DNA from: a virus | Reading direction: 5' to 3' (one strand) | IMG/VR virus record: IMGVR_UViG_3300023213_000095 | Length of the DNA: 64,000 nucleotides | Shown here: positions 1-64,000 of the stretch, one piece after another | How the letters are laid out: each line of letters begins with the position of its first letter | Position numbering within the stretch: position 1 is the first letter of the stretch | The notes under the pieces: model-generated | Databases searched by the model: none | What the model saw: only the letters and a program-made list of their open reading frames with translations | What the model was told of the DNA's origin: nothing | Position numbers and translations under genes: made by a program

Positions 1-2
1 AG

Positions 3-95
3 CACCCGACACTGAAGGGGACTGATGGTGAGCCCCTGCGGCTGCGGGCTAACATCGTCATCACGCGGTTCATTCCGGCGGGTGAGGAGCGGTAA
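3..95 (+). CDS. 3' end of an upstream CDS, truncated by the window edge
   Basis: Frame 3 is open from the window start to TAA at 93-95. This stop overlaps the next ATG (TAATG). Confidence 0.25.
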   Translation, partial: HPTLKGTDGEPLRLRANIVITRFIPAGEER

Positions 96-259
96 TGGGG
101 GGTATCGTAGCAACCCTGAAGAAGTATGGGGTAGCAGTCCTAGTGGTTCTAGGGCTGCTTGTCCTCTACCATGGGTTTGATAGCTACCGGCACTTCACCT
201 GGCAAACCATTAGGGCTCAGGATGGCACGGTGTATGCTGTCCCGAGCTGGAGGAAGTGA
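95..259 (+). CDS. small membrane protein (54 aa)
   Basis: ATG at 95. The stop TGA at 257-259 overlaps the downstream ATG at 259. There is one hydrophobic helix (VAVLVVLGLLVLY). It is not in the ORF track because it is under 60 aa. Confidence 0.35.
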   Translation: MGGIVATLKKYGVAVLVVLGLLVLYHGFDSYRHFTWQTIRAQDGTVYAVPSWRK

Positions 260-468
260 TGACAGAGCCAATGACAACGATTGAATATCTGCAAAATGCC
301 ATCAAACGGGCTGAGTCGCGCAAAAATAATGCCCTGGAGGATGCTAACGAGACAGCCAAGGCGATGGATGATCTGATGTCCAGATATAGGGAACTGCTGC
401 GGCTACTGGAAGATTACCCAATGGTTCTAGAATTTGCCAAACTATTAAATAAGGGTCCAATACTATGA
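259..468 (+). CDS. hypothetical protein
   Basis: The track ORF begins with GTG at 256. ATG at 259 is the likelier start. The stop overlaps the next start, which fits a compact operon. Confidence 0.4.
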   Translation: MTEPMTTIEYLQNAIKRAESRKNNALEDANETAKAMDDLMSRYRELLRLLEDYPMVLEFAKLLNKGPIL

Positions 469-647
469 GTCCAATCCTAATCTATGGAGTGGTAGCCTTC
501 CTGGCATACTTCTATGCCTTGGCTGGCATCAAGTTCGTTGGGCGGGAGATCTACAAGGGTGCCGAGAAGGTTGAGCAGGGTACCGTCTATGTTACTAAGG
601 AAGTCGGGAAGGGTCTGTTGCATGTCGTGACGTTCGGGAAGAAGTAA
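465..647 (+). CDS. small membrane protein (60 aa)
   Basis: Track ORF with a hydrophobic N-terminus (ILIYGVVAFLAYFYALAG). It is coupled to its neighbours. Confidence 0.4.
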   Translation: MSPILIYGVVAFLAYFYALAGIKFVGREIYKGAEKVEQGTVYVTKEVGKGLLHVVTFGKK

Positions 648-649
648 CC

Positions 650-790
650 ATGTATTACATGGTGCTTGGAGTTGTAGTTGCAGTGGTCCTCTTGCTATCT
701 TACTGGGCTGGAAAGGTACAAGAAGAGCAAGTAGAGGCTTGGAGCCGTTATGGTCGTGGGGAAGGTCCAAAACCTCCCCCAATGACCTAG
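650..790 (+). CDS. small membrane protein (46 aa)
   Basis: ATG at 650 lies 3 nt after the previous stop. It encodes a TM helix (MYYMVLGVVVAVVLLLSYWAG). It is not in the track because it is under 60 aa. Confidence 0.3.
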   Translation: MYYMVLGVVVAVVLLLSYWAGKVQEEQVEAWSRYGRGEGPKPPPMT

Positions 791-886
791 TTTGTTGAGT
801 CCCGGTAGGGCTCATAGTTCCCATCTCCACAACCATGTGGCCCCGAGTGGTGGGAGGATCGGGGCACTTGTTATTTTGAGGGAGGC

Positions 887-2191
887 TTGATGAAGCGTAA
901 ACTCTGGTGGTTCTGGCTCTGTGTGATATTGGTGGTGAGCTGCCACCACAGGCCACCGGTGCCGCCTCCACCCCCTACTGCGTGGAGCGTGGCCTGTGTC
1001 GTCTATGATGCAGACACCCACAGGCCCATCCAAGGGGCTCACTGTCAGGACGGCACGCTGACTGGGACCACCAACCAAGATGGCTATGCCTTCCTCGGGG
1101 TAGCCACAGTTGGTCCTCACCGGATGACGGCCCAAGCTGTTGGTTATACTGATGGGGGCACCGATTACACCCATGACTCCAACCAGAATATTGAGGTAGA
1201 CCTCCATGCGACGTGGCCGCAGCCGGAAAACTTCCCACCGCTTTCGTTGGAGACAGATGATCATGATGGGTTACGCTGCTCTCATGACCTTCCTAGTGGG
1301 CTTTCCATTCCTGTCGGACCCACCGTCGACTTTTGGCGAGGCGATGCTTGGGGTGTTACTATTCTTGGTCTTCCTAGCGTTCCTGGTGGGAGCCCTAAAC
1401 ACCCTGAGCGAGCCCTAAGCTGGTTCCTCGACCGCTATTCACTCGATTGGCAGACGGCTATTCTCCAGGCCTATCGACGGCGAGGATATACGCACTTTGC
1501 CTTGAGCTACCCCGATAGTCGAGCGTTCGGGACGAGCGATGCGGAGTTTGTGCAGTTGGCTCAGCGGGTCAAGGCAGCTATTCCTTATGTGGCGGTTTTC
1601 CTGACGAGTAAAGATTATGACCCAAGAAATGCGGATGCGGCCACCCGGATGGCAGCTATTACTGGTGTGGTTGACAGTCTTATCGCCCATCTGGCTATTG
1701 ACGTTGCTGTCGTGGGCTGGGAACTCGACACCTTCAACCAAGGGCAGCTCCTCGAAGATTTCATCGCTGCCCTTGCCAATCGCTACCCCGGCCTGCCCCT
1801 GTTCGTGCACTTCACCAGCTACAAAACCAGCTGGCAACCAGACGGACAGCCCCGAGCCCAGTTTTGGCAGTTCTTCCGCCGGGCAGCTGGACCCGATAGA
1901 CTCATCGGTTTGCTGTATCAAGCCAACCAAGACGATCCTTGTGGACTCATGCAGGCACACTTTCAGGATGCGATGATCCCCCCATCAGGGCTGGAAGCGG
2001 CTGGCGCTATTCTGGTCCCCTGGGAGATTCAGGCCACCAATTCCTTTTACCAGGACCACCCCACCGAGGATGAGGCTAATGCCAGGGGCTGGGAGATGAT
2101 GGCCACACCGGGGCGGGTGCTGGCCTCGGGATTTGGTGAAGGCGCTCGTTACCCTAACGGTCAACCAACACTCTCTCACTATTCGAGGTGA
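887..2191 (+). CDS. predicted lipoprotein or secreted protein with a carbohydrate-binding-like N-domain and a TIM-barrel glycoside-hydrolase-like C-domain
   Basis: There is a signal peptide with a lipobox-like LVVSC. A Pro-rich linker follows, then a beta-sandwich-like region (VYDADTHRPIQGAHCQDGTLTGTTNQDGYAF). A long alpha/beta domain follows (HFALSYPD ... VVGWELDTFNQ). The function is only inferred. Confidence 0.5.
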   Translation: MMKRKLWWFWLCVILVVSCHHRPPVPPPPPTAWSVACVVYDADTHRPIQGAHCQDGTLTGTTNQDGYAFLGVATVGPHRMTAQAVGYTDGGTDYTHDSNQNIEVDLHATWPQPENFPPLSLETDDHDGLRCSHDLPSGLSIPVGPTVDFWRGDAWGVTILGLPSVPGGSPKHPERALSWFLDRYSLDWQTAILQAYRRRGYTHFALSYPDSRAFGTSDAEFVQLAQRVKAAIPYVAVFLTSKDYDPRNADAATRMAAITGVVDSLIAHLAIDVAVVGWELDTFNQGQLLEDFIAALANRYPGLPLFVHFTSYKTSWQPDGQPRAQFWQFFRRAAGPDRLIGLLYQANQDDPCGLMQAHFQDAMIPPSGLEAAGAILVPWEIQATNSFYQDHPTEDEANARGWEMMATPGRVLASGFGEGARYPNGQPTLSHYSR

Positions 2192-2194
2192 CAC

Positions 2195-2845
2195 ATGAAG
2201 AAGACGATCATCACACTTGCCATGCTGCTGTGGGCGAGCGTCGCCTATGCCCAGACCACCAGTGTTCACATCATCCCTGCGCCCCCTCCCCCAAACCCCT
2301 CGCAGGGCACTCCACCCTCGATCATTTGTCATGGTGAGATTAGTGGTGCCTCAGACGAGTATTTCACGGTTGACATCTATTTCGATCCCGACACCGGACA
2401 GAGACAACACGCCGAGGGCTATGGGCATGTTGAAACCGAGTTCCGCGTCGTGCTCGATGATAGCTGGGGAGCCTTTAACTCATTTGTGACGTGCCTCGGC
2501 GACTTCTCAGCATCACAGCATGGTTACCTCTTCGATCACGATCTTCAGTCTCTCGCCATCACGCGCTACCATTTCGGTCTCGTGTTTGACACCCCGACCT
2601 ATGGGGACGATATGCAATGGCACTGGCTTCAGCGGGTGTATCCCTTCTGTGACATTCGAATTGCAGGGCTTCCTGGGTGGGTCCAGTGGACGACGCCTGA
2701 CAGAGGGTTTCAGGCCGATTATATGACGATTGAGGGGTCTGATATCAATGTCACCCTATCGGGATTGGGCTTCAGCTACTGGTATACGCGCTACGATACG
2801 TCACCGAGTTGGTGGGTGGCGGCCTGCTACTATGTAGGTTACTAA
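2195..2845 (+). CDS. secreted protein, possibly an outer-membrane beta-barrel
   Basis: It has a classical signal peptide (MKKTIITLAMLLWASVAYAQ). The mature part shows an alternating-hydrophobic pattern. The C-terminus is aromatic (YVGY), as in outer-membrane proteins. Confidence 0.5.
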   Translation: MKKTIITLAMLLWASVAYAQTTSVHIIPAPPPPNPSQGTPPSIICHGEISGASDEYFTVDIYFDPDTGQRQHAEGYGHVETEFRVVLDDSWGAFNSFVTCLGDFSASQHGYLFDHDLQSLAITRYHFGLVFDTPTYGDDMQWHWLQRVYPFCDIRIAGLPGWVQWTTPDRGFQADYMTIEGSDINVTLSGLGFSYWYTRYDTSPSWWVAACYYVGY

Positions 2846-2861
2846 CACTTAGGAGATATCC

Positions 2862-3113
2862 ATGAAGCTGAAGCTCGCTGTCGTGCTCTGGGAAGATGCG
2901 GCCATGGCTGAGCATGAGGATATGAGTGGCACCATCTTTGTCACCAATACTGGCTGGATGCTCCCACACACGAAACGGGATGCTATCATCAAGCTGGCAT
3001 CATCCGTTGCAGCAGATGGGTGTTGGCGGGATATCATGAGTATCCCAAAGGCCAACATTGTAAAGACTATTATCATGGGGAAGACTGAGCTTCCATTTAG
3101 AGGAATCCGATGA
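2862..3113 (+). CDS. hypothetical protein
   Basis: Track ORF. AGGAG lies upstream of the ATG. The stop overlaps the next start. Confidence 0.45.
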   Translation: MKLKLAVVLWEDAAMAEHEDMSGTIFVTNTGWMLPHTKRDAIIKLASSVAADGCWRDIMSIPKANIVKTIIMGKTELPFRGIR

Positions 3114-3367
3114 GTGATACTCAACAGAATATTAGCGTACCTGGTCAGGATGTCTATGCAGTAATTAAGGGAGTCCAGGGTGAATTGTTCAAGCATGATC
3201 CTGACACTGTGATTATGGCCCTGTTGGCTATCATCTTCATGATTGAGAACCCTGACATGAGCCCTGAGGAGAATGTCAAGGCCGTGCAGGAGGCCAGTTC
3301 GTTCATCGCTGATTATATTGATGCCATGGCTGAATCGCGGGGGATGGACCCTGCAAAGGCAAATTGA
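3110..3367 (+). CDS. hypothetical protein
   Basis: Track ORF. It is translationally coupled (ATGA) to the Dam gene. Confidence 0.45.
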   Translation: MSDTQQNISVPGQDVYAVIKGVQGELFKHDPDTVIMALLAIIFMIENPDMSPEENVKAVQEASSFIADYIDAMAESRGMDPAKAN

Positions 3368-3846
3368 TGGCCCCCAAGCAGCGCCCAGGACAATCGAAGC
3401 AGGACTATCGAACACCACCGGAGTTCCTGGAGGCGGTTAAGCAGCTCCTGCGGATTGAGGAGTTTGACATTGATTTGGCCGCCAGCCCTGAGAATGCTGT
3501 CTGCCCACGGTTTTATACTGAGCAGGACAATAGCTTGGAGCAGCCATGGAAGGTGGGGGAGGGGTGGAATTGGTGTAACCCACCCTTTGCCAAGCTGGAA
3601 CCATGGGTAATGAAGGCCTTCAATGAGATGGCAGGGTATGGAGCCAAGACGGCCATGCTGGTTCCAGCAGCTGTGGGAGCGAACTGGTGGAGAGACTGGG
3701 TAGATGACATGGCCAGGGTATACTTTCTCAATGGACGGCTGGCCTTCATACCAGACCGGCCCAAGTGGCTCTACCCAAAGGATTGTGCCCTGTTGTTGTA
3801 TGCACCGTTTGTTGATGGTTACCGGGTTTGGGATTGGAGGCCATAA
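3364..3846 (+). CDS. dam: DNA N6-adenine methyltransferase, phage Dam family
   Basis: Three family motifs are present: DYRTPPEF (Y-x-TP), DIDLAAS and the catalytic NPPF (WCNPPFAK). These are typical of the phage T1/Dam family (Pfam Dam, PF05869). Confidence 0.8.
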   Translation: MMAPKQRPGQSKQDYRTPPEFLEAVKQLLRIEEFDIDLAASPENAVCPRFYTEQDNSLEQPWKVGEGWNWCNPPFAKLEPWVMKAFNEMAGYGAKTAMLVPAAVGANWWRDWVDDMARVYFLNGRLAFIPDRPKWLYPKDCALLLYAPFVDGYRVWDWRP

Positions 3847-4106
3847 TGGGCCGCTTCAACCAGGACGATGATCGCGACACGCACTCATGGGATCGGGATG
3901 ACTTCACGACCGGCCGAGATTATGGGGATGAGAATGACTATCCCCAGGATGGCTGGTTGGATGACCTGGAGAGCCAGGAATGCACCGAAACCCGCTACCG
4001 GGAACAGACTATTTATGATCTCATCAATGCACTGGAGGAATATCTGAGTTTTAGTTCTAAGGCTGACCTGAAACGGTTGCTCAAAGAACAGTTTGATGTT
4101 AAGTAA
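3828..4106 (+). CDS. acidic hypothetical protein
   Basis: Track ORF. It is Asp/Glu-rich and overlaps both neighbours by a few nt. Confidence 0.45.
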   Translation: MGLEAIMGRFNQDDDRDTHSWDRDDFTTGRDYGDENDYPQDGWLDDLESQECTETRYREQTIYDLINALEEYLSFSSKADLKRLLKEQFDVK

Positions 4107-6852
4107 ACCTGACCATTGCCTGACCTGTGTGGGCTGCAATTGGCCCGACAAGGGCTATGTCCCTGCCTCAGGGACTGGGGATAATGGTGTCCTGGTCATT
4201 GCTGAGGCTGCAGGGGAGGATGAGGCCATCGAGGGGATGCCACTGGTGGGGAGGGCTGGCTACTTCCTGTGGCAGAACCTTCAGCGGGCAGGGATTGAGC
4301 GGGAGGGGTTCAGGTGCCACAATGTCTTGAGCTGTCGGCCTCCTGATAACCATCTGGTCAAGATGCCTTATGAGGCAGAAGCCATTGCCCACTGCTCACC
4401 CCTGCTGGACGCTACCATCCAGGAAATGCAGGAGAAGTGTCGCCAGAATGGCCGCACATTCGTCATCCTGACCCTTGGGAAGATTGCCCTCAAGCGCATC
4501 CTGGGCTGGACTGACAAGAGCCCCGAACTCAAGCAGGACTACCTGTGCTACCCGTTCCAGGCACGCCATTATGGGGCCTGGGTCATCCCTGTTGACCATC
4601 CCAGTTATATCATGCGGGGAAACAACCGGCTCATCCCCGTCATGCAGTTTGCCTTCAAGCGGGCATTGGAGATTGCTGAACATGGCCTCACGCTCGACAT
4701 CCCGCAATACGTCCTTGACCCGGCCCCGGACACCTTCAAGCAGTGGGTACGCAATTATCTATTGGAGGCTTCACAAAGGCCGCTGGATACCTTTCTTAGC
4801 TACGATATCGAGACCCCTTACAAAAAGGGCAAGTCGGAGGAAGCGCTCGGCAACGAGGAAGGGGACAACACGATCCTCCGAGTGAGTTTCAGCTATCGAC
4901 CTGATAATGCAGTGAGTGTGCCCTGGCGCTCCGAGTATATGGCAGGGATTGAGGAGCTGTTTACCAGTGAAGGGCCTAAAGTTGGTTGGAACAATTCTGT
5001 CTATGATGACCCTCGTATTATGCAGTATGTACCCATCAATGGGGATCGTCACGATGGCATGCTGGCTTGGCATGTCCTCAATTCTGCTCTTGATAAGTCA
5101 CTAGGGTCGGTGACCCCCTTCTATGTGCCCACCACTGAACTATGGAAGCACCTGTCCGACAAGCAGCCTGCCTTCTACAACGCGAAGGATGCCGATATGG
5201 CCCTCCACTGCTTCCTGGGCATCATCCGGGATCTGAAGGCCAATGACCTCTGGCGGGTCTACGATCATCACATCGTGAGGCTCAATCGAGCACTGAACTA
5301 TATGAGCCGCAAGGGGGTCTTGCGGGATGAGGCTGCTCGGCAGGCGGCTGAGGAGCAGTTGAGTGGGCTCCTGACCGGGGTGAACGAGAAGATTCAAACC
5401 ATAGTCCCTAACATTGCCAAGAAGATTAAGGTTTACAAGAAAACTCCCAAGGATACCACCGGGATGCTCCATGGCACCCATATGGTGGAGGTAAAGGTAT
5501 GCGACTCGTGTGGCCTCCTGAAGCCAAATCGCTGGAAGAAGCACTCGATATTGTGCAACGGGAAGGATGGTGTATTTTTGTCTCCGGTGATGGTGTGGGA
5601 GAAACCCCTGGAGTTCAAGGACAGCAAGGTCAACCTCCAGCGCTACCAGCAGGTTGTGGGGCACAAGCCGATTCTGACCCGGAAGGAACGAAAGGTCACC
5701 TTTGATGAAGCGGCCCTGATGCGGCTGATGAAGTGGTATCCGGAGGATCAGCTGTATCCGAGGCTCCTGGAACACCGGGAGGTTCAGAAACTCCTCAGTA
5801 CCTACGTTGGGAAAACATCATTGACCGGGGTTATCCTGGGGGGGATGCCGATTGGCCCGGATGGCAGGATCCATACGATCTACCAACACAACCCGTCAAC
5901 CCTAAGGCTGGCGAGTCAGAGCCCCAACCTCCAGAACCTGCCCCGCCCAAACCCGAAGGACCCAAATGACTTATGTAACCTTATACGAAATCTGGTCGTC
6001 GCAGGACCAGGGCAAATCTTTGCCGCTCGTGATTACTCAGGAATTGAAGCTGTCCTGGTGGGATACTTTGCTGCTGCGCCTCGCTACATTCGTCTTGCAA
6101 AGATTGACGTCCACACGTTCTACACCATGCACGCACTACATGAGCTGGATGGACGAATCAGGGCAGATGAACTTCCTGATCTCTCATGGCCCGATGATAA
6201 ACTTGTCGCTCACCTGGCCCACTACAAAGAGCTGCTCAAAGCCGAGCGGAACAGTCTCTATAAGCACTTAGTCCATGGAGCGAACTTTGCCCAGATGCCG
6301 CCGGGGGCGGCCGAGAAGATTTTCAAGGAAACCGGAAAGCTGTTCCCCCTGAAGCTCGTTACCAAGGTGATGGAGATCTACCATGCACTCTTTCCGGAGA
6401 TTCGCCGCTGGCACCGAAATCTGCTGGAACAGGTAGCAAATACTGATCACTTGAGAAATCCATTTGGATTCGTTCATCGATTCTTTAAACCTTACAAATA
6501 TGAGAAAATTGGACCTGGTAAACATGATTGGGACAAGAAACCTGGTGACGATGCCAATGCAATTATAGCCTTTCTACCGCAATCGACCGCCCGGGGTATC
6601 ATGACCGAGGCCCTGATGAGGCTCTACTTTGAGCGGTTTGATGAGGCAGGCCAATATCTCAGGCTCACCACCCACGATGAACTACTGTGGGAATGTCCGC
6701 CTGAGGCGCTTGACAAAGTGGACCAAGTTGTGGTACAAGAGATGGAGAAACCGGTGCCTGAGTTGGCCATGCCGAAGTCGTGGGGGCTCGGGGAGCACCT
6801 GGTAGTGCTGACCGAGGGAAAACAAGGGGTTAGATGGGGGAAAATGAAATGA
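4093..6852 (+). CDS. family-A DNA polymerase with an N-terminal UDG-like (family 4) domain and a 3'-5' exonuclease domain
   Basis: Two UDG family-4 motifs are present: AEAAGEDE (GEAPG-like) and DHPS (HPS motif B). Exo I is YDIETPY. Pol motif A is DYSGIEAVL. The region RLASQSPNLQNLP is present. Motif C is THDELLW. The protein is 919 aa. Confidence 0.9.
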   Translation: MMLSKPDHCLTCVGCNWPDKGYVPASGTGDNGVLVIAEAAGEDEAIEGMPLVGRAGYFLWQNLQRAGIEREGFRCHNVLSCRPPDNHLVKMPYEAEAIAHCSPLLDATIQEMQEKCRQNGRTFVILTLGKIALKRILGWTDKSPELKQDYLCYPFQARHYGAWVIPVDHPSYIMRGNNRLIPVMQFAFKRALEIAEHGLTLDIPQYVLDPAPDTFKQWVRNYLLEASQRPLDTFLSYDIETPYKKGKSEEALGNEEGDNTILRVSFSYRPDNAVSVPWRSEYMAGIEELFTSEGPKVGWNNSVYDDPRIMQYVPINGDRHDGMLAWHVLNSALDKSLGSVTPFYVPTTELWKHLSDKQPAFYNAKDADMALHCFLGIIRDLKANDLWRVYDHHIVRLNRALNYMSRKGVLRDEAARQAAEEQLSGLLTGVNEKIQTIVPNIAKKIKVYKKTPKDTTGMLHGTHMVEVKVCDSCGLLKPNRWKKHSILCNGKDGVFLSPVMVWEKPLEFKDSKVNLQRYQQVVGHKPILTRKERKVTFDEAALMRLMKWYPEDQLYPRLLEHREVQKLLSTYVGKTSLTGVILGGMPIGPDGRIHTIYQHNPSTLRLASQSPNLQNLPRPNPKDPNDLCNLIRNLVVAGPGQIFAARDYSGIEAVLVGYFAAAPRYIRLAKIDVHTFYTMHALHELDGRIRADELPDLSWPDDKLVAHLAHYKELLKAERNSLYKHLVHGANFAQMPPGAAEKIFKETGKLFPLKLVTKVMEIYHALFPEIRRWHRNLLEQVANTDHLRNPFGFVHRFFKPYKYEKIGPGKHDWDKKPGDDANAIIAFLPQSTARGIMTEALMRLYFERFDEAGQYLRLTTHDELLWECPPEALDKVDQVVVQEMEKPVPELAMPKSWGLGEHLVVLTEGKQGVRWGKMK

Positions 6853-7271
6853 GCTTAAAAATCTATCTTGCAGCACCCTGGGTTCACCGGGCTGAGGCCA
6901 AGACAGCAGCGGACCAGTTCGAGGCGGCTGGTATTAGGATTGTGAGCCATTGGATCACGAAACATCTGGACTCGGCTGCAGCCGGGGGACTCGACAAGAG
7001 CCTTGATGTTCTCCACACCGAGGCCGATGAGGATATCAGTGACATCCTCGATGCCGATGGAATGGTGGTTCTACAGCTGGCCAAGTCGGAGGGGAAGGCC
7101 TTCGAGCAGGGCTACTATGCCTGCCTTAATGACATGGCTGAGAAGGACCACAAGATTGTGCTGGTGACCCCTTATGGGGAGCGTGGGAACGTGTTCCAGT
7201 ATCTGAGAGATATGTATATTGTTGTGCCAACGGTGGATTGTGCGATTCAGGAGGTCCTCACGTGGAAGTGA
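6834..7271 (+). CDS. nucleoside 2-deoxyribosyltransferase-like protein
   Basis: The N-terminus KIYLAAPW is typical of the NDT/LOG-like Rossmann family. An acidic catalytic-type motif (SEGKAFEQGY) lies near the C-terminus. It is 145 aa. Confidence 0.5.
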   Translation: MGENEMSLKIYLAAPWVHRAEAKTAADQFEAAGIRIVSHWITKHLDSAAAGGLDKSLDVLHTEADEDISDILDADGMVVLQLAKSEGKAFEQGYYACLNDMAEKDHKIVLVTPYGERGNVFQYLRDMYIVVPTVDCAIQEVLTWK

Positions 7272-7286
7272 GAAGGGGGAACTGTT

Positions 7287-7508
7287 ATGTCGCTTCTGAA
7301 GCACTATACCATATATTGGGAGGCAAGAGGGCTGGATGGAAGCCGATGGTTATGCGAAATGGCTCTGATACCCATTGGTTCCTCAAACACAAGTCTGGTC
7401 TTATCCTTGACCCAAGTCGTAGACAGTTTAAGACTCTGCCAGAGTATGGGCGGGCGAGGGGATCTGGTTATCTTACCAAGGGTCCGTCCAGAAGAGCTAG
7501 AGTTTTGA
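7287..7508 (+). CDS. hypothetical protein (frame choice uncertain)
   Basis: ATG at 7287 lies 6 nt after a GAAGGGGGA RBS. The overlapping frame 7238..7531 is an alternative that cannot be excluded. Confidence 0.3.
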   Translation: MSLLKHYTIYWEARGLDGSRWLCEMALIPIGSSNTSLVLSLTQVVDSLRLCQSMGGRGDLVILPRVRPEELEF

Positions 7509-7521
7509 TAAGGAGGCTAAC

Positions 7522-7740
7522 GTGGCAGTAAATCGAGAGGAACTGGAGAAGGTTGCTACTGAGTTGGATGCTGGTGGGATGCTCACCCTGGAGCATATTG
7601 GGAGGGTGTTCGGGCAGGACTTCTGGATGCTGATTGTCTACTCACTTATGGACGCTTCTGACGCAGCCAGGGCCATCCAGGGGGCACTGTTGAGACTATC
7701 AGGTGGTCAGAAGATTAAGCTGGCGAAGAAGGGGCACTGA
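7522..7740 (+). CDS. hypothetical protein
   Basis: GTG start is preceded by AAGGAGG plus a 5 nt spacer. The stop overlaps the next ATG (TGATG). Confidence 0.45.
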   Translation: MAVNREELEKVATELDAGGMLTLEHIGRVFGQDFWMLIVYSLMDASDAARAIQGALLRLSGGQKIKLAKKGH

Positions 7741-8231
7741 TGGCTGAGCATAGATCAGCTCAAGTCTGTGGCTGTGATCCAGGAGCCAATTGGAGATGTA
7801 GCCAGCATCAGCATGGACCTGACATGAAGGAATACCTACATAATCTTCATGGTATCCCCGCTGGCCTACCAGATGGCTACATTGATAGCTATCGGATAAA
7901 TGATTACATGGGAATTTCGCGGGAGGGTATCGTGGCACTACCAACAGATGCAAAGGACAGGAAAACCTACCCAATCGCAACAGGTGTCATCGACTATTTC
8001 CCGGATGCCCTGGCCGAAGTTGCCAAGGTATCATTTGTGGGGAATGAGCAGCATAATCCTGGCACACCCCTGCACTGGGACCGGAGCAAATCAGGGGATG
8101 AGGCTGATGCCCTGATGCGACACTTTGTTGATAGGGGAAAGATGGATGGGGACGGCATGAGGCACAGCGCCAAAATGGCCTGGCGGGCGTTGGCACTGCT
8201 GCAGAAGGAAATTGAAGCGGCTAAGGGGTGA
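7740..8231 (+). CDS. dATP/dGTP diphosphohydrolase N-terminal-domain-like protein (phage nucleotide pool enzyme)
   Basis: The sequence pattern matches the phage dATP/dGTP pyrophosphohydrolase N-domain (DUF5664-like). The matching region is DAKDRKTYPIATGVIDYFPDALAEVAKVSFVGNEQHNPGTPLHW ... EADALMRHFVDRGKMDGDGMRHSAKMAWRALALLQ. Confidence 0.5.
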   Translation: MAEHRSAQVCGCDPGANWRCSQHQHGPDMKEYLHNLHGIPAGLPDGYIDSYRINDYMGISREGIVALPTDAKDRKTYPIATGVIDYFPDALAEVAKVSFVGNEQHNPGTPLHWDRSKSGDEADALMRHFVDRGKMDGDGMRHSAKMAWRALALLQKEIEAAKG

Positions 8232-8234
8232 AAT

Positions 8235-8405
8235 ATGGATTGTAAAGGTAAACGGTCGGGCACTCCAGGTCCCAAGGCCCCACATCCATCTCCCAGAAGT
8301 GATCCAGAGCCGGAACCCGGAAGGATTGACATTTACGACAAGAATGGTAACCCCATAGGATATGTCAATGATCCCAACGATTGGGGTAACTGGGCAGATC
8401 GCTAG
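8235..8405 (+). CDS. small hypothetical protein (56 aa)
   Basis: ATG at 8235 is preceded by AAGGGG. This is the last gene of the rightward block, convergent with the minus-strand operon. It is not in the track because it is under 60 aa. Confidence 0.35.
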   Translation: MDCKGKRSGTPGPKAPHPSPRSDPEPEPGRIDIYDKNGNPIGYVNDPNDWGNWADR

Positions 8406-8959
8406 GTAATCTTCAACCCACCACCACCAGCAGTTAATAGCTTCACAACTCGACACGGGGCCAGATCAGTCAGGGTGGTTCGCAGGACGCGGACCCCATA
8501 GCTGTCTAGGCCCTTTTTCATTTCTGCCCGCAAGTCCCGGTCGAGCTTTCCACTCCGCACAGCAGCCTTAAGGTCTTCCCAGGAATATTGACACACGACA
8601 TCATGAACCACCCCGAGGCCAATGTCCTTGATGGTGTCATCGGGGTCGAAGGTGTGAGCGAGGATCTTCTCCACGTCATAGACCTCATATACAACAAGAG
8701 CGCTCACCGCAATCACCTTATCATCGGCGGTGACTATGGTTTGCGCTCGGAGGTCGATAGCCTGGCGTGCGGTGGGATACTGCTCGAAAACTGTGGTGAG
8801 GGGCCAGTAGATGTGCCAGCCTGGCCCCAGAATCTTGATTTGGTGTCCACGGATGAACTTGACGGCCCCATGGGTGGCCGTAACAATCATGATGTGTGGG
8901 ATAAACTGACCAACCCACTCGGCGACTTGACCTATCCAGGCGAGCGCCGACTCCATCAT
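8402..8959 (-). CDS. SPFH/band-7 (stomatin/prohibitin-like) domain protein
   Basis: A prohibitin-homology-like region is present (IYWPLTTVFEQYPTARQAIDLRAQTIVTADDKVIAVSALVVYEVYD). It ends the leftward operon. Confidence 0.55.
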   Translation of the reverse strand: MMESALAWIGQVAEWVGQFIPHIMIVTATHGAVKFIRGHQIKILGPGWHIYWPLTTVFEQYPTARQAIDLRAQTIVTADDKVIAVSALVVYEVYDVEKILAHTFDPDDTIKDIGLGVVHDVVCQYSWEDLKAAVRSGKLDRDLRAEMKKGLDSYGVRVLRTTLTDLAPCRVVKLLTAGGGGLKIT

Positions 8960-8965
8960 ACCCTC

Positions 8966-9613
8966 CTACTCGGTATAGCTCTCCAGGAAGTTCTTCATGG
9001 CCTGGTAGACCACACCGCCAGTAATGTTGCCCTTGCGGAATCCAACCTGCAGCACTGAGATAACCTCATGCTTTTCATTGAAGATGGGGCTCCCACTGTT
9101 GCCGGGGGCTGCGGTCATGTCAAAGATGGCCAGGTCCTCTTCGGTCCCGTCCTTGTAAACAATGTGTAGATGGGGCCATACCAGGGTGCCATGAAACTTA
9201 GTAATCTTGGTCCAGCCGTAGGGGAAGCCCTCAACGCTGATCTTGTAGACCCAATCCTTTTTACTGGCATTCTTGGCAAAGGTGATATCGGGGTCCTCAC
9301 TGGCAAGTTTCAGGGCCGGGGCTCCAAGGGCTGCCTTAACCACTGCGAGGTCGGCATCCTTGTTAAGCTCCCACACAACAATACGTTGGGTATACATGTG
9401 AGGGGTCGGAAGCTCATCCTCCGGGTCCGCGGTTGGGTCCACACAGTGATTGGCAGTGACATACAAATGCTGCTTCTGGTTGATAGACCAGGTAGTGCAA
9501 AAGTTGTCTCCACCGGCTGTCTGGAGGGGGACAATAGAGGGCGGAGGACCCGCATTGGCTGATGGGGCCAGCAATGCTGCAACCAGCAGGAGAGCAGTGA
9601 GGAATTTGCCCAT
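8966..9613 (-). CDS. secreted trypsin-like (S1) serine protease
   Basis: It has a signal peptide (MGKFLTALLLVAALLAPSANA). The His motif is TANHC. The Ser motif is GNSGSPIF (GDSGGP-like). It is 215 aa. Confidence 0.7.
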   Translation of the reverse strand: MGKFLTALLLVAALLAPSANAGPPPSIVPLQTAGGDNFCTTWSINQKQHLYVTANHCVDPTADPEDELPTPHMYTQRIVVWELNKDADLAVVKAALGAPALKLASEDPDITFAKNASKKDWVYKISVEGFPYGWTKITKFHGTLVWPHLHIVYKDGTEEDLAIFDMTAAPGNSGSPIFNEKHEVISVLQVGFRKGNITGGVVYQAMKNFLESYTE

Positions 9614-9614
9614 G

Positions 9615-10061
9615 TTAACGACCTTCGATGATGGTGAATGGTTGTTCTTTCTGAAAAGCTACATAGTGAGGAGTTCGGATGAGCGCAACCTGAACAAGAT
9701 AGTGCCCGGGGGGTAAGTTCCAATCATAGTAGTATAGACGGGGGCTGTAGATGCCCTGAAGCTCCTGCCACCAGCTCCGGTACACAACATCCCCATCGAG
9801 ACTACAGAAGGGCCTAAACTCCTGGTCCAGGTCATCCCACAGCATCTGACACCGGGTCCAACTCAGCTGAAGCTGAACGTTGTCCCGGTGGGGTTCAACC
9901 CGAATTTTGAAGGAGACATGGCCGGTATCATGAGCGATATCGGCCAGCTGGAAAACAGGAACTACTGTAAGGCTGAGGGGTGGCTCATCAGATGCTGACG
10001 TCGTGGCGGTAAACAATAAACTTGATATTAAGACGATCCATTTTTTGACTGATGTGGACAT
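9615..10061 (-). CDS. secreted hypothetical protein
   Basis: It has a signal peptide (MSTSVKKWIVLISSLLFTATTSA). It is Trp/Tyr-rich and 148 aa. Confidence 0.5.
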   Translation of the reverse strand: MSTSVKKWIVLISSLLFTATTSASDEPPLSLTVVPVFQLADIAHDTGHVSFKIRVEPHRDNVQLQLSWTRCQMLWDDLDQEFRPFCSLDGDVVYRSWWQELQGIYSPRLYYYDWNLPPGHYLVQVALIRTPHYVAFQKEQPFTIIEGR

Positions 10062-10395
10062 ATACCACCATTGACCCTTTTACCATTATTACAGTTATAG
10101 CATAATACCTGCAGTAATGGTTCTTGTGGAAAACCACGAGCCTTCAGGCTGGCATACGACCGAACCGTTCTATACTGTTGGCGATCCTTGTAACCGTCGT
10201 TGTTTACATGATCCAATGTTAGAAATTGAATTTCACTTTCACCACAACATTTACAGATTGGACCACCATAAATAGATAGAGCTTGTAGTTTTATTCCTAA
10301 CCTATATTGTTTACTTTCCTCTCTTGTATAATTTTTAAATTTAGGTTTTCCAGTGCTAATCTATCTTTATAATTTGATTTATATTGAGACATCAT
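10028..10395 (-). pseudogene. HNH homing-endonuclease gene, apparently disrupted by a frameshift at an A/T-rich slippery run, inside a low-GC island
   Basis: The HNH core (GPICKCCGESEIQFLTLDHVNNDGY ... LCYNCNNGK) is open from 10360 to 10028 but has no start codon. A 32-aa ATG-initiated ORF (10297..10395) reads in another frame. The two frames meet at AAATTTAAAAATT (about 10330-10342). The surrounding 10070-10380 is about 33% GC versus about 55% genome-wide. Confidence 0.45.
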
Positions 10396-11059
10396 GCCGC
10401 CGGGCATAGTCCCGAACCCTAAAATAGAGTTTTTCGAGATCTCTAACATCCGCCCTATTATGGTCGAGAACATAACTGAGGGCTTTCTGGTCTCCACGAG
10501 CGGCATCACGCCAGATGGAACCTTTGATGTGGTTCTTCTCGGTCTCACCGAGCAAGTTGCGGCAGGCGTTCTCCTGGGTCTTGCGGCTCAGGTTAAACCG
10601 ATTACGTATAATATCGTAGACATCAACGTGTTGAATAGTCCCGTAATAAGGGAACTCAACACCCATATTGAGAGCGCGAGTTCTAATGTAAGGCAGGTCA
10701 AAACGCTTAGAGTAATAACCAATAACTTTGTCGAAGTTCGACATTGCTGCCACCAGCGTTTTAACGACCCGGCGGTCCTCGTCGCCGTTGCGGCCAGCCT
10801 TGATATCGGCCGCGGTGATGACATCTTCAATGATTTCCTTCTTGCCAAGGGGCTTCAGGCACCAGGTTAGGATGATGCCGTAGTCGGCCTTGAGGTTGCT
10901 TGTCTCGATGTCGAGGATGGCAGTGCGTTCCCGGTCAGGCTGCTCCTTCACATAGCAGTTATAGTGGGTCAGAAACGAGTGTCGATGGGCCTTACAGGCA
11001 TGGGACGCGAGCCAGACGATCTCCTGCTTCTTGAGCCGGTGAACCGGGGCATTGGCCAT
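10379..11059 (-). CDS. RNase H-like (DEDD) 3'-5' exonuclease
   Basis: The Exo I-like motif is ILDIETSNL. Downstream acidic motifs are also present. The start was refined to ATG at 11059 (MANAPVHRLKK), with AGGAG upstream. The track's longer N-terminus is judged unlikely. Confidence 0.6.
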   Translation of the reverse strand: MANAPVHRLKKQEIVWLASHACKAHRHSFLTHYNCYVKEQPDRERTAILDIETSNLKADYGIILTWCLKPLGKKEIIEDVITAADIKAGRNGDEDRRVVKTLVAAMSNFDKVIGYYSKRFDLPYIRTRALNMGVEFPYYGTIQHVDVYDIIRNRFNLSRKTQENACRNLLGETEKNHIKGSIWRDAARGDQKALSYVLDHNRADVRDLEKLYFRVRDYARRHDVSI

Positions 11060-11123
11060 CAAAATTCTCCTATAAAGAGTTCCGCAGCAGACCAGCATAC
11101 CACATGTGGAGGTGGCTGTCAAG

Positions 11124-11480
11124 CTACTGTTCCATTTTCTGGATGGATGGGGGCTCAAACTTGCGGAGTGGGAAGGCCCTCCGCAGGGACTCTAGGACCC
11201 CCTGGTCCCCGGAGACCTCTACAGGTGGGGTCATCGGGTAGGGACCACTAGTTCTAGGGAGCTGGGTCACCGAGGGGGGTGGGGAAAGCTGTCCACCATA
11301 GCCCGGGCGGCCTCCAGAACTGACATCAGGACCCCACCAGTCGCTCTCAGTGAGGCGATTAGGGTTCAGCCCGACCCTGGACCCATCCCGCTGGGGAGAG
11401 AGGCTCCCAGAGGCCCGCAGGCCGTCCAGCGCGGGGTTCCCGGGCAGGCCTGCCCCGTATTGGGGGTAGACGACCGGCAC
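11124..11480 (-). CDS. hypothetical Gly/Pro-rich protein
   Basis: Track ORF lying between the exonuclease and the phosphatase. Several overlapping ORFs exist here because of high GC, so this call is tentative. Confidence 0.25.
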   Translation of the reverse strand: MPVVYPQYGAGLPGNPALDGLRASGSLSPQRDGSRVGLNPNRLTESDWWGPDVSSGGRPGYGGQLSPPPSVTQLPRTSGPYPMTPPVEVSGDQGVLESLRRAFPLRKFEPPSIQKMEQ

Positions 11481-11690
11481 TTAGACCTTCTTGCCAGCCG
11501 CCAAGAGTCCAGCCAGGGCAGGATTCGCGGCCTTCTTTTTACGCTGCTTAGGGCGCTTGGGGCCGAGCCCAGCCGAGGGGCCTCGGGCACTGAGCTTGGA
11601 TGCGATACCGGCAGCACCGGGACCGCCGACACTGGTGCCAACACCGAGACCGGCACCGAGACCTGGAGGGAGACCTTGCGGGGGAAACAT
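11481..11690 (-). CDS. hypothetical Gly-rich basic protein
   Basis: The ATG overlaps the stop of the phosphatase gene. It has a KRPKQRKKK tract. This call is tentative. Confidence 0.25.
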   Translation of the reverse strand: MFPPQGLPPGLGAGLGVGTSVGGPGAAGIASKLSARGPSAGLGPKRPKQRKKKAANPALAGLLAAGKKV

Positions 11691-12301
11691 TAGCTTGCCT
11701 GTGCCTTTCCTTTGTCGTCCTGATAGACGACATCCCAGTTGGGATTGATGATGAACATATCGCCGTTATCGATGAGGGGGCGGGCCTGGAGGGTTTTCTC
11801 GTCGGGCCATCCGCCCTTGGTCTTGGCCGCCCCAAGCATGAGGTTGACAGTGCGGCCCGAGACGATGAGAATGTGGTTATCGGGGGACTCGACTAGGGGG
11901 GTGGCCTGTCCAAGCACGCGGCTCACCCAGTTGTTGACGGTCTCCCCCTCAGGAATTTTTCGGCTGGGTTCCCGATAGTATTCGAGCAACTCTTCAATGA
12001 GCTTGGGGGTCACCTCACGGCCTGCATAAATACCAGTGTTGAGATCATTGAATTCATCCATGGGATTGATGGTCAATCCGAGGGCTGTGGCAATCTCATG
12101 GGCGGTCTGGACATGGCGGGGATGGGCGCCACTGTTGATAGACTTCACCTTGGTCTTCAGGCTATCGATGGTTTCAGCAATATCTTGGGCTTCTTTCATC
12201 CCCTTCTTGTTAAGGGGAATCGGGGTCCAACCCCGGAGCCGCTCAGTTTTCCCACCACCCACATTGGAGTCGGTGGTAGCATGCCTAATGCCAATCAGCA
12301 T
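11690..12301 (-). CDS. histidine phosphatase superfamily (phosphoglycerate-mutase-like) protein
   Basis: The N-terminal catalytic motif is LIGIRHATTDSN (RHG-like). It is 203 aa. Confidence 0.55.
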   Translation of the reverse strand: MLIGIRHATTDSNVGGGKTERLRGWTPIPLNKKGMKEAQDIAETIDSLKTKVKSINSGAHPRHVQTAHEIATALGLTINPMDEFNDLNTGIYAGREVTPKLIEELLEYYREPSRKIPEGETVNNWVSRVLGQATPLVESPDNHILIVSGRTVNLMLGAAKTKGGWPDEKTLQARPLIDNGDMFIINPNWDVVYQDDKGKAQAS

Positions 12302-12681
12302 TACTTCTCCTCAAAGTTTGCACAACACGCTTTGGGGTGAATCTCACCGGGGTCATCACCGGGGGAATCCTTATCAACCACTTGGCAGTCCCGCTTGAAG
12401 GATGAGAAGTATTCGCATCCGTCACAGCCACCCTCAGACTTGAACTCGATGTAACCAGACTCCTTGGCCGACACGAGGCTAAGGGGCTTGAGGTTGGGTT
12501 GGGGCTTCCCCTTGACGAAGTAACCGCAGGTCCCATTGGGCTTAATGACTTGAATATCACTATGAATCCAGCACCGCTCCATGCTGGGGATGAACATGAT
12601 GCAGTCTTTACATCGATAGTCGGTGTTGGTGCGATGGATGTAGAGGGCTCCCTGCTTGGAAACCTTGAGGCCCTCAGGCAT
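12301..12681 (-). CDS. Cys-rich hypothetical protein (about 10 Cys, probably metal-binding)
   Basis: Track ORF. Cys motifs include CKDC ... C ... CGYF ... CDGCEYF ... CCANF. The stop overlaps the next start. Confidence 0.45.
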   Translation of the reverse strand: MPEGLKVSKQGALYIHRTNTDYRCKDCIMFIPSMERCWIHSDIQVIKPNGTCGYFVKGKPQPNLKPLSLVSAKESGYIEFKSEGGCDGCEYFSSFKRDCQVVDKDSPGDDPGEIHPKACCANFEEK

Positions 12682-12777
12682 TCTTCACCGCATCAACTGT
12701 CTTGCTGGGGAAGGCAGACTCCAAGCCTTTGAGCACTTTGCTCATGTCCCCTTTGATTTTGACCTTCATTGTGGTTT

Positions 12778-13308
12778 TCATACGAGGAACTCACTTGCTC
12801 GATTCACCCATCCCACCAGAAACTTCACCTGGCTGGGGTTACGGGCCACAATCCCGGCAATCATCTTGATGCGGGCAATGACTAGCTGATTGTTTACAGG
12901 GGTGGGGTCCGCCTTCGTCAGGGCGTCCAGCGTCTGAGGGCCTAGCACACCATCAACAGGCACCTGGAGGATGCTCTGGAGTTTGCTAATAGCTACACTC
13001 GGACCGGAGTTGACCCCAAAGTCGATGAGTTGGAATTGGAGCTTAACATTGGGAATCTTGTCAAAGCCAGGCCCTTGGACATACTTACTGAGATAGATGG
13101 CCCGCACCTGCTCGGGGGTGGGCTGACCATTCTTCCAAGCATCCGGGTTACTGCGTTCATCAATACCTTCAAACGTGCGTCCACCTGGATCGGTAGGGTC
13201 ATTACTGAACCCACCTTCGGTTTGGATAATCTTGGTGATATCGGTATTAATCGCGGATGTAGCCATTGAGGGCCTTTTCAATGCGTTCAAGACGACGGTT
13301 TGTGTCAT
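12778..13308 (-). CDS. endolysin: GH108 lysozyme-like N-domain plus a PG_binding_3-like C-domain
   Basis: The N-terminal motif EGGFSNDPTDPGGRTFEGI is characteristic of glycoside hydrolase family 108. The C-terminal part matches the peptidoglycan-binding domain that usually follows it. The true start may be at 13266 (MATSAIN). Confidence 0.75.
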   Translation of the reverse strand: MTQTVVLNALKRPSMATSAINTDITKIIQTEGGFSNDPTDPGGRTFEGIDERSNPDAWKNGQPTPEQVRAIYLSKYVQGPGFDKIPNVKLQFQLIDFGVNSGPSVAISKLQSILQVPVDGVLGPQTLDALTKADPTPVNNQLVIARIKMIAGIVARNPSQVKFLVGWVNRASEFLV

Positions 13309-13444
13309 CGAGCTTTGAGAGAATGAGTTCCTTCAGGGCACTGTATTCTGTGGTCTGTACCCGCAGGCGGGGTTCCACGGTCAAGAGCCAACCAACGATT
13401 GCAACTACACAGCCAGACAAACCAACGTGAATCAGGGTTTCCAC
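13247..13444 (-). CDS. small membrane protein, holin or i-spanin candidate
   Basis: It is 65 aa with one TM (VGLSGCVVAIVGWLLTV) and a charged coiled-coil C-terminus. It sits directly upstream of the endolysin. ATGA overlap links it to the upstream gene. Confidence 0.45.
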   Translation of the reverse strand: METLIHVGLSGCVVAIVGWLLTVEPRLRVQTTEYSALKELILSKLDDTNRRLERIEKALNGYIRD

Positions 13445-13446
13445 AA

Positions 13447-16248
13447 CTACCTCGCGGTTCCAGGGTCAGGGGTCATCCATCCGGGGAGAACTTCAGCAGT
13501 ACCACTCTTGAGCAAGCGTTGAATAAATTCTTGGTCGGTCTCACCGGGGAAGGGCATGGTCAGGGAGCGGCTACCAGGAATGAGCTGGCCAGCCTCCCGG
13601 AATCCACCCTTACCACCGGTCAGAAGTGAGGTAAGCAATCGGCCAGCAATGTGGGGAACAACTCCAGGAATGCCCATGGAGGTTGCAGCCAAGCCACTAA
13701 CCAGCGGAGAAACTGGATCACCAGCCTCTTCCTGCTGCTGCTTGTAGTATTGGAATCCACCACCAAGTAGGGCTTGAAGGGCACCAATCTTGGAACGGGC
13801 TGCAGCATCGGGGAGGCCCATTGACTGGGCAACACCAGGAATGTTACGAACACCCTCACCAATGTTGATAGGCAACTTGGAGAAGGGCACTAGCCACTTG
13901 GCTGCAGGATTGCGCTGAAGGAATCCTAGAAACTCCTTACCAATCTGGCTAGGGGGTGTGGCAGTTCCAGTGGTTTCCTGGAGGACCTCCATAGGATTGA
14001 TACCAGCCGGATAGCCCGCTGCCTCATAAGCACGCTCCACAGCACCCTTGGTTGCACCCCACCAACCTTGGAAGGGAATTGTAACGGCTCCGAGGGTGCC
14101 ACCAGTGCCCTTTAGACCTCCTGCAGCCTCAGTACCAGCACCAGTTGCGGACTCTTTCCTAATGTCTTGGATCATCCCCATCAGGCCAGGACTTTCCTGC
14201 CCGCCCCTGATGGTCCGCATGAAGTCACCATAGACCTCAGGATTAGCATAGAAGGACCCGGCCTCTTTCATCAGGGCCTTACCGAAGGCTACACGACCCG
14301 GGTCTCCACTCATAGTTTCTCGGGCACCCCGCCAGAACAACCCAGCCGGGTCACCAATCATTTTCTTGAGCTGGGGACCGGCCGAAGCAAGCAGGCTTGC
14401 TCGGTGTAGGTCCAAGAGCCGTTCAAAGAAGGGCTGCGGTTCCTTGAGATTTGGCGAGAGCCAGGCTCCTAGCAAGCCACCACCAATGGCACCACGGGCT
14501 GCGCCGCCCATGGGGTCATCGGGATTGTAGTAGGCACCAACCGGGGCACCAATTGCTGCTCCACCACCAATCCAGCCGAGTCGGGACAGCAGCTGCATCA
14601 TGCCAGGGCTGATTTCACCCTTTTCACTCATGGCCTTGACCCAGGCAGACCGCTGATCTGGAGGCAGCTTTAAGGCCTGTTCTACAACCCACTGCTCCTT
14701 ATCTGACATCGGTTGGGGCTCAGGGCCTTCAGGGAATACACTGGGAGCCTCGGGCTCAGGTGGAACAATGGTTTGGCCAGTCGTACTGGGAGCAGGGACT
14801 TCGGGGCCTGGAGCAGCAACCTGGGCTTCACCAGCAGCCTTAGGAGCACCACCTTCGGCCTGGCCAGGAACTGGAATCTCACCAGCATCCCGAGCACCCT
14901 CGCGGGTGAGCCAGTAACTCTTGTCTGGACCTTCAGCAAGCTCACGCTCCAACTGTTGAAGCTGGGCAATCCCAGCAGGATCTGTGGGCGGTCCACCACG
15001 CTCAGCCACCGGACGTGGAGGCCATTCACTGGCAGGGGTGGGGGCCGGGGCAGTTTGTGGAGTGGTTAGTTCACCGGGTTGGGTGACAGTAGTTTGTGGC
15101 TCAGTTACAGCACCAAATTCTTGGGCAGCGGTCTCGCCACCGCCCCCACCACCACTAAGGAACTCTTCTAAATCCTTACCAATAGACTTACCAGCCTTCG
15201 GAACAACATATCGGGTAGTTCCACGAAGCAGACCAGTGCCCACATCCTCACTGATGGAAGGTGGCTCCTTGGGCTGCATACCCAGACGGGTAATCTCATT
15301 TTGAATCCGCTGCTGAGCCGCTTCCTGTTCCTTCCGTTTAGCCTCGGCTAGGGCCTGCCTAATTGCTTCCTGTCGAGCTTCTCTCTCAGCCCGAACAGCA
15401 CCAGGGCGATAGGGCTCGAACTCTCCACCAGCCCCAATAATTGGGGTCGGATAGCCACCGGGAGTGGGTCTATCCAGCTGCTCCTGAAGGAACTCGCTGG
15501 GAGTCTGTGGGGTAACCGGTGGAACAAGGGACTCCCCGGTTCCTTTAATTGTCCGGGCTGTGCTACTCGGGACATCACCCTTATATCGCTGATTACTGAG
15601 CTGAATCTCATAACTGGAAGGTCCAGTAACAGCTCTCTCAGCTGCGGGTGCAGCAGTAGTAGCACTCTCTGTAGCTCTCTCAGCCGCTAACTTAGCACGA
15701 GCAATAGGATCGGCAAGCCCACCGAAGGCCTTCGCAGAGACCCCTCCAGTTGCTCCACCAATTCCTGCACCCATCGCCACTCGTTGCAGATCGACCGGCC
15801 GCCCAGCAAGGACATCTTCCAGTGCAGGCGCACCCCCACCCATTACTGCACCACGAATAGTAGAGAACAGGGGGGCTCCAGCCTTGAAATATGTGCCAAA
15901 CGGGACCGCTCCGACAGCTGATGCAGCACCCACCCGAGCAGGATCAATATTGGGATGCATGGTGCCCTGTTCAAGGGCTTCTGCTACAGTCTCACCAAGG
16001 CCACTGATGCCAGCGCCCGCGGCCATCGAGGCAGGAGCTGTAACACCAAGTAGTTCGGTGCCTGAGACCGCTCCAGACAGCATTCCAGCCAATCCACGAG
16101 CAGCTGCTGCCAGCCAGGGATGGCCGGTCTCGGCAGTGGGCTGTGGGGTAGGCGTGGGCTGACCAGCTTGACTCAGTTGCTGATCAAACCAGTCCCCAGA
16201 ACTTTGGGATTTCTGCTGTGCTAGCTGTTGATCAAACCAATCAGGCAT
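13447..16248 (-). CDS. large Gly/Ala-rich virion protein (ejection, internal or tail-length protein)
   Basis: It is 933 aa and low-complexity Gly/Ala/Pro-rich. It has glycine zipper-like stretches and is the last large gene of the structural operon. Confidence 0.6.
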   Translation of the reverse strand: MPDWFDQQLAQQKSQSSGDWFDQQLSQAGQPTPTPQPTAETGHPWLAAAARGLAGMLSGAVSGTELLGVTAPASMAAGAGISGLGETVAEALEQGTMHPNIDPARVGAASAVGAVPFGTYFKAGAPLFSTIRGAVMGGGAPALEDVLAGRPVDLQRVAMGAGIGGATGGVSAKAFGGLADPIARAKLAAERATESATTAAPAAERAVTGPSSYEIQLSNQRYKGDVPSSTARTIKGTGESLVPPVTPQTPSEFLQEQLDRPTPGGYPTPIIGAGGEFEPYRPGAVRAEREARQEAIRQALAEAKRKEQEAAQQRIQNEITRLGMQPKEPPSISEDVGTGLLRGTTRYVVPKAGKSIGKDLEEFLSGGGGGGETAAQEFGAVTEPQTTVTQPGELTTPQTAPAPTPASEWPPRPVAERGGPPTDPAGIAQLQQLERELAEGPDKSYWLTREGARDAGEIPVPGQAEGGAPKAAGEAQVAAPGPEVPAPSTTGQTIVPPEPEAPSVFPEGPEPQPMSDKEQWVVEQALKLPPDQRSAWVKAMSEKGEISPGMMQLLSRLGWIGGGAAIGAPVGAYYNPDDPMGGAARGAIGGGLLGAWLSPNLKEPQPFFERLLDLHRASLLASAGPQLKKMIGDPAGLFWRGARETMSGDPGRVAFGKALMKEAGSFYANPEVYGDFMRTIRGGQESPGLMGMIQDIRKESATGAGTEAAGGLKGTGGTLGAVTIPFQGWWGATKGAVERAYEAAGYPAGINPMEVLQETTGTATPPSQIGKEFLGFLQRNPAAKWLVPFSKLPINIGEGVRNIPGVAQSMGLPDAAARSKIGALQALLGGGFQYYKQQQEEAGDPVSPLVSGLAATSMGIPGVVPHIAGRLLTSLLTGGKGGFREAGQLIPGSRSLTMPFPGETDQEFIQRLLKSGTAEVLPGWMTPDPGTAR

Positions 16249-17279
16249 TATCGGACCACCTGTGCGCCCCTAGTAAGGAAGAACTGGGCTTGGTCGGCTG
16301 AAACTTCTCGTTCAGATCCATCAGGAGATCTAAGTACAACTGTCCTACTGGTAGCTCCACCAGCCGGGGAGACTCTACCAGGTAGATTACCGGGAGGAGG
16401 AGTGGTCTGCCCAGTTGGGGGAACACTATCCCATCCTGGATAGTCTCTAGATAACTCACCTGCAATGCGGGCAGCATCAGCTTGACGCTGTACAGGTGAA
16501 TAAATCATACGCTTCAGACTGTATGCAGGCGGACTAAGAGTTTCGTAATACTCGTCAATCTTTTTTTGGATAGCTGGATCAACCTTGACCGGCGGTTTAA
16601 TAACCGAGGTTGATACCGGAGAGAACTGCATGCCACCCTTCTGACCGGGGAAGGACAACACCTGCAGCCGGTTAATCAGGTTGGGATTGGCCTTAATGAA
16701 ATCCTGGAACTGCTGATACTCACCCTGGCTCTGCGCTTGGGCAGTAGCTGCTGTTTCCTTGGCCGCAGCTTCCTTGGCCCGCTCAAGCTCCATCACACCA
16801 GCCTGTTTGGCCTGCTCCAAGCGGAGGGGAGCTTCAAGCTGACGTTCGGCAGCGGCCCGCTGATATCCAGCTTCTTCCTGGGTAGGCATTAAGCCTGCAC
16901 CGCCCCTGAACCCACGAGATACCGCCGCTCGATTGGCAGCCTCAGTGCCAGCAACATCTGCTCGCTGCCCAGCAAGAGGATCAGTAAGCATGTCCCCAAA
17001 GCGACTTGGGTCTAGGCCACGTCTGGCAATATCCTGTTTCGCCTGGCGGGCAAATACTGACGCATAGACTTCAGGGTCCAGGCCATGTCTGGGAACGTCA
17101 GGGTCCATGTCATCCATATCTGATGGCTGCATGAGACGGCTCCCGCCCATCAAATCTGCTATAGAACCAGGAAGGGGAGTCATCCGGCCCCCAAAGCTTT
17201 CAGGGTCTGGGGTTAGAGGGTCCATCATCCGACGGCCAGGATTGGCCTGGTAGAGACCAGTGAGAGGATCAATAGGCAT
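16248..17279 (-). CDS. virion-associated, ejection-type protein
   Basis: It is 343 aa, Pro/Gly-rich and coupled to its neighbours. Confidence 0.5.
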   Translation of the reverse strand: MPIDPLTGLYQANPGRRMMDPLTPDPESFGGRMTPLPGSIADLMGGSRLMQPSDMDDMDPDVPRHGLDPEVYASVFARQAKQDIARRGLDPSRFGDMLTDPLAGQRADVAGTEAANRAAVSRGFRGGAGLMPTQEEAGYQRAAAERQLEAPLRLEQAKQAGVMELERAKEAAAKETAATAQAQSQGEYQQFQDFIKANPNLINRLQVLSFPGQKGGMQFSPVSTSVIKPPVKVDPAIQKKIDEYYETLSPPAYSLKRMIYSPVQRQADAARIAGELSRDYPGWDSVPPTGQTTPPPGNLPGRVSPAGGATSRTVVLRSPDGSEREVSADQAQFFLTRGAQVVR

Positions 17280-17281
17280 AT

Positions 17282-17854
17282 CTAGATTCCATAGGGCTTA
17301 TAGCCCGGAGCATTGGGATACCAGTTAGCGGCGGGTTGTTCCTGGTTAATCATCTGAGCTTTGCGGCGTCGAGCAACTTCGGGGGATGGACCTGCAGCTA
17401 CCAACCCTTGTTGGGCAGCTTGAGCTGACGGATTCTCCTGTCGGCGTTGTCGAGATGCACCCTGCTGAAAGCGGTCAAGGTCTGATGCCTGCCAACTAGG
17501 GTCCGCAGCCATCCCCATATGACCCATAGCATAGGGGTCCATAGCACCCTGCCAGCTCTTACCTGTCGTGAACATCCAGTCAGGTTGGGAGCTATAACCA
17601 GTAAGTTGTGTAGAGTTCTTAGGAGATGGCCCTGCAGTCATCCTGACATCATTACCACCAGCGCTCTCTTGAAGCGCTCGAAGCCATGGAGCCCATTGAG
17701 AAGCCCCAGACTGAATGATATTGCCCGCAGTTGTATAAGCAGAAGGATCAGACCAATCTACATTCCCAAGCTGCTGTTGATAATCTTCCCGAGTACGAGC
17801 TTTGAGTGCTAGCCCAAGTGGGTCATCTTCAGGATTGTAACCAAATTGGGTCAT
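17282..17854 (-). CDS. virion-associated protein
   Basis: It is 190 aa and Gln/Ala/Trp-rich. The start overlaps the upstream stop (TAATG). Confidence 0.5.
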   Translation of the reverse strand: MTQFGYNPEDDPLGLALKARTREDYQQQLGNVDWSDPSAYTTAGNIIQSGASQWAPWLRALQESAGGNDVRMTAGPSPKNSTQLTGYSSQPDWMFTTGKSWQGAMDPYAMGHMGMAADPSWQASDLDRFQQGASRQRRQENPSAQAAQQGLVAAGPSPEVARRRKAQMINQEQPAANWYPNAPGYKPYGI

Positions 17855-18027
17855 TACTTCTTCTCCACCACTTGCTTGACGACCTTATGGATTTCCTTGA
17901 TGACGGGCTCAGTGATGAACCCATAGTCACGCCGCTTGTGCCGCTTCTCGGCTTCCTTGAGGATGTTGGCCGTCTCGGCCCAACTGCGGGGATTGGGGTC
18001 GCCGAAGCGCCAGGTTTTCTTAGCCAT
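17854..18027 (-). CDS. small basic protein (57 aa)
   Basis: ATG at 18027 gives MAKKTWRFGDPNPRSW ... KQVVEKK. The translation was verified by hand. It is a more plausible product than the Ser/Arg-rich track ORF 17829..18077 in another frame. Confidence 0.35.
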   Translation of the reverse strand: MAKKTWRFGDPNPRSWAETANILKEAEKRHKRRDYGFITEPVIKEIHKVVKQVVEKK

Positions 18028-18517
18028 TGAATTGGGCTCCTGCTTGCTGCAGACCCTGTTGGGCTTTCTTCACCCATCCAATCGGGGTGGGGTCTTCATC
18101 CGAGCCCGGGTGAGTTTGATACTGATAGGGCTGAAAACCGGCTTGGGCCGTTGTTGAAGTCTGGGGCTGGGCAGGCTGCATGGCTTGCTGTGTTTGTTGC
18201 TGGGCCTGGAGACTTGGTGTCTGACCTTGACTGGGTTGAGGATTCACTGAAGCAAGGGCATCAACAGCATTCTGGTTCGTAACATTCCCAAGTCCTTGAA
18301 GATTAGGATTGTAGAGTGGGCTATTTGGCGTCGTGTAGATAGCATTTCTGAGGTTGCCTGCTCCGGATGGCCCCCACCATTTCTTTCCAGGACGATTCTG
18401 ATCTGAATGGGTGCCCAGAACAAAATCACTGAACCCCATCTTCCTGGCGGCATCAATCTCCTGGGGTGTCAGATCAGACTGGTCACCATAAAGATCATTG
18501 ATACTAGCATAGGCCAT
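18020..18517 (-). CDS. Gln-rich virion-associated protein
   Basis: It is 165 aa. Its ATG lies 2 nt after the upstream stop. Confidence 0.45.
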   Translation of the reverse strand: MAYASINDLYGDQSDLTPQEIDAARKMGFSDFVLGTHSDQNRPGKKWWGPSGAGNLRNAIYTTPNSPLYNPNLQGLGNVTNQNAVDALASVNPQPSQGQTPSLQAQQQTQQAMQPAQPQTSTTAQAGFQPYQYQTHPGSDEDPTPIGWVKKAQQGLQQAGAQFNG

Positions 18518-18518
18518 G

Positions 18519-19049
18519 TTAGTAGGTCCTCACCTGAAGCAACCCTGTGAGGGCAGGGTTCTGACGCTGTGTTGGTACTTGACGTCCAGCCGACTGGCTC
18601 CCCACCTGTTGAGGAACCGCTGCTTGGAGGGATTGGAGGGCTCCTTGGAGGGCACCCGCAATGCCTTGGTTGGCCAAGTTGGGATTGGCTGAGGACGTGG
18701 CCGCTGCTGGAGTTTGAGCCGCTGGAGGGGGTGTGGGAGCAGCCGCTGGAGCTTGTCCTCCACCAATGGAATACTGATTCGAGATGTTGAAAGAAGGGGC
18801 TCCTCCACCGGACTGGAAGGAACTCCCAATCCCACCCCCACCACCCATTTCTCCATCATAGCTGTTGGCCATCCCAGTTGTTGGGGTGGGGGCTTTAGGG
18901 AGAGCAGGAACCGTTCCCCCCGGTGTTCCGGGCTTGGTCCACCAGAAGCGGGCGGGGTCAATTTCCCAGAGGGGTTTATCGCCCCAGGTGCGTTGAGCAG
19001 GGGTTCCCTGTCCTGGAGCGTAGGCGCCGAGACCTGCACCATCTGCCAT
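18519..19049 (-). CDS. Gly/Ala/Pro-rich virion-associated protein
   Basis: It is 176 aa and low complexity. The frame choice over the overlapping ORF 18530..19042 is tentative. Confidence 0.4.
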   Translation of the reverse strand: MADGAGLGAYAPGQGTPAQRTWGDKPLWEIDPARFWWTKPGTPGGTVPALPKAPTPTTGMANSYDGEMGGGGGIGSSFQSGGGAPSFNISNQYSIGGGQAPAAAPTPPPAAQTPAAATSSANPNLANQGIAGALQGALQSLQAAVPQQVGSQSAGRQVPTQRQNPALTGLLQVRTY

Positions 19050-19050
19050 G

Positions 19051-20085
19051 TTAATAACTCAGGGATGAGCTGACACTACCCAGCCGACCCAACAAGGCGG
19101 CCAGGATCTGATTACGCGATTGCATCTGGGCTTCCTCCAGACCAATATCCTGTCCTCGACCGGTAAGGGCTGCCTGTTGATTCATACCTGCAACCTGAAG
19201 TCCTTGACGAGCCTGTTCAATAGCCTGATCACGAACCACATCACCCAATCCACCCGTGGCTTGACCGGCAATCTGAGCCATCTCACGCATCAAGGCGGGA
19301 TTGGTGCCCCCCGTGACATTCTGTCCAGTAGAAGCGCCAATATCACCGAGGGTCATAACACCTGCTCGTAGATTTTGTCCCACCCGATCCTTGGCACGGC
19401 CGAAGGCAGCCTCTTGAGCCGCTGTGGTATCAACCATTGGAACTTGGGGAATGTTCCCAAACCCACCCGGACCACCACGACCAAAACCGACAGCCCCCAT
19501 TAGCCCAGGCAATGCTCCTTGAATCATAGCCAACTGGTCATTCATCCCGGTTTCAGCCAGTTGCCGTCGACTATTCGCTTGATTCAGGGAGAGGTCTCCA
19601 AAGTTCCTTGCACCGCTGAGCTGGAGGCCCTGGAGGGCTTGATCTTGGCGGAAGGCTTCCTCATCCAGGGCCTTCTGCTGCTGAACCTGTAGGTTGCTTC
19701 CAAACTGGGCACCCCGTGCGGCGGCAATTTCAGAGGGGTCAGGGATATACATCCCAGGGTAATTAGGGGCACTCGGGGAGGGATAACTAATCCCCCCAAT
19801 AGGTGTGCTAGGACCACCGGGGCCACCTGTGGCAGGACCTCCTGGGCCACCCCAGCCATAGCCGCCTCCACCAGTCCCTGGGCCAGCATAGCCCGTTCCA
19901 CCCATGGGGCGATAGGCTCCGGCCCCACCATAGGCGCCTCCAGCTACGGAGGGATAGGTGCCCCCACCAAAACTGAACCCACCGGGTTGCTGTAGGGCAG
20001 GCGGGTAGGGATTCCCACCTTGGCCCCCATCAATGGTGCGGGGCATCTGGGAATTATATTGATTGGTCTGATAGGGGAACGGCAT
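19051..20085 (-). CDS. Gly-rich virion or ejection protein
   Basis: It is 344 aa with a GGxGG-repeat N-terminal half and an alpha-helical C-terminal half. Confidence 0.5.
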   Translation of the reverse strand: MPFPYQTNQYNSQMPRTIDGGQGGNPYPPALQQPGGFSFGGGTYPSVAGGAYGGAGAYRPMGGTGYAGPGTGGGGYGWGGPGGPATGGPGGPSTPIGGISYPSPSAPNYPGMYIPDPSEIAAARGAQFGSNLQVQQQKALDEEAFRQDQALQGLQLSGARNFGDLSLNQANSRRQLAETGMNDQLAMIQGALPGLMGAVGFGRGGPGGFGNIPQVPMVDTTAAQEAAFGRAKDRVGQNLRAGVMTLGDIGASTGQNVTGGTNPALMREMAQIAGQATGGLGDVVRDQAIEQARQGLQVAGMNQQAALTGRGQDIGLEEAQMQSRNQILAALLGRLGSVSSSLSY

Positions 20086-20088
20086 GAC

Positions 20089-20997
20089 TTAATTCGCCTC
20101 GATATAAAAGGCCGATGTGTCTTGAATCTTGGCTGCGGCGGCAAGAGTCCAGGCACTCAGGAAGAACTGCATCTGGGTGCCTTGAATGGCGGCAGCGGGT
20201 GTGAGGGTTTGGGCGGTGCCCCCATTGACAGAGAAGGTGACAGAGGTGCCTGAGCTGGCCACGACCACCTTCAATAGATAGATCGTGCTAGCAGCTACGG
20301 CTCCCAAACTGGTGGTGGTGAGAGTATTGGCCGCATCACTGGTCACCCCAATCCATCCCGCATCGGGGACAGCTGTGGAGTAGCGGAACATGGCCAGCTT
20401 TTTAGTATAGGTATCACTGTTGGAGGGACTGGCTGCGCCGTCCAACAGGCCAACGTTCAATCGAAGATTGGTGATATCTGAGCCCGTCCGGACATTGATG
20501 ATGAACGTAGGGTTATGGTCCATCCAGCAGGGATTGATGGGGGAGAAGTAGTAATTCTGGTTGTTGAGGACGGCACCAGAAGTCATCCGCATCCATGTTC
20601 CATTAGCATCAATTACAAAGGTCTGGGCTCCGGCACTCACCGTCCAACTGGACCCCGCAATCCCTGAGCCCACAATGGTGCTATTCGTGGCGGGGTCGAT
20701 AAAGCCCACACGGCGAGGCGGAAGGGCAATGCCCCCAGCCGGGAGGGTGGCCCAAATCCCATCACCTCGCCAGAAGGTGCTGGAAGTGGCTCCTGTCCCA
20801 CTATTGAGGTTGCCCACTGGGAGGTTGCCACTGACATCAGTGGCCAGACCTACCGTGAATCCGGTGCCGAGGGACTCGCGGAGGGTTCTCAATTCTTGGC
20901 GGATGGCCTCAAAGGTTTCATAAGTATCAATGTCAGCCGCTGACCGTGTGGGCGGGGAGTGCCACGCCTTATTTGCCCACTTGAAATTGACAGCCAT
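20089..20997 (-). CDS. tail fibre or receptor-binding-like protein
   Basis: It is 302 aa with an N-terminal coiled coil followed by a Thr/Ser/Gly/Asn-rich beta region. Confidence 0.5.
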
Positions 20998-22643
20998 CAG
21001 CGGCGTCCAATCTCGTTGTAAGTCACTTCGTAGCCATGCACTTCACAACCTTGGTTGATGGTGTTCTCCTTGAACTCCAACTGGAGGAGTCGGGCAGGCT
21101 GCTTCTGGGTGATGCGAGCCAACCGGTTGCGGGCCACTGAGAGGTCGGGAGTTAATGTTGGCCCAGTGGTCAAGAGGGTCTCATCCCCATAGGTTGGGAT
21201 AACTTGAAGGTTACCCACAGTTCCAGTGGCCTTGTTGATGATGGTGGGCTGCAAAAACACCTTGCTAATGTCAGGGGTGCCACAATCATGCATCTTCCCA
21301 ATCCAATCCATGTTGATGGACGTGCCATTGTCATTGAAGACACCAAACTGGTTGGGCTGGTAGAGGTTTCCATCGGTCGCCCCTACCATCGGGATGGGGA
21401 TGGAGGTGGTAGGATCAATCACTTCCCGAGCATAGGTAGGAGTGAAGGCATCGGTCTTGTGGGGACCGTAGAACTGCCCCTTGGTGATATCATACTCGAC
21501 CCAGCGGTCAATAGCTGTGCTCCCCACTGATGCAAGGTGGAACTCCACCCGGTCATAGACAGGGTTATATTTGGCAAAGGCATTGGGGAAGAGGCTGCGA
21601 TTGAAATAGGTATCGGTGGCAAACCATTTGCGAACATTGGCAATGTCGGAGATACACTCGAACTCCTTGTTGCGCCCCGGCCACGCATAGATCCCATCTT
21701 CGCCCAGCATGTAGGCCACATCACGGATGACAATCGCGGTGTCAGGGGCAAAGCACCCTTTCCCCTCATTAACAATGATGATGGAGAAGTTTGGCGAGCC
21801 ATCCGAGTTGGTGCCTTGGAACTGTACCCGCCAAAGATGACGCCGCCGAGCCACCCCCAAGTATTCCTTGCGGGGAAACAAGCCGGTGATGCCATACTGG
21901 TCGGCACCCACTGGAGCCACCGTGAGGCCATAGGTCGCAGGCCACCCGTAGAGGAGGTTATTTCCTGAGTAGCGGAGGGTATCGATGTCCGTGTCACTGA
22001 CGGTCCAGAGCCGCCCACGCCATGACGTAATCAGGGTCATGTGTGTGTTGGGGATGGTGCCTCCAATAGCGGTACCTAACTCGGTGGGGGCCGCAATGTT
22101 GGACAATAAGGTGTCTGAGAGCAGGTCTGAGACACTCTGGATAGTGTTATCATCGATGTCTACCCACTTGAAGTAAGTGGTGCCCCCCGTTGTGGTGCGG
22201 TAGAGGCGGCGTCCATTCACATTGGGATTCCATGAGGTCTGGACGTTGGCTTGCAGATATTGATTGGTGATGGCCAGCGAATTGGAGACCGCTGAGAAGT
22301 CGCTCTCCATCAACAAGGTGCCTGTGGAAGTATCCTTGACGGTGTAAGTGTATTTGAACTGATAGGTTCCTGTGAGAGTGCCCGCTGCCCCTGCCACGAG
22401 CTGTCCTGCCCCAGGGGATTGAATAGTCAGAGTACGAACGTTGGCATTCGGATCCACCCAGATGGATTGGTTGGGGGCATTGACAATGATGATGTTGCGC
22501 CCGAAGACGGCTGACCTGGCAATCTTGGTCGCGTCAATAGTCACCCCAGATGGCAAAGTAAGTTGGGTGAGCACACCATTCGTGTCAATCTTGTAGAGAT
22601 TCCCTCCACCTACACCGATGTAATAGGCTGTGCCTGCAGGCAT
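20997..22643 (-). CDS. tail structural protein
   Basis: It is 548 aa. The ATG overlaps the stop of the upstream gene. Confidence 0.55.
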
Positions 22644-24022
22644 TAGAAACTAATCCTGGAGAGCGCCCCGCTCCCATGGTAGTTGGCGTTATCCACAATA
22701 CTCCAAACTCCTGCGGCCGTGCGCTTCAAGGTCTGGGAGAGATAATGGGTGGCCCCGTTTGAATCAAACACCGGCCAATAGAGGTCCCCATTACTGTCAA
22801 AGGTAGGATACCCGCTCACGGTGTAGGTAGCTCCCACATTCACCCCCACATCATATTCCACGACACGGGTAGCACCTGAGCCCCCATCTGTGGTCGAGAC
22901 AATCTTGTAAGTGCCCGCTGCAAACTGTCGCTCAAAGGCATACATTTTGGAGCCATCATTGTTGACAATGAGGGAGACATAACCACTGCCCAAAGCATTC
23001 GAGGCACAGATGAAGGCACCTGCTACGTTGTAGCCTCCCGAAGAGGAGGCTCGCACACGAATCTGCCCGTTACCACCTGCATCGGAGAGCATCCCGAAAT
23101 AGAGGTCGCCCTTGAAGACAGCGGCCCCAACCGTGTAGCCCACAGAAGTGAGGCCTGCACTTCCATTGTCGAGAGTCCAGATGGTGTCACCGGGGCGGGT
23201 ATACCAGACTTTGCTCGATGCCCCACCCGAGAGATTGGCGCTCCCAAAGAACACCCGTCCCTGATAGACGATGGGCACCAATGCAAGGGTTTGACCATTC
23301 CCATTGAGGTCGGTCTGAGGTCCCAAATGGGTGAGCACACCGGTGTTCGTATCAAGGGTCAGCACCCGTGTGCGATTGCTATTGTCGTAGGTGGACACCA
23401 GAAGGGTGTGACTATCATAAGGGACAATGGAGAGAACCGTCAGGGTCTGGTTGGAATTATCAACAGTCGTATAGGGATTTTTGGGCACCTTTGAAAGCAG
23501 GGTGTCATTAGTACCATCCCATGAGCGGAGAGTTGGCTGCCCAGTATTAACGGTGTAGTCGTTGCCCGGAAAGTAGAGCACGTTATTGAGAGGGATACGT
23601 GGGCAGGCCGGGCCGAATTGCTGCTTTGGATTGCCTGCACCCGATGGTGTGCCAAAGGAGTTGTTCCATGTGGCGGGAGCGGTGAAGGGGCTGCTGGATG
23701 CCCAGGTGGCTCCATCTGTAGAGGTGCGCCAATTGCCTGTCGTTGGGTTCCCAAAGTCATCAAGACCAATGTAGAAGGTACGGGCATTCTTGCTAAGGTC
23801 AGGGAGTGGAAGGCCAATCAACCCTCGCACCGGCCCAGCCATGGCCCCTGACTTGGTAAAGAGTGCAATCCCATCCCTCTTGCGGAGTGCTCCCTTAGCT
23901 CCAATGGAGTCAGTGGTGGCGTTCTGGGCCTGGACGAGTTCCCCGTCCTCCAGTTCGATGGGGTCCTTGTCAACAGTGACTCCCTTGAGGCCCACACCGT
24001 AGACGCTGAGGTTTCCGGGCAC
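22643..24022 (-). CDS. tail structural protein
   Basis: It is 459 aa and beta-rich. Confidence 0.55.
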   Translation of the reverse strand: MPGNLSVYGVGLKGVTVDKDPIELEDGELVQAQNATTDSIGAKGALRKRDGIALFTKSGAMAGPVRGLIGLPLPDLSKNARTFYIGLDDFGNPTTGNWRTSTDGATWASSSPFTAPATWNNSFGTPSGAGNPKQQFGPACPRIPLNNVLYFPGNDYTVNTGQPTLRSWDGTNDTLLSKVPKNPYTTVDNSNQTLTVLSIVPYDSHTLLVSTYDNSNRTRVLTLDTNTGVLTHLGPQTDLNGNGQTLALVPIVYQGRVFFGSANLSGGASSKVWYTRPGDTIWTLDNGSAGLTSVGYTVGAAVFKGDLYFGMLSDAGGNGQIRVRASSSGGYNVAGAFICASNALGSGYVSLIVNNDGSKMYAFERQFAAGTYKIVSTTDGGSGATRVVEYDVGVNVGATYTVSGYPTFDSNGDLYWPVFDSNGATHYLSQTLKRTAAGVWSIVDNANYHGSGALSRISF

Positions 24023-24294
24023 TAGTTTACAGATTCCTTGGGACCGAACTCAACCAGGAGTTCCATCAACACGCGACCAACCTCTTTGGCATTAGCTTCA
24101 CGAATCTCAACCGGTTCCCTGTCCCGAGTCTCTTTAAGCACATGTAATAGGAGCGTGAAAATGGCTGATAGAAGGTCAGCATGCGTAGTCTTACCAACCT
24201 CAACGGTCTTATTCATGGCATTGGCCATGGCTGAGACCAGGCGGTCTACAACTTGTACATCAGCTTCATCTACAACATGATCAAGGATGCTCAT
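24022..24294 (-). CDS. hypothetical structural-module protein
   Basis: It is 90 aa and helical. Confidence 0.4.
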   Translation of the reverse strand: MSILDHVVDEADVQVVDRLVSAMANAMNKTVEVGKTTHADLLSAIFTLLLHVLKETRDREPVEIREANAKEVGRVLMELLVEFGPKESVN

Positions 24295-24299
24295 GGCAG

Positions 24300-25052
24300 T
24301 TACCAGTATTGTGAAAACATTGCATCAGCAGTGGGGAGTTCCTGATACTGACGGATACCCAGGGATTGGAGAAGGTGCTGTTTCTCGGTGGCATAAACAG
24401 CCAGCCAGTTGGGGTCGGGGGAACGGTCATCCCGCTCCTTGGCCCGGGCAAATGCGACCGTCCAGGCAATGATGGCATTATCAGCCTCACCTGGGATGGG
24501 AATGATGTCATTCCCGGTGGAGTCAAAGTTTCCAAGGGTGGGCACATAGGCTACAGCAAGGTTCACCTTGCTCGTCACCTGGGGAGCGAAGAAAATATCA
24601 GGGGCACCCACTGGACCACCGGGATTATGGAGGTTGTAGTAGACCACATCATTGGTGGGTTGGATGGGGGCTTGGGTCCGCAGGAAAACAAACGTCTCAT
24701 GCTGGAACGAAAGCGGCCTGAACATCAAGCCATAGTTGGACCCGCCAAACTGGTTGTTTGTGGGCTCAATATTGATAATCTTGTGGATGTCATTAGGTAC
24801 CCCCACCACCATAAAGTTGCTCAGGGGCAGCTCAGATGGGCTGGTGCTCGTATTGGTGCTAGCCGGGAGACTCATGTTCACGGCATCAATCTTGATATAG
24901 TGGTCCTGTTTGAGGTCCACGATATCGCGCCAGAGGTCCCGAGCCCCCAGGAACATCATGTTGAACAGCTCGGAGTCTGTCCAGAAGGTGGCTGTCGTCT
25001 CAATCAGACGCTGCCGCACGAGGGGAAGGACATCAGTGAAGCGTGAGGCCAT
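24300..25052 (-). CDS. hypothetical structural-module protein
   Basis: It is 250 aa. Confidence 0.5.
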   Translation of the reverse strand: MASRFTDVLPLVRQRLIETTATFWTDSELFNMMFLGARDLWRDIVDLKQDHYIKIDAVNMSLPASTNTSTSPSELPLSNFMVVGVPNDIHKIINIEPTNNQFGGSNYGLMFRPLSFQHETFVFLRTQAPIQPTNDVVYYNLHNPGGPVGAPDIFFAPQVTSKVNLAVAYVPTLGNFDSTGNDIIPIPGEADNAIIAWTVAFARAKERDDRSPDPNWLAVYATEKQHLLQSLGIRQYQELPTADAMFSQYW

Positions 25053-25546
25053 TAGCGTCCCTTCTTACGGTCAGGTTGAAGCCACACATCAGAGGTGGAA
25101 GGAAGGTGCTGGGATAGTGTACGGTCAGATTCTGTCTGGAAGGCTTCCAGTTCTTGGGGATTCGGCTGGTAGTTACTAGGCACTTGCTGTCCCGGTTGGA
25201 CGGGATAATCCCATGAACCTGAGCCAATCAATCCACTGACAGCCCGACGATACCAAGGTTGGCTACGCACCTGCTGTGTATGCGTCAGCTCGTGTGCCAA
25301 GACATTATTGATGTCTTCTTGTGATTGACCATAAAGTGCTGTAGGGTTATAGCTGACATTGCCTGTAAAAGGATTGGTTAGGGCCTGGGTTGAACCCCCT
25401 CCAATATTTCGTAGGCCTGCAATGGCATTGCCAAACCAACCCATGGGCTCAATGGAGGTCCCAGCCATGCGCTCAGGATATTCCTGTTGCATCTGCTGCT
25501 TGGCCGTGTTGATTTGCTGCTGGAGTGTGGTGGAGTAGTCAGGCAT
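25052..25546 (-). CDS. HExxH-motif protein, putative zinc metallopeptidase-like
   Basis: The motif VLAHELTHTQQ is present. It is 164 aa. Confidence 0.45.
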   Translation of the reverse strand: MPDYSTTLQQQINTAKQQMQQEYPERMAGTSIEPMGWFGNAIAGLRNIGGGSTQALTNPFTGNVSYNPTALYGQSQEDINNVLAHELTHTQQVRSQPWYRRAVSGLIGSGSWDYPVQPGQQVPSNYQPNPQELEAFQTESDRTLSQHLPSTSDVWLQPDRKKGR

Positions 25547-25548
25547 AA

Positions 25549-26025
25549 CTAGCTCTGAGAGACAAGATAAATCCAGGCATAGGCCCTGAGATAGTCAGTA
25601 GTATTGAGGACGGTTTGGTCAACACCAGAAGTTTGGTCGATTTGCCACTCGATATAATCACCAGCACTAAGGTTTATGAGTGTAGAAGCATTAAGCCCCA
25701 TATTCTGGCCAGCTCCCGGAGAGAATATCACACCTAATCCACCACGACTTGCTGTTGCACCATTAACAAGCGGGCGAAGAATATATTGAGCGACTGAGTT
25801 GGGTGAAGTAATAAATATGCTCACTCCGGAACAATATTTTCCACTAAAACCAGCTGGAATAGTAAACCGTGTGGGGTTGACCAACGTGTTATGCACACCC
25901 CCAAGGTCAAAAGCGTTGGTATCAAAGGTCAGTGCAGTAAAAGAAGAGGTGTGAATAGTCTGGTTTGAGGTGGCATAGGCTGCTGAGTAGACAGGAGAGC
26001 CAGCCGGATTGAAGATAACGCTCAT
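25549..26025 (-). CDS. hypothetical structural-module protein
   Basis: It is 158 aa. Confidence 0.45.
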   Translation of the reverse strand: MSVIFNPAGSPVYSAAYATSNQTIHTSSFTALTFDTNAFDLGGVHNTLVNPTRFTIPAGFSGKYCSGVSIFITSPNSVAQYILRPLVNGATASRGGLGVIFSPGAGQNMGLNASTLINLSAGDYIEWQIDQTSGVDQTVLNTTDYLRAYAWIYLVSQS

Positions 26026-26603
26026 GACTGCTTATAGTAGATGCGACCACTCACCTGCACTGCACCAGATAGGTTTAGAACGAAGGCATTCGCTGTGCTC
26101 GTCACAAACCAAGGTTCATTACTCAGGTCCAATACGAATGAGCCATTCGAAACCATGTTCATGACACCGGTCAGGTCTGTGGCCGCCCCATCCTTGAACT
26201 TCACATTGACTGACCCATTCACCACGAAAAATAGCTGGAATACTCGGATGGTCTGGCCACCCACACCAGTAATCAGGGTATTGTCACCACTGGCCGAGAC
26301 ATTGATACTCGCCGATGAGAGGTTTGCACTTGTTGGACGGTCATATTGGATGGGCCAACCACCACCAACAGCCGTTGCAGTGCCCTGATTGGCTGTGATA
26401 GTGCCACTAACAGGTTGAGTAACTGCACTTCCATCAACCTTGACCGCGTTGGTTGCTGTAACAGTTGCAATATTTACTCCACCCGAGTCAACAATTTCAA
26501 CTGGCCACTTGTTGGCAACAACAGCCGGTGTGCCCTGATTGGCAGTAACCGTGCCACTATCAATTGTGACATGCCCACCACCACTAAGGAGGATATCACC
26601 CAT
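26022..26603 (-). CDS. beta-rich structural protein with an internal tandem repeat
   Basis: One repeat unit is SGTVTANQGTPAVVANKWPVEIVD. The second is SGTITANQGTATAVGGGWPIQYD. Confidence 0.5.
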   Translation of the reverse strand: MGDILLSGGGHVTIDSGTVTANQGTPAVVANKWPVEIVDSGGVNIATVTATNAVKVDGSAVTQPVSGTITANQGTATAVGGGWPIQYDRPTSANLSSASINVSASGDNTLITGVGGQTIRVFQLFFVVNGSVNVKFKDGAATDLTGVMNMVSNGSFVLDLSNEPWFVTSTANAFVLNLSGAVQVSGRIYYKQS

Positions 26604-26914
26604 TATTCTCTAGCCAGGAGATTCACTGTGACGGTTGCTGAGGCTGCCTTCACAAAGATGATGGATGGAGAGGTAATAGGCAGTGTGACGCCCTGTCCTG
26701 GGGTGAGCGGAACAAATTGTCTGTCTTTGGTGCCGACTAGCACGTTGGGGGTGTTGCCAGGGTCGGCCTGCACAAAGACTTCGCGGAAGTTCCTGAAAGC
26801 TGCCAGCTGCCCATCACGGGAACTCCACCAAGTCGCGGTATCGAGGCCAACGGCGGTCGTGGTGACCCCCGTTAGCTGCGCCGTGAAAAGAGTCCCTGAA
26901 GTGAAAGAAGGCAC
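26603..26914 (-). CDS. hypothetical structural-module protein
   Basis: It is 103 aa. Confidence 0.4.
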   Translation of the reverse strand: MPSFTSGTLFTAQLTGVTTTAVGLDTATWWSSRDGQLAAFRNFREVFVQADPGNTPNVLVGTKDRQFVPLTPGQGVTLPITSPSIIFVKAASATVTVNLLARE

Positions 26915-27042
26915 AGGCGAAGCTTCCTAGCTACACGTTGTCGGACTGTAAAATGAGGCTCGGTGATAAGAAAAGAGTCATAGCCGAGCATCGAGCACCT
27001 TGAAGAAGATGAGTGGGAGCCCGGAGGCCCCCACCCAGAGGA

Positions 27043-27813
27043 TTACGCGATGGTGACGCCAGAGGCGTTCGTATTGTAGACGGTCGCTGAGACCAAGCAG
27101 GAGTGGTTAGCCGACGCTCCACCACCTTTGGTGATACGCACCTGGACAGTGAAGGTCTGCTGAGCACCCACGGCTCCCACAATGGAACTGACCTGATAGG
27201 AGAAGGTCAGTGTGGTTGCACCAGCCACCGGAGACGTGGCGGTATTGCTCAGGGCCGCTGCCGTAGCAACCGTTGCGACACCAGCCGTCCGAGCAATGGC
27301 GATATTGCCAATAGCTGTGTTCACGACTTCAAATGCACCAATGGCACCACCGGCACCGATGGCTGCTGTGAAGACCAGCTCCACGGTCGCACCATGCGCC
27401 GCGTTTGGCACAGTCACAGTAAGGGCATCAGTGAAGGTGTTGTCAGCAATTGCCGTGACGTTCTTGACGAGCGTGTTTTCAGAGACGGCTCCGCCTGAGG
27501 CCGCACCCAACTGGAGTGAGCCAGTCACGATGGGGCTGGTAATGGTCGGAGTATTAACGGTTGGAGAAGTAAGTGTGGGGGTGCCGCCTAGGGTATAAGT
27601 CCCGGCAACGGTGCCACCAAGGGTCGGAGCGGTGAGGGTTTTGTTCGTGAGAGTCTGAGTCGAAGTCTGGTCAACCACCACTACGTTCGTCCCATTCTGA
27701 TCATAGGTCAGGAGGTCGGCGTTGTTGGTATCGCAGACGTACTCATTGGCGCTGTCAAATGACTTAAGCGTGTATTTGCTCAGGTCTCGGCGCCACATAT
27801 ACTTAGCAGGCAT
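27043..27813 (-). CDS. Thr/Gly-rich fibre or decoration-like structural protein
   Basis: It is 256 aa. Confidence 0.5.
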   Translation of the reverse strand: MPAKYMWRRDLSKYTLKSFDSANEYVCDTNNADLLTYDQNGTNVVVVDQTSTQTLTNKTLTAPTLGGTVAGTYTLGGTPTLTSPTVNTPTITSPIVTGSLQLGAASGGAVSENTLVKNVTAIADNTFTDALTVTVPNAAHGATVELVFTAAIGAGGAIGAFEVVNTAIGNIAIARTAGVATVATAAALSNTATSPVAGATTLTFSYQVSSIVGAVGAQQTFTVQVRITKGGGASANHSCLVSATVYNTNASGVTIA

Positions 27814-27884
27814 GGTGTGTTTTCCTTTGAAGAAGTAGGTTGGGGGAGATAGACAACCTAAACTCCCCCAGACCTAGGAACGGG

Positions 27885-28376
27885 TTAGTTACCCAGTCCG
27901 CCGCTGATGATGATGAAGCCGTCGAGACGATTGGCTTTCAGGGTTCGAACAGCGCCGGTTGCGGTGGTCGTTTCTGAGACGGTCAAACCGTTGGCGAGCG
28001 TCTTCCCAACCGGATAGAGGAAGAGGGTTTCCTCTTTGGTCGTGGCGTTCCCGAACTTGGTGCTCAGGTCGTCCGTGCCATCCTTGCTGGTCGAGGTCGC
28101 ATTGTCCTTGGCCTGGAACCAGACAGCCGTGGTGCCACGCTGGATGAGGTAGATGGCGAACAGGTTGCCTGCCGCGTTGGCAATCACCAGGTCCGCCGCG
28201 CTTCCATCCGAAGCCGTGGAGGTGCCATCGACGTTGACAATCTGCAGGTCGGGGTTGCCCTTGTTGGTCGAGAGGTGGAGGAAAAACTTCTGGAGGCTGT
28301 AGTAGACCCCAGGATTCCGAGCGAACATGTAGGTCTTCTGCCGAACGCGATTGGCAGCTTCAAGAGTAAGAGCCAT
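27885..28376 (-). CDS. structural-module protein
   Basis: It is 163 aa. Confidence 0.5.
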   Translation of the reverse strand: MALTLEAANRVRQKTYMFARNPGVYYSLQKFFLHLSTNKGNPDLQIVNVDGTSTASDGSAADLVIANAAGNLFAIYLIQRGTTAVWFQAKDNATSTSKDGTDDLSTKFGNATTKEETLFLYPVGKTLANGLTVSETTTATGAVRTLKANRLDGFIIISGGLGN

Positions 28377-28491
28377 GATGGTAAATCTCTCCCCATCCGC
28401 TGGGGAAGGCGCCTACGAGTTTAGTCCCACCGTAGGATGAGCCCCACCACTACTTTGGAGGCCGGTGGTGGGATTAGCCTGGCCTGGGTAA

Positions 28492-29055
28492 TCAGGCCAC
28501 GAAGAGTGAGCCACCCTGTGGAGTGGCCTGCTTGACGCGAAACGAAGGAGCCTTGGACCCACCCACAATATCTTGGCGGGTCTTCGGGATATACATGTGC
28601 GAACGGGTGCCGAGATTTTTGTTATACATGCCCCAGGCATCCTTGGCGAGATAGTTGAGCATCTCGTCGGTCTTGGCACGCTTCAGAAGCTCATTCTTCT
28701 GTTCCTGCTGCTCCACAGCCTCGATGGCCTTGTCAGCCCCGCCCATTCGGTGGGGAGCCCTACGCTCCAGTTCAAGGAAGATATAGGGGTCGGCCCACTC
28801 GATAGTGGGGATGATGGAGGTGACAGGAATCAGCCCATAGCTGGCTAACATTTTAGTATCACTCTCTTTGAAGAGTGATTCATTCACCATCTTGTCAGGC
28901 AGCTTGAGCGGGCGTCGTTGTGCCAGCCGATAGACACACGTCTGGCGACTGGGGATGATAACAAGCGACGAATCGAACTCCCATAACTTCTTCAGGAACC
29001 ATGCAGGTGGTCCTGCAAGAGCGAATCGGTTTAAGTCGGGGAGATAGTTGGTCAC
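28492..29055 (-). CDS. head-tail joining-region protein
   Basis: It is 187 aa and lies downstream of the coat gene. Confidence 0.5.
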   Translation of the reverse strand: MTNYLPDLNRFALAGPPAWFLKKLWEFDSSLVIIPSRQTCVYRLAQRRPLKLPDKMVNESLFKESDTKMLASYGLIPVTSIIPTIEWADPYIFLELERRAPHRMGGADKAIEAVEQQEQKNELLKRAKTDEMLNYLAKDAWGMYNKNLGTRSHMYIPKTRQDIVGGSKAPSFRVKQATPQGGSLFVA

Positions 29056-29057
29056 GA

Positions 29058-29552
29058 CTAGCGACCACCAAAGCCGCTACCACCACCCACGTTGCCGGGG
29101 TCGGTATCAGCTTTTACCTTGTTCTCACCAAAGGTGCCGAGATAGCGGCCCTCGGTTGAGTAGCCCTTGCCCGGAAGTGCGACAATGACACCCTGGCCAA
29201 GCCGTGCTCCAGAGAAGTCAAAGCGCTCCGTGGCCTTGCTCCACTCTATGGGGGAGGCATCATGGTTGTAGTCTTCCTCTCCAACAATGGCCACATAGCT
29301 GTCCTGCCCACCAAACTCATCCTCAGAACCAAAGATGGGGTTCTGATTCCGAGCGGCTAGGGCTAACTGTTCATGCATCGGGCCAGTCTCCTCGTTGGGC
29401 TTGATCTCGTAGTGACGGCCCATCCAAGTAAACCTGAGCAGCTTGTTGGTGCGATTGACGACTTTGACGTAACGACCCGGCGATCCGATAACTACGTCCA
29501 TGTAGAGGCTCCTTGAAAAGATTGGGGTGTGGCCCCACCAAAGCAGAGCCAC
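29058..29552 (-). CDS. head-tail joining-region protein
   Basis: It is 164 aa and lies downstream of the coat gene. Confidence 0.5.
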   Translation of the reverse strand: MALLWWGHTPIFSRSLYMDVVIGSPGRYVKVVNRTNKLLRFTWMGRHYEIKPNEETGPMHEQLALAARNQNPIFGSEDEFGGQDSYVAIVGEEDYNHDASPIEWSKATERFDFSGARLGQGVIVALPGKGYSTEGRYLGTFGENKVKADTDPGNVGGGSGFGGR

Positions 29553-29576
29553 AACCCAAACAAGCGATAACGATTT

Positions 29577-30878
29577 TTACGAACCTGCCGCGCGAACGAC
29601 CACAAGGCTCTGACCGGTGATCCCATCATTGCGGGCGCAGAATGCCGGGTACTCCAAGAAGTACTGCTTACGCATTCTATACCACGCCTGGAAGGCGTCA
29701 CGGCCCGTGCCCGTTGTCAGGTCGCGGATGAGCACCGAACCATCCTCGTCCACCCACTTCCCAGGCTCCGAGACATACTCTCTAAAGCCCGCGTTGTTGA
29801 GGTCGAGATACATCAGGACATCGAGGGGGAAGTCACGAAGCGCTCGAATGGGCACGTCCCCGAACGGCACGTCGCCCTGTTTGAATGCCACAGTTCCCGG
29901 CTCGGGCCTGAGGAGGCTCGCGCCCATATACCGACGGTCTGCGTCTGTCAGCTGGATGATCAGTCGCCGTGTGGAGTGATGAGCCAGAATGTTGCTCACC
30001 TTTCCATTCAGCTTCTGGTCAACGATATCCGACGTACGCTGGATGATGTCAGTAGAGAGAGCACCCGTCGAAGCCGTCACGTAGCTGTTGTACGCAGGAA
30101 CCTGCGAACGGTCCAGCCCAAAGTACGGGTTTCGATAGGTTCCATCGTCCACGAGCGCCATCAGACCCCACCAAGCCTTCTCGTACGAAGTGTCGAGAAT
30201 GTCAGTGACAGTGCTATTGGCTACCTGAACGAGGTAGTCGCTGGCTGTCCAACCGGTGAACACAGACGTGTCAGCCGTCCATGAACCTCCGCCAGACGCC
30301 ACCGCCGTCACCTTACGAATCGAGGTGCGGAGGTTACCAGTCTGCGGGTCAACCGCTCCGATGAACATTCCAACGGAGAAGAATCGGTTGCCGAAGTTGG
30401 TATTGGTGATGTTGGCCGGGTTCTGCACGTTGACAGTCGTGCCGCTGTTCGACGTGAAGGTCGCCAGCACGCCACGTCCCTCCGAGTTGAGTGCATACTC
30501 ATCCCGGCGAGCCATGTCATCGATGAGGTACTGCATCTCGCTCTTACGAGCACTGATGAATGCACCTTCCGACGCCGTGGAGTCCTGCATGACTTCCCAC
30601 GTCATTCGCAGACGCGACATCAGCTTGCGCTGGTCGATCTTCAGCCGGGAATAACCCTGCTGACCTGCATCCGCGAAGTTGGAGTCCTCACCGACGAACA
30701 TCGGCGAGACGTTACGGCTGGTGTGGGCCAACCGAACGATTTCGAGACCCCGGAACGGTACACGTTCGGTCTTAATCATGTCCCGAAGGGGGTTCTTGTT
30801 GTTGACGCCCTCTGCCACACCTTCCTCAAAGACTTCCTTGAAGATGGCATCGAGCGCCTGTTTATCTGCACCTGCCAT
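29577..30878 (-). CDS. major capsid (coat) protein, P22-coat-like size and position
   Basis: It is 433 aa and lies immediately downstream of the scaffold-like and portal genes. The placement is inferred from gene order and size rather than from a diagnostic motif. Confidence 0.65.
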   Translation of the reverse strand: MAGADKQALDAIFKEVFEEGVAEGVNNKNPLRDMIKTERVPFRGLEIVRLAHTSRNVSPMFVGEDSNFADAGQQGYSRLKIDQRKLMSRLRMTWEVMQDSTASEGAFISARKSEMQYLIDDMARRDEYALNSEGRGVLATFTSNSGTTVNVQNPANITNTNFGNRFFSVGMFIGAVDPQTGNLRTSIRKVTAVASGGGSWTADTSVFTGWTASDYLVQVANSTVTDILDTSYEKAWWGLMALVDDGTYRNPYFGLDRSQVPAYNSYVTASTGALSTDIIQRTSDIVDQKLNGKVSNILAHHSTRRLIIQLTDADRRYMGASLLRPEPGTVAFKQGDVPFGDVPIRALRDFPLDVLMYLDLNNAGFREYVSEPGKWVDEDGSVLIRDLTTGTGRDAFQAWYRMRKQYFLEYPAFCARNDGITGQSLVVVRAAGS

Positions 30879-30909
30879 GAGAGTTAACCTCTAGCGGCAG
30901 CCATTAAGG

Positions 30910-31758
30910 CTAGCCGCGCTGCGTTTGGAATTGTGCCCACGCCGCAGCTGCACGCTCATCCAGGTCCTTGGGCTTCGGCGGCTGGGCGACCCCAGGAATA
31001 GCCCCACCCGCGACGTTGGGTAGTTGCTGAACCTGTGCGGTGCGACCCTGAACCGTTGCAGCGGCAGAGCGCTGGGCGGGAGCGATGAATGCTGGCGCGA
31101 ACGACTGTTTGAACCACTCATCGGCGAACGAGGGATCTTCGGCATAACGCCTCTGCAGCTCCGGAGAGCTTGCTACCAGATTGGTGAACGCACCATGGAT
31201 GATAGCCTTGGCCTCATTACTGAGGGGGCCACCAAGTTCCTTCTCTGCCTGTGAGTAGAGTCGGTCCATGGTCTGTCTACCATATGTAAGCCACTGATGG
31301 CTAGTTGCGGCGTCGAAGTCTCCTGCTCGATCAACGAGACCCAAAAGATCCTGTGCCCGCTCTTCCAGTTCCATCAGCTTCGGAAAGAGCTGACCAAACT
31401 GGTCACGGACAGCAGCAATTTCGGGATTCTGCTGGGGCTGTGCCCCAACCAGGGCCTGAAGCTGTTGCCTAAGCTGCTGAACTTCGCCAGCGGAGTTTCG
31501 CTGATACTCGGCCAGTTGTTCTCTATACTTGCGTTCGAGCTGCTCACCACGCTCGCGGAGTCGGTAGCTGGGTACGTAGCCTTCGGGGATACCTGGTGCC
31601 TGTGTCGCTGAGGCTTGCGGTGCAGAAGGTGTCGCAGTCTGCGCTGCGGGTGCCCCCGATGTCGCTGGGGACGAAGCGGGTGCAGCTGAGGGTATCACCG
31701 GAGCTGCGGACGGCGCTGGAGCTGAAGCGGTCGGTGTGGCGGTTGCGGTGTCGGACAT
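30910..31758 (-). CDS. scaffolding protein
   Basis: It is 282 aa. It has a Pro/Ala/Ser-rich N-terminus followed by a Gln/Glu/Arg-rich coiled-coil region. It lies between the portal and coat genes. Confidence 0.55.
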   Translation of the reverse strand: MSDTATATPTASAPAPSAAPVIPSAAPASSPATSGAPAAQTATPSAPQASATQAPGIPEGYVPSYRLRERGEQLERKYREQLAEYQRNSAGEVQQLRQQLQALVGAQPQQNPEIAAVRDQFGQLFPKLMELEERAQDLLGLVDRAGDFDAATSHQWLTYGRQTMDRLYSQAEKELGGPLSNEAKAIIHGAFTNLVASSPELQRRYAEDPSFADEWFKQSFAPAFIAPAQRSAAATVQGRTAQVQQLPNVAGGAIPGVAQPPKPKDLDERAAAAWAQFQTQRG

Positions 31759-31841
31759 GATGACTCACCTTTGGTGTCGCGGTCAGTTCCGCGTTGAGTT
31801 GCCCCCTCCAACGCGAGGGAGCGGGTTATGACTACTTATGA

Positions 31842-34139
31842 CTACATAGGACCAGGAGTCGGTCCCATTGGTGCGTTGCCGTGGGGGATGTTCATACCTT
31901 TGCCAGCTTTATTGGCGTTTCTCATGGCCTGGCCACCACCGGGAGCACTCGGACCAGTTGGAGCTGGGCCGGGGGGTCCTGGAGGGCCACCTGGGCCACC
32001 TGGCATGGGCGGTGGCTGGAGCATCATCTGTAGTTGGGCCATGTGCTGGGTGATAATCTGCTCTAAGTCGGGCCTACCCGTAATGAGAGTCCGCATCCGG
32101 TCAGTGTTGAGCCACTTTATACGCTCACCGAGATGGATTTGGAGGTTATACCAGGGCTTCACATCGAGCGGGGGTGGTCCCTGGGGAGCCTTTGCCCATT
32201 GCTCAAAGGCATCCTGCATCTGTAGGGCAGCTTGGACATGTGCGTCGAGAGAGGGAGCCAGGTCCGATAGTCCAAACTGCTGGAGAAGGGTATATCGCTG
32301 TTCTGGGTCCTGGGGATTGAGGAGCTGGAGCTGGTTGGCCTGCTCGATGGCTGCCCGTTTGCCCAGTGCCGTCTTTGGCATGTTGCTACCGTCTTCAATA
32401 GTGATGCTCACCACCCCCTGGAGCTGGGCGTTTGTGAACTGACGGAAGGTATAGCCTCGGTTAGGCGAGAGAACGGTGTAGGTGCGCTGCTCAGGACCGA
32501 ACTGACGCTCAAGCTCTAGAGCTGTGGTGGCCCACTGGCGATACATTTCACCACGGGCCTGGAACACCGATGTGAATCGGCTCTGAGAACGCTCAACCAG
32601 AAGCTGGAGGGCACTGAAGGCTTCAACTCCGGTCGGTTTCTGGCCCTTGATGATATCAAAGGCCCCTGAAAGGTCCTCGATGTCCTTGAGGTATTGCTCT
32701 CGTAGTGCAAAGAGAGATTGCTGAATCTCGGTGCCCTGAATACGCTCAGGTTTGCCTTGTCCCTGTGCAGCAAGGACATTCCACTTGATGATTATACCAG
32801 GCTCACCCGTAATGTTCTCAACCCCAGCGTTCTCAGGGATAATCCAGGTCGGGTTGGCCGTGCGCTGAATGATGAGCTGAATCAGGGAGTCGAGCTGGTT
32901 GATCTGGTCCTGTTTCTGAATCAGGGGACTGAGGGCACTGCGACCATAAATACGGCCCCCAAGATGCTCATACTGGCCATGGTGATAGGGGAAGAGAGGG
33001 TTGCCATCCACATCCTTGTAGGGAATGGGGCCGGGAATACCTTCGTCTTCTGCGTGCATCATGACGGGGTTGGTATCCCCCGCCACCCGCATCAGGAAGC
33101 CTTGTGGGAACTCTTTGGTTGGTTTGAGCCAGAGTTCATACTCTGTGACTCCTTCAACTGTATGAGCGCCTGCCGCACCGAGATAGGCAAACTGAGAACC
33201 TGTTCCAACGTCATTAGTAAGTGCCAGAGATTTGAAAATTTGTAGTGAACGATCGCTAGGAGACTTCTCCCACTGGAGCTGGCCAATCATCTCCGGGTGG
33301 TTGGCCTCGTAATAATGTTTATCACGCCACCGTAGCCTGATAATATAGGGAAGATCATCCCAACGTGTGACGTTTGGAGGGATGGCATATTCAAAGGGAC
33401 TCAGGGCTTCAGTTTTGCCTCGACCGAAGGCGGTCCAGTCTCCACCCGGCTGGCCATTCTGCTGTATGGCCTTCTGGAACTGCATGCCACCACAATTGGG
33501 GCAATGCTGATTGGCAGAAATGATTTCCTTCGGGCTCAGGACCTGTTGGCAACTCTGGCACTGCTCAAAGGGTACAAACACCCGATTGAAGCGCTTGTCC
33601 TTCTCCCACGAGGTGAATAGACAGGCATTTCCGGTGGTAATCATCCAGAAATCTGCCTCCCGCATCACCTGATCCATCATGTGCTCTTCATGGATGAGGG
33701 GGAGGGCGTTATCGGCTACCTCAGCAGTGGCAATAGAGCTGGGCTCATTCCCAATGGGACGAGCCTTGGCTACCAGGTTGATAGCCCCAAGATTGGTGCG
33801 GATGGCCTGGGTGACTTCTGCCATCTTGTTGGTGACTGGGCGGGGCACCCACTTCTGGAGCCGCTTGTCAATCCACTCCCGGCGGGTCGGGTGGAAGGTA
33901 ATCCACTGGCGATTAGCAACATAGAAGAGGTCCCGAAGCCATTCACGTTCCCAAATCCATCGATATTCTGTAGATTCCCGCTTCAGGATGTTGAACATAT
34001 CCAGGAGTCGGGCATCATCGTATTGACCACCCAGGGCTGGAGCCTGGGCCGTCTGCATTGGGTCAGGAGATGTGAATGGGCCACCTCCCCCATGAACTGG
34101 GGAAGGGGTGACACCCATTGTTGGAGCGGGGAAGGCCAT
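31842..34139 (-). CDS. portal protein (large, P22-portal-like length)
   Basis: It is 765 aa and directly follows the terminase region. The C-terminal tail is Gly/Pro-rich. Confidence 0.65.
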   Translation of the reverse strand: MAFPAPTMGVTPSPVHGGGGPFTSPDPMQTAQAPALGGQYDDARLLDMFNILKRESTEYRWIWEREWLRDLFYVANRQWITFHPTRREWIDKRLQKWVPRPVTNKMAEVTQAIRTNLGAINLVAKARPIGNEPSSIATAEVADNALPLIHEEHMMDQVMREADFWMITTGNACLFTSWEKDKRFNRVFVPFEQCQSCQQVLSPKEIISANQHCPNCGGMQFQKAIQQNGQPGGDWTAFGRGKTEALSPFEYAIPPNVTRWDDLPYIIRLRWRDKHYYEANHPEMIGQLQWEKSPSDRSLQIFKSLALTNDVGTGSQFAYLGAAGAHTVEGVTEYELWLKPTKEFPQGFLMRVAGDTNPVMMHAEDEGIPGPIPYKDVDGNPLFPYHHGQYEHLGGRIYGRSALSPLIQKQDQINQLDSLIQLIIQRTANPTWIIPENAGVENITGEPGIIIKWNVLAAQGQGKPERIQGTEIQQSLFALREQYLKDIEDLSGAFDIIKGQKPTGVEAFSALQLLVERSQSRFTSVFQARGEMYRQWATTALELERQFGPEQRTYTVLSPNRGYTFRQFTNAQLQGVVSITIEDGSNMPKTALGKRAAIEQANQLQLLNPQDPEQRYTLLQQFGLSDLAPSLDAHVQAALQMQDAFEQWAKAPQGPPPLDVKPWYNLQIHLGERIKWLNTDRMRTLITGRPDLEQIITQHMAQLQMMLQPPPMPGGPGGPPGPPGPAPTGPSAPGGGQAMRNANKAGKGMNIPHGNAPMGPTPGPM

Positions 34140-34143
34140 TTAG

Positions 34144-34530
34144 TTACTGGAGCCCAAGATTCTTGGCGTTGTCATCACCAACATCGTTGAAGAGGTCGGA
34201 GGTGAGCTGGAGCACACTGCGTGGGTCGGCCTGGCGAACAATCTCAGGGACTGGCACCTTGATACCGTAGAGCTTCTCCAGGTATTGGGCACGCTCGGCT
34301 TCTAGCACATTCACCCGCTGACGGAGCCAGTCGAAATGGTTCTGGTTAACCAAGGCCTGGACCTTAAGGCCGTCACGTTCAGTCTTGAGGACTTCAACCT
34401 CGGTGCGGAGGCGGTTGATAAGTTCGACGTTGACGGTGAAGATATCGAGGACTTTATCGGTGATCCACATTATCGGATGACCCCCCAACGATAGAGAAAG
34501 CACTTTACATTGAACTTCACTCGTGTCCAC
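34144..34530 (-). CDS. coiled-coil hypothetical protein
   Basis: It is 128 aa and lies between the terminase and portal genes. Confidence 0.45.
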   Translation of the reverse strand: MDTSEVQCKVLSLSLGGHPIMWITDKVLDIFTVNVELINRLRTEVEVLKTERDGLKVQALVNQNHFDWLRQRVNVLEAERAQYLEKLYGIKVPVPEIVRQADPRSVLQLTSDLFNDVGDDNAKNLGLQ

Positions 34531-34868
34531 CGATCTTCTGGCTTAAGGAAGTTTACATTGTGTTTGGCAAGGGTTTTATATCCGGCAAGGATCTGAGCAT
34601 CCCAGTTGACCTTTGAGATTGGATGCCAGTTGTCCATAACAACCTGAATAGGTCTAATGGATTGATAGGGTTTTGAGGTATCAACCGGACTTGTTACAAC
34701 TTCACCATCTACAATATGCTTGAGAGGCTCATTCCACAGATCCTGAATGGTCCGCTTTCTTGGCTCAAATGCCAGTTCTGAGCAACTAGGATCTACTGTA
34801 CACTTATACTCATTCCCACTCGGAAACCGTAGCGTGTAGTTATAGGACTGTGGCATTACTTTCTCCAA
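34470..34868 (-). CDS. hypothetical protein
   Basis: It is 132 aa. Confidence 0.4.
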   Translation of the reverse strand: MEKVMPQSYNYTLRFPSGNEYKCTVDPSCSELAFEPRKRTIQDLWNEPLKHIVDGEVVTSPVDTSKPYQSIRPIQVVMDNWHPISKVNWDAQILAGYKTLAKHNVNFLKPEDRWTRVKFNVKCFLYRWGVIR

Positions 34869-35089
34869 TCACGAATGTGTCCGATGATTTGTCCAACCTC
34901 GAAGGCGATGAGTCCAGTATAGACGAGGATGTTGCGTTTCTTGCCTGCCATGACATTGTAAGCCACAATGGGCAGGAGGCAACCGAGCAGGAGTCCATGA
35001 CAAACCCCCTTGAGGAGTTCGTCATCGACAATGGGTTTAGGTCCAGAAGATCTGGAGTCCTGTGACCGTTCCGGCGACATTGAGGACAA
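34856..35089 (-). CDS. small membrane protein
   Basis: It has a TM helix (GLLLGCLLPIVAYNVMAG). Its start overlaps the upstream ORF, so the true start may be internal. Confidence 0.3.
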   Translation of the reverse strand: MSSMSPERSQDSRSSGPKPIVDDELLKGVCHGLLLGCLLPIVAYNVMAGKKRNILVYTGLIAFEVGQIIGHIRDWRK

Positions 35090-35393
35090 AGTTCACAACG
35101 CTGGAGTCCAGCGCAATAGTTGTCGGGTCGGTCTTGTGAATGGTCACTCCGGTATCGCCGTTCACCCCTTTGAGGATAAGAGCCTGGGTGTTCCCAGCTG
35201 GCGGGACGATTGTGGCGGCAGTCGGGGTCGTGCCACCAGTGGGCACAGTTACCGTGTTGTTCCCGGCTCCGGTGAAGGTGAAAATCTGAATCTGGCCAGG
35301 GCTGGCAGTGTTGGAGGCCGCTGAGATGACCTCAGTGCCAACCACCCCACCACTATAGACCAGGGTAATCGTACGGGTTGCTGTTATTGCCAA
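35037..35393 (-). CDS. hypothetical Thr/Gly-rich protein
   Basis: It is 118 aa. It starts 10 nt inside the end of the large terminase gene. Confidence 0.45.
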   Translation of the reverse strand: MAITATRTITLVYSGGVVGTEVISAASNTASPGQIQIFTFTGAGNNTVTVPTGGTTPTAATIVPPAGNTQALILKGVNGDTGVTIHKTDPTTIALDSSVVNFVLNVAGTVTGLQIFWT

Positions 35394-36934
35394 AAGTCGT
35401 CTCCCAGTCTTGTGGAAATACCCTTACGGGCCTGTTCTCGTTCCAGCCACCGAGCCTCGGCGGCATCAAAATCATCCTCACCCATGCCCCGGGCGACCAG
35501 CTCAGCTTCTTTACCTTCCATACGAGCATCATGTCGGCGCATTAGCTCAATAGTGAAACGATAGTCGGCTGGAAGTTTGCTCAGGTCGCGGGTGGGCTTC
35601 TCTTCAGCAGGTTTAACCTTGGGAAGCACCGGCCATGTCATCAGGGCATAGCGGATGCAGTCAGGAAGTTCATCGTCCAGTTTGAAAACTCGCTCCTTGC
35701 GAAGCTGACCGTCACGCTGCTCATCATGTGCCCACCGATAGGCACTCATCTGCTCGATGGTGCGGGGGCAGCGACTGGCGACGAAGAAGAGCTGCTGGGA
35801 ATGAAGCCAGGACTTGACACGTTCAATCCCACTAACCACATCGTTCTCTGAGCCCTGACAGTAAATGTGGTGTTGAGCCAGCTCAATCATCCCTTGGCGT
35901 TCATTCTTGTTGCAAGCAAACTTGGCTTTCTCATTAGCTGCTAGACGCCGGAGATTGATGGCATGCTGGGTGAAGGATTTGTCCTGTTCGAGGTACTCTC
36001 CCACCACAACGAGCCCGTATTCGGTCGATACCAGCTTAACTGCTCCAAAAGGATGCTTTGCTCCCGTATCGATTCCCACGATAACCTGGCGGGTGGGGTT
36101 GATGTCTGGCCATTCGGGGATGATTCGTTTGACGGCCAGGTCATTCCTGAGAATCTGTGACTCGATGAGTCCTGCAAAGACTGCACCCTCGAAGATTACG
36201 AAGTCGGCCTCGTATTCCTGCCGGTACATTCCCTCGGACATCGTGGCCTGGGCTTCAGCCAGCTCAGAGGACTTGATAATAGGGTTGTCCTTGGTAGCAT
36301 AGCGGGTTGCCCAGTAGCCAGGGAATCTTTCGAGAGCCCGTTTATAGAGTTCTCTATATACCCAATCATAACCGTGCGGGGAAGACGTGAAGAAGGCCAC
36401 TCCCTCATGCTCGGTGAGGGAGGGACGAATGACTTCCCAGTGCTCCAGGGTCAGTTCACAAACCTCATCAATCCAGAGCCAATGAAGTCCTTGACCACGG
36501 CCTTGATCCGGCTTCTCCAGGGTCTGGAAGTGAATGAGGCTTCCATTTTTAAGCCATAGATCGTTGTGTTCGACGTTCCAGTTACGCACCCAGTCTGGGG
36601 GGATAAGCTGCTGGAAGGCTCGGATGTCATAACGATGGAGTTTATCATTGGTGGGAGCGCAGACCCAACCAACAGTATTAGGAACTAGGGCTTCTTTGAC
36701 TGCTGCAATGGCCCCTGCTCGTGTCTTGCCACCACGGCGCCCACTGAGTAGGGTGAGTCGATGAAACTGTCGATTTCCCTTGACAAAGCAGGTTGGGCAA
36801 ACAAGGTTTTCAGGGCTAATGAACTTCTGTTGGCACTTCGGGCAAAGGCGGGTTTGTAGAGCTTCCCAGAATTTGGTCTGATAGTAATGTTCCTGAAGTG
36901 GATGGTCGGGTAGAATGGGTAGCCACTTGGCCAT
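35384..36934 (-). CDS. terL: terminase large subunit
   Basis: The Walker A motif is LSGRRGGKTRAG. An N-terminal zinc ribbon (CPKCQQKF ... CPTC) is present. It is 516 aa and lies upstream of the portal gene. Confidence 0.8.
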   Translation of the reverse strand: MAKWLPILPDHPLQEHYYQTKFWEALQTRLCPKCQQKFISPENLVCPTCFVKGNRQFHRLTLLSGRRGGKTRAGAIAAVKEALVPNTVGWVCAPTNDKLHRYDIRAFQQLIPPDWVRNWNVEHNDLWLKNGSLIHFQTLEKPDQGRGQGLHWLWIDEVCELTLEHWEVIRPSLTEHEGVAFFTSSPHGYDWVYRELYKRALERFPGYWATRYATKDNPIIKSSELAEAQATMSEGMYRQEYEADFVIFEGAVFAGLIESQILRNDLAVKRIIPEWPDINPTRQVIVGIDTGAKHPFGAVKLVSTEYGLVVVGEYLEQDKSFTQHAINLRRLAANEKAKFACNKNERQGMIELAQHHIYCQGSENDVVSGIERVKSWLHSQQLFFVASRCPRTIEQMSAYRWAHDEQRDGQLRKERVFKLDDELPDCIRYALMTWPVLPKVKPAEEKPTRDLSKLPADYRFTIELMRRHDARMEGKEAELVARGMGEDDFDAAEARWLEREQARKGISTRLGDDFWQ

Positions 36935-37242
36935 TAGAGAAATGTCGCCTCAACCATACGTGGGCTTGCTGAAGTCGATTTCACATAAGCTGCTGTCGAG
37001 CCACTCGGGAGAATCTTACCAAGAATCCACGACCGGGCGACAGGAGCTGTAGTCAGCTGCCACTGATAACCAACCTTCACTGTCGTCTGCAGACCACTTG
37101 CAGGGTCATGGGTGACCAAAAGGTCATCGGGACCATTTAGGTTGTTGATAATGAACGTGTCAGCCCCACCAGAGGGAACGATCAATTGTGACCAACCTGA
37201 CGCATTAGCAGTAACATTAATAATGATGAAGGGAGCAGCCAT
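36934..37242 (-). CDS. hypothetical beta-rich protein
   Basis: It is 102 aa and ATG-coupled to terL. It has no HTH, so a small-terminase role is unlikely. Confidence 0.45.
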   Translation of the reverse strand: MAAPFIIINVTANASGWSQLIVPSGGADTFIINNLNGPDDLLVTHDPASGLQTTVKVGYQWQLTTAPVARSWILGKILPSGSTAAYVKSTSASPRMVEATFL

Positions 37243-37263
37243 GCTTACCTAACCGGAACCGAA

Positions 37264-37968
37264 TTAACACGCCAGAACTCCCACAAGGGTCCCTGTGCAC
37301 GCCGCTGGAAAGATGCCAATCGTATCGATGATGAACTTCTGGGATGCTGCTCCACAGGTCCAAGAGGTTGTGCCTTGTGCCCCCAGTGCGGCCTGGAGCA
37401 CGTAATTAGTCTGACCCTGGACGAGATTAATGCTTAATTGTGAGCCTGCCAGATTGGTTGTTGGTGTGGAGGTAGCAGCCGAGCCACATCCAGATAAAGT
37501 GACTGTATACACGATCATATCAGGCTGGGTTGTGGTGATGTTATTACCAGTCCATGGCGGAGCAGCGCTTCCTGAACTCGTGCTACTGAGGTCAATCACC
37601 GATGTTAGATTTGAGGTGCATGTTTTGAAGGTGGCAATATTGACGGTGAAGTTCTGTGTCCCTGACCATGACCAACTCCCACTGGGACTTGCATTACCCA
37701 TCACAGTCCAATAGGAGGCCTCTGTCAGGCCACTCATCTTTTTGGCTGCAATCTGTGTCCACCGAGCCGGGGGAGTGATTGTCACCGATGCCGAGATGCC
37801 CAGCGAGGCAATCTCGATATCCCCATCATTGGCACCCATTGCATCGAAGTCGGCTGCTGAGGAGCCACCATTGGAGCCCCGTCCATCAAACACATTGAAG
37901 GTGCAAGAAGCTGTACAGGGCCGAGCAAGACTGAGTATCAGTGCGAACGTGGCTAGAAGCTTGACCAC
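37264..37968 (-). CDS. secreted Ser/Thr/Gly-rich protein
   Basis: The start was refined to GTG at 37968, which gives a signal-peptide-like N-terminus (VVKLLATFALILSLARPCTA). The Arg/Trp-rich N-terminal extension in the track is judged spurious. Confidence 0.4.
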   Translation of the reverse strand: MVKLLATFALILSLARPCTASCTFNVFDGRGSNGGSSAADFDAMGANDGDIEIASLGISASVTITPPARWTQIAAKKMSGLTEASYWTVMGNASPSGSWSWSGTQNFTVNIATFKTCTSNLTSVIDLSSTSSGSAAPPWTGNNITTTQPDMIVYTVTLSGCGSAATSTPTTNLAGSQLSINLVQGQTNYVLQAALGAQGTTSWTCGAASQKFIIDTIGIFPAACTGTLVGVLAC

Positions 37969-38402
37969 ACAATCAGCCCAGAAACTTGACCATTGGAACT
38001 GGTTAGGATGCACACATTGTCGGCGGCTGTCGCTGTGCGTCGAAGCACATTGACTCCGTTCCCTGTAGCGATGCCTCCATTGGAACCAAAGTTCCAACCG
38101 GTTGCGGCTGTCGATCCCCCAAATACCCCGGCTGTTCCCGTACCACACGTTGATCCGGTTCCCTCAACAATCGCGAGATTGGTTGGCTTGGAGACGACCA
38201 AATTCACATGACAGATATAAATCTTTTGGCTGGCTATACCGCTGATAATCTGAGTGTTGGTTGTCAGGCTGATATTGGTATAGTTAGTCTGATTTACACT
38301 CGCCCCAGCACATCCAGTGGGACTGTTGACGTTCTGGGCTGCAACCGGCCTGGCACACAGGATGAACAGTGTAGCTAGGACAAGCCTTTTACTGATAGCC
38401 AT
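37953..38402 (-). CDS. secreted Gly/Thr/Asn-rich protein
   Basis: It has a signal peptide (MAISKRLVLATLFILCARPVAAQ). It is 149 aa. Confidence 0.5.
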   Translation of the reverse strand: MAISKRLVLATLFILCARPVAAQNVNSPTGCAGASVNQTNYTNISLTTNTQIISGIASQKIYICHVNLVVSKPTNLAIVEGTGSTCGTGTAGVFGGSTAATGWNFGSNGGIATGNGVNVLRRTATAADNVCILTSSNGQVSGLIVWSSF

Positions 38403-39081
38403 ACATCGCGCCCGTTACGCCCGTTCCACCGGCTGACCACTTTACGCCTGAGGTGAACTGCACCCCCTCATAAGAGACGAGCAGATTCGAGAGGCCTGGA
38501 ATGGAGAAGGAGGGGCCAATCGCATTGATGGGGGAGCCAGAATTGTCAGTAACCGTGATAGTCTGGGCTGAGGCATTGGTATTGTTGAAGTAGGCCGTCC
38601 AGAGGCAGGTGGTTGAGGCAAATACAGCCGTGGAGACTGTTGGGAGGGCTGAAACCGCCTGATTTACCAATGTGGTGCCACAGGGCGTCTTTGGAGTTGA
38701 AACCACTGTAGCACCAGCCGCAAAGGTCACATTCAGTGCACCGCCTGCTGTTACTGTCGCTGAATTTCCACCCTGATTGATGGTCGTGAGCCATGGGGTC
38801 GTATTGGCTGTATTGCCCGGTTGGACCGTCCATGTCCCTGACTGTGTGGCCAGAACGTTACTATCATTGGACACCGTGACGCGGGGAATCCCCACACCAC
38901 TCACACCAGTACCTGTAACCACAGCCGCACCAGCAAACTGCGTGATGTTGTCTGCCCATGGGGATGTGCCTTGGAAGACGGCCCCAGCAGAGGTCTGGAG
39001 CTGGGCGAGCACCTTTCCACCGAGGAGATAAATGGCTGTGGAGAAGGCAATCGCCGTCACCCACACCCGTAATGATTTCAT
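38389..39081 (-). CDS. secreted Thr/Gly-rich protein
   Basis: It has a signal peptide (MKSLRVWVTAIAFSTAIYLLGGKVLAQ). It is 230 aa. Confidence 0.5.
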   Translation of the reverse strand: MKSLRVWVTAIAFSTAIYLLGGKVLAQLQTSAGAVFQGTSPWADNITQFAGAAVVTGTGVSGVGIPRVTVSNDSNVLATQSGTWTVQPGNTANTTPWLTTINQGGNSATVTAGGALNVTFAAGATVVSTPKTPCGTTLVNQAVSALPTVSTAVFASTTCLWTAYFNNTNASAQTITVTDNSGSPINAIGPSFSIPGLSNLLVSYEGVQFTSGVKWSAGGTGVTGAMYGYQ

Positions 39082-39263
39082 CGAGCACCTCGGAGGCCTT
39101 CTAGAATGGCTTGTTTGCGGGCCGACTTATTGCGGTCAGGGCCTTGTGGAACCTGGCCCCGCCGAGCCTGGGGACGGGCTTTGCGGCTTGGGGGAGCCAC
39201 CTGATTGGAGATCCCCCCAAAGACCGGCTTGAGCACAGGCGTATCAGATGTCAGTCCAGCCAT

Positions 39264-39485
39264 TTACTGATTCAGGAAGTGGAGCAGCGCATTCACGCCG
39301 ACAATGACATAGGGAGCATACTTGCTGGGAATATACTGGAGATAGGTTCCACCAACCGCTGCGGCGTTGAGCCAGAACTCCTTCGACTTTACAAAACTCA
39401 ACACACCCTTGCCAGCATCAGCCGCAACCGCATCCTTCGCCAACTTTGCCGCGTCGTCTACAACCTGATTGGAGTCAACACCCAT
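39264..39485 (-). CDS. hypothetical Ala-rich protein
   Basis: It is 73 aa. A possible 30-aa TM peptide gene (39485..39577) lies between it and the upstream gene. Confidence 0.4.
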   Translation of the reverse strand: MGVDSNQVVDDAAKLAKDAVAADAGKGVLSFVKSKEFWLNAAAVGGTYLQYIPSKYAPYVIVGVNALLHFLNQ

Positions 39486-39576
39486 TAGAGTCCTCCTCTA
39501 TCACTATAAGCTGTAATGGCCATGAGAATAAGAACAACTACTACAAGAGCTGTAATGATAGACCAGAAAAAAGTCA

Positions 39577-40938
39577 TTAATATACTGTTACACTAAAATT
39601 GCGGAGAGTAATAGTATCGGCTGCATTTGCTGCACTCCATGTTGCACTCACTGAGACAAACTCTGCAACAGTGGTATCAATCGTTGATGTTGCCGTATTA
39701 ACGATGTCATCTAATACGGCCGCTGTCAGTGCCGTAAAGTATGTGGCTCCCGGCTGTCCTTGACAGTCGATCGTTCCGGCTGCACCGCTTGTTAGCACAT
39801 TACAGATGACACGGGCATTCCATCCTTGGTTCGTGAGCCCTCCAATAGCAGGATTCACTGCACCCGTTGTGGCGATTTGCACCACTGTTCCAGAGCCACA
39901 CCCTGAAACCGTGCAGAGCTTGAACTTGAGGTTGATCGTATCGGCCGCAAGGTTCGTTCCATAGACGCCCGCGAGTTCAATGACCAGTCGATGATGAGCG
40001 GCGTTGATCATCCCACCGGGGATCTTGCCGTCTGTCCCGATACCGAAAAATGTCTCAGTGACGGTGTTCGTGACGGCAGCATACGCGGCCGTATTAGTGA
40101 GGGCGTCGGGAATCGTGTGGTAGGTGTAGGTGGTATCCCCATTGAGCTGGCACCCTTGATAGTAACTAACGGCACCAAAGGCGCCATCATGGTACAAGGC
40201 ACCACGCACGTTCGCGGCACAAGTCGGAATGCCTGCCGTCGCGCCAGTGCCGCCTGCGGTGTCGGAGTGATCAACGAACATAGCCCCGGTGCTGATCGTT
40301 GCGCTTCCAGACGAGAGCTGATTGAGTCCTTGCGTACCCGAATCGGGCGACTTGAGCCCCCCCGTGATCGCGCCGTTCTGCGCGTTGCCGAAGAAGAACC
40401 CATTAGAAGATCCGGATCCCACGAGGAACCCAGACGGCATGAGAAGAAGCTGATCATTGCTTCCCAAGCCCGTGCTACAAGTGACCCCATCTGGCGTGAT
40501 ATGGATGCCGTTTGCTCCGTCGATTCCACCGTTAGCGACGCGGAATCCAAAGCACAATCCACTTTGCGGATTCGGACCGATCGTCAGACTGTAAGTACCT
40601 TGACCGCCGCCTCTGTTAAGATTCAGGACATCCGTCCCACCGAACGTCAAGGCGCTATTAGCCGAACTCCATGTCAGGCTTGCTGTTCCTCCAAAGGAGC
40701 CCGCATTATTATATTGTAGCTGGGTTGTTGAGCCTCCTGCACCCCCCGAGACTAGCTTGAGGTTCATATTCCCATTGGCATCCGTAGTGATGGCTGTGGG
40801 AACCCCTCCATTTACCCCAAAAATGACCGCCGCTTGTTGGGAATGAACGTAACCAGTCTCAAGAATCAGCGCCGTCAGGAGGGCCAGTGCCCAAGTCCCG
40901 AGATTAGTGACCAATCGCATTGACATTTCCACTCGCAT
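39577..40938 (-). CDS. secreted Gly/Thr/Asn/Cys-rich protein
   Basis: It has a signal-peptide-like N-terminus and is 453 aa. After the signal it begins QQAAVIFGVNGGVPTAITTDANGNMN. Confidence 0.55.
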   Translation of the reverse strand: MRVEMSMRLVTNLGTWALALLTALILETGYVHSQQAAVIFGVNGGVPTAITTDANGNMNLKLVSGGAGGSTTQLQYNNAGSFGGTASLTWSSANSALTFGGTDVLNLNRGGGQGTYSLTIGPNPQSGLCFGFRVANGGIDGANGIHITPDGVTCSTGLGSNDQLLLMPSGFLVGSGSSNGFFFGNAQNGAITGGLKSPDSGTQGLNQLSSGSATISTGAMFVDHSDTAGGTGATAGIPTCAANVRGALYHDGAFGAVSYYQGCQLNGDTTYTYHTIPDALTNTAAYAAVTNTVTETFFGIGTDGKIPGGMINAAHHRLVIELAGVYGTNLAADTINLKFKLCTVSGCGSGTVVQIATTGAVNPAIGGLTNQGWNARVICNVLTSGAAGTIDCQGQPGATYFTALTAAVLDDIVNTATSTIDTTVAEFVSVSATWSAANAADTITLRNFSVTVY

Positions 40939-41092
40939 CTACAGAAATGGGTTTGGCAACCCCACTATTGACACCAAAGATGACCAGAACCTGTTGGGCG
41001 GTCGTGGGCTGTGAAACCAAGGAGCCTAAAATCATCCCAAACAGGAGAGCAGCTAGAAGTTTTCTCATGTTACCCTGCATCACCCTGGCCAA
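40904..41092 (-). CDS. short secreted ORF that duplicates the N-terminus of the downstream 453-aa protein
   Basis: It is 62 aa. It has a signal peptide followed by QQVLVIFGVNSGVAKPISVDASGNVN, which parallels QQAAVIFGVNGGVPTAITTDANGNMN in the 39577..40938 protein. Confidence 0.4.
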   Translation of the reverse strand: MARVMQGNMRKLLAALLFGMILGSLVSQPTTAQQVLVIFGVNSGVAKPISVDASGNVNAIGH

Positions 41093-41468
41093 TGACGACG
41101 CTCAGCTTCTGGTAGGCCTCGACCGTGACCTGGCCAGCCGCTCCAGCTCCGCTCAGGGCAAGGGAGAGGTTCTTCCCAGCACCCAAAGGGATGCCATCAG
41201 CACCGAAGTCCAGCTCATAGGAGACTGGAGCATTGGCCGCACTGAGGGCTCCACTAATTACGAGGGGGCTCCCAGCCGAATCCTGAAATGTCCACGTCAC
41301 CGCACCAGACCCAGTGGTCAACTGAACCTTAATGCTCTGAACGAAGACCGTGTAGTTCGTTTTGGCCGTGACTAGGGTGAATGGCCCTGCATCAGCTGTG
41401 CCAACCGATTTGTTAGCTGCGTTGTTACCGAAGATTTGTCGTCTTCGGAGATATCCTTCACCGGGCAT
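41070..41468 (-). CDS. hypothetical beta-sandwich-like protein
   Basis: It is 132 aa. Confidence 0.45.
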   Translation of the reverse strand: MPGEGYLRRRQIFGNNAANKSVGTADAGPFTLVTAKTNYTVFVQSIKVQLTTGSGAVTWTFQDSAGSPLVISGALSAANAPVSYELDFGADGIPLGAGKNLSLALSGAGAAGQVTVEAYQKLSVVIGQGDAG

Positions 41469-41477
41469 GGTTACTCC

Positions 41478-41819
41478 TTAGAAGGCGTCAGCCAAATCGT
41501 CAGCCGCAACACCTGACCCTTCGGGTTTACTGGCTGCATTGATGCCCTCACCTGAGCCAGGGGCAGAACCTCTAGGCTCCTCAGATGGCTCAAACGGATC
41601 ATTCCACGGGTTGTTCCCTCGATAGGAGCCACCATCCTCATGGCCAGCTCCAACAGCTTCGGAACTCCCAATATAGGCTGGGGCACAGCTTGAATCCGAG
41701 GACTTGAAGCTGTAGACACCAGGGACCAGCTCGTTCCGGTCACCCGTCACTTCAGGAAACACACTGTCAGAGCGTTCAGACCGCTCAGCTGGAGCTTCCT
41801 TTGAAAGCTTTCCAATCAT
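41478..41819 (-). CDS. hypothetical acidic protein
   Basis: It is 113 aa. It overlaps another ORF, so this call is tentative. Confidence 0.35.
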   Translation of the reverse strand: MIGKLSKEAPAERSERSDSVFPEVTGDRNELVPGVYSFKSSDSSCAPAYIGSSEAVGAGHEDGGSYRGNNPWNDPFEPSEEPRGSAPGSGEGINAASKPEGSGVAADDLADAF

Positions 41820-42043
41820 TATTGCTCTCCGTAGAAGGAATCCTTCTCAGGGTTCCCGTAGCTGGGCCGCTGGTGAGCAGCCGGGGTCGAGCCCACATTC
41901 CCACCCCTCAGTGGTGTTCCCACCGGGGGAACCTGCGAGGTTGGCTGGGCCTGGGGACGAACAGGGGCAGGGACAGTCCCACCAGCGACTCCTTTAAAGC
42001 CGTCTGGCCGGAGTTCTGGTCGGTCGAATTTAGGGGCGGGCAT
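41819..42043 (-). CDS. hypothetical Pro-rich protein
   Basis: It is 74 aa. Confidence 0.35.
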   Translation of the reverse strand: MPAPKFDRPELRPDGFKGVAGGTVPAPVRPQAQPTSQVPPVGTPLRGGNVGSTPAAHQRPSYGNPEKDSFYGEQ

Positions 42044-42621
42044 TAGTCTTTTGCTCCTCTGGGCTTATCGGTCGAACCGATACTACGTGAGGCTGAATGG
42101 TTTGCACCAGACTCTCCGGACGGCAGAGCCTCACTAGGTTCAACCTGCCAACCGTGTTCAAATGTTTTCCAATCCGTGCGCTGCGGAACCGTCTTGTTAT
42201 TGTCGATGGCTGGGTCATCACGATAGTCACGGTCGGCCTTGTCGGTGAATCGAATGCTCTGACTGGCAAACCATGAATCGAGTGCCTTGTCCCCCTCAGG
42301 CTTGAAGGGGTTAGCCGAGCCTCGGAAGTCCTGTGGCTTGCTCCCTACCTTGCGCTCACTATAAGGCTCATCATAGTGATGGTTGGGACCCTTGTGGTCA
42401 GTGGGGGTGCCGTAGGTGCCAGTCTGGTCGGTCCAGGAGTCTGTATAGAAGTTCTTACCAGTGTTGCGGGAGTCGTAGTAGTCGTCACCCTCAGGGCTCA
42501 AGTCAAGCTTGGGCTGGTTGCCTCTCTGTGGACAGCCGTCCGTCTTGAACCGCTTCTCCCGCCACTCGCCGGGGTCCTGTTCAGCGTTATCCACGCTATA
42601 GTCATCAACATCGTTCGCCAT
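42043..42621 (-). CDS. acidic, probably disordered hypothetical protein
   Basis: It is 192 aa and Asp/Tyr/Thr-rich. Confidence 0.45.
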   Translation of the reverse strand: MANDVDDYSVDNAEQDPGEWREKRFKTDGCPQRGNQPKLDLSPEGDDYYDSRNTGKNFYTDSWTDQTGTYGTPTDHKGPNHHYDEPYSERKVGSKPQDFRGSANPFKPEGDKALDSWFASQSIRFTDKADRDYRDDPAIDNNKTVPQRTDWKTFEHGWQVEPSEALPSGESGANHSASRSIGSTDKPRGAKD

Positions 42622-42807
42622 TTAGGGCTTCGCTTTCTTCAGGCCTTCAGCAGCCTTGGATTGATACTCTTTCTTACCGCCCTTAGCTGCCCGCTTCTCG
42701 GATAGCATAATGGCCACGGCTTGTTTCTGGGATTTGACAGGTTTGCCGGAGCCGCCGGACTTGAGGGTTCCCTTCCCCCACTTCTCCATTACTTTATTCC
42801 ACGGCAC
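42622..42807 (-). CDS. small Lys-rich protein
   Basis: It is 61 aa and coupled to the HNH gene. Confidence 0.4.
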   Translation of the reverse strand: MPWNKVMEKWGKGTLKSGGSGKPVKSQKQAVAIMLSEKRAAKGGKKEYQSKAAEGLKKAKP

Positions 42808-43033
42808 AACGTGCTCTCCGCTGATTACATCCTAGATGAGCCAGCCTAATATTAGAAGGATGATTTGATCCGCCTGCCTTCACTGTTATTACATGATCCA
42901 ATGATTCAGTTCCCTCTAACATGATTCCACCACATAACCAGCATTTATCCCCGTCACGCTGTTTAAGAAATCCAACGGCAATTTCTCGGTATTCTGTTGC
43001 CATATTTCTCCGAGAATTATACCGGGCTTTCAT
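42794..43033 (-). CDS. HNH endonuclease
   Basis: The HNH core motifs are present: CWLCGG ... DHVITVKAGGSNHPSNIRLAHLGCNQRR. It is 79 aa. Confidence 0.65.
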   Translation of the reverse strand: MKARYNSRRNMATEYREIAVGFLKQRDGDKCWLCGGIMLEGTESLDHVITVKAGGSNHPSNIRLAHLGCNQRRARCAVE

Positions 43034-43436
43034 ACTTCATCCCAGGGCATTGGTAACCGTTAGATTTCCACTAGTTGGGCCGTTCCAGATAACACTGGGC
43101 TGAGACCAAACTGGATAGTTGATGTAAGTTGGCGTATAAACTGGATAGATCCGATAACCACCCCGACCACAGTGTGGGCAATAGCCACAGTTGGGACAGG
43201 GATGCTGGGAAGGCTGTTGGCCAATGGGGATGGTCTAGGAAGGAATGTACATGTTGTTAATAGCGGCTGTCTGCTTAGGACTGTTTGACATCAACTGTGC
43301 TCTTGGCATTATACTCGATGAGGGCATTCAAGATGGACTTGACCAACTCTGCCACGATGCGTTCAACGTCCTGGGGATGCTTTTCGAGGTATGTAAGGAA
43401 GGCGGTGAAGAAGAATTTGATGGGCAAGGGCGGCTC

Positions 43437-44168
43437 CTACGATGAACGAAACGTGCTGATTAGGTCCTCTACGGCAGCGGCCATATCGGGGTGATCGGGC
43501 GATATCGGAGCGGGGGCGAGTGGAAGTGGAGCAACTTCAATGACTGTGGGGAACTCGCCTTCAATCTCTCTACCAACACCAACAATCTCCCCGGTTAGCT
43601 CACGGGGGGTAGCCGGTTCAATCTTGAGCGCCAGGACCATGTTGGTAGATTCCTGGATGCCCTCAGAGGCCTGGAACTGTTTAAAGAGGGTTTCCTTGGC
43701 GGTGCCCATAGTAGCAATTAGGCGGGTCTTGTCGTCTGGGCTCTTCATGAAATCAGCCAGGTTGTCAGCCACCATCGGGATGATTTCGTAGCGAAGCTTG
43801 TTGAGGGGTTCCTCGAATTTGAGGAGGCCCTGCTTGTTGGCCCGGTAGAGGAGGTCAGTAAGCCCTGAGGCCGCATAACCCATCTTCTCGGCAATCTGGG
43901 CGTGGGTCAGGTCAGGGTACATGGCCCTGAGAGCCATGAACTGGGCTAGCTTCTCTCGGCTCTTTAGGGTAAGGCCACCATCAGGGTGCTTAAGGCCGGT
44001 TGGCGGGCTTCCTCGGCCAGGTGGGCGTCCAGTTGGCTCAGGTCTGGCTTTCTTGGGCCGACCGCGTGGACGCTTCGGGGGTAGGATGTAGGGGGATTGA
44101 GTTGCTGCTGGATTCGCAGGCGTTGGCGATGGAGAAAGGTCTCGAACGAGTCCATTGGTGTCAGACAT
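43437..44168 (-). CDS. DNA-binding protein with an AT-hook and HTH, candidate terminase small subunit
   Basis: It is the first gene of the leftward operon. It has an AT-hook-like tract (KRPRGRPKK) and an HTH-like segment (LTHAQIAEKMGYAASGLTDLL). The small-terminase role is inferred from its position and DNA-binding features only. Confidence 0.45.
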   Translation of the reverse strand: MSDTNGLVRDLSPSPTPANPAATQSPYILPPKRPRGRPKKARPEPTGRPPGRGSPPTGLKHPDGGLTLKSREKLAQFMALRAMYPDLTHAQIAEKMGYAASGLTDLLYRANKQGLLKFEEPLNKLRYEIIPMVADNLADFMKSPDDKTRLIATMGTAKETLFKQFQASEGIQESTNMVLALKIEPATPRELTGEIVGVGREIEGEFPTVIEVAPLPLAPAPISPDHPDMAAAVEDLISTFRSS

Positions 44169-44676
44169 GGGTTGGTTGCTGCGCCCCTGAGTTCCACAGG
44201 GTTTTGGAACGGGTATGAGCCGTCCTCAGATAGTGACCTGCCGCCAGCTATAGTGGGTTGGCTGACCGGACTTGAACCGGCTTAGACATGGTTCACAACC
44301 ACGTTCCTCGACTCTTCGGACTCAGCCAAACTGTGGGAACTATGGTCTGTGATCATGGGAAAATGGAGGGGCTCTACCGCCGGTAGTTTCACTATTGGGA
44401 AGCCCCTGGCCCAGAAGATTTACTGCCAGGGCTGCGGAGGGTGGGGGCAGCTCTAGCTAGGCGGAATGGTGCTGTAGATACCTTTAGAAGCATACCACAA
44501 TTAGTGGTAGTTTGTCAAGCCCCTATTTCGGACCCACCGGTTCCATAGCTTGTCGGCCACCCAAAATAATCCAATGAGTGTCCAAAGGGTATAAGAAGTC
44601 TCAATCGAAATCATGAGACCATCATACACTAAAATGGCCCCCCTGTCAAGCCCCCCAGGAAACTACGACGAAACGA

Positions 44677-44710
44677 TAACCCCTATAAAAGGGGGGGTAG
44701 TTTTTTTAGT
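44677..44710 (+). terminator. weak intrinsic-terminator-like hairpin followed by a T7 run
   Basis: The sequence is CCCC-tataaaa-GGGGGGG-tag-TTTTTTT. The stem is short. C6 tracts at 44640-44645 and 44651-44656 could lengthen it. Confidence 0.25.
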
Positions 44711-45215
44711 AACTAGATTCTGGGTCTAACCCACTGAGCTAGTTAGGGTTATTGGATTCCTAGAAACTAGCACTCAAAAACAGCGTGTGTAGTTTATTTT
44801 GACTCTAGAATCCCCCACCTAGGGATAGCCCTTGGAGCCTGCCCGGGGGGCTAGAAAATTCGGGAAATGGCAAAATAAATATTTCACAGCCCCTGGAAAA
44901 TCATGGACCAGCCAAACCTATAATTATAGGATTCCCGTAACCCAAAATAGCCATATTCCCATAAGCCCTTTAGAATCAACATGTTAGGTTTTGCAAATTT
45001 TAAAATTTTTCTAGAGGATACAGAGCCCCGGACTGACTCGAACGGACAGGAGGGGACCCTAGGGTACTCTATGGACAGCTGTCAAAGGTTGTCAGCTGTG
45101 ACAATAATTGTTGTCAGTTGTTGTCGGCTAAGTCCTTTAGTGGCAGCTAGTTGCGCGGGATTGCCCATGGCACCGGGGATGCAGTGTGGTCTGGCAGTTC
45201 GTCGGCGGCTCAAGC

Positions 45216-45236
45216 GCCTGGCATCGTGCCTGGCAT
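45216..45236. repeat. tandem direct repeat CCTGGCATC (x2, 3 nt spacer)
   Basis: The sequence is cctggcatcGTGcctggcatc. Confidence 0.5.
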
Positions 45237-45264
45237 CAGGCCTAGGGGGACGGCGAACCGAGCC

Positions 45265-45392
45265 GGTAACGGCTCATCCCTAACGGTAGCGCGTAGCGAG
45301 GCCTCTTGAATGGGGTCAGCCGTGAACAAGCACTAACGGCTGTAGGTCGCGCTAGTCGCCATAACAGCAGGCGGCGGGTAACAGTGGCTGTG
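45265..45392. repeat. imperfect TAACGGCT-like direct repeats (about 4 copies)
   Basis: The copies are ggtaacggct, ctaacggtagcg, actaacggctgtagg and gggtaacagtggctgtg. They are spaced 15-60 nt apart and lie in the non-coding region. Confidence 0.4.
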
Positions 45393-45526
45393 TTGCGCCT
45401 AACCAACCTAGACACCTTGGGTTAGGACCGGCGTCAATTGTGGTGTCATAGGATTCTAGCGGCCTCTAGAATCAAATGCTATCCTGCTCTTGGTCAAGCG
45501 CCTAGCCTGAAAGGGTTAGGTGAGCC

Positions 45527-45700
45527 ATGCAAAGGTTTGCAGTGACGCTGAAGCACAAGGAAAAACCGGACATTAAGACGGTTTACCTGTGCTTGGCTGA
45601 GACGGCAGATGAAGCAGTAGCTAAGGCGCTTACGGCCGTGCTATTCGAGCCGGACGTAATGTCTTTGGACTACACAGCTACCGTGGTGACACGGCAATGA
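45527..45700 (+). CDS. first rightward small ORF (57 aa)
   Basis: ATG at 45527 is preceded by AGGTGA. The stop overlaps the next ATG (ATGA). It was translated by hand. Confidence 0.35.
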   Translation: MQRFAVTLKHKEKPDIKTVYLCLAETADEAVAKALTAVLFEPDVMSLDYTATVVTRQ

Positions 45701-45819
45701 CTGAGAGCAAAGCACTCGAAACCTTGCGTCTGAGCCAAGTAACACGTTTGGCCGATTGGCGTAGGGTTAAGGGCAAGTGGATCGACTGGCAACTCGGACG
45801 ATATGGCAATGGTGAGTAG
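45697..45819 (+). CDS. small basic ORF (40 aa), possible regulator
   Basis: It is ATGA-coupled to the previous ORF and Arg/Trp-rich (RLADWRRVKGKWIDWQLGR). Confidence 0.3.
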   Translation: MTESKALETLRLSQVTRLADWRRVKGKWIDWQLGRYGNGE

Positions 45820-45985
45820 CAATATCGTCTGGGGTGACTGACATTCAACGGTTAGGCGCTTTACCAAGGGCAGAATAGCATAGGGCCGGTTCCGGCTCGC
45901 TTGACACGGGTTTCGGCCCGTGGCACACTGGCGCGGTTCGCACGGCAATCCTGCCGGGCGTTAATGCGTAATGTGAGGTAGTGCA

Positions 45986-46459
45986 ATGGCAAACGATGGT
46001 GGAACCGGGGCAATGGGACAGGAAGCTGCCGCTACTGTCCTGTCGGGGAACAAACGCGAATCTCGAAAGGGTCGTATCCCATTCGAGGTAGTGGACTTCA
46101 GCTTGCCGAACAAGCGGGAAGTCTACCCGGCAGACGAGAACGGCAACGTCACGGAACGAACGGCTCAGGCGCTTATTCGTATTCAGGGGACCGAGCTGTA
46201 TTTCACAGCAAACATCTCCCGAATCACGAACAAGGCAGGTGAGAACATGGGCTACAAGGCGACCCTGCCATCAACGGGCAAGGTCTTCTTCAGGCCCGTC
46301 TTTTCCAGCAAGGACCCACACACGAATGCGGCCTTGATCCTCTGGAAGGACGAACTCGTCACGAAGCACTACGCCAACTGGGTTCGAGCCCAAAAGGCCG
46401 ACGGCGTTTCGTTGACAGCTCCCGCTCAGGCATCCGGCTTACACAAGCTGGATATCTAG
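45986..46459 (+). CDS. hypothetical early protein
   Basis: It is 157 aa. Confidence 0.5.
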   Translation: MANDGGTGAMGQEAAATVLSGNKRESRKGRIPFEVVDFSLPNKREVYPADENGNVTERTAQALIRIQGTELYFTANISRITNKAGENMGYKATLPSTGKVFFRPVFSSKDPHTNAALILWKDELVTKHYANWVRAQKADGVSLTAPAQASGLHKLDI

Positions 46460-46475
46460 TCCCATTCTCCGGCGC

Positions 46476-46519
46476 AGCAAATAGCCTTAGCATCTACGGA
46501 TGTTAGGGCTATTTGTGTT
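46476..46519 (+). terminator. hairpin (8 bp stem, long loop) after the 45986 gene
   Basis: The sequence is AAATAGCC-(20 nt)-GGCTATTT followed by gtgtttata. It may be a weak terminator or an attenuator. Confidence 0.25.
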
Positions 46520-46559
46520 TATACCCACTTACAATTCCGTTAGCCGTGCCAAACTGTGC

Positions 46560-46790
46560 AAACCTTCGCGTCACTTTCGCCCCGTCGGCCGCGCTACCCT
46601 CCCAGGATGCGAGCGGTCGGCCGTTCGCGCGTCCTGGCGCCCGTGAGCGGCCTTTGCGGCCCATCGGGCGAAACGGCCCGACGGCGCGGAAACGGCCGGA
46701 AAACCGGACGGCTTGACACACGGCTGGCGGCCGTGCGACCATCGGCGGGTCGGGCGGCCCGAACGCGGCGCAAACCAATAGCCTAGAGCA
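46560..46790. other. about 230 bp island of very high GC (about 70%) with repeated CGGCC/GGCCG and imperfect inverted repeats
   Basis: Composition shifts abruptly from about 55% to about 70% GC, then to about 42% downstream. An imperfect inverted repeat pairs ggccgttcgcgcg (46620) with cgcggaaacggcc (46690). The track ORFs here, on both strands, look like compositional artefacts. Confidence 0.35.
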
Positions 46791-46820
46791 GCAATTAGCT
46801 CGGCACTTAGAGGTAGAACT

Positions 46821-47147
46821 GTGTCTAGTGTAGAATGGCCTACTAAACGCCAAAGTAGGGGGCGTAAAGAGGCTAAAGAGACTCACAATATTAGCACTAC
46901 AGCAAGGATTGTTGATAGTGCGAAGTATTATGAGTGTTTCGAGGTAAAAGAAGATCGAAGTATTACTCAGAGGAAACACCTGAGATACTTCGGTAAGAGT
47001 CTTCTCAACAGATCCTCTGATCCTTTCCAGTCTCCACTTATTGTGAGAGAAACTAGTAAGTCTCACAAGAGAGTGTTTGAGTATGACGATCACAGTAAGA
47101 ATCGTGATCGTGGTATTCATTTGGTGAAAGTGAAAGGGTTGGAGTAG
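46821..47147 (+). CDS. hypothetical protein in a low-GC island
   Basis: It is 108 aa. Local GC is about 41%. Confidence 0.35.
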   Translation: MSSVEWPTKRQSRGRKEAKETHNISTTARIVDSAKYYECFEVKEDRSITQRKHLRYFGKSLLNRSSDPFQSPLIVRETSKSHKRVFEYDDHSKNRDRGIHLVKVKGLE

Positions 47148-47252
47148 CTGTGCTATTCAGGTGTCCGAACTGCAATAACCTAGTGAGAGTAATTAAGTGC
47201 TTTCTAGGTTACTGTGAACACTGTAACGAATTTGTTCTCAGTAAGCCCTGAA

Positions 47253-47504
47253 ATGGATCAGATCTCTTACTTCAAACCGCCGAAGATTGAACGGTCATTC
47301 CTATCCTGTATAGGATGTAATGATCCTGTCCAGATCTTCAATTCTCAGAAAGGCCGTATCTTCAGAGGCCTCAAGAGGGTAGAGGAAGTAATTGATGGTC
47401 AGATCTATGTCAAGCACATTCCCATGATCAGGACTGGTAGAGTGTGCAGTAAGTGTCTCAGTAAGGCTGAGATCCTTCCTGATGAGTTCAACAGGAGAGA
47501 CTGA
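47253..47504 (+). CDS. zinc-ribbon protein (CIGC ... CSKC)
   Basis: The start was refined to ATG at 47253 (MDQISYF). An upstream GTG-initiated 33-aa zinc-ribbon peptide (47150..47251, CPNC ... CEHC) is possible. Confidence 0.35.
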   Translation: MDQISYFKPPKIERSFLSCIGCNDPVQIFNSQKGRIFRGLKRVEEVIDGQIYVKHIPMIRTGRVCSKCLSKAEILPDEFNRRD

Positions 47505-47718
47505 TGAGCATCACAATCCTTTTCATCCTGGTGATTATCAAGGCGATCATCGGGAAGGTGTGGCTGAGATGACCAAGATCGTGCAAATGCTCCGGCACTT
47601 TCTCTGTCCACATCTCGCTGAACTGCCTGTACTTGAGAAGGATCGGATCTATCTCAAGTGCTACAACTGCGGGCGGGAGACTGTTGGCTGGAGGATCGGC
47701 AAATGCCAAACCCCCTGA
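47482..47718 (+). CDS. small His/Cys-containing protein
   Basis: It is 78 aa with a CYNCGRET motif. Confidence 0.4.
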   Translation: MSSTGETDEHHNPFHPGDYQGDHREGVAEMTKIVQMLRHFLCPHLAELPVLEKDRIYLKCYNCGRETVGWRIGKCQTP

Positions 47719-48098
47719 TCGGTAAGATCATCACGGCGATCTATCTGACTGAGGACAAGCAGGCCATCAAGTTCGAAGTGGAGGATGTAAATCCTACATT
47801 AATCGTGCTGGTTGAAGGAGACTGCTGCTCCATCAGCTGGGTGGAGAACTTTGAGAATCCAGAAGCGGCGATCGGATCTCCTGTCCTGGAAGCTGTTGAC
47901 ATCGCCATGCCAGATCTTGGTGAGCAGCCTGGCCATGATGTTATGGAGTACTATGGCTTCAAGATCGTGACTGCCAAGGGCCACTGCATCATCGATTACC
48001 GGAATGACTCCAATGGCGATTATGGTGGCAACCTGTGCTGGCAAGGAGTTTTCGGGCCTTACTGGTCGGCTCAGAAATGGGTGAAGGTTGCAGGGTAA
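47703..48098 (+). CDS. hypothetical protein
   Basis: The start was refined to ATG at 47703 (MPNPLIGK). Confidence 0.45.
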   Translation: MPNPLIGKIITAIYLTEDKQAIKFEVEDVNPTLIVLVEGDCCSISWVENFENPEAAIGSPVLEAVDIAMPDLGEQPGHDVMEYYGFKIVTAKGHCIIDYRNDSNGDYGGNLCWQGVFGPYWSAQKWVKVAG

Positions 48099-48099
48099 T

Positions 48100-48231
48100 A
48101 TGCAGGTGAACAACTGCGTCACAGGGCTAGATGGTGCTGTAGCTGCACTATTCGGTGCCGCGATCGGCCTTATGATCGTGGTTACTGCAGTCTTTGGGTT
48201 CATGGTTGTCTGGACCTTATTTGGTGAGTAG
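48100..48231 (+). CDS. small membrane protein (43 aa)
   Basis: ATG lies 1 nt after the previous stop. It has a TM helix (AALFGAAIGLMIVVTAVFGFMVVW). It is not in the track. Confidence 0.35.
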   Translation: MQVNNCVTGLDGAVAALFGAAIGLMIVVTAVFGFMVVWTLFGE

Positions 48232-48234
48232 GTC

Positions 48235-48411
48235 ATGAAGATCTCGGTTAAAGAACCCCCTCGTCCCGCCACCAAAGTCATCATTGAGATGACTGATAAA
48301 GAAGCTGTGGTAGTAGCAGAGTGCTTGAGGGTACTGATACGCGGTAACAGGCTGCACCCGGTAACTAGGGAGCTGGCGGATCGTCTGATTGATCTAACCA
48401 ATGAGTGGTGA
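48235..48411 (+). CDS. small ORF (58 aa)
   Basis: ATG lies 3 nt after the previous stop. It overlaps the next small ORF (48401..48547, 48 aa). Confidence 0.35.
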   Translation: MKISVKEPPRPATKVIIEMTDKEAVVVAECLRVLIRGNRLHPVTRELADRLIDLTNEW

Positions 48412-48630
48412 TCCTGTGGACCCCAAGATCCTGAACACCGGCGATAACAAGTTTGTGGGTGTGCTTCTGTTGCATGAGGGGAAAAAGGCCCCGATCTATT
48501 TCATCCGCAACGGGAAGCATATCCACTTTACATCTGGGACAAACTGAGGTAACTACCGCTACCCCACTTTGTCTTGCAGGCTGGCCCATGTGCATTTCAT
48601 GAGCTGGCCTGCCCGTTTTTGGGAGAACCC

Positions 48631-48840
48631 ATGGCCAGAAAGCGGATCCTACCGCCAGGTCCTGGTAGTCTGACACTAGCTCGGCTTGTGCACGAGCTTA
48701 TGATGGCCATAGTCAAAGACCCTGCTTTGGCCGGGCTGCCAGTGAACATCGAGCATAGGATGTTTGAGGATGACAACCCCGATGGAGTGGGCATCTATCA
48801 TCAGCTAGATCGTGTAGGCCTGTCTTTCTGGAAGGATTGA
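48631..48840 (+). CDS. hypothetical protein
   Basis: The start was refined to ATG at 48631 (MARKRILPP). Confidence 0.4.
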   Translation: MARKRILPPGPGSLTLARLVHELMMAIVKDPALAGLPVNIEHRMFEDDNPDGVGIYHQLDRVGLSFWKD

Positions 48841-48877
48841 CAACCTTCAAAGACATCCAGGAGATCATCAAGGGACT

Positions 48878-49117
48878 ATGAGGTGCATGATCATGCGAAC
48901 TCTAATCCTGAAATTGGAATGTGGAACCATTCTCGGTGCCATCTCTGGACCGGAGAAGGGGGAGGAGCTATCCCCTGAACAGGAAGTTGCATTCTTTGGG
49001 CTGCTGGATCAACATCGAGACAAGTCCACGGTGGTGGAGATCTATGCTGCTGATGGTCAGCTGGACTCCCGCTGGACTCGAAAATCCACTAAGAAGTCTA
49101 TTCTGCCCAGTTGCTAA
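48878..49117 (+). CDS. hypothetical protein
   Basis: It is 79 aa. Confidence 0.4.
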   Translation: MRCMIMRTLILKLECGTILGAISGPEKGEELSPEQEVAFFGLLDQHRDKSTVVEIYAADGQLDSRWTRKSTKKSILPSC

Positions 49118-49346
49118 GGTTGTCGCTTTCGGGCAGCAGTCGATGGGAAACACGGGAAGGTATTCATCTCCCTACCCGTATGGCCTCTCCAGCCCCCCGA
49201 CTGCTGCCCCAAGGTGATAACTATGAAACCCATCGGCATCGCCAAGCTTGCTCATGCTTCAATCATCAGCCTCAAGATGGGCAACGCCACTGCAGCATAC
49301 CTATATGCCAGGATGGCGGCCCGTGAGGCTTTGAAGGAGGAACGCG

Positions 49347-49592
49347 GTGGTTGTAACCCTCACAGTGAAAGACAGCAGCGGAAAGATCCTGCTGAACCGG
49401 CCTGTCCAGTTCTATCGCTGGCATCTGACTAGTTTCATTTGCCACATTGATGAGTTCTGCTGGGAGTACAATGGCCGCAAAGCCAAAGGTCAAGATCAAG
49501 CCAAACTTGACACTGCTGCTCCACCTGCAGTGCAGGCCGGAGCTGTTCAGGCACCGGGCTGGCGGTCAATCCTGATGAGGTTGTTCCAGTGA
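49347..49592 (+). CDS. hypothetical protein
   Basis: GTG start is preceded by AAGGAGG plus a 6 nt spacer. The stop overlaps the next ATG. Confidence 0.4.
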   Translation: MVVTLTVKDSSGKILLNRPVQFYRWHLTSFICHIDEFCWEYNGRKAKGQDQAKLDTAAPPAVQAGAVQAPGWRSILMRLFQ

Positions 49593-50134
49593 ACCTTGAC
49601 TTCATGTCCAAGATCAAGGCCGAACCGGACTGGTTCTTCAAAATGTTGGTGGATTCTGATGAACACTGCCTGTCCAGTAGACAGGAGTTCCCGTATATTT
49701 GCTATGACAGTGAATCCTTCCTAAAGATCATCAAGCCTCACATGAAGAGAGCAAAGACCTTCATTGATGTGGGCTGTGGCGGCGGCGACAAGCTGGCTCT
49801 GGTCAAACAGAAATGGCCCAAGGTTGAAGTATTTGGTATAGAGCATACACCAATGACGGCAATCTGGGCTGGCCTGCATGGCAAGGTGTTCTGCCAGGAT
49901 GCCCTGAAAGTAGACTACAGTCCCTATGATGTGATCTATGCCTACTGGCCGATTTGTAACATCGAAAAAATGGATCTTCTCTGTCAGAGGATTAGAGCCA
50001 CCAAGAAGTGCAAGGCCGTGTTTGTGTTGGTGGGTTGTGGGAGGATTACGGAGGGAAAAACGGGTTACCCTGTATCATTGCAGTCCTGTGTCTCGGCTAG
50101 ATGGAAGTGGCAGGAAGGCTGCTGGATCAGATGA
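49589..50134 (+). CDS. class I SAM-dependent methyltransferase (substrate unknown)
   Basis: Motif I is FIDVGCGGGD. A post-I acidic residue follows (FGIEH). It has a Rossmann-fold layout and no DPPY/NPPY or PCQ motif. Confidence 0.65.
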   Translation: MNLDFMSKIKAEPDWFFKMLVDSDEHCLSSRQEFPYICYDSESFLKIIKPHMKRAKTFIDVGCGGGDKLALVKQKWPKVEVFGIEHTPMTAIWAGLHGKVFCQDALKVDYSPYDVIYAYWPICNIEKMDLLCQRIRATKKCKAVFVLVGCGRITEGKTGYPVSLQSCVSARWKWQEGCWIR

Positions 50135-50313
50135 CCAAGGACTTCGAGATCAAGCTCCTTGACCGGCTGATAGCCCGTCACAAGGGTAACAGCTATATCG
50201 GGGATTTCCTGGCTGCAAACCGGGAGAAGATCGTCTACGCCATCAGGCAAGATCTGCCTATCGATGCTGTGATAGGCTTCGAGCATGTCTACGAGAGGGA
50301 GCAGGGACGATGA
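50101..50313 (+). CDS. hypothetical protein
   Basis: It is 70 aa. Confidence 0.35.
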   Translation: MEVAGRLLDQMTKDFEIKLLDRLIARHKGNSYIGDFLAANREKIVYAIRQDLPIDAVIGFEHVYEREQGR

Positions 50314-50627
50314 TCACAGTCAAAGATGTTGTTGAAGCTCTGCTGAAGGTCCCCCAGGACATGGAGATCATGCTGGCTGGTCCCAGCGGAGTTGGAAGTA
50401 TGGGCTGGGCCTATCACCTCAACTTCGAGCTGCGCCAGGGCTTCGGTAACAAGTATTATGTGCTCTCTGGCAGACCGACGCTGCCGGGAAAGGAGGTTTT
50501 CAGTGACACATCAGGAAGCAGAACAGATCAAGGAAGCGCTGGAGGTTGTGCTATCGGTTCGCACAGGACTGAAAAAGGCGCCCCTGTGCTCAGCGGCCTT
50601 GGCACACGCCGGTCAGATTCTGACTGA
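50310..50627 (+). CDS. hypothetical protein
   Basis: It is 105 aa. It overlaps the alternative ORF 50392..50721. Confidence 0.35.
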   Translation: MITVKDVVEALLKVPQDMEIMLAGPSGVGSMGWAYHLNFELRQGFGNKYYVLSGRPTLPGKEVFSDTSGSRTDQGSAGGCAIGSHRTEKGAPVLSGLGTRRSDSD

Positions 50628-50647
50628 GCTGTTGGAAGAGGGAGTAG

Positions 50648-51019
50648 ATGATGCGGGAGTCCTGCCTGATATCGGGCTTGGTGCTGATCCTATCGACCCA
50701 GGCTTCGATATCGAAGCCTAATCCTCCAATCACCTTGAAGGTTGCCCCAAGCATCTGCCTGCAGCCGTGTTCTATCAAGACTGTGCTGCATGTGGAACCT
50801 AATGAGCACAATCGAATGGTGAGCCTGGATCTGTGGTCTGAGGACTTCGAGCGCCACACCATGTTCGAGACTCAGCATCAGCCCCCAACTATTGAGATCT
50901 GGTACAAGACCATACCGGTTGGGGATTACTATATTACTGCTACGCTCATCGACGATGCGAGTGAGGTAGTAAAGGTAGTCAGTGCTCATGTGATTGCAAA
51001 GGGGCTTGTGCAGCCATGA
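50648..51019 (+). CDS. membrane or secreted hypothetical protein
   Basis: It has a hydrophobic N-terminus (LISGLVLILSTQA). Confidence 0.45.
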   Translation: MMRESCLISGLVLILSTQASISKPNPPITLKVAPSICLQPCSIKTVLHVEPNEHNRMVSLDLWSEDFERHTMFETQHQPPTIEIWYKTIPVGDYYITATLIDDASEVVKVVSAHVIAKGLVQP

Positions 51020-51043
51020 ACAACCGGAGGTAGAAGTAAGCTA

Positions 51044-51331
51044 ATGGCCAACTGGCTTCTCGCAGGTTTCATCGCAGCCATGAGTGCCGACGCTGGCACC
51101 ACCCATTATGGCCTGGCCAAGTATGGCTGCTGTGAGGTAGTGCTTCCTACCCAGAATCCCTGGGTGGTTGATGGCATCGAGGCAGGCGAGATCACCGCTG
51201 GCATTTGGGCCTTCAAAAGGCTCTACAAACACAACCGCAAGATGGCCGTGATCTTGTTGGTGGGGGCTACGATTGCACATAGTGCTGCAACTGTCAACAA
51301 TGTGTATCAGCTGCAACATGTGGTGAGATAA
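51044..51331 (+). CDS. membrane protein
   Basis: It is 95 aa with 2-3 TM helices. Confidence 0.45.
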   Translation: MANWLLAGFIAAMSADAGTTHYGLAKYGCCEVVLPTQNPWVVDGIEAGEITAGIWAFKRLYKHNRKMAVILLVGATIAHSAATVNNVYQLQHVVR

Positions 51332-51335
51332 GACG

Positions 51336-51533
51336 ATGCAACCCAAAGATAAGGAGCAATGGGCTAGAAAGGTCCTCGGGGATCGAGTACAAGCAGATAA
51401 CAGTCTACAACACTACGATGAATACCTTGAATGGGTCCCCATGCTCCAGCTTACAGCTTGTTTGGATGGGTACTTCACTGCTGAGCAATTGGAAGCAATC
51501 GCGTGGTGGATGAGGAACAAGGGGGTCGAATAA
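51336..51533 (+). CDS. hypothetical protein
   Basis: It is 65 aa. Confidence 0.4.
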   Translation: MQPKDKEQWARKVLGDRVQADNSLQHYDEYLEWVPMLQLTACLDGYFTAEQLEAIAWWMRNKGVE

Positions 51534-51958
51534 TACCCAATCGTAGATACATTCGTGTCCTTGATAGTAATGGGTGGTGGACTGGCGACTGGGATGTAGT
51601 TCATGACGAGGGCGGCACCAGATACATTTGCAGACCCAACAAGGAGAAGCCCGTGGGTGACAAAACTTTGACCGTGACCGAAAGCCGGGTGCAGGAGGCT
51701 GCAAGATCGTGCCCGGACGCAAGGGTGATTCTGCAAACTCTGTTCCCGGAGTCCTTCAAGCCCAAGAATGACCGGGTGGAGTTCGTAGCTGATGATCGTT
51801 TCATCCGTTCCGTGGATGGAACAATCATGGCACAAATCAGACCTTGCGGTAATGAGTTGTATTATCACCGCAGCATCTGGCTGAGCTCCAGTTACAACTG
51901 GAGCTTCGAGATTGACAACACTGGGGCCAGGGTCCTGGTGGCAAGGCCCAAGAAATGA
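51503..51958 (+). CDS. hypothetical protein
   Basis: It is 151 aa. The start is uncertain. Confidence 0.4.
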   Translation: MVDEEQGGRIIPNRRYIRVLDSNGWWTGDWDVVHDEGGTRYICRPNKEKPVGDKTLTVTESRVQEAARSCPDARVILQTLFPESFKPKNDRVEFVADDRFIRSVDGTIMAQIRPCGNELYYHRSIWLSSSYNWSFEIDNTGARVLVARPKK

Positions 51959-52330
51959 GACGCCGAGAACGCCGCATCCGCAAAGAGCTGAAGCACATCG
52001 GCACACCTGACTTCGGTCATGGGTGGGCTGCCAGGCAGGCTTCGAAGCGTCACAACACTGGCAAGCGTCTGAGCCAGAGAGTCATCAACAAGCGGATGAG
52101 GGCGAGGTCATAGGTGGCTAACGTCTACTCTCGCTGTGGCAAATGTCTGGGGAACATGTGGCCACCGGGCCAGATGGAGCACACCCACATCGATCGCAAG
52201 GTGTTGAAGCTGAAGTATCGCACCAGGCCACGGTGCAGGAGCGTGCCGTCAGCACCAAGGACCAATCCGGCCAGCAAGCCGGGTGTGAGCATCAGACCAA
52301 GACGTAGAGCATACGGACCGTTTTAGGAGG

Positions 52331-53578
52331 TTGTTGGAGATGGCTATTGACAAAGTCAAGAAACCGGGCTTGATCATCTGCCCGAGCAGTAAAGAGCTGT
52401 ATCTGGGCTGCGACCCGGAGATGTTCTTTGAGAAGGGTGGTCAGATCATCGGTTCAGAGCGGGTTCTGGATGGGATGCAGAAGAGCTGCGAGGAGTCTGA
52501 CTATCTGAACTACGTGGTAATAGATGGAGTCCAGCTCGAACTGAATCCCCCAGCCAGCTACTGCCGCGAGGTTCTAGGGTCTGTGATCGCCGACACCTTT
52601 GCTGCGCTGGTAGAACGTCTGGAGCTATTTGATGGTGTCTCGCTCAACTTCGAGGGCGTGGTCCATGTGCCCCTGGCTGAGCTGGAGTCACTGTCACCGA
52701 GGGCCAGAGAGCTTGGCTGCCAGCCGAGCTTCAACATCTACAAGCCGAAGGCTGCAGTGGATGTTAAGGTGGCTAGGAACATGAGATCGGCCGCCGGACA
52801 TATCCATTTAGGGTTTACCAACTCTATTTTCAATCCCGGTGTCACACCCCATGACCATCGGCCCAGGCTGGTGCCGATCCTCGATGTGGTTCTGGGCAAC
52901 ACCTGTGTGCTGTTGGATCGCAATCCACTGGCAGCACGGCGCCGGGAAGTCTACGGGCGGGCTGGAGAGTTCAGGCTTCCTAAATATGGGCTGGAATATC
53001 GGACGCTGAGCAACTTCTGGCTCCGTAGTTATCAGTTGTTCTCGCTGGTAATGGGACTGGCCCGGATGAGTGTGGGCATCTTACAGACCACCCTGGAAAC
53101 CAAGCTGGACTTGGAGAAGGAACTGCTTACGGCTGTTGATCTTGAGCTGGTCGAGCGGGCCATTAATACCAACAACATCCACCTTGCCAAGATGACCTAC
53201 AAGATCTTCAGGGAGTTTGTGGCGAAGCGGACTGAGGCATATGGAGCAGCCGGCTTCTTTGGTATTGATGTGGGCTCCCTGGATGCCTTCGAATACTTCC
53301 TAGAGAAGGTTGAGAAGCACGGGTTAGAGCACTGGTTCCCAGAAGATCCGGTGAGCCACTGGTACAAACGCAGCCATGTATTCCATAGTGAGCGTCTTCG
53401 GGAGCGAGGTGTTATTGAAGCACGCGGTGGGGGATACTTCTGGGGAAGGACTCATTGGATCGGCGCCGAAAGGTTCCTTGCTGAGGATATCCCGGCCCTG
53501 TGGGCCAAACAGGAGGAGTACGGGGCTTACGACATCACGGAGTTGCACAGGGAACCGGCTGATGGTCCAACCCTGTGA
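52331..53578 (+). CDS. putative glutamine-synthetase-fold carboxylate-amine ligase (GCS2/amidoligase-like), divergent
   Basis: It is 415 aa. An N-terminal strand LYLGCDPEMFF resembles the GxExE nucleotide/metal strand of the GCS2/amidoligase families. A G-H-x-H motif (AAGHIHLGF) parallels the CGLHVHMSF of the neighbouring amidoligase. The assignment is inferred. Confidence 0.4.
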   Translation: MLEMAIDKVKKPGLIICPSSKELYLGCDPEMFFEKGGQIIGSERVLDGMQKSCEESDYLNYVVIDGVQLELNPPASYCREVLGSVIADTFAALVERLELFDGVSLNFEGVVHVPLAELESLSPRARELGCQPSFNIYKPKAAVDVKVARNMRSAAGHIHLGFTNSIFNPGVTPHDHRPRLVPILDVVLGNTCVLLDRNPLAARRREVYGRAGEFRLPKYGLEYRTLSNFWLRSYQLFSLVMGLARMSVGILQTTLETKLDLEKELLTAVDLELVERAINTNNIHLAKMTYKIFREFVAKRTEAYGAAGFFGIDVGSLDAFEYFLEKVEKHGLEHWFPEDPVSHWYKRSHVFHSERLRERGVIEARGGGYFWGRTHWIGAERFLAEDIPALWAKQEEYGAYDITELHREPADGPTL

Positions 53579-53607
53579 AATGTTAACCACCATCCATAGG
53601 AGGACCG

Positions 53608-53820
53608 ATGAGTTCAGTCTACGTGTATCTTTCAATAGCAATCTTTGCAGCACTCGCCACCGACCGGTTGTTCGGGATCGCCATCACCTACGGCATCGCA
53701 CGGTGGCGCTATCAGGAGGAAGCCAAGTTCCTGAAGGAACTCGTGGCAATGCGGGCAGAGGACGCTCAGATCGCAGCGGCGGAAGATCGGCTCGTCGACG
53801 GCAATGTTCTACCCAACTAA
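53608..53820 (+). CDS. small membrane protein
   Basis: It has a TM helix (VYVYLSIAIFAALA). Confidence 0.45.
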   Translation: MSSVYVYLSIAIFAALATDRLFGIAITYGIARWRYQEEAKFLKELVAMRAEDAQIAAAEDRLVDGNVLPN

Positions 53821-53854
53821 TGCACAGAAAGCACTGTGGAGGAGATTGGGAATC

Positions 53855-54406
53855 ATGCAGGGACCAGTTGAGGCAGTCATCGAGAAGGGTGCAGTGAAGC
53901 GCATCCAGATAGGGCTGTATCGGACGTTCAAGGGGATACAGCTATCTGTCAAAGTCTCCCCGGAAGTCGAGGAGTTTGCTCGCACCATCAGTGATGGACA
54001 GATCGTGAACGTCAAGATGGTAGGGCGTCACTGGCGGACTGCTGAGGATGCTAAGCCCCTGCAGTTCTACAACCTGGCGGAGGAGTACAGCAGGACCCTG
54101 GTAAATGAGCCACTAGGCTACAGGCTCGATGCCATCGGCCAGCCACTCTTTGATCCAGAGTCGGGTGCCATCAATCTCAGCTTCCTGCGACTGGTGGGTA
54201 TCAGTGAGGGGGCGGGGGTCACATTTACCATCCGGCAGGTTTCGAGCCTGGATGGGTTGCGACAGATGCGGGATGCACTGGGCAAAGCGGGGACGAAGTT
54301 CTATCGAGATCTCATTCGCCCGGTTGACTTGCCGATCAGCATCTCAACACAGGAGATCTTCCCGGCGGTCGGTCAACACCAGCTCAGTAATATCTTCGGG
54401 AGGTAG
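53855..54406 (+). CDS. hypothetical protein
   Basis: The start was refined to ATG at 53855 (MQGPVEAV), with GGAGA upstream. Confidence 0.45.
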   Translation: MQGPVEAVIEKGAVKRIQIGLYRTFKGIQLSVKVSPEVEEFARTISDGQIVNVKMVGRHWRTAEDAKPLQFYNLAEEYSRTLVNEPLGYRLDAIGQPLFDPESGAINLSFLRLVGISEGAGVTFTIRQVSSLDGLRQMRDALGKAGTKFYRDLIRPVDLPISISTQEIFPAVGQHQLSNIFGR

Positions 54407-54407
54407 T

Positions 54408-55229
54408 GTGGACGCCCTAGACCTTGACAACCTGCTCAAACAGCGGCTCAAGAATCACTTGTACAGGGTGGGGATTGAGCTTGAAGGGAGATGGAAGAAG
54501 CTGCCGGCTGGCACACGGCTTGAGCATGATGGTAGTGTAAAGTTCGTGAAGCCTCCAGCCAAGCCCAATCCTCACGATTATCCGACAAGGCAGCACTACC
54601 AGGCGGCTGTGCGGCGGTATGAGAGTGCTGCAGTGTTTCCTCAGTTCATGACTGAGGCTGAGGGTGTTGGTGAGCTGGTGAGCACACCCCTACCACCCGA
54701 CAAGGTGGCTGAGTGGATCAAACAGAGCTACCCGGATGAGGTCAATGCCTCCTGCGGGCTGCATGTCCACATGAGCTTCCTGTCGCTACGGTTCTACTCT
54801 CAGTTGATGACCAAGGAGTTCCAAGGCACGGTTGTCAAGTATCTGAAGGCCTGGGGCGGTGAGGAGGAGTTGCCCAAGGATCATCCCCTATTTGCCAGGC
54901 TTGAGCCTGGAGGCAATGAGTACTGCACTCATAATTTCTGGCCTGATCAACAGGCTGCAAAAAGTGGTCACAAGGACTACGATCGGGCCAAACCGGGGAA
55001 TCGCTATACTGGGGTGGCCTATCCATTCCAGATGCACGAAACCATCGAGTGTCGGTTTCTGCCAATGTTCGAGTCGGCTAACCGCTCCATCAGGGCAGTG
55101 CAGCGGGTAATGGACATCACGAACGCATCGCTGTTCAAGCTGGCGGGGAAGAAGGAGAAGCGGGATAAAGTAGAAATCATCGAGTCGCACGCTGCAATCG
55201 TGGAGTTGTGGGAAAAGTACGTAGACTAG
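54408..55229 (+). CDS. Amidoligase_2-family enzyme (glutamine-synthetase-fold COOH-NH2 ligase)
   Basis: GTG start at 54408 lies 4 nt after GGGAGG. The motifs YRVGIELEGRW (GxExE) and CGLHVHMSF (HVH) are typical of PF12224. Confidence 0.6.
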   Translation: MDALDLDNLLKQRLKNHLYRVGIELEGRWKKLPAGTRLEHDGSVKFVKPPAKPNPHDYPTRQHYQAAVRRYESAAVFPQFMTEAEGVGELVSTPLPPDKVAEWIKQSYPDEVNASCGLHVHMSFLSLRFYSQLMTKEFQGTVVKYLKAWGGEEELPKDHPLFARLEPGGNEYCTHNFWPDQQAAKSGHKDYDRAKPGNRYTGVAYPFQMHETIECRFLPMFESANRSIRAVQRVMDITNASLFKLAGKKEKRDKVEIIESHAAIVELWEKYVD

Positions 55230-55239
55230 GAGGTGAGGT

Positions 55240-56301
55240 TTGTGTGTCATTATGATCGCTGAGAAGCAGCGGCCAACATCTTTGATGGTGGCAGATGCTT
55301 ACCACCAGAACCCTGAAGGTTTTGGTATTGCCTACCGTGATGGGGAAGGCAAGGAGAAAGTCGTTCGGTGGAAGAAGGGCCTGTTCAAGTTGGAGGAGGC
55401 ACAGGAACTTTGTGCCGACACCCCATTGCCCTACATTGCCCACTTCAGGGTGGCATCAGTAGGTGGGGTCAAGGCTGGGCTCTGTCACCCATTTCCTGTC
55501 GAGGTAGATGTACCCCTTCGGGAGGAAGGTTACACCAAGGGATACGTCTTGTTCCACAACGGTCACTGGGCCAATTGGGACAAGTCCCTGTTGGAGGCAA
55601 CCTACCGGGGACAGGGGAAGAAAATCCCAGCGGGCCGGTGGAGTGATTCCAGAGCAATGGCCTGGATGGCTGCCCAGTATGGCCTGGGCATCTTGGAGTT
55701 CATCGGGGAGAAGTGCATCGCTTTCTCACCGGACTCCTACGAGATCGTGGCGGGCACTGGGTGGTCACTGGTGAACGACATCTGGTGCAGTAACAATTTT
55801 TTCGTCCAGCGGTGGCAGAGGACTACAAAGGATGTGACAATCCTCGATGGGGAGAAGAGTGGTCACTCTACTGCGGGTAAAACGGACGAGCCCAAGCGGG
55901 GCCATGTCACGACCCTCAGAGGCTATGCGGCTGGTATGTGCCGCTATGGCTCCTGCACCGCTAAGAAGGATCTGGATGCGAGCGGGTTCTGTCCCAAACA
56001 TCTAAGAGAAAGTCGCGATGGGCGCCGGGTCGTTGAGCTAAGGAGCCAGTCCGGTGGTACTGGTGCCATCGTCCCTTTCGACCAGGCCGTCAAGATGTTT
56101 CGGGAGGGGAAGATCTCGAAAGAAATGGTATCGAACAACAAATGGAAGCAGCTTCGGAGGGAGATGGGCAAGCAGGTGGATCAGGAGTTCAAGACGGCAC
56201 TGAAACAGGAAGCAGCAGAAGCAGCGGCTCATCGGGCAAGGATCGCCAAGCTGGCAGAGGAGTTGACCTCGGAGGTTCCGCCAGTGTTGGTGAAGCACTA
56301 A
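55240..56301 (+). CDS. class-II (Ntn) glutamine amidotransferase-like protein with a Lys/Glu-rich C-terminal tail
   Basis: The N-terminal Met-Cys (MCVIMIAEK) would give an N-terminal nucleophile Cys. The motifs HFRVASVG and HNGHW are present. The helical K/E-rich C-terminus is about 100 aa. Confidence 0.6.
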   Translation: MCVIMIAEKQRPTSLMVADAYHQNPEGFGIAYRDGEGKEKVVRWKKGLFKLEEAQELCADTPLPYIAHFRVASVGGVKAGLCHPFPVEVDVPLREEGYTKGYVLFHNGHWANWDKSLLEATYRGQGKKIPAGRWSDSRAMAWMAAQYGLGILEFIGEKCIAFSPDSYEIVAGTGWSLVNDIWCSNNFFVQRWQRTTKDVTILDGEKSGHSTAGKTDEPKRGHVTTLRGYAAGMCRYGSCTAKKDLDASGFCPKHLRESRDGRRVVELRSQSGGTGAIVPFDQAVKMFREGKISKEMVSNNKWKQLRREMGKQVDQEFKTALKQEAAEAAAHRARIAKLAEELTSEVPPVLVKH

Positions 56302-56467
56302 GGGACAACGGTCACTCCAGTACGGTCAGGAACCTAATGGAGTGGGTTCGCAGCAAGAACCCCAGCAGGTATAAGGGGAACCGGGCAGTTCAGACCGATG
56401 AAGAGCTTGAGCGGGAGCGGCGACTTGAAGCTGCCCGCCAGGGCATTATCATTGTAGGGAGGATGTA

Positions 56468-57295
56468 ATGGTTCGGCTCTATAAGCACTTAGTGAGGGCA
56501 TTGTGGATGATGCTCCGTAACATGTCGGATCGAGTAGGGGCTGATACCCTTGATGACCTCTGGCTGCGGGCAGTAAGAGGTATTTACAGCTCTGAAGACA
56601 TGAAAAATATGGAAACAGATATCCTACCCCGCAGCTTTGGGGAGCTGATCAAGCTCATTGACAAGGTGTCATATGGGCAGAGGGCGGACCAAGACATCAT
56701 CGATCTCGTCGTAACACAGCTCCAGCTCCCTTGGATTGACAACATGACCTCGATGAGGAAACTGAAGGCTCTGCGAAGGGCGCTGCTGCTCCCCGAGGAG
56801 CTGAACAAGCTGCGGGAAGTCATGAATGAGCAGGAGTTCCACTGTCCGAGTTGTGGCAGCACATTCCAGATTGGTGAGATGTGTACCATTACTAAGAGTG
56901 ACACTGGTGGGCTCAGGGTGGTATGTGCTCACTGCACAGTGCCCACCTCTGTATCGTGCCTGTATGGGAAGCACAAGATCGGCTTTAGAAGCAGTGGGCT
57001 GAAGGCACAGATGCTTAAGTGTGAGGAGTGCAGCAACCCGAAGCTAAAGGTGAATGACCAAGTTGTCCAGGAGCCACAATTGAATGAACCAGGACCTGCT
57101 CTGGCTCTGGAAGCTCCTGGGGTTGTTCGGTTCCGTGCTGTGGTGCGTCCGGCTGCCATCAACCCCTTTGGACAAGGAGACTTCGTAGTTGGTCGGCGCA
57201 GAGATAGGCCACAAGTAAACCGTGCTGCTCCACTACCACTTGTACCGTTACTTGATGAGGATATCGACGAGGGGGACAACGATGACCCTAGATGA
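56468..57295 (+). CDS. zinc-finger-containing hypothetical protein
   Basis: It is 275 aa. Cys motifs include CPSCG ... CAHC ... CEEC. Confidence 0.5.
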   Translation: MVRLYKHLVRALWMMLRNMSDRVGADTLDDLWLRAVRGIYSSEDMKNMETDILPRSFGELIKLIDKVSYGQRADQDIIDLVVTQLQLPWIDNMTSMRKLKALRRALLLPEELNKLREVMNEQEFHCPSCGSTFQIGEMCTITKSDTGGLRVVCAHCTVPTSVSCLYGKHKIGFRSSGLKAQMLKCEECSNPKLKVNDQVVQEPQLNEPGPALALEAPGVVRFRAVVRPAAINPFGQGDFVVGRRRDRPQVNRAAPLPLVPLLDEDIDEGDNDDPR

Positions 57296-57560
57296 GCTGA
57301 ATGCCGAAGCTGCCAAACTGAAGGAGAAGCGGCCGGTCGTCCTCGACGGTGAGGTGGTGAGTCTAGAAGCAACCGAGGATGACTTCAAATACGACTGTCA
57401 GTTTGCTGAGGCCCTTGACATGCTTCAACGGGCCGGTGAGCTGATTGATCGACTGAGCGATTGGGACTTCGATAAGAAAACCAATGCGGAGCTTGGGGAG
57501 CTGTCTCAGGACATCTATGTCTTCCTCAATGATGTGGATGGAGAGGAGAACGGGTTCTAA
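57282..57560 (+). CDS. hypothetical acidic protein
   Basis: The start was refined to ATG at 57282 (MTLDELNAEAAKL). Confidence 0.4.
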   Translation: MTLDELNAEAAKLKEKRPVVLDGEVVSLEATEDDFKYDCQFAEALDMLQRAGELIDRLSDWDFDKKTNAELGELSQDIYVFLNDVDGEENGF

Positions 57561-57561
57561 C

Positions 57562-57714
57562 ATGAAAATCATGTGGTATGTGGGAGGAGTCCTCTGGTTA
57601 GCTACTGGATCACTCCAAGTCTACCTCGCAAGCTACAACAAGCTATGGTTGATACCTGCTGTCCTGTCCTTCTTGGCCGCGGCGCTCAATGCATTATCTG
57701 GAGCACTAACATGA
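57562..57714 (+). CDS. small membrane protein (50 aa)
   Basis: ATG at 57562 (MKIMWYVGGVLWLATG ...). It is ATGA-coupled to the ATP-grasp gene. Confidence 0.4.
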   Translation: MKIMWYVGGVLWLATGSLQVYLASYNKLWLIPAVLSFLAAALNALSGALT

Positions 57715-58430
57715 TCTGGGTCTACCGCCGACATGCTTCGGCCAGTGCTCACAGGCTGGCAAAGGTTCTCAAGGGCATCCGGCTGAGAGATGCTGGACTC
57801 ATTGGTACCGATCGGTTCACCATCCCGAAGGGTGAGAAGAATGCCCTAATCTGCTGGGGTGAGCAGTTCAGCAGCAAGAAGTTTGCCGTGCTGAATGGGA
57901 AGTCCCCTATCCGGGAGAAGTTCAACGACGCTAAGTTATTGCAGGCAAAGGACATCCCGACTATCCAGGTCAGGCGTCACAGGCCGGATGATGACCAGAA
58001 ATGGTTGCCTCGGGAGAGTGATCACAGTGCCGGGGCTGACCTGATCGAGGGCACTGAAGATCCTCACTACTTTGCCAAGTGGGAACCCCTGGTGAGAGAG
58101 TATCGGGTTCACATGTTCCAGGGGCTGAGCATTCGAGCGGGCCGCAAGGTTCAGCGGGATGACTTCAGGAACCCTCACAAGTGGATTCGCAGCTACGATG
58201 CTGGGTGGGATATGCTGTATGATGGTGTTCAACCACGACAGCGACAGCTGGCCCGAGATGCCTGCAAGGCACTGGAGTTGGACTTCGGTGCTGTCGATAT
58301 CGGGGAACGGCAGGATGGGAGTTTGATTGTGCTGGAAGTCAATCGGGCTCCGGCACTTGATGAGGGTAGCACAGCATATAACTATGCTGAGGCTATTCAG
58401 GAGTGGGTCGATGGACTTGAGAGGACTTGA
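57711..58430 (+). CDS. ATP-grasp superfamily ligase (RimK/glutathione-synthetase-like)
   Basis: The motifs YRVHMFQG and LVLEVNRAPAL (E-x-N metal-binding) are present. The start was refined to ATG at 57711. Confidence 0.6.
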   Translation: MIWVYRRHASASAHRLAKVLKGIRLRDAGLIGTDRFTIPKGEKNALICWGEQFSSKKFAVLNGKSPIREKFNDAKLLQAKDIPTIQVRRHRPDDDQKWLPRESDHSAGADLIEGTEDPHYFAKWEPLVREYRVHMFQGLSIRAGRKVQRDDFRNPHKWIRSYDAGWDMLYDGVQPRQRQLARDACKALELDFGAVDIGERQDGSLIVLEVNRAPALDEGSTAYNYAEAIQEWVDGLERT

Positions 58431-58437
58431 ACAGGAA

Positions 58438-58848
58438 ATGCGGGAGCGGGCTGAAGCTTTTGAAGCCCGTAAGGCCCGTGCTGCAGCTCAGTTGGCAGAG
58501 ATTGATGCTGCCACAAAGGCTGAGCCCGTCACAGAGCACCGGGATTATTGCATGTGCGACCCATGCCTTGTGGCTAGAAGGAAGGCAGCTGTAAGCAAGC
58601 CACTCCCTTTACTCTTGACGAGTGGTACCGAGGACCCTCCAGAGAAACCACTGATCCCGGTGAGGACATGGCGTGGGAAGGTGGTCTACACGGCTGCTGG
58701 CCCATGTTCGAGGGAAACTAAGGACACGAAGGTCCTTGACGAGTACAAACTGACCACTGGGAAGCACATCATTGTGCTGGAGGTTAATGGGAAGGTGGAG
58801 CGCCGGGTGATGATGCCTGATGGACATCTTGGTGCAGTGGAGGAATGA
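58438..58848 (+). CDS. hypothetical protein
   Basis: The start was refined to ATG at 58438 (MRERAEAF). Confidence 0.45.
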   Translation: MRERAEAFEARKARAAAQLAEIDAATKAEPVTEHRDYCMCDPCLVARRKAAVSKPLPLLLTSGTEDPPEKPLIPVRTWRGKVVYTAAGPCSRETKDTKVLDEYKLTTGKHIIVLEVNGKVERRVMMPDGHLGAVEE

Positions 58849-59435
58849 TGGCGAGGATTATAGCGAGCGGTAATGGCTGTGGGATGGACACATTAAGCTT
58901 TCTACACAATGTGGAGGACGGATACTACAGCTACTACCAACACTGTAGATCTCCTAATACTCCTGAGGGTTATCTGTTGGAGATCCTCAAGGCCATGGAG
59001 AATCCTAAGAGCGGCTACGGGGAGTCACACCAGAAAGGCTGGGACAAGAATGCCAAGCCCATCCGGGTTCCAATCCATCTCCTCTATGCTGGCACCTGTA
59101 AGCAGGGGGGCTATTATCGGGGTGGGGAAGCCATTGAGTATGCCTGTGATGTGTTGAAGATGGGCACCTACATCAAGAGCAAGCCTACCAAGAATCGGAT
59201 GTACCATCCCAATCGTGATGCCATCATCTGGGTCTGGACACCTGACCCGATTGCTGTGATCAGATGGTGGGTCAAAAAGAGGCCGGATAGCCACAAGGTG
59301 TGGTGCGATGGGCGCAAGGAATATCGGGCTAAGAAACTCGCTGAGCGGTTGAAACGAGAGGCAGCGGTCAAACCAAAGATGCATCAGCCTGTCCAGAATG
59401 TCAGGATGACGCATGTACAAGTACAAGAATGGTAG
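58845..59435 (+). CDS. hypothetical protein (paralogue A of a tandem pair)
   Basis: It is 196 aa. It shares IIWVWTPDPIAVIRWWVKKRP-type motifs with the next gene. Confidence 0.5.
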   Translation: MMARIIASGNGCGMDTLSFLHNVEDGYYSYYQHCRSPNTPEGYLLEILKAMENPKSGYGESHQKGWDKNAKPIRVPIHLLYAGTCKQGGYYRGGEAIEYACDVLKMGTYIKSKPTKNRMYHPNRDAIIWVWTPDPIAVIRWWVKKRPDSHKVWCDGRKEYRAKKLAERLKREAAVKPKMHQPVQNVRMTHVQVQEW

Positions 59436-59438
59436 CCA

Positions 59439-59888
59439 ATGGACATTCATAACACTCACTGCTGCGCCGTGGGTGAGCTGGCCTATATTGGGCATGAAAG
59501 GAGTGCCCCGCAGACGCTCAGGGACATCTGTAAGACCATCTTGGAGCCCTACAGGTCGCCATATATTCCCAGCCCCAGAAACCAAGCTTATCGCAAGCCC
59601 TCAGCCTTCTACTACTTTGCGGCTGTTAGTAAACACAGAGCACGGGAACGTGGGCCGCGCCGCAAGGGCCGCTACGGTGAAGAACTGGTCAACTACATCA
59701 AGCTGCACAATCTTGGTAAGGTGTGGCAAACCGAGCCCCGCAGCAACCGTGGAAACCACCCGGGTCATATGATCACTGTGTATATGTGGGCACCTGATGA
59801 GAGAGCCCTCAAAGCATGGTGGGATAAGGAGAAACGTCGTGGGAAGGCTGTCAAAAGAGGTCAAGAACCGGCAGTGCCGGTCCTGTAG
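59439..59888 (+). CDS. hypothetical protein (paralogue B of a tandem pair)
   Basis: It is 149 aa. The motif MITVYMWAPDERALKAWWDKEKRRG parallels the previous gene. Confidence 0.5.
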   Translation: MDIHNTHCCAVGELAYIGHERSAPQTLRDICKTILEPYRSPYIPSPRNQAYRKPSAFYYFAAVSKHRARERGPRRKGRYGEELVNYIKLHNLGKVWQTEPRSNRGNHPGHMITVYMWAPDERALKAWWDKEKRRGKAVKRGQEPAVPVL

Positions 59889-60026
59889 CAGGGTCCTGCT
59901 CGTTAACGCCAAGGACATGAAAGCACACTGGGAAGTGTGCTATCGGGTCAAGACACTGGGCATTGAGATTCCGACCCAGCAAGTTATCAGGCCCGGTGGG
60001 GTCATCCTGACGGATAGGGAGTAAAA

Positions 60027-60332
60027 ATGGAATGCTGCAGCAAATGTGGTAGAGAGTGTATCATCTGCTGTGACGGCCCCAGAGATGGACGCTACTGTGA
60101 AACATGCTGCCGCTGCAGTTGTCATGCAGTTAAAGGAGAAGCAAAAATCATGATCCGTGGTGGAGCGTTCACAGTCGGGGAGCTGATCAAGGAGCTGAGG
60201 GCTATTATTATCGTGCATCCCGAGGCCTCTAATGCTGTCATCAAGGCTAATACTGAAGATGGCGTGTCATCAAATCACGTCACCTTGCGATATGACAACA
60301 AGACCCATTGTCTGTTGATTGAAGGTGTCTGA
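60027..60332 (+). CDS. Cys-rich small protein
   Basis: The N-terminus is CCSKCGRECIICC ... CETCCRCSCH. Confidence 0.45.
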   Translation: MECCSKCGRECIICCDGPRDGRYCETCCRCSCHAVKGEAKIMIRGGAFTVGELIKELRAIIIVHPEASNAVIKANTEDGVSSNHVTLRYDNKTHCLLIEGV

Positions 60333-60697
60333 TGCCGCCCGCGGTGAAGGTCTGGGCCATTGGCCTGAAGGACTACATTGAGATCAGGACGGCTGTCAGG
60401 CGGCCGAGGGCCTTTAAGTCGAGCATCAGGATGCCGGTTGAAGTTCCTGCAAAAGCTGTAGTTTATGTAGAAGGCCTTGACTGGCATCTTATTGAAGAGA
60501 AGTCTGGCAAGAGAAAAATTCATACCTTCACCAGCACTTGCCACCTTGGCGGAAGTGTGATAGGCTGTTTTCATCGACGGTTTTGTACGTATGCGCTTGG
60601 CAGGTCCGTACCAAAGGGCATATGTATTGAGGTTACAGGATTACCAGCAACATGGCTGGCTAACCATTCAGAGTGGGTGAAACGTGGTATACGTTGA
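60332..60697 (+). CDS. hypothetical protein
   Basis: It is 121 aa and ATG-coupled. Confidence 0.45.
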   Translation: MPPAVKVWAIGLKDYIEIRTAVRRPRAFKSSIRMPVEVPAKAVVYVEGLDWHLIEEKSGKRKIHTFTSTCHLGGSVIGCFHRRFCTYALGRSVPKGICIEVTGLPATWLANHSEWVKRGIR

Positions 60698-60947
60698 GCG
60701 GATGAACCTGGACGGAAACCACTGCAAGGAGTCAGTGGGGCGATGGAGGCAGAACATGAGTGACGGCAGCGAAGTATTTCTCAGCTTCAGGGAGACCATG
60801 GATCTGATGGCTAAACAGATCGTGACCTTGACTGAACAGGTTGAGGGGCTCAAGACTCAGCTTGAAGAGCAGCACGAGGAAGTGCTGGAGAAGATTGACA
60901 ACCTCTCCGAGGGTGGAAGTGGGATGACTGTGGAGAATTACCAATGA
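60684..60947 (+). CDS. coiled-coil hypothetical protein
   Basis: It is 87 aa. Confidence 0.4.
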   Translation: MVYVERMNLDGNHCKESVGRWRQNMSDGSEVFLSFRETMDLMAKQIVTLTEQVEGLKTQLEEQHEEVLEKIDNLSEGGSGMTVENYQ

Positions 60948-61969
60948 GCAGTTGGCATAGCTATCCAAGCATCTACAACCTTGGGCACCTGGCTGTCCGG
61001 GCTCTCTTCGATGTACCAGTGAGGATCGAAGAGAAAATTGACGGGAGCCAGTTCAGTTTTGGGATCTTTGGGGATGAGACTCCTGTGGTTTCCCCACATG
61101 ATCTAGAACTTGGGTTATTTCTCAAGGTCCGTTCCAAGGGCGCAGTGATGGAGCCCGATGCCCCGGAGAAGATGTTCAACCTCGCCGTGGTCTCAGTCAA
61201 GGAGCGCCTGCATCTGCTGCATCCTGGCTGGACCTATCGTGGTGAGTATCTCAGGGTGCCCAAACACAATACCCTAGCTTATGACCGCATCCCCAACGGT
61301 CATATCATCATCTTTGATATCAACACTGGGGAGGAGGAATACCTGACTTATGCGGAGAAGGCAGCCGAGGCAACCCGCATTGGCCTGGAAGTTGTCCCTA
61401 GCCTTTTTGAGGGGTATGTCAAATCGCCCGATGAGCTTCGGCGATTCCTGGACACTCCCAGCCTACTTGGTGGGCAGAAGATTGAGGGTGTCGTTATCAA
61501 GCAAGTTGGGCCGGACTTCCTCTATGGGCAGGACCACAAGGCACTCATGGGCAAATTCGTCAGCGAGGCTTTCAAGGAAGCTCATACTGGTAGTTGGAAG
61601 GAATCCAACCCGGGCAGTGGGGACATCCTCGTTCAGCTCGGCAAGCGGTATTGCCATCCCGGAAGGTGGCTCAAGGCCGTCCAGCACCTGAAAGAGGCTG
61701 GGAAACTGGAGGATTCGGTTCGAGACATCAGTAAGCTCATCATTGAGGTTCAGAAGGACCTCGGGCAGGAGGAGAAGGAGGATATCCAGCGTTTCCTGTG
61801 GAAGTGGGCACAACCACGCATTAGCCGCGCATCAACGCGTGGGCTCGCAGAATGGTATAAGAATGAACTGTTGAGGCAGCAGTTCGAACGGGAGGGTGTG
61901 GATGAAAGCACTGGGATTGTTGTTGTTGCTGGTGGTGACGGTGTGGATTCGAACGGTGGGGAGGGGTAA
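60944..61969 (+). CDS. ATP-dependent polynucleotide ligase of the RNA-ligase (Rnl2/RNA_ligase) type
   Basis: The nucleotidyltransferase motif I KxDG is present (EEKIDGSQFSF). The motif EGVVIK is motif IV/V-like. It is 341 aa. A DNA-ligase identity is not excluded. Confidence 0.55.
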   Translation: MSSWHSYPSIYNLGHLAVRALFDVPVRIEEKIDGSQFSFGIFGDETPVVSPHDLELGLFLKVRSKGAVMEPDAPEKMFNLAVVSVKERLHLLHPGWTYRGEYLRVPKHNTLAYDRIPNGHIIIFDINTGEEEYLTYAEKAAEATRIGLEVVPSLFEGYVKSPDELRRFLDTPSLLGGQKIEGVVIKQVGPDFLYGQDHKALMGKFVSEAFKEAHTGSWKESNPGSGDILVQLGKRYCHPGRWLKAVQHLKEAGKLEDSVRDISKLIIEVQKDLGQEEKEDIQRFLWKWAQPRISRASTRGLAEWYKNELLRQQFEREGVDESTGIVVVAGGDGVDSNGGEG

Positions 61970-62110
61970 ATGACAACAATTCTACAGGTTATCCTGGCCA
62001 TTGGGGGATATGGTGCTATATGCTACGTCCTGAGGGGTCAGCCATTATGGAAGGTCTGGGTGGTCTGGGCAATCGGCTACACAGTTGGTTTCATCATTGC
62101 ATTAACATGA
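61970..62110 (+). CDS. small membrane protein (46 aa)
   Basis: ATG lies directly after the previous stop. It has two hydrophobic segments. It is not in the track. Confidence 0.3.
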   Translation: MTTILQVILAIGGYGAICYVLRGQPLWKVWVVWAIGYTVGFIIALT

Positions 62111-62117
62111 GGGGTAA

Positions 62118-62756
62118 GTGAAAATCTATGCAATCAGCGACCAGCACGGACATCTGGGGCCGGATATCCCTGAGTGTGACCTGTTGATCGTGGCAGGGGA
62201 CGTAGCACCGAGCTGGCATGGGCCAAGAAACCCTGGTGCCGAGCGACAGCGACAGGACCTCTGGATGGTCAATTGGTTTGCATGGATTAAGCGACAGCCT
62301 ATGAAGGCCTGGTATGCCTGTTGGGGCAACCATGACTACGCCAGCCCAATTAAAGGGTTCTGTGATGGCCCGATTGAACACAACCTGCTCAAGCTCTGGT
62401 TCAGCCCCTGGTCCAACGAGTTCTGCAGGTGGAACTGGATGAAGCAGCCGGAGGAGCTTGGGGAGTATTACAAACAGATCCCCTATGGGACTGACATCAT
62501 CGTGAGCCACCAACCGCCCTATGGGTATGGGGATCTGCTAGCACCATTCATGCGGCGAGGGGGAGAGGATCCCCACGTTGGGTCTAAGGAGCTGTTGGAA
62601 ACCATCAAGCGGATTCAACCAAAGGCAGTGGTGTGTGGGCATATCCATGATGGGCATGGCATCTACAAGCTGAATGATGATACAACCATCTACAACGTAG
62701 CTGTGGTGGATGAGAGCTATTGGTTGGTCCATTCGGCAACGGAGATTGTTCTATGA
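62118..62756 (+). CDS. calcineurin-like metallophosphoesterase
   Basis: The motifs ISDQHGH, GDV and GNHD are present. Confidence 0.65.
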   Translation: MKIYAISDQHGHLGPDIPECDLLIVAGDVAPSWHGPRNPGAERQRQDLWMVNWFAWIKRQPMKAWYACWGNHDYASPIKGFCDGPIEHNLLKLWFSPWSNEFCRWNWMKQPEELGEYYKQIPYGTDIIVSHQPPYGYGDLLAPFMRRGGEDPHVGSKELLETIKRIQPKAVVCGHIHDGHGIYKLNDDTTIYNVAVVDESYWLVHSATEIVL

Positions 62757-62902
62757 GAGTTCTATGTTGGTTCGGTTGGCACAACTGGAGCCGCACTGAT
62801 CAGGTCAACCGGTACTGTATGGACTGTTTCCTGCATCAGGTGCTGATGCTTAATAATCCTACATACAAAGAGGGCTGGCACGATCACTGCCACTACCGTT
62901 AA
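62753..62902 (+). CDS. small Cys/His-rich protein (49 aa)
   Basis: The ATG overlaps the previous stop (ATGA). It contains CMDC ... HDHCH. Confidence 0.35.
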   Translation: MRVLCWFGWHNWSRTDQVNRYCMDCFLHQVLMLNNPTYKEGWHDHCHYR

Positions 62903-63519
62903 TGGAAATCTGGTTTACGAGCGATACCCACTTCGGCCATGAGAACATCATCCGCTACTGCGGACGTCCCTTCAAGGACGCGAGGGAGATGGATGAATGT
63001 CTGGTCGAACAGTGGAACCTCCGGGTGAAGCCGTCGGACCACATCTACCACCTGGGAGATATCACAATGGCAAGGGATGGGAGGGGGGACGGACTCGCCA
63101 TCGTCAAGCGCCTAAACGGGCACAAACGGCTGATCATGGGCAATCATGATCACTACAAAGCTGGGATCTACCTCAAATTTTTTGAGAAGGTCATGGCCAT
63201 GCAGCGGTTTAATGACATATGGTTCATGCATGTCCCATGTCACCCGACCAACCTGGGGACCTCGACTGCATGTGTTCATGGGCACATTCACCAGAACCCG
63301 TCGCCGCCTCCGGTGGTCATCTACCACAGGAAGTTCGTGGGTGGACCGGAGAAGAAAATGGTGCCACGGGCGGTGCCGTACATCAACATCTGCGTGGAGC
63401 AGACCAACTATCATCCGGTGACCCTTGAAGAAATCAGAGTCATGGTCCGAAAGGCAGCCGAAGTGGAAATGTCCACGCTGCAAACAGTGGGTGCGTTCCC
63501 CGATGGGGAAGGTGTGTGA
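62902..63519 (+). CDS. calcineurin-like metallophosphoesterase (second paralogue)
   Basis: The motifs SDTHFGH, GD and GNHDH are present. Confidence 0.65.
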   Translation: MEIWFTSDTHFGHENIIRYCGRPFKDAREMDECLVEQWNLRVKPSDHIYHLGDITMARDGRGDGLAIVKRLNGHKRLIMGNHDHYKAGIYLKFFEKVMAMQRFNDIWFMHVPCHPTNLGTSTACVHGHIHQNPSPPPVVIYHRKFVGGPEKKMVPRAVPYINICVEQTNYHPVTLEEIRVMVRKAAEVEMSTLQTVGAFPDGEGV

Positions 63520-63530
63520 GGAGTGTAAAA

Positions 63531-63878
63531 ATGGAACTAAGCAAACGGAGCCTGATGTATCGGTATCTGGAAGGAGCAATAGCTGAGCCTGACTACCGGA
63601 TAAAGTCAATGACTCTGTGTAGCCTGTTCTGGAGGTTGGCAGGGGCTACAGTCTTATATGGACTTTGTGTTGCTATTATAGTCATACTCATTGGATTCAT
63701 CTTCATACAACCAATAATTACTACCATTGTCTTTGGACTCGCCTTGCTCATCGGTGGAGGCATTGTAATTGGGGTCTACATCTATGACCGCCGAAAGCAA
63801 CTGCTCTCCCCAATGGTGCTGGAGGGTCTGGCTGCCATCAAGGGGAAGTTCTGTCCAATTATCCAGTTGAAGGACTGA
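63531..63878 (+). CDS. membrane protein
   Basis: It has two or more TM helices (VLYGLCVAIIVILIGFIFI and TIVFGLALLIGGGIVIGVYIY). Confidence 0.45.
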   Translation: MELSKRSLMYRYLEGAIAEPDYRIKSMTLCSLFWRLAGATVLYGLCVAIIVILIGFIFIQPIITTIVFGLALLIGGGIVIGVYIYDRRKQLLSPMVLEGLAAIKGKFCPIIQLKD

Positions 63879-63880
63879 CC

Positions 63881-64000
63881 ATGAAGACTCATAAGCAACT
63901 AATCATGCTGATGGGGCTCCCAGGGTCGGGGAAATCGACCTGGGCTCGGGAACAGGCAGGATTTGTGAGGGTAAACAAAGATGACATCAGGACGGCACTC
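63881..64000 (+). CDS. P-loop polynucleotide kinase (T4 Pnk-like kinase domain), 5' end only
   Basis: The sequence MKTHKQLIMLMGLPGSGKSTWAREQAGFVRVNKDDIR closely parallels the T4 Pnk N-terminus (GCPGSGKSTWARE ... NRDDYR). It is truncated by the window edge. Confidence 0.65.
   Translation, partial: MKTHKQLIMLMGLPGSGKSTWAREQAGFVRVNKDDIRTAL

Follow-up and report, generated by a model that had tools for sequence, protein, structure and literature searches.

The 64,000-nucleotide stretch of virus DNA analysed here (hereafter, the window) carries on its minus strand a cassette of five genes, gA–gE (positions 37264–41092), which lies within a packaging/head operon and whose products begin with predicted export signals (Table 1). 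Our best explanation, which we put forward tentatively, is that the cassette proteins are constructed from fibre modules, are expressed late, exported and disulfide-bonded, and bind the envelope or glycans; their function, we infer, would be to mask receptors or to aid release. The five open reading frames described in the earlier note are all present, and an independent JGI gene call agrees on gA (234 aa, GTG start), gC (230 aa) and gD (447 aa). They are not strictly consecutive, as had been claimed, because a 73-aa open reading frame (39264–39485) sits between gD and gC; the moderately hydrophobic C-terminal half of its product points to a possible small membrane protein. The mature regions are rich in Gly, Thr, Asn and Ser, in agreement with the first reading, and contain 43–58% G+T+N+S+A and 3–8% charged residues (25–47% and 14–27%, respectively, in neighbouring structural proteins). 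Several are also rich in Cys, as had been noted, with 6, 4, 2, 8 and 0 mature Cys in gA, gB, gC, gD and gE, all even numbers, and the gB and gC domains keep their Cys residues with little or no variation. The predicted structures are beta-sandwich or fibre-like, in line with the beta-rich character assigned to the mature parts before.

Table 1. Features of the cassette and its surroundings (positions in the window; ↓, predicted cleavage)
Feature	Position	Strand	Description
terL, large terminase subunit	35384–36934	-	downstream of the cassette, 102-aa open reading frame in between
102-aa protein	36934–37242	-	beta-rich, without signal peptide; between gA and terL
gA, 234 aa	37264–37968	-	GTG start; predicted signal peptide, six Cys in the mature part
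gB, 149 aa	37953–38402	-	predicted signal peptide (VAA↓QN), then ∼125-aa Cys-containing domain (37956–38333)
gC, 230 aa	38389–39081	-	predicted signal peptide (VLA↓QL), QSGTWTVQPGN-type repeats, C-terminal beta-sandwich
gC C-terminal domain, aa 125–230	38392–38709	-	pLDDT ∼95; two conserved Cys
73-aa open reading frame	39264–39485	-	strong Shine-Dalgarno sequence, no signal peptide
gD, 453 aa (447 aa by JGI call, start 18 nt downstream)	39577–40938	-	predicted signal peptide, stalk and C-terminal tip
gD C-terminal TNF/C1q-like jelly-roll domain, aa 275–453	39580–40116	-	pLDDT ∼90
gD signal peptide, aa 1–33	40840–40938	-	predicted cleavage VHS↓QQ; AlphaFold helix 3–25
gE, 54–62 aa product	40904–41092	-	TTG at 41092, or ATG at 41068 with AGGG Shine-Dalgarno-like motif upstream
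132-aa protein	41070–41468	-	Gly/Thr/Ala-rich beta protein without signal peptide; upstream edge of the cassette
HNH endonuclease (42794–43033) and DUF6496 gene (42622–42807)	42622–43033	-	upstream of the cassette, same operon
Sigma-70-like promoter	44621–44649	-	best-matching site (11 of 12 positions); precedes the entire gene string

Each of the five N-termini contains a basic n-region, an uncharged hydrophobic run of 11–17 residues and small residues at −3/−1, which bears out the signal peptides proposed in the earlier note. Cleavage is predicted at CTA↓S or TAS↓C in gA, VAA↓QN in gB, VLA↓QL in gC, VHS↓QQ in gD and TTA↓QQ in gE, with A or S at −1, and four of the five proteins have Gln at the predicted +1 position. 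These calls come from our own heuristic, which is lenient for proteins of such composition: composition-preserving shuffles were flagged at a rate of 7–26% per protein, which corresponds to a joint chance of ∼4e-5 for all five. Elsewhere in the window, 6 of 59 other genes were positive. The five proteins differ from ordinary tail fibres, because none of the 20 scanned structural and tail-module proteins (portal to a 933-aa protein, 13447–34139) was signal peptide-like. Within the gC family, 102 of 120 relatives were signal peptide-like; the mature N-terminus QLQQSGG was found in 97 of the 120, preceded by A or G in 91 of these 97, with a median pre-peptide length of 24 aa and an n-region charge of +2, and Gln occupied +1 in 79 of 120. 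In AlphaFold models, the N-termini of gC and gD form isolated helices. Judged from sequence, the N-termini are well supported as genuine Sec-type export signals, conserved in three protein families as family features and not arising by chance. No secretion or sorting signal other than the signal peptide was found in the cassette proteins, which gave zero Pfam or NCBIfam matches to C-terminal sorting domains (Por_Secre_tail, PEP-CTERM); the C-terminus of gA is hydrophobic, without a PEP motif and basic tail.

Two other assignments were rejected. Processing as lipoproteins (SPII) does not fit gB–gE, which have no Cys near the cleavage site, or gA, in which TAS↓C has a non-canonical Thr at −3. 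A virion tail fibre of the cytoplasmic type is at odds with the signal peptides in all five proteins, the location of the genes outside the tail module (13447–27813), between the HNH gene and terL, and zero matches to PHROG tail families among the five proteins. A VVS↓C sequence does occur elsewhere in the window, in the open reading frame at 887–2191.

For gA, no relatives were found among 5.8 billion proteins; it is an orphan, and its cleavage site is ambiguous. Beyond its signal peptide, gB consists, judged from sequence, solely of a C-terminal ‘tip’ domain that is very common. Proteins of 2448 clusters end in this domain, which follows a signal peptide or a membrane anchor, and signal peptide-like calls were obtained for 95 of 150 representatives and for 56 of 61 IMG/VR viral loci. 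The remaining genomic relatives, from an Acidobacteriota prophage lineage, contain a cytoplasmic domain and a true internal transmembrane (TM) segment, so the gB domain is always extracytoplasmic. In gC, the repeat part is modelled with low confidence, and the C-terminal domain, modelled as a jelly roll, has YomS, XepA and Ena subunits as its best fold matches. Its N-terminal motif is common to a myovirus baseplate module and an SU10-like podovirus, and this occurrence in phages of different tail types argues against a role in virion docking. The 132-aa protein at the upstream edge of the cassette gives a weak profile hint of relatedness to the gC domain (hhalign probability 22%).

The model of gD suggests a Gly-rich stalk that carries a TNF/C1q-like, lectin-type tip. 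The stalk is rich in Gly, Ser and Asn, and the middle of the AlphaFold model is of low confidence. The tip is kept at the C-terminus of 25 metagenomic proteins whose N-terminal parts differ, and fusions of the tip with a DUF2190 domain and with collagen repeats were seen too. Most relatives of the tip have a signal peptide. Of the five proteins, gD is the only one built like a fibre, with a tip at its C-terminus, and its BFVD matches are collagen-, Stf- and C1q-containing phage proteins. A similar combination of stalk and jelly-roll tip is present in PRD1 P5, the short-fibre CBD of cyanophage A-1(L), collagen/C1q phage fibres and Bdellovibrio Bd2734/Bd2133, and the tip domains of gD and of these phage and Bdellovibrio fibres shuffle in the same modular way; the similarity is at the fold level only. 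In contrast to gD, the phage fibres have no signal peptide and assemble in the cytoplasm, whereas the mosaic adhesive trimer fibres of Bdellovibrio, which are exported to the cell surface, are cellular and not phage-encoded. The gE product is composed of a signal peptide and ∼30 mature residues and is a paralogous stub of the gD N-terminus, with 59% identity over 27 aa and, by our own count, ∼70% DNA identity to the 5′ end of gD over ∼85 nt of homologous columns.

The virus is probably a virulent podovirus that infects soil Acidobacteriota, and the window looks like that of a phiEco32/SU10-like virulent podovirus. It contains replication and modification genes of virulent type, and neither an integrase nor a repressor was present in the subset of its genes that was scanned. 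The placement of the cassette between a TerS-like gene and terL, as described earlier, holds for terL; the 243-aa ‘TerS-like’ gene (43437–44168) gave zero Pfam or NCBIfam matches, and it is the HNH endonuclease and DUF6496 genes that are confirmed upstream. The cassette genes overlap or abut their late-operon neighbours. Consensus scans, which provide weak evidence, found no promoter or terminator signals above shuffle expectation within the cassette, and no site comparable to the sigma-70-like match upstream of the gene string was found inside it. This organization suggests that the cassette is a late-operon block made along with the packaging and head genes. Searches for a DGR found no repeats longer than 23 nt in 36900–41500, and no RT was noticed in the part of the window that was scanned. 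PADLOC returned no match to superinfection-exclusion or anti-phage defence families for the five proteins or their neighbours.

Secreted cargo had been considered unexpected in a head/packaging region, which is valid for model phages but not for uncultured ones, in which the arrangement is recurrent and not a one-off insertion. Clusters of signal peptide-bearing proteins adjoin terL, portal, capsid, baseplate or tail genes at loci L001, L004, L007, L008 and L114 and in a 33-locus Acidobacteriota prophage lineage. The carriers are unrelated (pro)phages, mostly of Acidobacteriota, and many relatives lie within prophages of Acidobacteriota and Alphaproteobacteria genomes. Genes for beta-helix glycanases or a ConA-like lectin belong to several of the clusters, and the beta-helix, pectate-lyase or GH28-like proteins co-encoded by relatives have signal peptides in some cases and lack them in others. 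In the 33-locus lineage, TerL is mostly 85–96% identical and the adjacent exported beta-helix protein mostly ∼45–82%, so the latter appears to evolve fast compared with TerL.

A precedent for such proteins is provided by phages of Porphyromonas gingivalis, which encode signal peptide-bearing proteins of unknown function with Gln at +1, the ‘Bacteroidetes Q-rule’ (Matrishin et al. 2023, PMC10367356; Q-rule, PMC5837995), and for which the authors proposed modification of the host envelope (PMC10367356). In both cases the signal peptides are phage-encoded and of Sec/SPI type, with a predicted Gln at +1. However, the P. gingivalis phages are temperate phages of Bacteroidota with scattered genes, whereas the cassette described here forms a five-gene unit inside the packaging/head operon of a phage that is probably virulent; its proteins are fibre/lectin-like, belong to very large families and have relatives that map to Acidobacteriota. 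Gln is at +1 in four of the five proteins, yet 41 of 45 loci with genomic relatives are in Acidobacteriota, which are not mentioned in the Q-rule paper (PMC5837995). Exported proteins are also encoded by phages T5 (Llp) and T1/phi80 (Cor), and receptor neutralization is the mechanism favored here as well. Both Llp and Cor, which are small lipoproteins, have FhuA as their target (llp adjoins the RBP gene), and their blocking of the receptor protects against superinfection and against progeny loss on debris. The cassette proteins differ from them in that they are larger, lectin/fibre-like and multigene, without a lipobox, sequence similarity or a PADLOC match.

In the explanation that we favor, it is strongly supported that each of the five proteins begins with a cleavable type-I signal peptide for export by Sec and that the mature parts are disulfide-competent beta-sandwich or fibre-like modules. 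Virion fibres draw on the same shuffling stock of fibre and tip domains. The cassette modules would be routed to the periplasm or cell surface and, outside the cytoplasm, may attach to glycans of the host envelope, with EPS, LPS or the like as receptors. The bound proteins could then mask or occupy phage receptors on the infected cell and on debris; in relatives, they may act with the co-encoded secreted beta-helix glycanases and ConA-like lectin in capsule remodelling. The expected effect would be less superinfection, less progeny loss by re-adsorption and easier escape from the EPS matrix. Against this explanation, late expression is a poor fit to classical superinfection exclusion, periplasmic proteins are not automatically located at the outer surface, and several signal peptide-bearing relatives carry bona fide tail-fibre modules (see below).

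It is rather unlikely that the proteins are instead accessory lysis or egress factors that, by analogy with XepA of PBSX, would disrupt or cross the outer membrane, capsule or EPS late in infection. Such a role would be in keeping with lambdoid phages, whose lysis genes sit directly upstream of the terminase genes, as well as with the 73-aa, possibly membrane-associated open reading frame within the cassette, the beta-helix/pectate-lyase/GH28-like proteins of relatives and the L001 locus, where small membrane proteins reminiscent of a lysis cassette come after the signal peptide-bearing proteins. However, no enzyme domain was detectable in any of the five proteins, and the endolysin (GH108, 12778–13308) and a holin-like open reading frame are ∼25 kb away. 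The fold match of the gC domain to YomS of SPbeta and XepA (PMC6834076) also favors this role, but it is not accompanied by a sequence-profile match (13% and 7% identity, respectively), and those proteins are pentamers of Firmicute phages linked to a lysis cassette. Lysogenic-conversion (moron) cargo, i.e. prophage-expressed adhesins or surface modifiers that benefit the host, was among the suggestions of the earlier note and is now very improbable: the relatives in Acidobacteriota and Alphaproteobacteria prophages and the Wzy_C gene that adjoins the L001 cluster speak for it, and the virulent-like window, its scanned genes without integrase or repressor, the overlaps with late-operon neighbours and the lack of an own promoter or terminator above chance speak against it.

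The proteins could also remain attached to the cell as uncleaved signal anchors, i.e. type-II inner-membrane proteins with periplasmic beta domains that would, for example, block DNA entry of incoming phages. The true internal TM segment of gB-domain relatives, the long h-region of gC (17 residues) and the ambiguous site in gA agree with anchoring, which is nevertheless improbable given the canonical −1 and +1 residues in four of five proteins and the A or G at −1 right before the invariant mature motif of the gC family, a pattern typical of cleavage. The same membrane-anchored gB relatives, which could not leave the membrane, weigh against the cassette proteins being fibres or decoration proteins of the virion with a periplasmic maturation step, in which they would fold and acquire disulfides after export and then dock onto particles assembled in the cytoplasm when the holin has opened the inner membrane or the cell has lysed. 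We consider this unlikely, as the gC N-terminus shared between different tail types makes a particle adaptor unlikely, the tail module of the window already holds fibre-like proteins without signal peptides (including a canonical 302-aa one), and the genome positions vary (before terL, after the portal, inside the baseplate module), unlike those of true fibres. To our knowledge, there is also no precedent for periplasmically matured virion fibres in tailed phages. This hypothesis is kept alive by tail-fibre PHROG modules in signal peptide-bearing relatives, one of which (L007) carries an S74 chaperone, and by the fibre motif common to P0007 and the 302-aa fibre of the window. It is further supported by fibre-like positions of relatives (following Baseplate_J/I in L007, closing the tail module in L001), the fibre architecture of gD and its phage-fibre fold relatives, the fusions of its tip, and the conserved even Cys counts, which would explain a need for oxidative folding.

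A broader version, in which signal peptide-bearing fibre/tip proteins are virion components assembled in two compartments and apparently widespread among phages that infect Acidobacteriota and other bacteria of soil and freshwater, seems quite unlikely; if true, it would mean a two-compartment pathway for tailed phages, with periplasm-folded parts joining cytoplasmically built particles after the holin breach. In summary, uncharacterized relatives of these fibre-like proteins with predicted export signals recur in many uncultured phages.

A cassette of predicted secreted, fibre-/lectin-like proteins lies inside the packaging/head operon of the window, and the theme recurs beside terL, portal, capsid, baseplate and tail genes in many unrelated uncultured phages and prophages. 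The earlier note had regarded secreted cargo as unexpected in a head operon; the placement stands, but its recurrence across unrelated phages means that it is not a one-off. The minus strand forms one long late gene string that extends from a promoter-like site through the tail genes, with the cassette genes gA–gE between the HNH/DUF6496 pair and terL. Gene calls from JGI reproduced gA, gC and gD. Neighboring genes overlap (gC/gB by 14 nt, gB/gA by 16 nt and gE/gD by 35 nt) or abut, and a consensus scan of the cassette found no promoter or terminator signals above shuffle expectation, although scans of this kind are weak evidence. Co-expression of the five proteins with the late genes is well supported. 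All five ORFs are present, although they are not strictly consecutive, contrary to the earlier note, since a 73-aa ORF without a signal peptide interrupts the series. The N-terminal half of its product is amphipathic and acidic and the C-terminal half moderately hydrophobic, so it may be a small membrane protein.

Features of the late gene string and predicted exported proteins encoded elsewhere in the window
Feature	Position (nt)	Strand	Remarks
Promoter-like site	44649-44621	minus	11/12 consensus positions; head of string
243-aa ORF		minus	next after promoter-like site; no family match
HNH gene	42794-43033	minus	upstream of cassette
DUF6496 gene	42622-42807	minus	upstream of cassette
Four small ORFs		minus	between DUF6496 gene and gE
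gE	40904-41092	minus	54-62 aa
gD	39577-40938	minus
73-aa ORF	39264-39485	minus	between gD and gC; strong Shine-Dalgarno, no signal peptide
gC	38389-39081	minus
gB	37953-38402	minus
gA	37264-37968	minus
102-aa ORF		minus	between gA and TerL
TerL	35384-36934	minus	Terminase_6N and phrog_2
Portal	31842-34139	minus
Major capsid protein	29577-30878	minus
Tail genes	down to 13447	minus
GH108 endolysin	12778-13308		end of string, beyond tail genes
Lipoprotein	887-2191		VVS/C lipobox, CarboxypepD_reg-like region; flagged by heuristic
AYA/Q signal-peptide protein	2195-2845		flagged by heuristic
Trypsin-like protease, secreted	8966-9613		flagged by heuristic
Further signal-peptide protein	9615-10061		flagged by heuristic

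The N-termini of gA–gE contain one to three basic residues followed by an uncharged hydrophobic run of 11–17 residues, with predicted −3/−1 sites VAA/QN in gB, VLA/QL in gC, VHS/QQ in gD, TTA/QQ in gE and CTA/S or TAS/C in gA (the slash marks cleavage). All five fit our heuristic for classical signal peptides, which also flagged 6 of the 59 other window genes, four of them encoding convincing exported proteins. Because it flagged 7–26% of shuffles of each of the five sequences (joint chance ~4e-5), the heuristic alone is suggestive, not decisive. The mature parts consist of 43–58% Gly, Thr, Asn, Ser and Ala and only 3–8% charged residues, in agreement with the low complexity described in the earlier note. 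Several are also Cys-rich, as had been noted; the mature Cys counts for gA to gE (6, 4, 2, 8 and 0) are all even, a pattern expected of disulfide-bonded exported proteins. Export by Sec and cleavage by signal peptidase I are predicted with good support from sequence, as is folding outside the cytoplasm. Together with the four exported proteins encoded outside the cassette, the phage is predicted to encode at least nine.

Family conservation shows that the signal peptides of gB, gC and gD are not chance features. For gC, at least 792 relatives were found, and 102 of the 120 examined are signal-peptide-like. The mature N-terminus QLQQSGG is conserved in 97 of the 120, which have a median pre-peptide of 24 aa and an n-region charge of +2, and in 91 of these 97 it is directly preceded by Ala or Gly at −1. 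The mature region of gB (~125 aa; 37956–38333) finds matches in 2448 clusters at 50% identity; in every case the match forms the extreme C-terminus of the protein (119–2092 aa), and Cys64, Cys86 and Cys131 are invariant. It is a large uncurated domain family. Signal-peptide-like N-termini occur in 95 of 150 representatives and in 56 of 61 IMG/VR loci, a few of which are 5′-truncated, and most of the other genomic relatives combine a conserved N-terminal domain on the cytoplasmic side with an internal transmembrane segment, so the gB domain is predicted to be always located outside the cytoplasm. Some gB-family members carry gC repeat modules (QSGTWTV, TQPVSGTFWQ and an AQLQ(V/Q)S start); both families therefore share a modular pool that supplies the signal peptide, the stalk repeats and an exchangeable tip. 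Residues 279–453 of gD make up a domain that lies at the C-terminal end of 25 metagenomic proteins whose N-terminal parts are otherwise unrelated. Most of these begin with a classical signal peptide, often ending in A-Q; two have a DUF2190 N-terminal domain and no signal peptide, and one has collagen repeats. No homologue of gA was found among 5.8 billion proteins, which makes it an orphan.

Searches of Pfam, PHROGs, NCBIfam and PADLOC with all five proteins and their neighbors gave no match apart from sub-threshold noise. Structure prediction had been called for in the earlier note: in an AlphaFold2 model of gD built with 26 sequences, residues 275–453 had a pLDDT of ~90, the N-terminus was a helix and the stalk (residues 68–265) was not modelled. 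Comparison with BFVD returned many uncultured-phage proteins, including ones annotated as collagen, Stf-repeat, Mtd-N and C1q, all fold-level matches at 5–15% identity. No sequence-profile link to PDB entries was found, the gC family profile giving only chance-level matches. The construction of gA–gE from fibre-type modules that carry beta-sandwich tips is well supported. A set of paralogues was rejected as an account of the cassette, because hhalign gave no significant relationship among the gB, gC and gD domains or between them and small beta proteins without signal peptides (the best pair was a 132-aa ORF and the gC domain, with a probability of 22%). The exception is gE, a stub paralogous to the 5′ end of gD. 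It repeats the last part of the gD signal peptide together with the ~27 mature residues that follow (40750–40866; 59% amino acid identity) and stops after the duplicated part, overlapping the gD start; it resembles a scar left by the exchange of cassettes at a conserved N-terminal module, QQxxVIFGVNxG. Hypervariation driven by a DGR or by repeats was rejected, as no repeats longer than 23 nt were found at 36900–41500. Three small Gly/Thr/Ala-rich beta proteins without signal peptides (36934–37242, 41070–41468 and 35037–35393), with no homologue in any curated library, flank the cassette and terL. In another locus (L002), a gD-tip relative that directly follows an HNH gene likewise has small beta-rich ORFs on its flanks, with no homology shown to the three in the window.

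Clusters of signal-peptide proteins recur in structural and packaging regions of unrelated elements. Four follow the tail genes and a Wzy_C gene in a MAG phage (L001), and four, two of them beta-helix proteins, lie between capsid and tail genes of a T7-like element (L004). In a myovirus-type prophage (L007), they occur in the baseplate module and after Baseplate_J/I, and one has tail-fibre PHROG matches and an S74 chaperone. An alphaproteobacterial prophage (L008) encodes a pectate-lyase-like signal-peptide protein between TerL and portal and four more signal-peptide proteins after portal, and an SU10-like prophage (L005) has a gC relative. In several IMG/VR contigs with other TerL types, the domain gene is located 1–4 kb upstream of terL or a few kb past terL or portal. 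A megablast and tblastn search of 50,697 phage records gave no match at the DNA level and, for gD and gC, none at the protein level; gB had a single match, in MW202554, a complete 44-kb podovirus genome. There, the gene directly after portal encodes an 846-aa signal-peptide protein ending in the gB domain, and the next products are a ConA-like lectin with a signal peptide and a GH28 beta-helix protein lacking one. The deposited annotation of the 846-aa protein (MW202554.1, 27039–29579) is 'glycoprotein repeat domain-containing protein'.

An Acidobacteriota prophage-like lineage (L010–L050), possibly a temperate phage of wide distribution or else a GTA-like element that has been domesticated, accounts for 33 of the 45 genomic loci. 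Its gene order is a membrane-anchored gB-domain protein, a beta-helix protein of ~760–870 aa and TerL; an N-terminal signal peptide of the beta-helix protein was seen only in L014, where its start could be resolved. TerL is mostly 85–96% identical within the lineage and the beta-helix protein mostly ~45–82%. The two extracytoplasmic genes directly upstream of TerL (e.g. L010:8924–14571) are far more divergent than TerL. Since 41 of the 45 genomic relatives belong to Acidobacteriota (Terriglobia, Acidiferrales and others) and named gC relatives to Bryobacteraceae and Acidiferrales, the host is probably an acidobacterium. Gln at the predicted +1 position is common (four of the five cassette proteins and 79 of 120 gC relatives), and the relatives map to Acidobacteriota; the Q-rule has been described as a trait specific to Bacteroidetes. 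A Bacteroidota host, suggested by the pattern, finds no support in the distribution of the relatives, which are mostly from Acidobacteriota. A literature search on signal-peptide proteins in Acidobacteria prophages or on secreted fibre proteins found nothing specific.

It is well supported that gA–gE are not the ordinary tail fibres of the phage, because none of the 20 structural and tail-module proteins scanned (13447–34139) is signal-peptide-like, including a canonical 302-aa fibre-like protein (20089–20997). This protein shares a 33-aa fibre motif (70% identity) with P0007, a signal-peptide protein of the MAG phage (L001:10406–10504), which shows module exchange between virion and exported fibre-like proteins. 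We infer that the exported proteins would bind envelope glycans and mask or remodel phage receptors on the infected cell and debris, or aid progeny in leaving the EPS matrix. This reading draws on the lectin-like folds, the beta-helix glycanases, ConA-like lectin and Wzy_C encoded alongside such proteins in relatives, the rapid divergence relative to TerL, the logic of T5 Llp and the EPS-rich lifestyle of the likely hosts. Virion fibres matured in the periplasm are a possible alternative, with which the conserved cysteines agree, as do the fibre modules, an S74 chaperone and the fibre-like placement in the MAG phage and the myovirus-type prophage; the gC N-terminal motif, common to phages of different tail morphologies, points to a host and not a virion partner.

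The fold match to YomS/XepA suggests a role in lysis or egress, as does the location upstream of the terminase, a place occupied by lysis genes in lambdoid phages, but the endolysin of the window lies 25 kb away and no enzyme domain was detected in the proteins. Conservation of the cleavage sites makes uncleaved anchors unlikely for most of the proteins. Lysogenic conversion, also proposed earlier, is unlikely because the phage looks like a virulent phiEco32/SU10-like podovirus. Its genes include a PolA-UDG fusion, a phiEco32-type COOH-NH2 ligase, an ATP-grasp gene and an RNA ligase, related loci match the SU10 adaptor and MCP, and no integrase was seen among the window genes scanned. The fusion is a 919-aa protein (4093–6852) that joins a uracil-DNA-glycosylase-superfamily domain to a family A DNA polymerase. 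At 52331–58430, the phiEco32-like COOH-NH2 ligase, a GATase-like gene and an R2K ATP-grasp gene stand in a row; such a module for the ligation of peptides or amino acids is typical of phiEco32-like phages.

To our knowledge, the exported proteins described from phages so far are mostly single morons, spanins or small receptor-blocking lipoproteins. The nearest mechanistic analogues are Llp and Cor, and the nearest described case is that of P. gingivalis phages, with signal-peptide proteins of unknown function that obey the Q-rule (PMC10367356). In structure, TNF/C1q-type fibre tips and XepA/YomS (PMC6834076) come closest. The system described here differs from these in its multigene cassette, its placement in a packaging/head operon, its recurrence across phage lineages and its very large uncurated families; for the gB type, which comprises ~2,400 clusters at 50% identity, Pfam, NCBIfam, PHROGs and PADLOC contain no model. 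Should the proteins mask or remodel receptors, phages of EPS-rich soil hosts would share a widespread strategy, acting late, that counters re-adsorption or promotes egress; we know of almost no phage biology for such hosts. If the proteins are instead components of the virion, a periplasmic branch of tailed-phage assembly would have gone unrecognised so far. Under either reading, the conserved signal peptides and tip domains are concrete, clonable targets.

Follow-up and report, generated by a model that had tools for sequence, protein, structure and literature searches.

Amidoligase cassettes of cultured phages

A gene cassette that combines amidoligases with an ATP-grasp ligase and, usually, a gamma-glutamyl cyclotransferase has been described in LUZ24/PaP3/tf/UFV-P2, PA11/O4/TC6, phiEco32, 7-11, RIO-1, PSA-HP1, and CW02 (PMC5498523, PMC3890496, PMC11945000). 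In the literature it is called a "putative peptidoglycan modification module", a name attributed to Iyer 2009 and Hardies 2013 (PMC5498523, PMC11945000, PMC10580990, PMC11318856), and the phiEco32 group carries it as a seven-gene "peptidoglycan modification cassette" (PMC5498523). The cassette genes share one strand and lie apart from the virion-gene block. The gene order in UFV-P2 is COOH-NH2_lig, a 186-aa protein, Amidoligase_2, GAT-II, two small ORFs, ATP-grasp, and AIG2/GGCT, and in this phage and its LUZ24-like relatives the cassette lies on the strand opposite to the virion-gene block (PMC3890496). No biochemical characterization of the cassette or of any of its members was found in the literature searched.

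The window analysed here is a 64,000-nt stretch of DNA from an uncultured tailed phage. Its + strand carries, at 52.3–58.4 kb, four enzymes of amide-bond chemistry, termed A, D, E, and I. The sequence-only reading had placed these four enzymes on one strand at essentially the same coordinates, classified them as two GS-fold ligases, an Ntn class-II GATase, and an ATP-grasp ligase, and tied them to the amidoligase work of Iyer et al. The location was borne out by ORF and family searches, the classification agrees with profile, fold, and motif evidence, and the tie to the published work holds. The same reading regarded a four-enzyme phage set with an ATP-grasp as uncharacterized, which is correct with respect to biochemistry, but the set is a recognized cassette. 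We consider it probable (about 0.62) that the region is a divergent version of this known phage amidoligase cassette, which would build and edit a gamma-glutamyl-type amide on an acceptor. New features are the divergent D–E pair, a previously unremarked small partner, C, a conserved zinc-ribbon protein, F, and the missing cyclotransferase.

Comparison with the window

The closest arrangement is found in the LUZ24-like phages (Bruynoghevirus; UFV-P2 ORF21–29, PaP3, tf), which share the four families and their order with the window. However, AIG2/GGCT follows the ATP-grasp gene in UFV-P2 and is absent from the window, and the window's D and E, unlike the LUZ24-like proteins, escape Pfam and PHROGs. 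In the position of F, UFV-P2 has the two small ORFs and no annotated counterpart (PMC3890496), and its 486-aa GAT-II has a longer C-terminal domain, in place of which E has a zinc knuckle and a charged tail. The O4/PA11/TC6 phages (Zobellviridae, Paundecimvirus) encode GAT-II (gp56), COOH-NH2_lig (gp55), gp54 (182 aa in O4), Amidoligase_2 (gp53), and an R2K ATP-grasp (gp52). Homology between PA11/O4 and the window is detected for A (E 1e-27) and I (E 5e-12), and the core motifs of E align to the O4 GAT-II, but D aligns to gp53 only over the N-terminal E-x-E strand. In O4, GAT-II is located upstream of the ligases, whereas E is downstream of D, and O4 has an additional Peptidase_C26/class-I GATase. 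The gp54-like partners of the classical cassettes end in a conserved L-x-E-h-h motif; they have no detectable homology to C, so the equivalence of the two is only positional. The third group, phiEco32, Salmonella 7-11, Proteus Privateer, and Pseudoalteromonas RIO-1, PSA-HP1, and Slicky01, combines COOH-NH2_lig type 2, a second amidoligase, GAT-II, ATP-grasp, and sometimes GGCT; the annotated genomes of Privateer and Slicky01 contain the same families as the cassette. The lengths of the phiEco32-group ATP-grasp (∼620 aa) and GAT-II (470–600 aa) indicate multidomain proteins, in contrast to the minimal forms of 239 and 353 aa in the window.

Dozens of related contigs, as well as cultured phages, carry the set with its order unchanged, and the co-location of the four enzymes is therefore not due to chance. 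In the window's own lineage the order is [GGACT]-A-C-D-E-F-I, with a GGACT/AIG2 gene adjoining A in L008, L010, L011, L024, L050, L051, and L077; this cyclotransferase was not found in the window itself. E immediately follows D in 51 of 69 cases, C immediately precedes D in 44 of 71, and the full C-D-E triad is present in 33 of 58. Loci L016 and L017 contain tandem triads that are each other's closest relatives and within which C diverges most. The C-D-E triad is the recurrent evolutionary unit; A, F, and I join it, as does a gamma-glutamyl(amine) cyclotransferase in relatives. Conserved neighbors of the cassette in relatives are RNA-repair genes (RNA ligase and phosphoesterases). A clear Shine-Dalgarno sequence precedes A, D, and E but not the ATP-grasp gene I, and residues expected for catalysis are retained in all four enzymes.

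The ligases A and I

In the profile-HMM searches by which the sequence-only reading proposed to check the enzymes, A and I scored above the Pfam cut-offs, and D and E did not. A (52340..53578, + strand, 412 aa) is a phiEco32-type COOH-NH2 ligase type 2 of the GS/GCS superfamily. Its ORF opens at TTG 52331, and ATG 52340, preceded at 9 nt by AGGAGG, is the likely start. A matches PF14395 COOH-NH2_lig with 34.8 bits (Pfam cut-off 25) and phrog_3815 with an E-value of 2.7e-36, and tblastn matches were obtained in 311 phage records. Residues D28-P29-E30, E70, H157/H159, and E222-Y223-R224 are kept in 13 homologues. A C-terminal extension of ∼120 aa distinguishes A from the cultured-phage versions, which are 265–290 aa long.

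I (57711..58430, + strand, 239 aa) is a short RimK/R2K-like ATP-grasp ligase that matches R2K_3 with 26.7 bits (cut-off 26.3), RimK and R2K_2 more weakly, phrog_2599 with an E-value of 9e-21, and TIGR00768 rimK_fam with an E-value of 7.8e-8; the MptN and LysX models also match, RimK structures are recovered at E 1e-3, and 239 phage records contain tblastn matches. The conserved residues are K123, E130-x-R132, D196, and E209-x-N211. Among characterized proteins, I is closest to RimK and MptN, which are glutamate ligases, and to LysX, which ligates glutamate to LysW. For members of the R2K clade, CDC123 among them, a role as ATP-dependent assembly factors instead of ligases is possible.

The divergent D–E pair

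D (54408..55229, + strand, 273 aa, GTG start) is predicted to be a divergent Amidoligase_2-like carboxylate-amine ligase with the GS/GCS fold, and its predicted structure shares the fold of PafA/Dop. Neither D nor E gave an above-threshold match to Pfam or PHROGs; owing to their strong divergence, the Pfam assignments of both rest on sub-threshold matches, predicted structure, and motifs. Cultured phages and bacterial genomes contain almost no members of the D and E families, and tblastn with D gave no match in cultured phages.

E (55240..56301, + strand, 353 aa, TTG start) is a stand-alone class-II (Ntn) GATase-type domain. The protein starts with Met-Cys, and downstream of the GATase domain (residues 1–∼190) lie a C-x4-C-x11-C-x2-H zinc knuckle and a tail rich in K, R, and E. 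All of 36 homologues retain R70, H83-P84-F85, H106-N107-G108, and D136, which form what we take to be the catalytic set of PurF-type class-II GATases. The Met-Cys start is present in 28 of these homologues, the other eight having apparently mis-called starts, and the zinc knuckle in 24. E matches GATase_6 at E 5.9e-4, below the Pfam threshold, and 15 of 36 member searches returned weak GATase_6/GATase_4 matches; more than 360 homologues lack Pfam domains. The knuckle faintly resembles WRC and zf-C3Hc3H, and the tail is basic. An E-like N-terminus also occurs inside a gene of phage C75C1 annotated as a cyclotransferase.

C, F, and the small ORFs

The enzyme genes had been described as separated only by small, partly membrane-protein ORFs. 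This applies to B and H, which are small and hydrophobic, but C and F are conserved members of the module. C (53855..54406, + strand, 183 aa, or 200 aa from the upstream ATG 53804) is an unannotated, obligate-looking partner of the D–E pair, and a structure search with it gave no match. Members of its family are 160–200 aa long, share the core motif N-L-S-F-L-R-L-V-G-I-S-E-G-A-G-V-T-F, and have the tail consensus Y-[LM]-[KR]-P-[VI]-[DN]-[LM]-x-V-x-V-S-T-Q-E-x-x-x-COOH, S-T-Q-E-x-x-x being the usual ending; the window's C extends 17 residues beyond S-T-Q-E. Among 160 diverse C proteins, 89 stop 1–4 residues past Q-[ED], 59 of them exactly 3 residues past it (the background is 0.33% per position), whereas this ending is missing in ∼44% of representatives. 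The structure model places the tail with low confidence.

F (56468..57295, + strand, 275 aa) begins with a helical part, continues with two zinc ribbons of the Cys4 type and a Pro-rich linker, and ends in an acidic tail. Its homologues sit between E and I in most related loci. In 12 aligned sequences C126, C129, C153, C156, and C185 are invariant and nearly all have the acidic tail; family searches returned only weak zinc-ribbon matches. The remaining ORFs are also on the + strand. B (53608..53820, 70 aa) has a hydrophobic N-terminal segment and may be a membrane protein, as may the hydrophobic H (57562..57714, 50 aa). B has one weak match in related loci (L005), and a hydrophobic small ORF occurs in the E-to-I interval in 3 of 19, so neither is a conserved module member. 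G (57282..57560, 92 aa) is very acidic (25 D+E versus 9 K+R), with no family match and no homologue in related loci.

Proposed mechanism

A, D, and I would act as three ATP-dependent carboxylate-amine ligases that form successive amide bonds on one acceptor, most probably on glutamate or gamma-glutamyl carboxylates, A and D by the acyl-phosphate route of the GS/GCS fold and I as a RimK-like ATP-grasp. The Cys1 Ntn enzyme E, the neighbor of D, may hydrolyze glutamine and supply ammonia to D, the two forming a two-subunit amidotransferase; this channelling is conjectural, as E has no fused synthase domain. Alternatively, E may act on a gamma-glutamyl amide by cleavage or editing, in the way that EgtC follows EgtA. 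The fastest-evolving protein, C, is co-duplicated with D and E and could serve as a dedicated specificity, scaffold, or substrate partner. EgtA/EgtC, PuuA/PuuD, LysW/LysX, and RimK/S6 pair a glutamyl-amide ligase of the GS/GCS or ATP-grasp fold with a GATase-type hydrolase that removes the product or with an acceptor protein bearing a C-terminal Glu. The similarity of the window to these systems is at the level of fold or superfamily, not orthology, and none of their other pathway genes is present. The gamma-glutamyl assignment derives from neighbors in relatives, since the window itself lacks a cyclotransferase; further such neighbors are the gamma-glutamyl-hydrolase-type Peptidase_C26 protein of O4 and a Peptidase_M19 dipeptidase in L024.

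Candidate acceptors

Cell-wall precursors, small metabolites, and proteins of the host or the phage are all possible acceptors. In peptidoglycan remodelling, the ligases would rebuild or alter stem-peptide linkages of cell-wall precursors (gamma-D-Glu-mDAP, amidation), while the Ntn enzyme and cyclotransferase degrade the host versions, which would block superinfection or ready the wall for lysis. Stem peptides do carry a gamma-glutamyl-amine bond and amidated carboxylates, and two small hydrophobic ORFs lie inside the window's cassette, but these ORFs are not conserved and profile searches revealed no signal peptide or Mur-ligase domain in any cassette protein. Moreover, the cassette lies among replication and RNA-repair genes, away from the endolysin (12778–13308, opposite strand), and an invariant cell-wall substrate does not obviously call for the fast-evolving C or for tandem C-D-E triads. 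This standing hypothesis of the literature (Iyer 2009; Hardies 2013; PMC5498523, PMC11945000, PMC10580990, PMC11318856) is itself a prediction, and we regard it as unlikely for the window.

A role of the cassette in making or reshaping a compound of the glutathione-like or gamma-glutamyl-amine type, such as a gamma-Glu-X-Y peptide, its amide, or a polyamine conjugate, is likewise doubtful; in this reading host redox or polyamine pools would be reprogrammed during infection. The resemblance of A and D to GshA and of I to GshB is one of fold or superfamily, not orthology, M19 is found in a single locus, and the conserved non-enzymatic C and F would be left unexplained.

Protein tagging on the model of Pup/Dop/PafA, LysW/LysX, and S6/RimK, with C, and possibly F, as the substrate whose conserved C-terminal tail E would process and D would ligate, appears quite improbable. 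It is favored by the recurrent Q-[ED] ending and low-confidence tail of C, by the co-duplication and fast divergence of C, by the fold of D, by the relation of I to RimK and LysX, enzymes whose targets are C-terminal protein glutamates, and by the tails of F and the gp54-like proteins. However, the motif is not at the very C-terminus of C and is missing from many representatives, and the tail may be no more than a docking strand. The Pup system uses a disordered protein of ∼64 aa with a terminal GGQ or GGE, which is deamidated by a paralogue of PafA. By contrast, C and its homologues are folded proteins of 160–200 aa and not short disordered tags, the hydrolase of the cassette belongs to the Ntn class-II GATases, and a proteasome context is absent.

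Attachment of an amino acid or amide to a phage-DNA base or to RNA is very improbable: the knuckle and basic tail of E and the conserved RNA ligase and phosphoesterases would fit, but the knuckle is lineage-specific, E is ∼195 aa long in L012 and L015, and we know of no report of hypermodified DNA in the cassette carriers LUZ24, PaP3, phiEco32, and PA11. The link to a DNA-modification toolkit drawn by the sequence-only reading found no support, since dUMP/dCMP hydroxymethylase, 5-hmdU kinase, aGPT-pyrophosphorylase, and TET/JBP, as genes of thymidine or cytosine hypermodification, were absent among the window ORFs scanned. In its favor, Pfam amidoligase and glutamine-amidotransferase genes do occur in some metagenomic clusters for thymidine hypermodification (PMC8989533). 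The window carries a Dam methylase, a deoxyribosyltransferase-like protein, and a dGTP-diphosphohydrolase-like domain.

Enzymes of the cassette

Between 52331 and 58430 the sequence-only reading had placed four enzymes of amide-bond chemistry, and Pfam, PHROGs and the motifs of homologues located all four of them there. Protein A (52331/52340–53578) is a COOH-NH2 ligase of type 2, the phiEco32 type (PF14395, 34.8 bits against a Pfam cut-off of 25), which also matched phrog_3815 over 270 residues (E 2.7e-36); a single-sequence search of the PDB with A returned no match. Shine-Dalgarno sequences precede genes A to H, and the position of the one before A favours ATG 52340 as its start.

Protein D (54408–55229) gave no match in single-sequence scans of Pfam, PHROGs, NCBIfam and PADLOC, the last of which matched no other cassette protein either. 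D has 97 metagenomic homologues. The residues invariant in the family (E24, E26, D41, S43, E89, H119, H121, E214 and R216) are read as the pattern of a carboxylate-amine ligase, and weak Amidoligase_2 matches were found in 22 of 38 family members. Protein E (55240–56301) starts with Met-Cys, as do 28 of its 36 homologues, so that loss of Met would leave the predicted catalytic Cys at the N-terminus. Its residues R70, H83-P84-F85, H106-N107-G108 (with the Asn-Gly oxyanion pair) and D136 are invariant in all 36 and are read as the catalytic set of a PurF-type class-II amidotransferase (GAT-II). The match of E to Pfam GATase_6 lies under the cut-off (20.3 bits versus 27), and sub-threshold matches to GATase_6 and GATase_4 recur across the family. 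Profiles of the D and E families found nothing meaningful among PDB sequences. No synthase domain is fused to E. Of the 36 E homologues, 24 have a zinc knuckle, C-x4-C-x8-14-C-x2-H; in the window it takes the form C-x4-C-x11-C-x2-H and is followed by a K/R/E-rich tail (residues ∼230–353), and in distant loci, where E is short, the protein has neither knuckle nor tail. A few E homologues also bear a faint resemblance to WRC and zf-C3Hc3H domains.

Protein I (57711–58430) is an ATP-grasp ligase that passes the Pfam R2K_3 cut-off marginally (26.7 bits versus 26.3), scores 18.1 bits with R2K_2 and 18.3 with RimK, and also matches phrog_2599, the RimK family model, MptN, LysX and crystal structures of RimK. 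It retains K123, E130-x-R132, D196 and E209-x-N211. In the R2K.3 family the final strand of the kinase-like domain carries ExGD rather than ExN (PMC4431377, Burroughs 2015); I lacks this R2K.3 feature and has the standard ExN, as V-L-E209-V-N211. Three of the four enzymes have the fold of an ATP-dependent carboxylate-amine ligase and the fourth is an Ntn cysteine hydrolase or amidotransferase; all keep intact catalytic residues, and they are co-inherited as a unit.

A divergent version of a known phage cassette

The operon is real and not a chance assembly; it is a divergent version of a known, biochemically uncharacterised phage cassette. As that cassette does, the window has, besides A, another GS/GCS-fold ligase, D, of Amidoligase_2 type, beside a GAT-II gene (E). 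The order A-C-D-E-...-I, in which C is an unannotated protein (53855–54406), is that of ORF21–28 of the LUZ24-like phage UFV-P2, in which a 265-aa COOH-NH2 ligase, a conserved 186-aa protein, Amidoligase_2, (HNH) and GAT-II are followed by two small ORFs, an ATP-grasp protein and AIG2/GGCT (PMC3890496). Pseudomonas phage O4 encodes GAT-II, COOH-NH2 ligase, a 182-aa protein, Amidoligase_2 and an R2K-type ATP-grasp protein, and these families recur in Proteus phage Privateer and Pseudoalteromonas phage Slicky01. A seven-gene 'peptidoglycan modification cassette' has been described in RIO-1, phiEco32, 7-11, PA11, tf, MR299-2, LUZ24, PaP3 and CW02 in a report that cites Iyer and Hardies with their co-workers (PMC5498523), and it was repeated in 2025 with its function still offered as a suggestion (PMC11945000); the name 'putative peptidoglycan modification module' is attributed to Iyer 2009 and Hardies 2013. 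Contrary to what had been supposed before any database search, a four-enzyme set that includes an ATP-grasp ligase is therefore already described, in O4, Privateer, Slicky01, UFV-P2 and the phages of PMC5498523; the supposition that such a set is uncharacterised appears right, as the literature searched held no experimental study. I is homologous to the ATP-grasp proteins O4 gp52, Privateer gp086 and that of Slicky01, the core motifs of E align weakly with the GAT-II of O4, gp56 (hhalign E 0.0085), and in profile–profile comparison D aligned with O4 gp53 only at the N-terminal E-x-E strand. An orthologue of the glutathione, glutathionylspermidine or cyanophycin pathways was rejected, as the similarity is at the level of the fold and no pathway-specific family scored.

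An AIG2/GGCT/GGACT cyclotransferase belongs to many, though not all, versions of the cassette, and the window has none: phmmer and jackhmmer comparisons of its ORFs with the GGACT protein of a 103-kb relative, L024, found no cyclotransferase. Among related loci, the GGACT gene abuts A in L008, L010, L011, L024, L050, L051 and L077. In L024 (1191–3334 and 11437–11682), where it likewise abuts the COOH-NH2 ligase gene, a 397-aa R2K_3 ATP-grasp protein adjoins a Peptidase_M19 dipeptidase, and an ORF of the Acb5 family (PF26761) lies downstream.

The cassette is among the most widespread function-unassigned multi-enzyme modules of lytic phages, its carriers include therapy candidates (LUZ24-, PA11- and phiEco32-like phages), and its role has stood as a prediction since 2009. 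The window alone brings no new chemistry. What it does show is that in its lineage the D-E pair is locked to the small protein C, which has a conserved C-terminal motif, and that the C-D-E triad is what duplicates. These two observations provide a direct experimental handle that could assign a substrate class to the cassette family.

Distribution and gene order

In tblastn searches of 50,697 phage records, A matched 311 records and I matched 239. Searches of cultured phages with C and with D gave zero matches, and E gave four weak, N-terminal matches only, to the OM43 phages MEP401 and MEP402 and two metagenome-derived phages. A single weak match to the D family was found in 185,579 bacterial and archaeal species genomes. 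These searches show that the predicted amidoligase/GAT-II pair occurs in a large lineage limited to uncultured phages. At the nucleotide level, the 6.1-kb region had no similarity to any of the 50,697 phage genomes. In total, 81 loci were collected from IMG/VR, metagenomes and assemblies, with ORF families assigned by iterated HMM searches; a search of IMG/VR with C added no loci to those already collected.

The order conserved in the lineage of the window is [GGACT]-A-C-D-E-F-I, and remoter contigs keep only C-D-E or D-E. Where enough sequence was available, the gene immediately after D is E in 51 of 69 cases, the gene immediately before D is C in 44 of 71, and the triad is complete in 33 of 58. 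Protein F (56468–57295), with two zinc ribbons, a proline-rich linker and an acidic tail, is kept between E and I. The small ORFs B, G and H are not conserved among related loci, and the small membrane ORFs were dropped as core parts for this reason; the interval over which such ORFs were counted omitted the window's own H, since H overlaps the I ORF.

Protein C and duplication of the C-D-E triad

Single-sequence scans of Pfam, PHROG, NCBIfam and PADLOC gave no match for C, and its predicted structure (pLDDT 85.6, with low confidence in the tail only) had no structural match. The core segment N-L-S-F-L-R-L-V-G-I-S-E-G-A-G-V-T-F is almost invariant. Among 160 diverse representatives (P0218–P0377), 89 end one to four residues past Q-[ED], and exactly three residues past it in 59; elsewhere in the same proteins Q-[ED] occupies 0.33% of positions. 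The consensus of the tail is Y-[LM]-[KR]-P-[VI]-[DN]-[LM]-x-V-x-V-S-T-Q-E-x-x-x-COOH, and C of the window extends 17 residues beyond S-T-Q-E. The proteins at the same position in known cassettes (O4 gp54, gp091 and Slicky-62) had no detectable homology to C by hhalign with 3 or 9 reference sequences. Small gp54-like proteins (L085–L090; L002 7861–8409) sit between the COOH-NH2 ligase and Amidoligase_2, and their family shares a conserved C-terminal ending, ...[YF]-L-x-E-x-L-x-E-h-h. That this family, like C, ends in a conserved tail is taken as a lead rather than as a result.

Two or three C-D-E triads in tandem, with extra copies of D, were found in L016 (6175–13685) and L017 (3902–11563), IMG/VR contigs of 121 and 150 kb. 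Most triads have their closest relative in another triad of their own genome. Similarity between the triads, as a fraction of the self-score, is 0.06–0.24 for C, 0.26–0.39 for D and 0.29–0.50 for E. Judged by these scores, C is the most diverged component; the unit that duplicates is C-D-E. The correlations of similarity for C-D, D-E and C-E are all about 0.53–0.58, which does not discriminate between models.

Proposed chemistry and alternative readings

The chemistry of the cassette would centre on glutamyl amides, because the accessory enzymes of relatives are a gamma-glutamyl(amine) cyclotransferase, a protein of the C26 gamma-glutamyl-hydrolase type and an M19 dipeptidase, because an E-like domain lies inside an annotated cyclotransferase gene of phage C75C1, and because I is closest, among characterised enzymes, to ligases of glutamate. 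The first 108 residues of E have their match in a 298-aa protein of C75C1 (OQ984151.1; L025, 4001–4897) that is annotated as a gamma-glutamyl cyclotransferase; its gene follows an annotated amidoligase gene at a distance of 850 bp and may be a GAT-II/cyclotransferase fusion. The constant adjacency of D and E suggests that they might work together, either as a two-subunit glutamine-dependent amidoligase or as a ligase/amidohydrolase couple of the kind known from EgtA/EgtC and PuuA/PuuD. D, the constant neighbour of E, would in the first case be the candidate acceptor of its ammonia.

One reading that would unite the triad is a protein-conjugation or carrier system, in which E would deamidate or trim the tail of C, D, a ligase with the fold of PafA, would join the tail to an amine of the target, a protein or a metabolite, and A, I and F would add to the modification or accept it. 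We consider it unlikely, at a probability of roughly one in eight. If true, the system would follow the logic of Pup or LysW with parts unrelated to theirs and would be confined to uncultured phages, and the tandem triads of large phages would supply several specificities.

The literature prediction, modification of peptidoglycan, is possible and gains nothing from the window. The cassette proteins lack both a signal peptide and a Mur-ligase domain, related loci do not keep the small membrane ORFs, and a dedicated, fast-evolving protein partner such as C would be unexpected for a fixed cell-wall substrate. An adduct on DNA, to which the sequence-only reading had linked the cluster through a DNA-modification toolkit elsewhere in the window, lacks its expected companion genes. 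The one connection in the literature is the presence of Pfam matches to amidoligase and amidotransferase in some metagenomic clusters for thymidine hypermodification (PMC8989533). Pfam and PHROG scans of ∼50 ORFs across the window, all but a few of those of 100 aa or more, found no dUMP/dCMP hydroxymethylase, TET/JBP, 5-hmdU DNA kinase or aGPT-pyrophosphorylase, the enzymes of thymidine and cytosine hypermodification clusters (Lee 2018/2021); their absence from the ORFs scanned speaks against the adduct. The toolkit presumably consisted of a Dam-type N6-adenine methyltransferase (3364–3846, E 1.3e-28), a weak nucleoside 2-deoxyribosyltransferase-like protein (6834–7271) and an N-terminal domain of dATP/dGTP diphosphohydrolases (7740–8231; PF18909, E 1.2e-10; phrog_27780). 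Pupylation itself, with Pup as a short disordered tag ending in GGQ/GGE, the ligase PafA and its paralogue Dop, is matched only in the fold of D: C is folded and ends in QExxx, and the hydrolase is of the Ntn type and not a PafA paralogue.

Genomic setting

The window is the genome of a tailed phage and had no nucleotide match among the 50,697 phage records. The cassette lies on one strand, in a densely packed plus-strand block that runs from ∼47 kb to the end of the window, outside the virion and packaging genes, which occupy ∼13–41 kb on the minus strand and include the major head protein (29577–30878), portal (31842–34139) and large terminase (35384–36934). The terminase shares at most about 28% identity with its counterparts in cultured phages, which assigns the phage to an uncultured lineage; its top matches are phages of 104–119 kb, which we take to be T5-like. 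Related contigs come largely from groundwater, and other sample names we read as soil and sediment. A family-A-type DNA polymerase is encoded at 4093–6852. Promoter and terminator consensus scans gave no excess over shuffled sequence, and a tRNA scan found none.

Just downstream of the cassette are genes for an RNA ligase (60944–61969, PF09414) and two calcineurin-type phosphoesterases (62118–62756 and 62902–63519). An RNA ligase is also close to the cassette in L008, L009, L010, L050, L051 and L077, and in L004 (2541–9360) cREC, TROVE/Ro60, a PNKP-like kinase-phosphatase and an RNA ligase lie directly upstream of D. This proximity may reflect a functional linkage or plain synteny. Two adjacent paralogous ORFs of an unannotated family (58845–59435 and 59439–59888; 196 and 149 aa) follow I, and one to three copies of this family stand beside the cassette in nearly all related contigs. 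Upstream of the cassette, the plus-strand block contains a DUF7448 protein (47658–48098, E 1.3e-11) and a weak SAM-methyltransferase-like ORF (49589–50134). The minus strand also encodes a histidine-phosphatase-family protein (11690–12301), a GH108 endolysin with a PG_binding_3 domain (12778–13308) and a Band-7/SPFH protein (8402–8959) adjoined by a trypsin-like protease (8966–9613); Privateer, too, encodes a band-7 protein at a distance of a few kb from the cassette.
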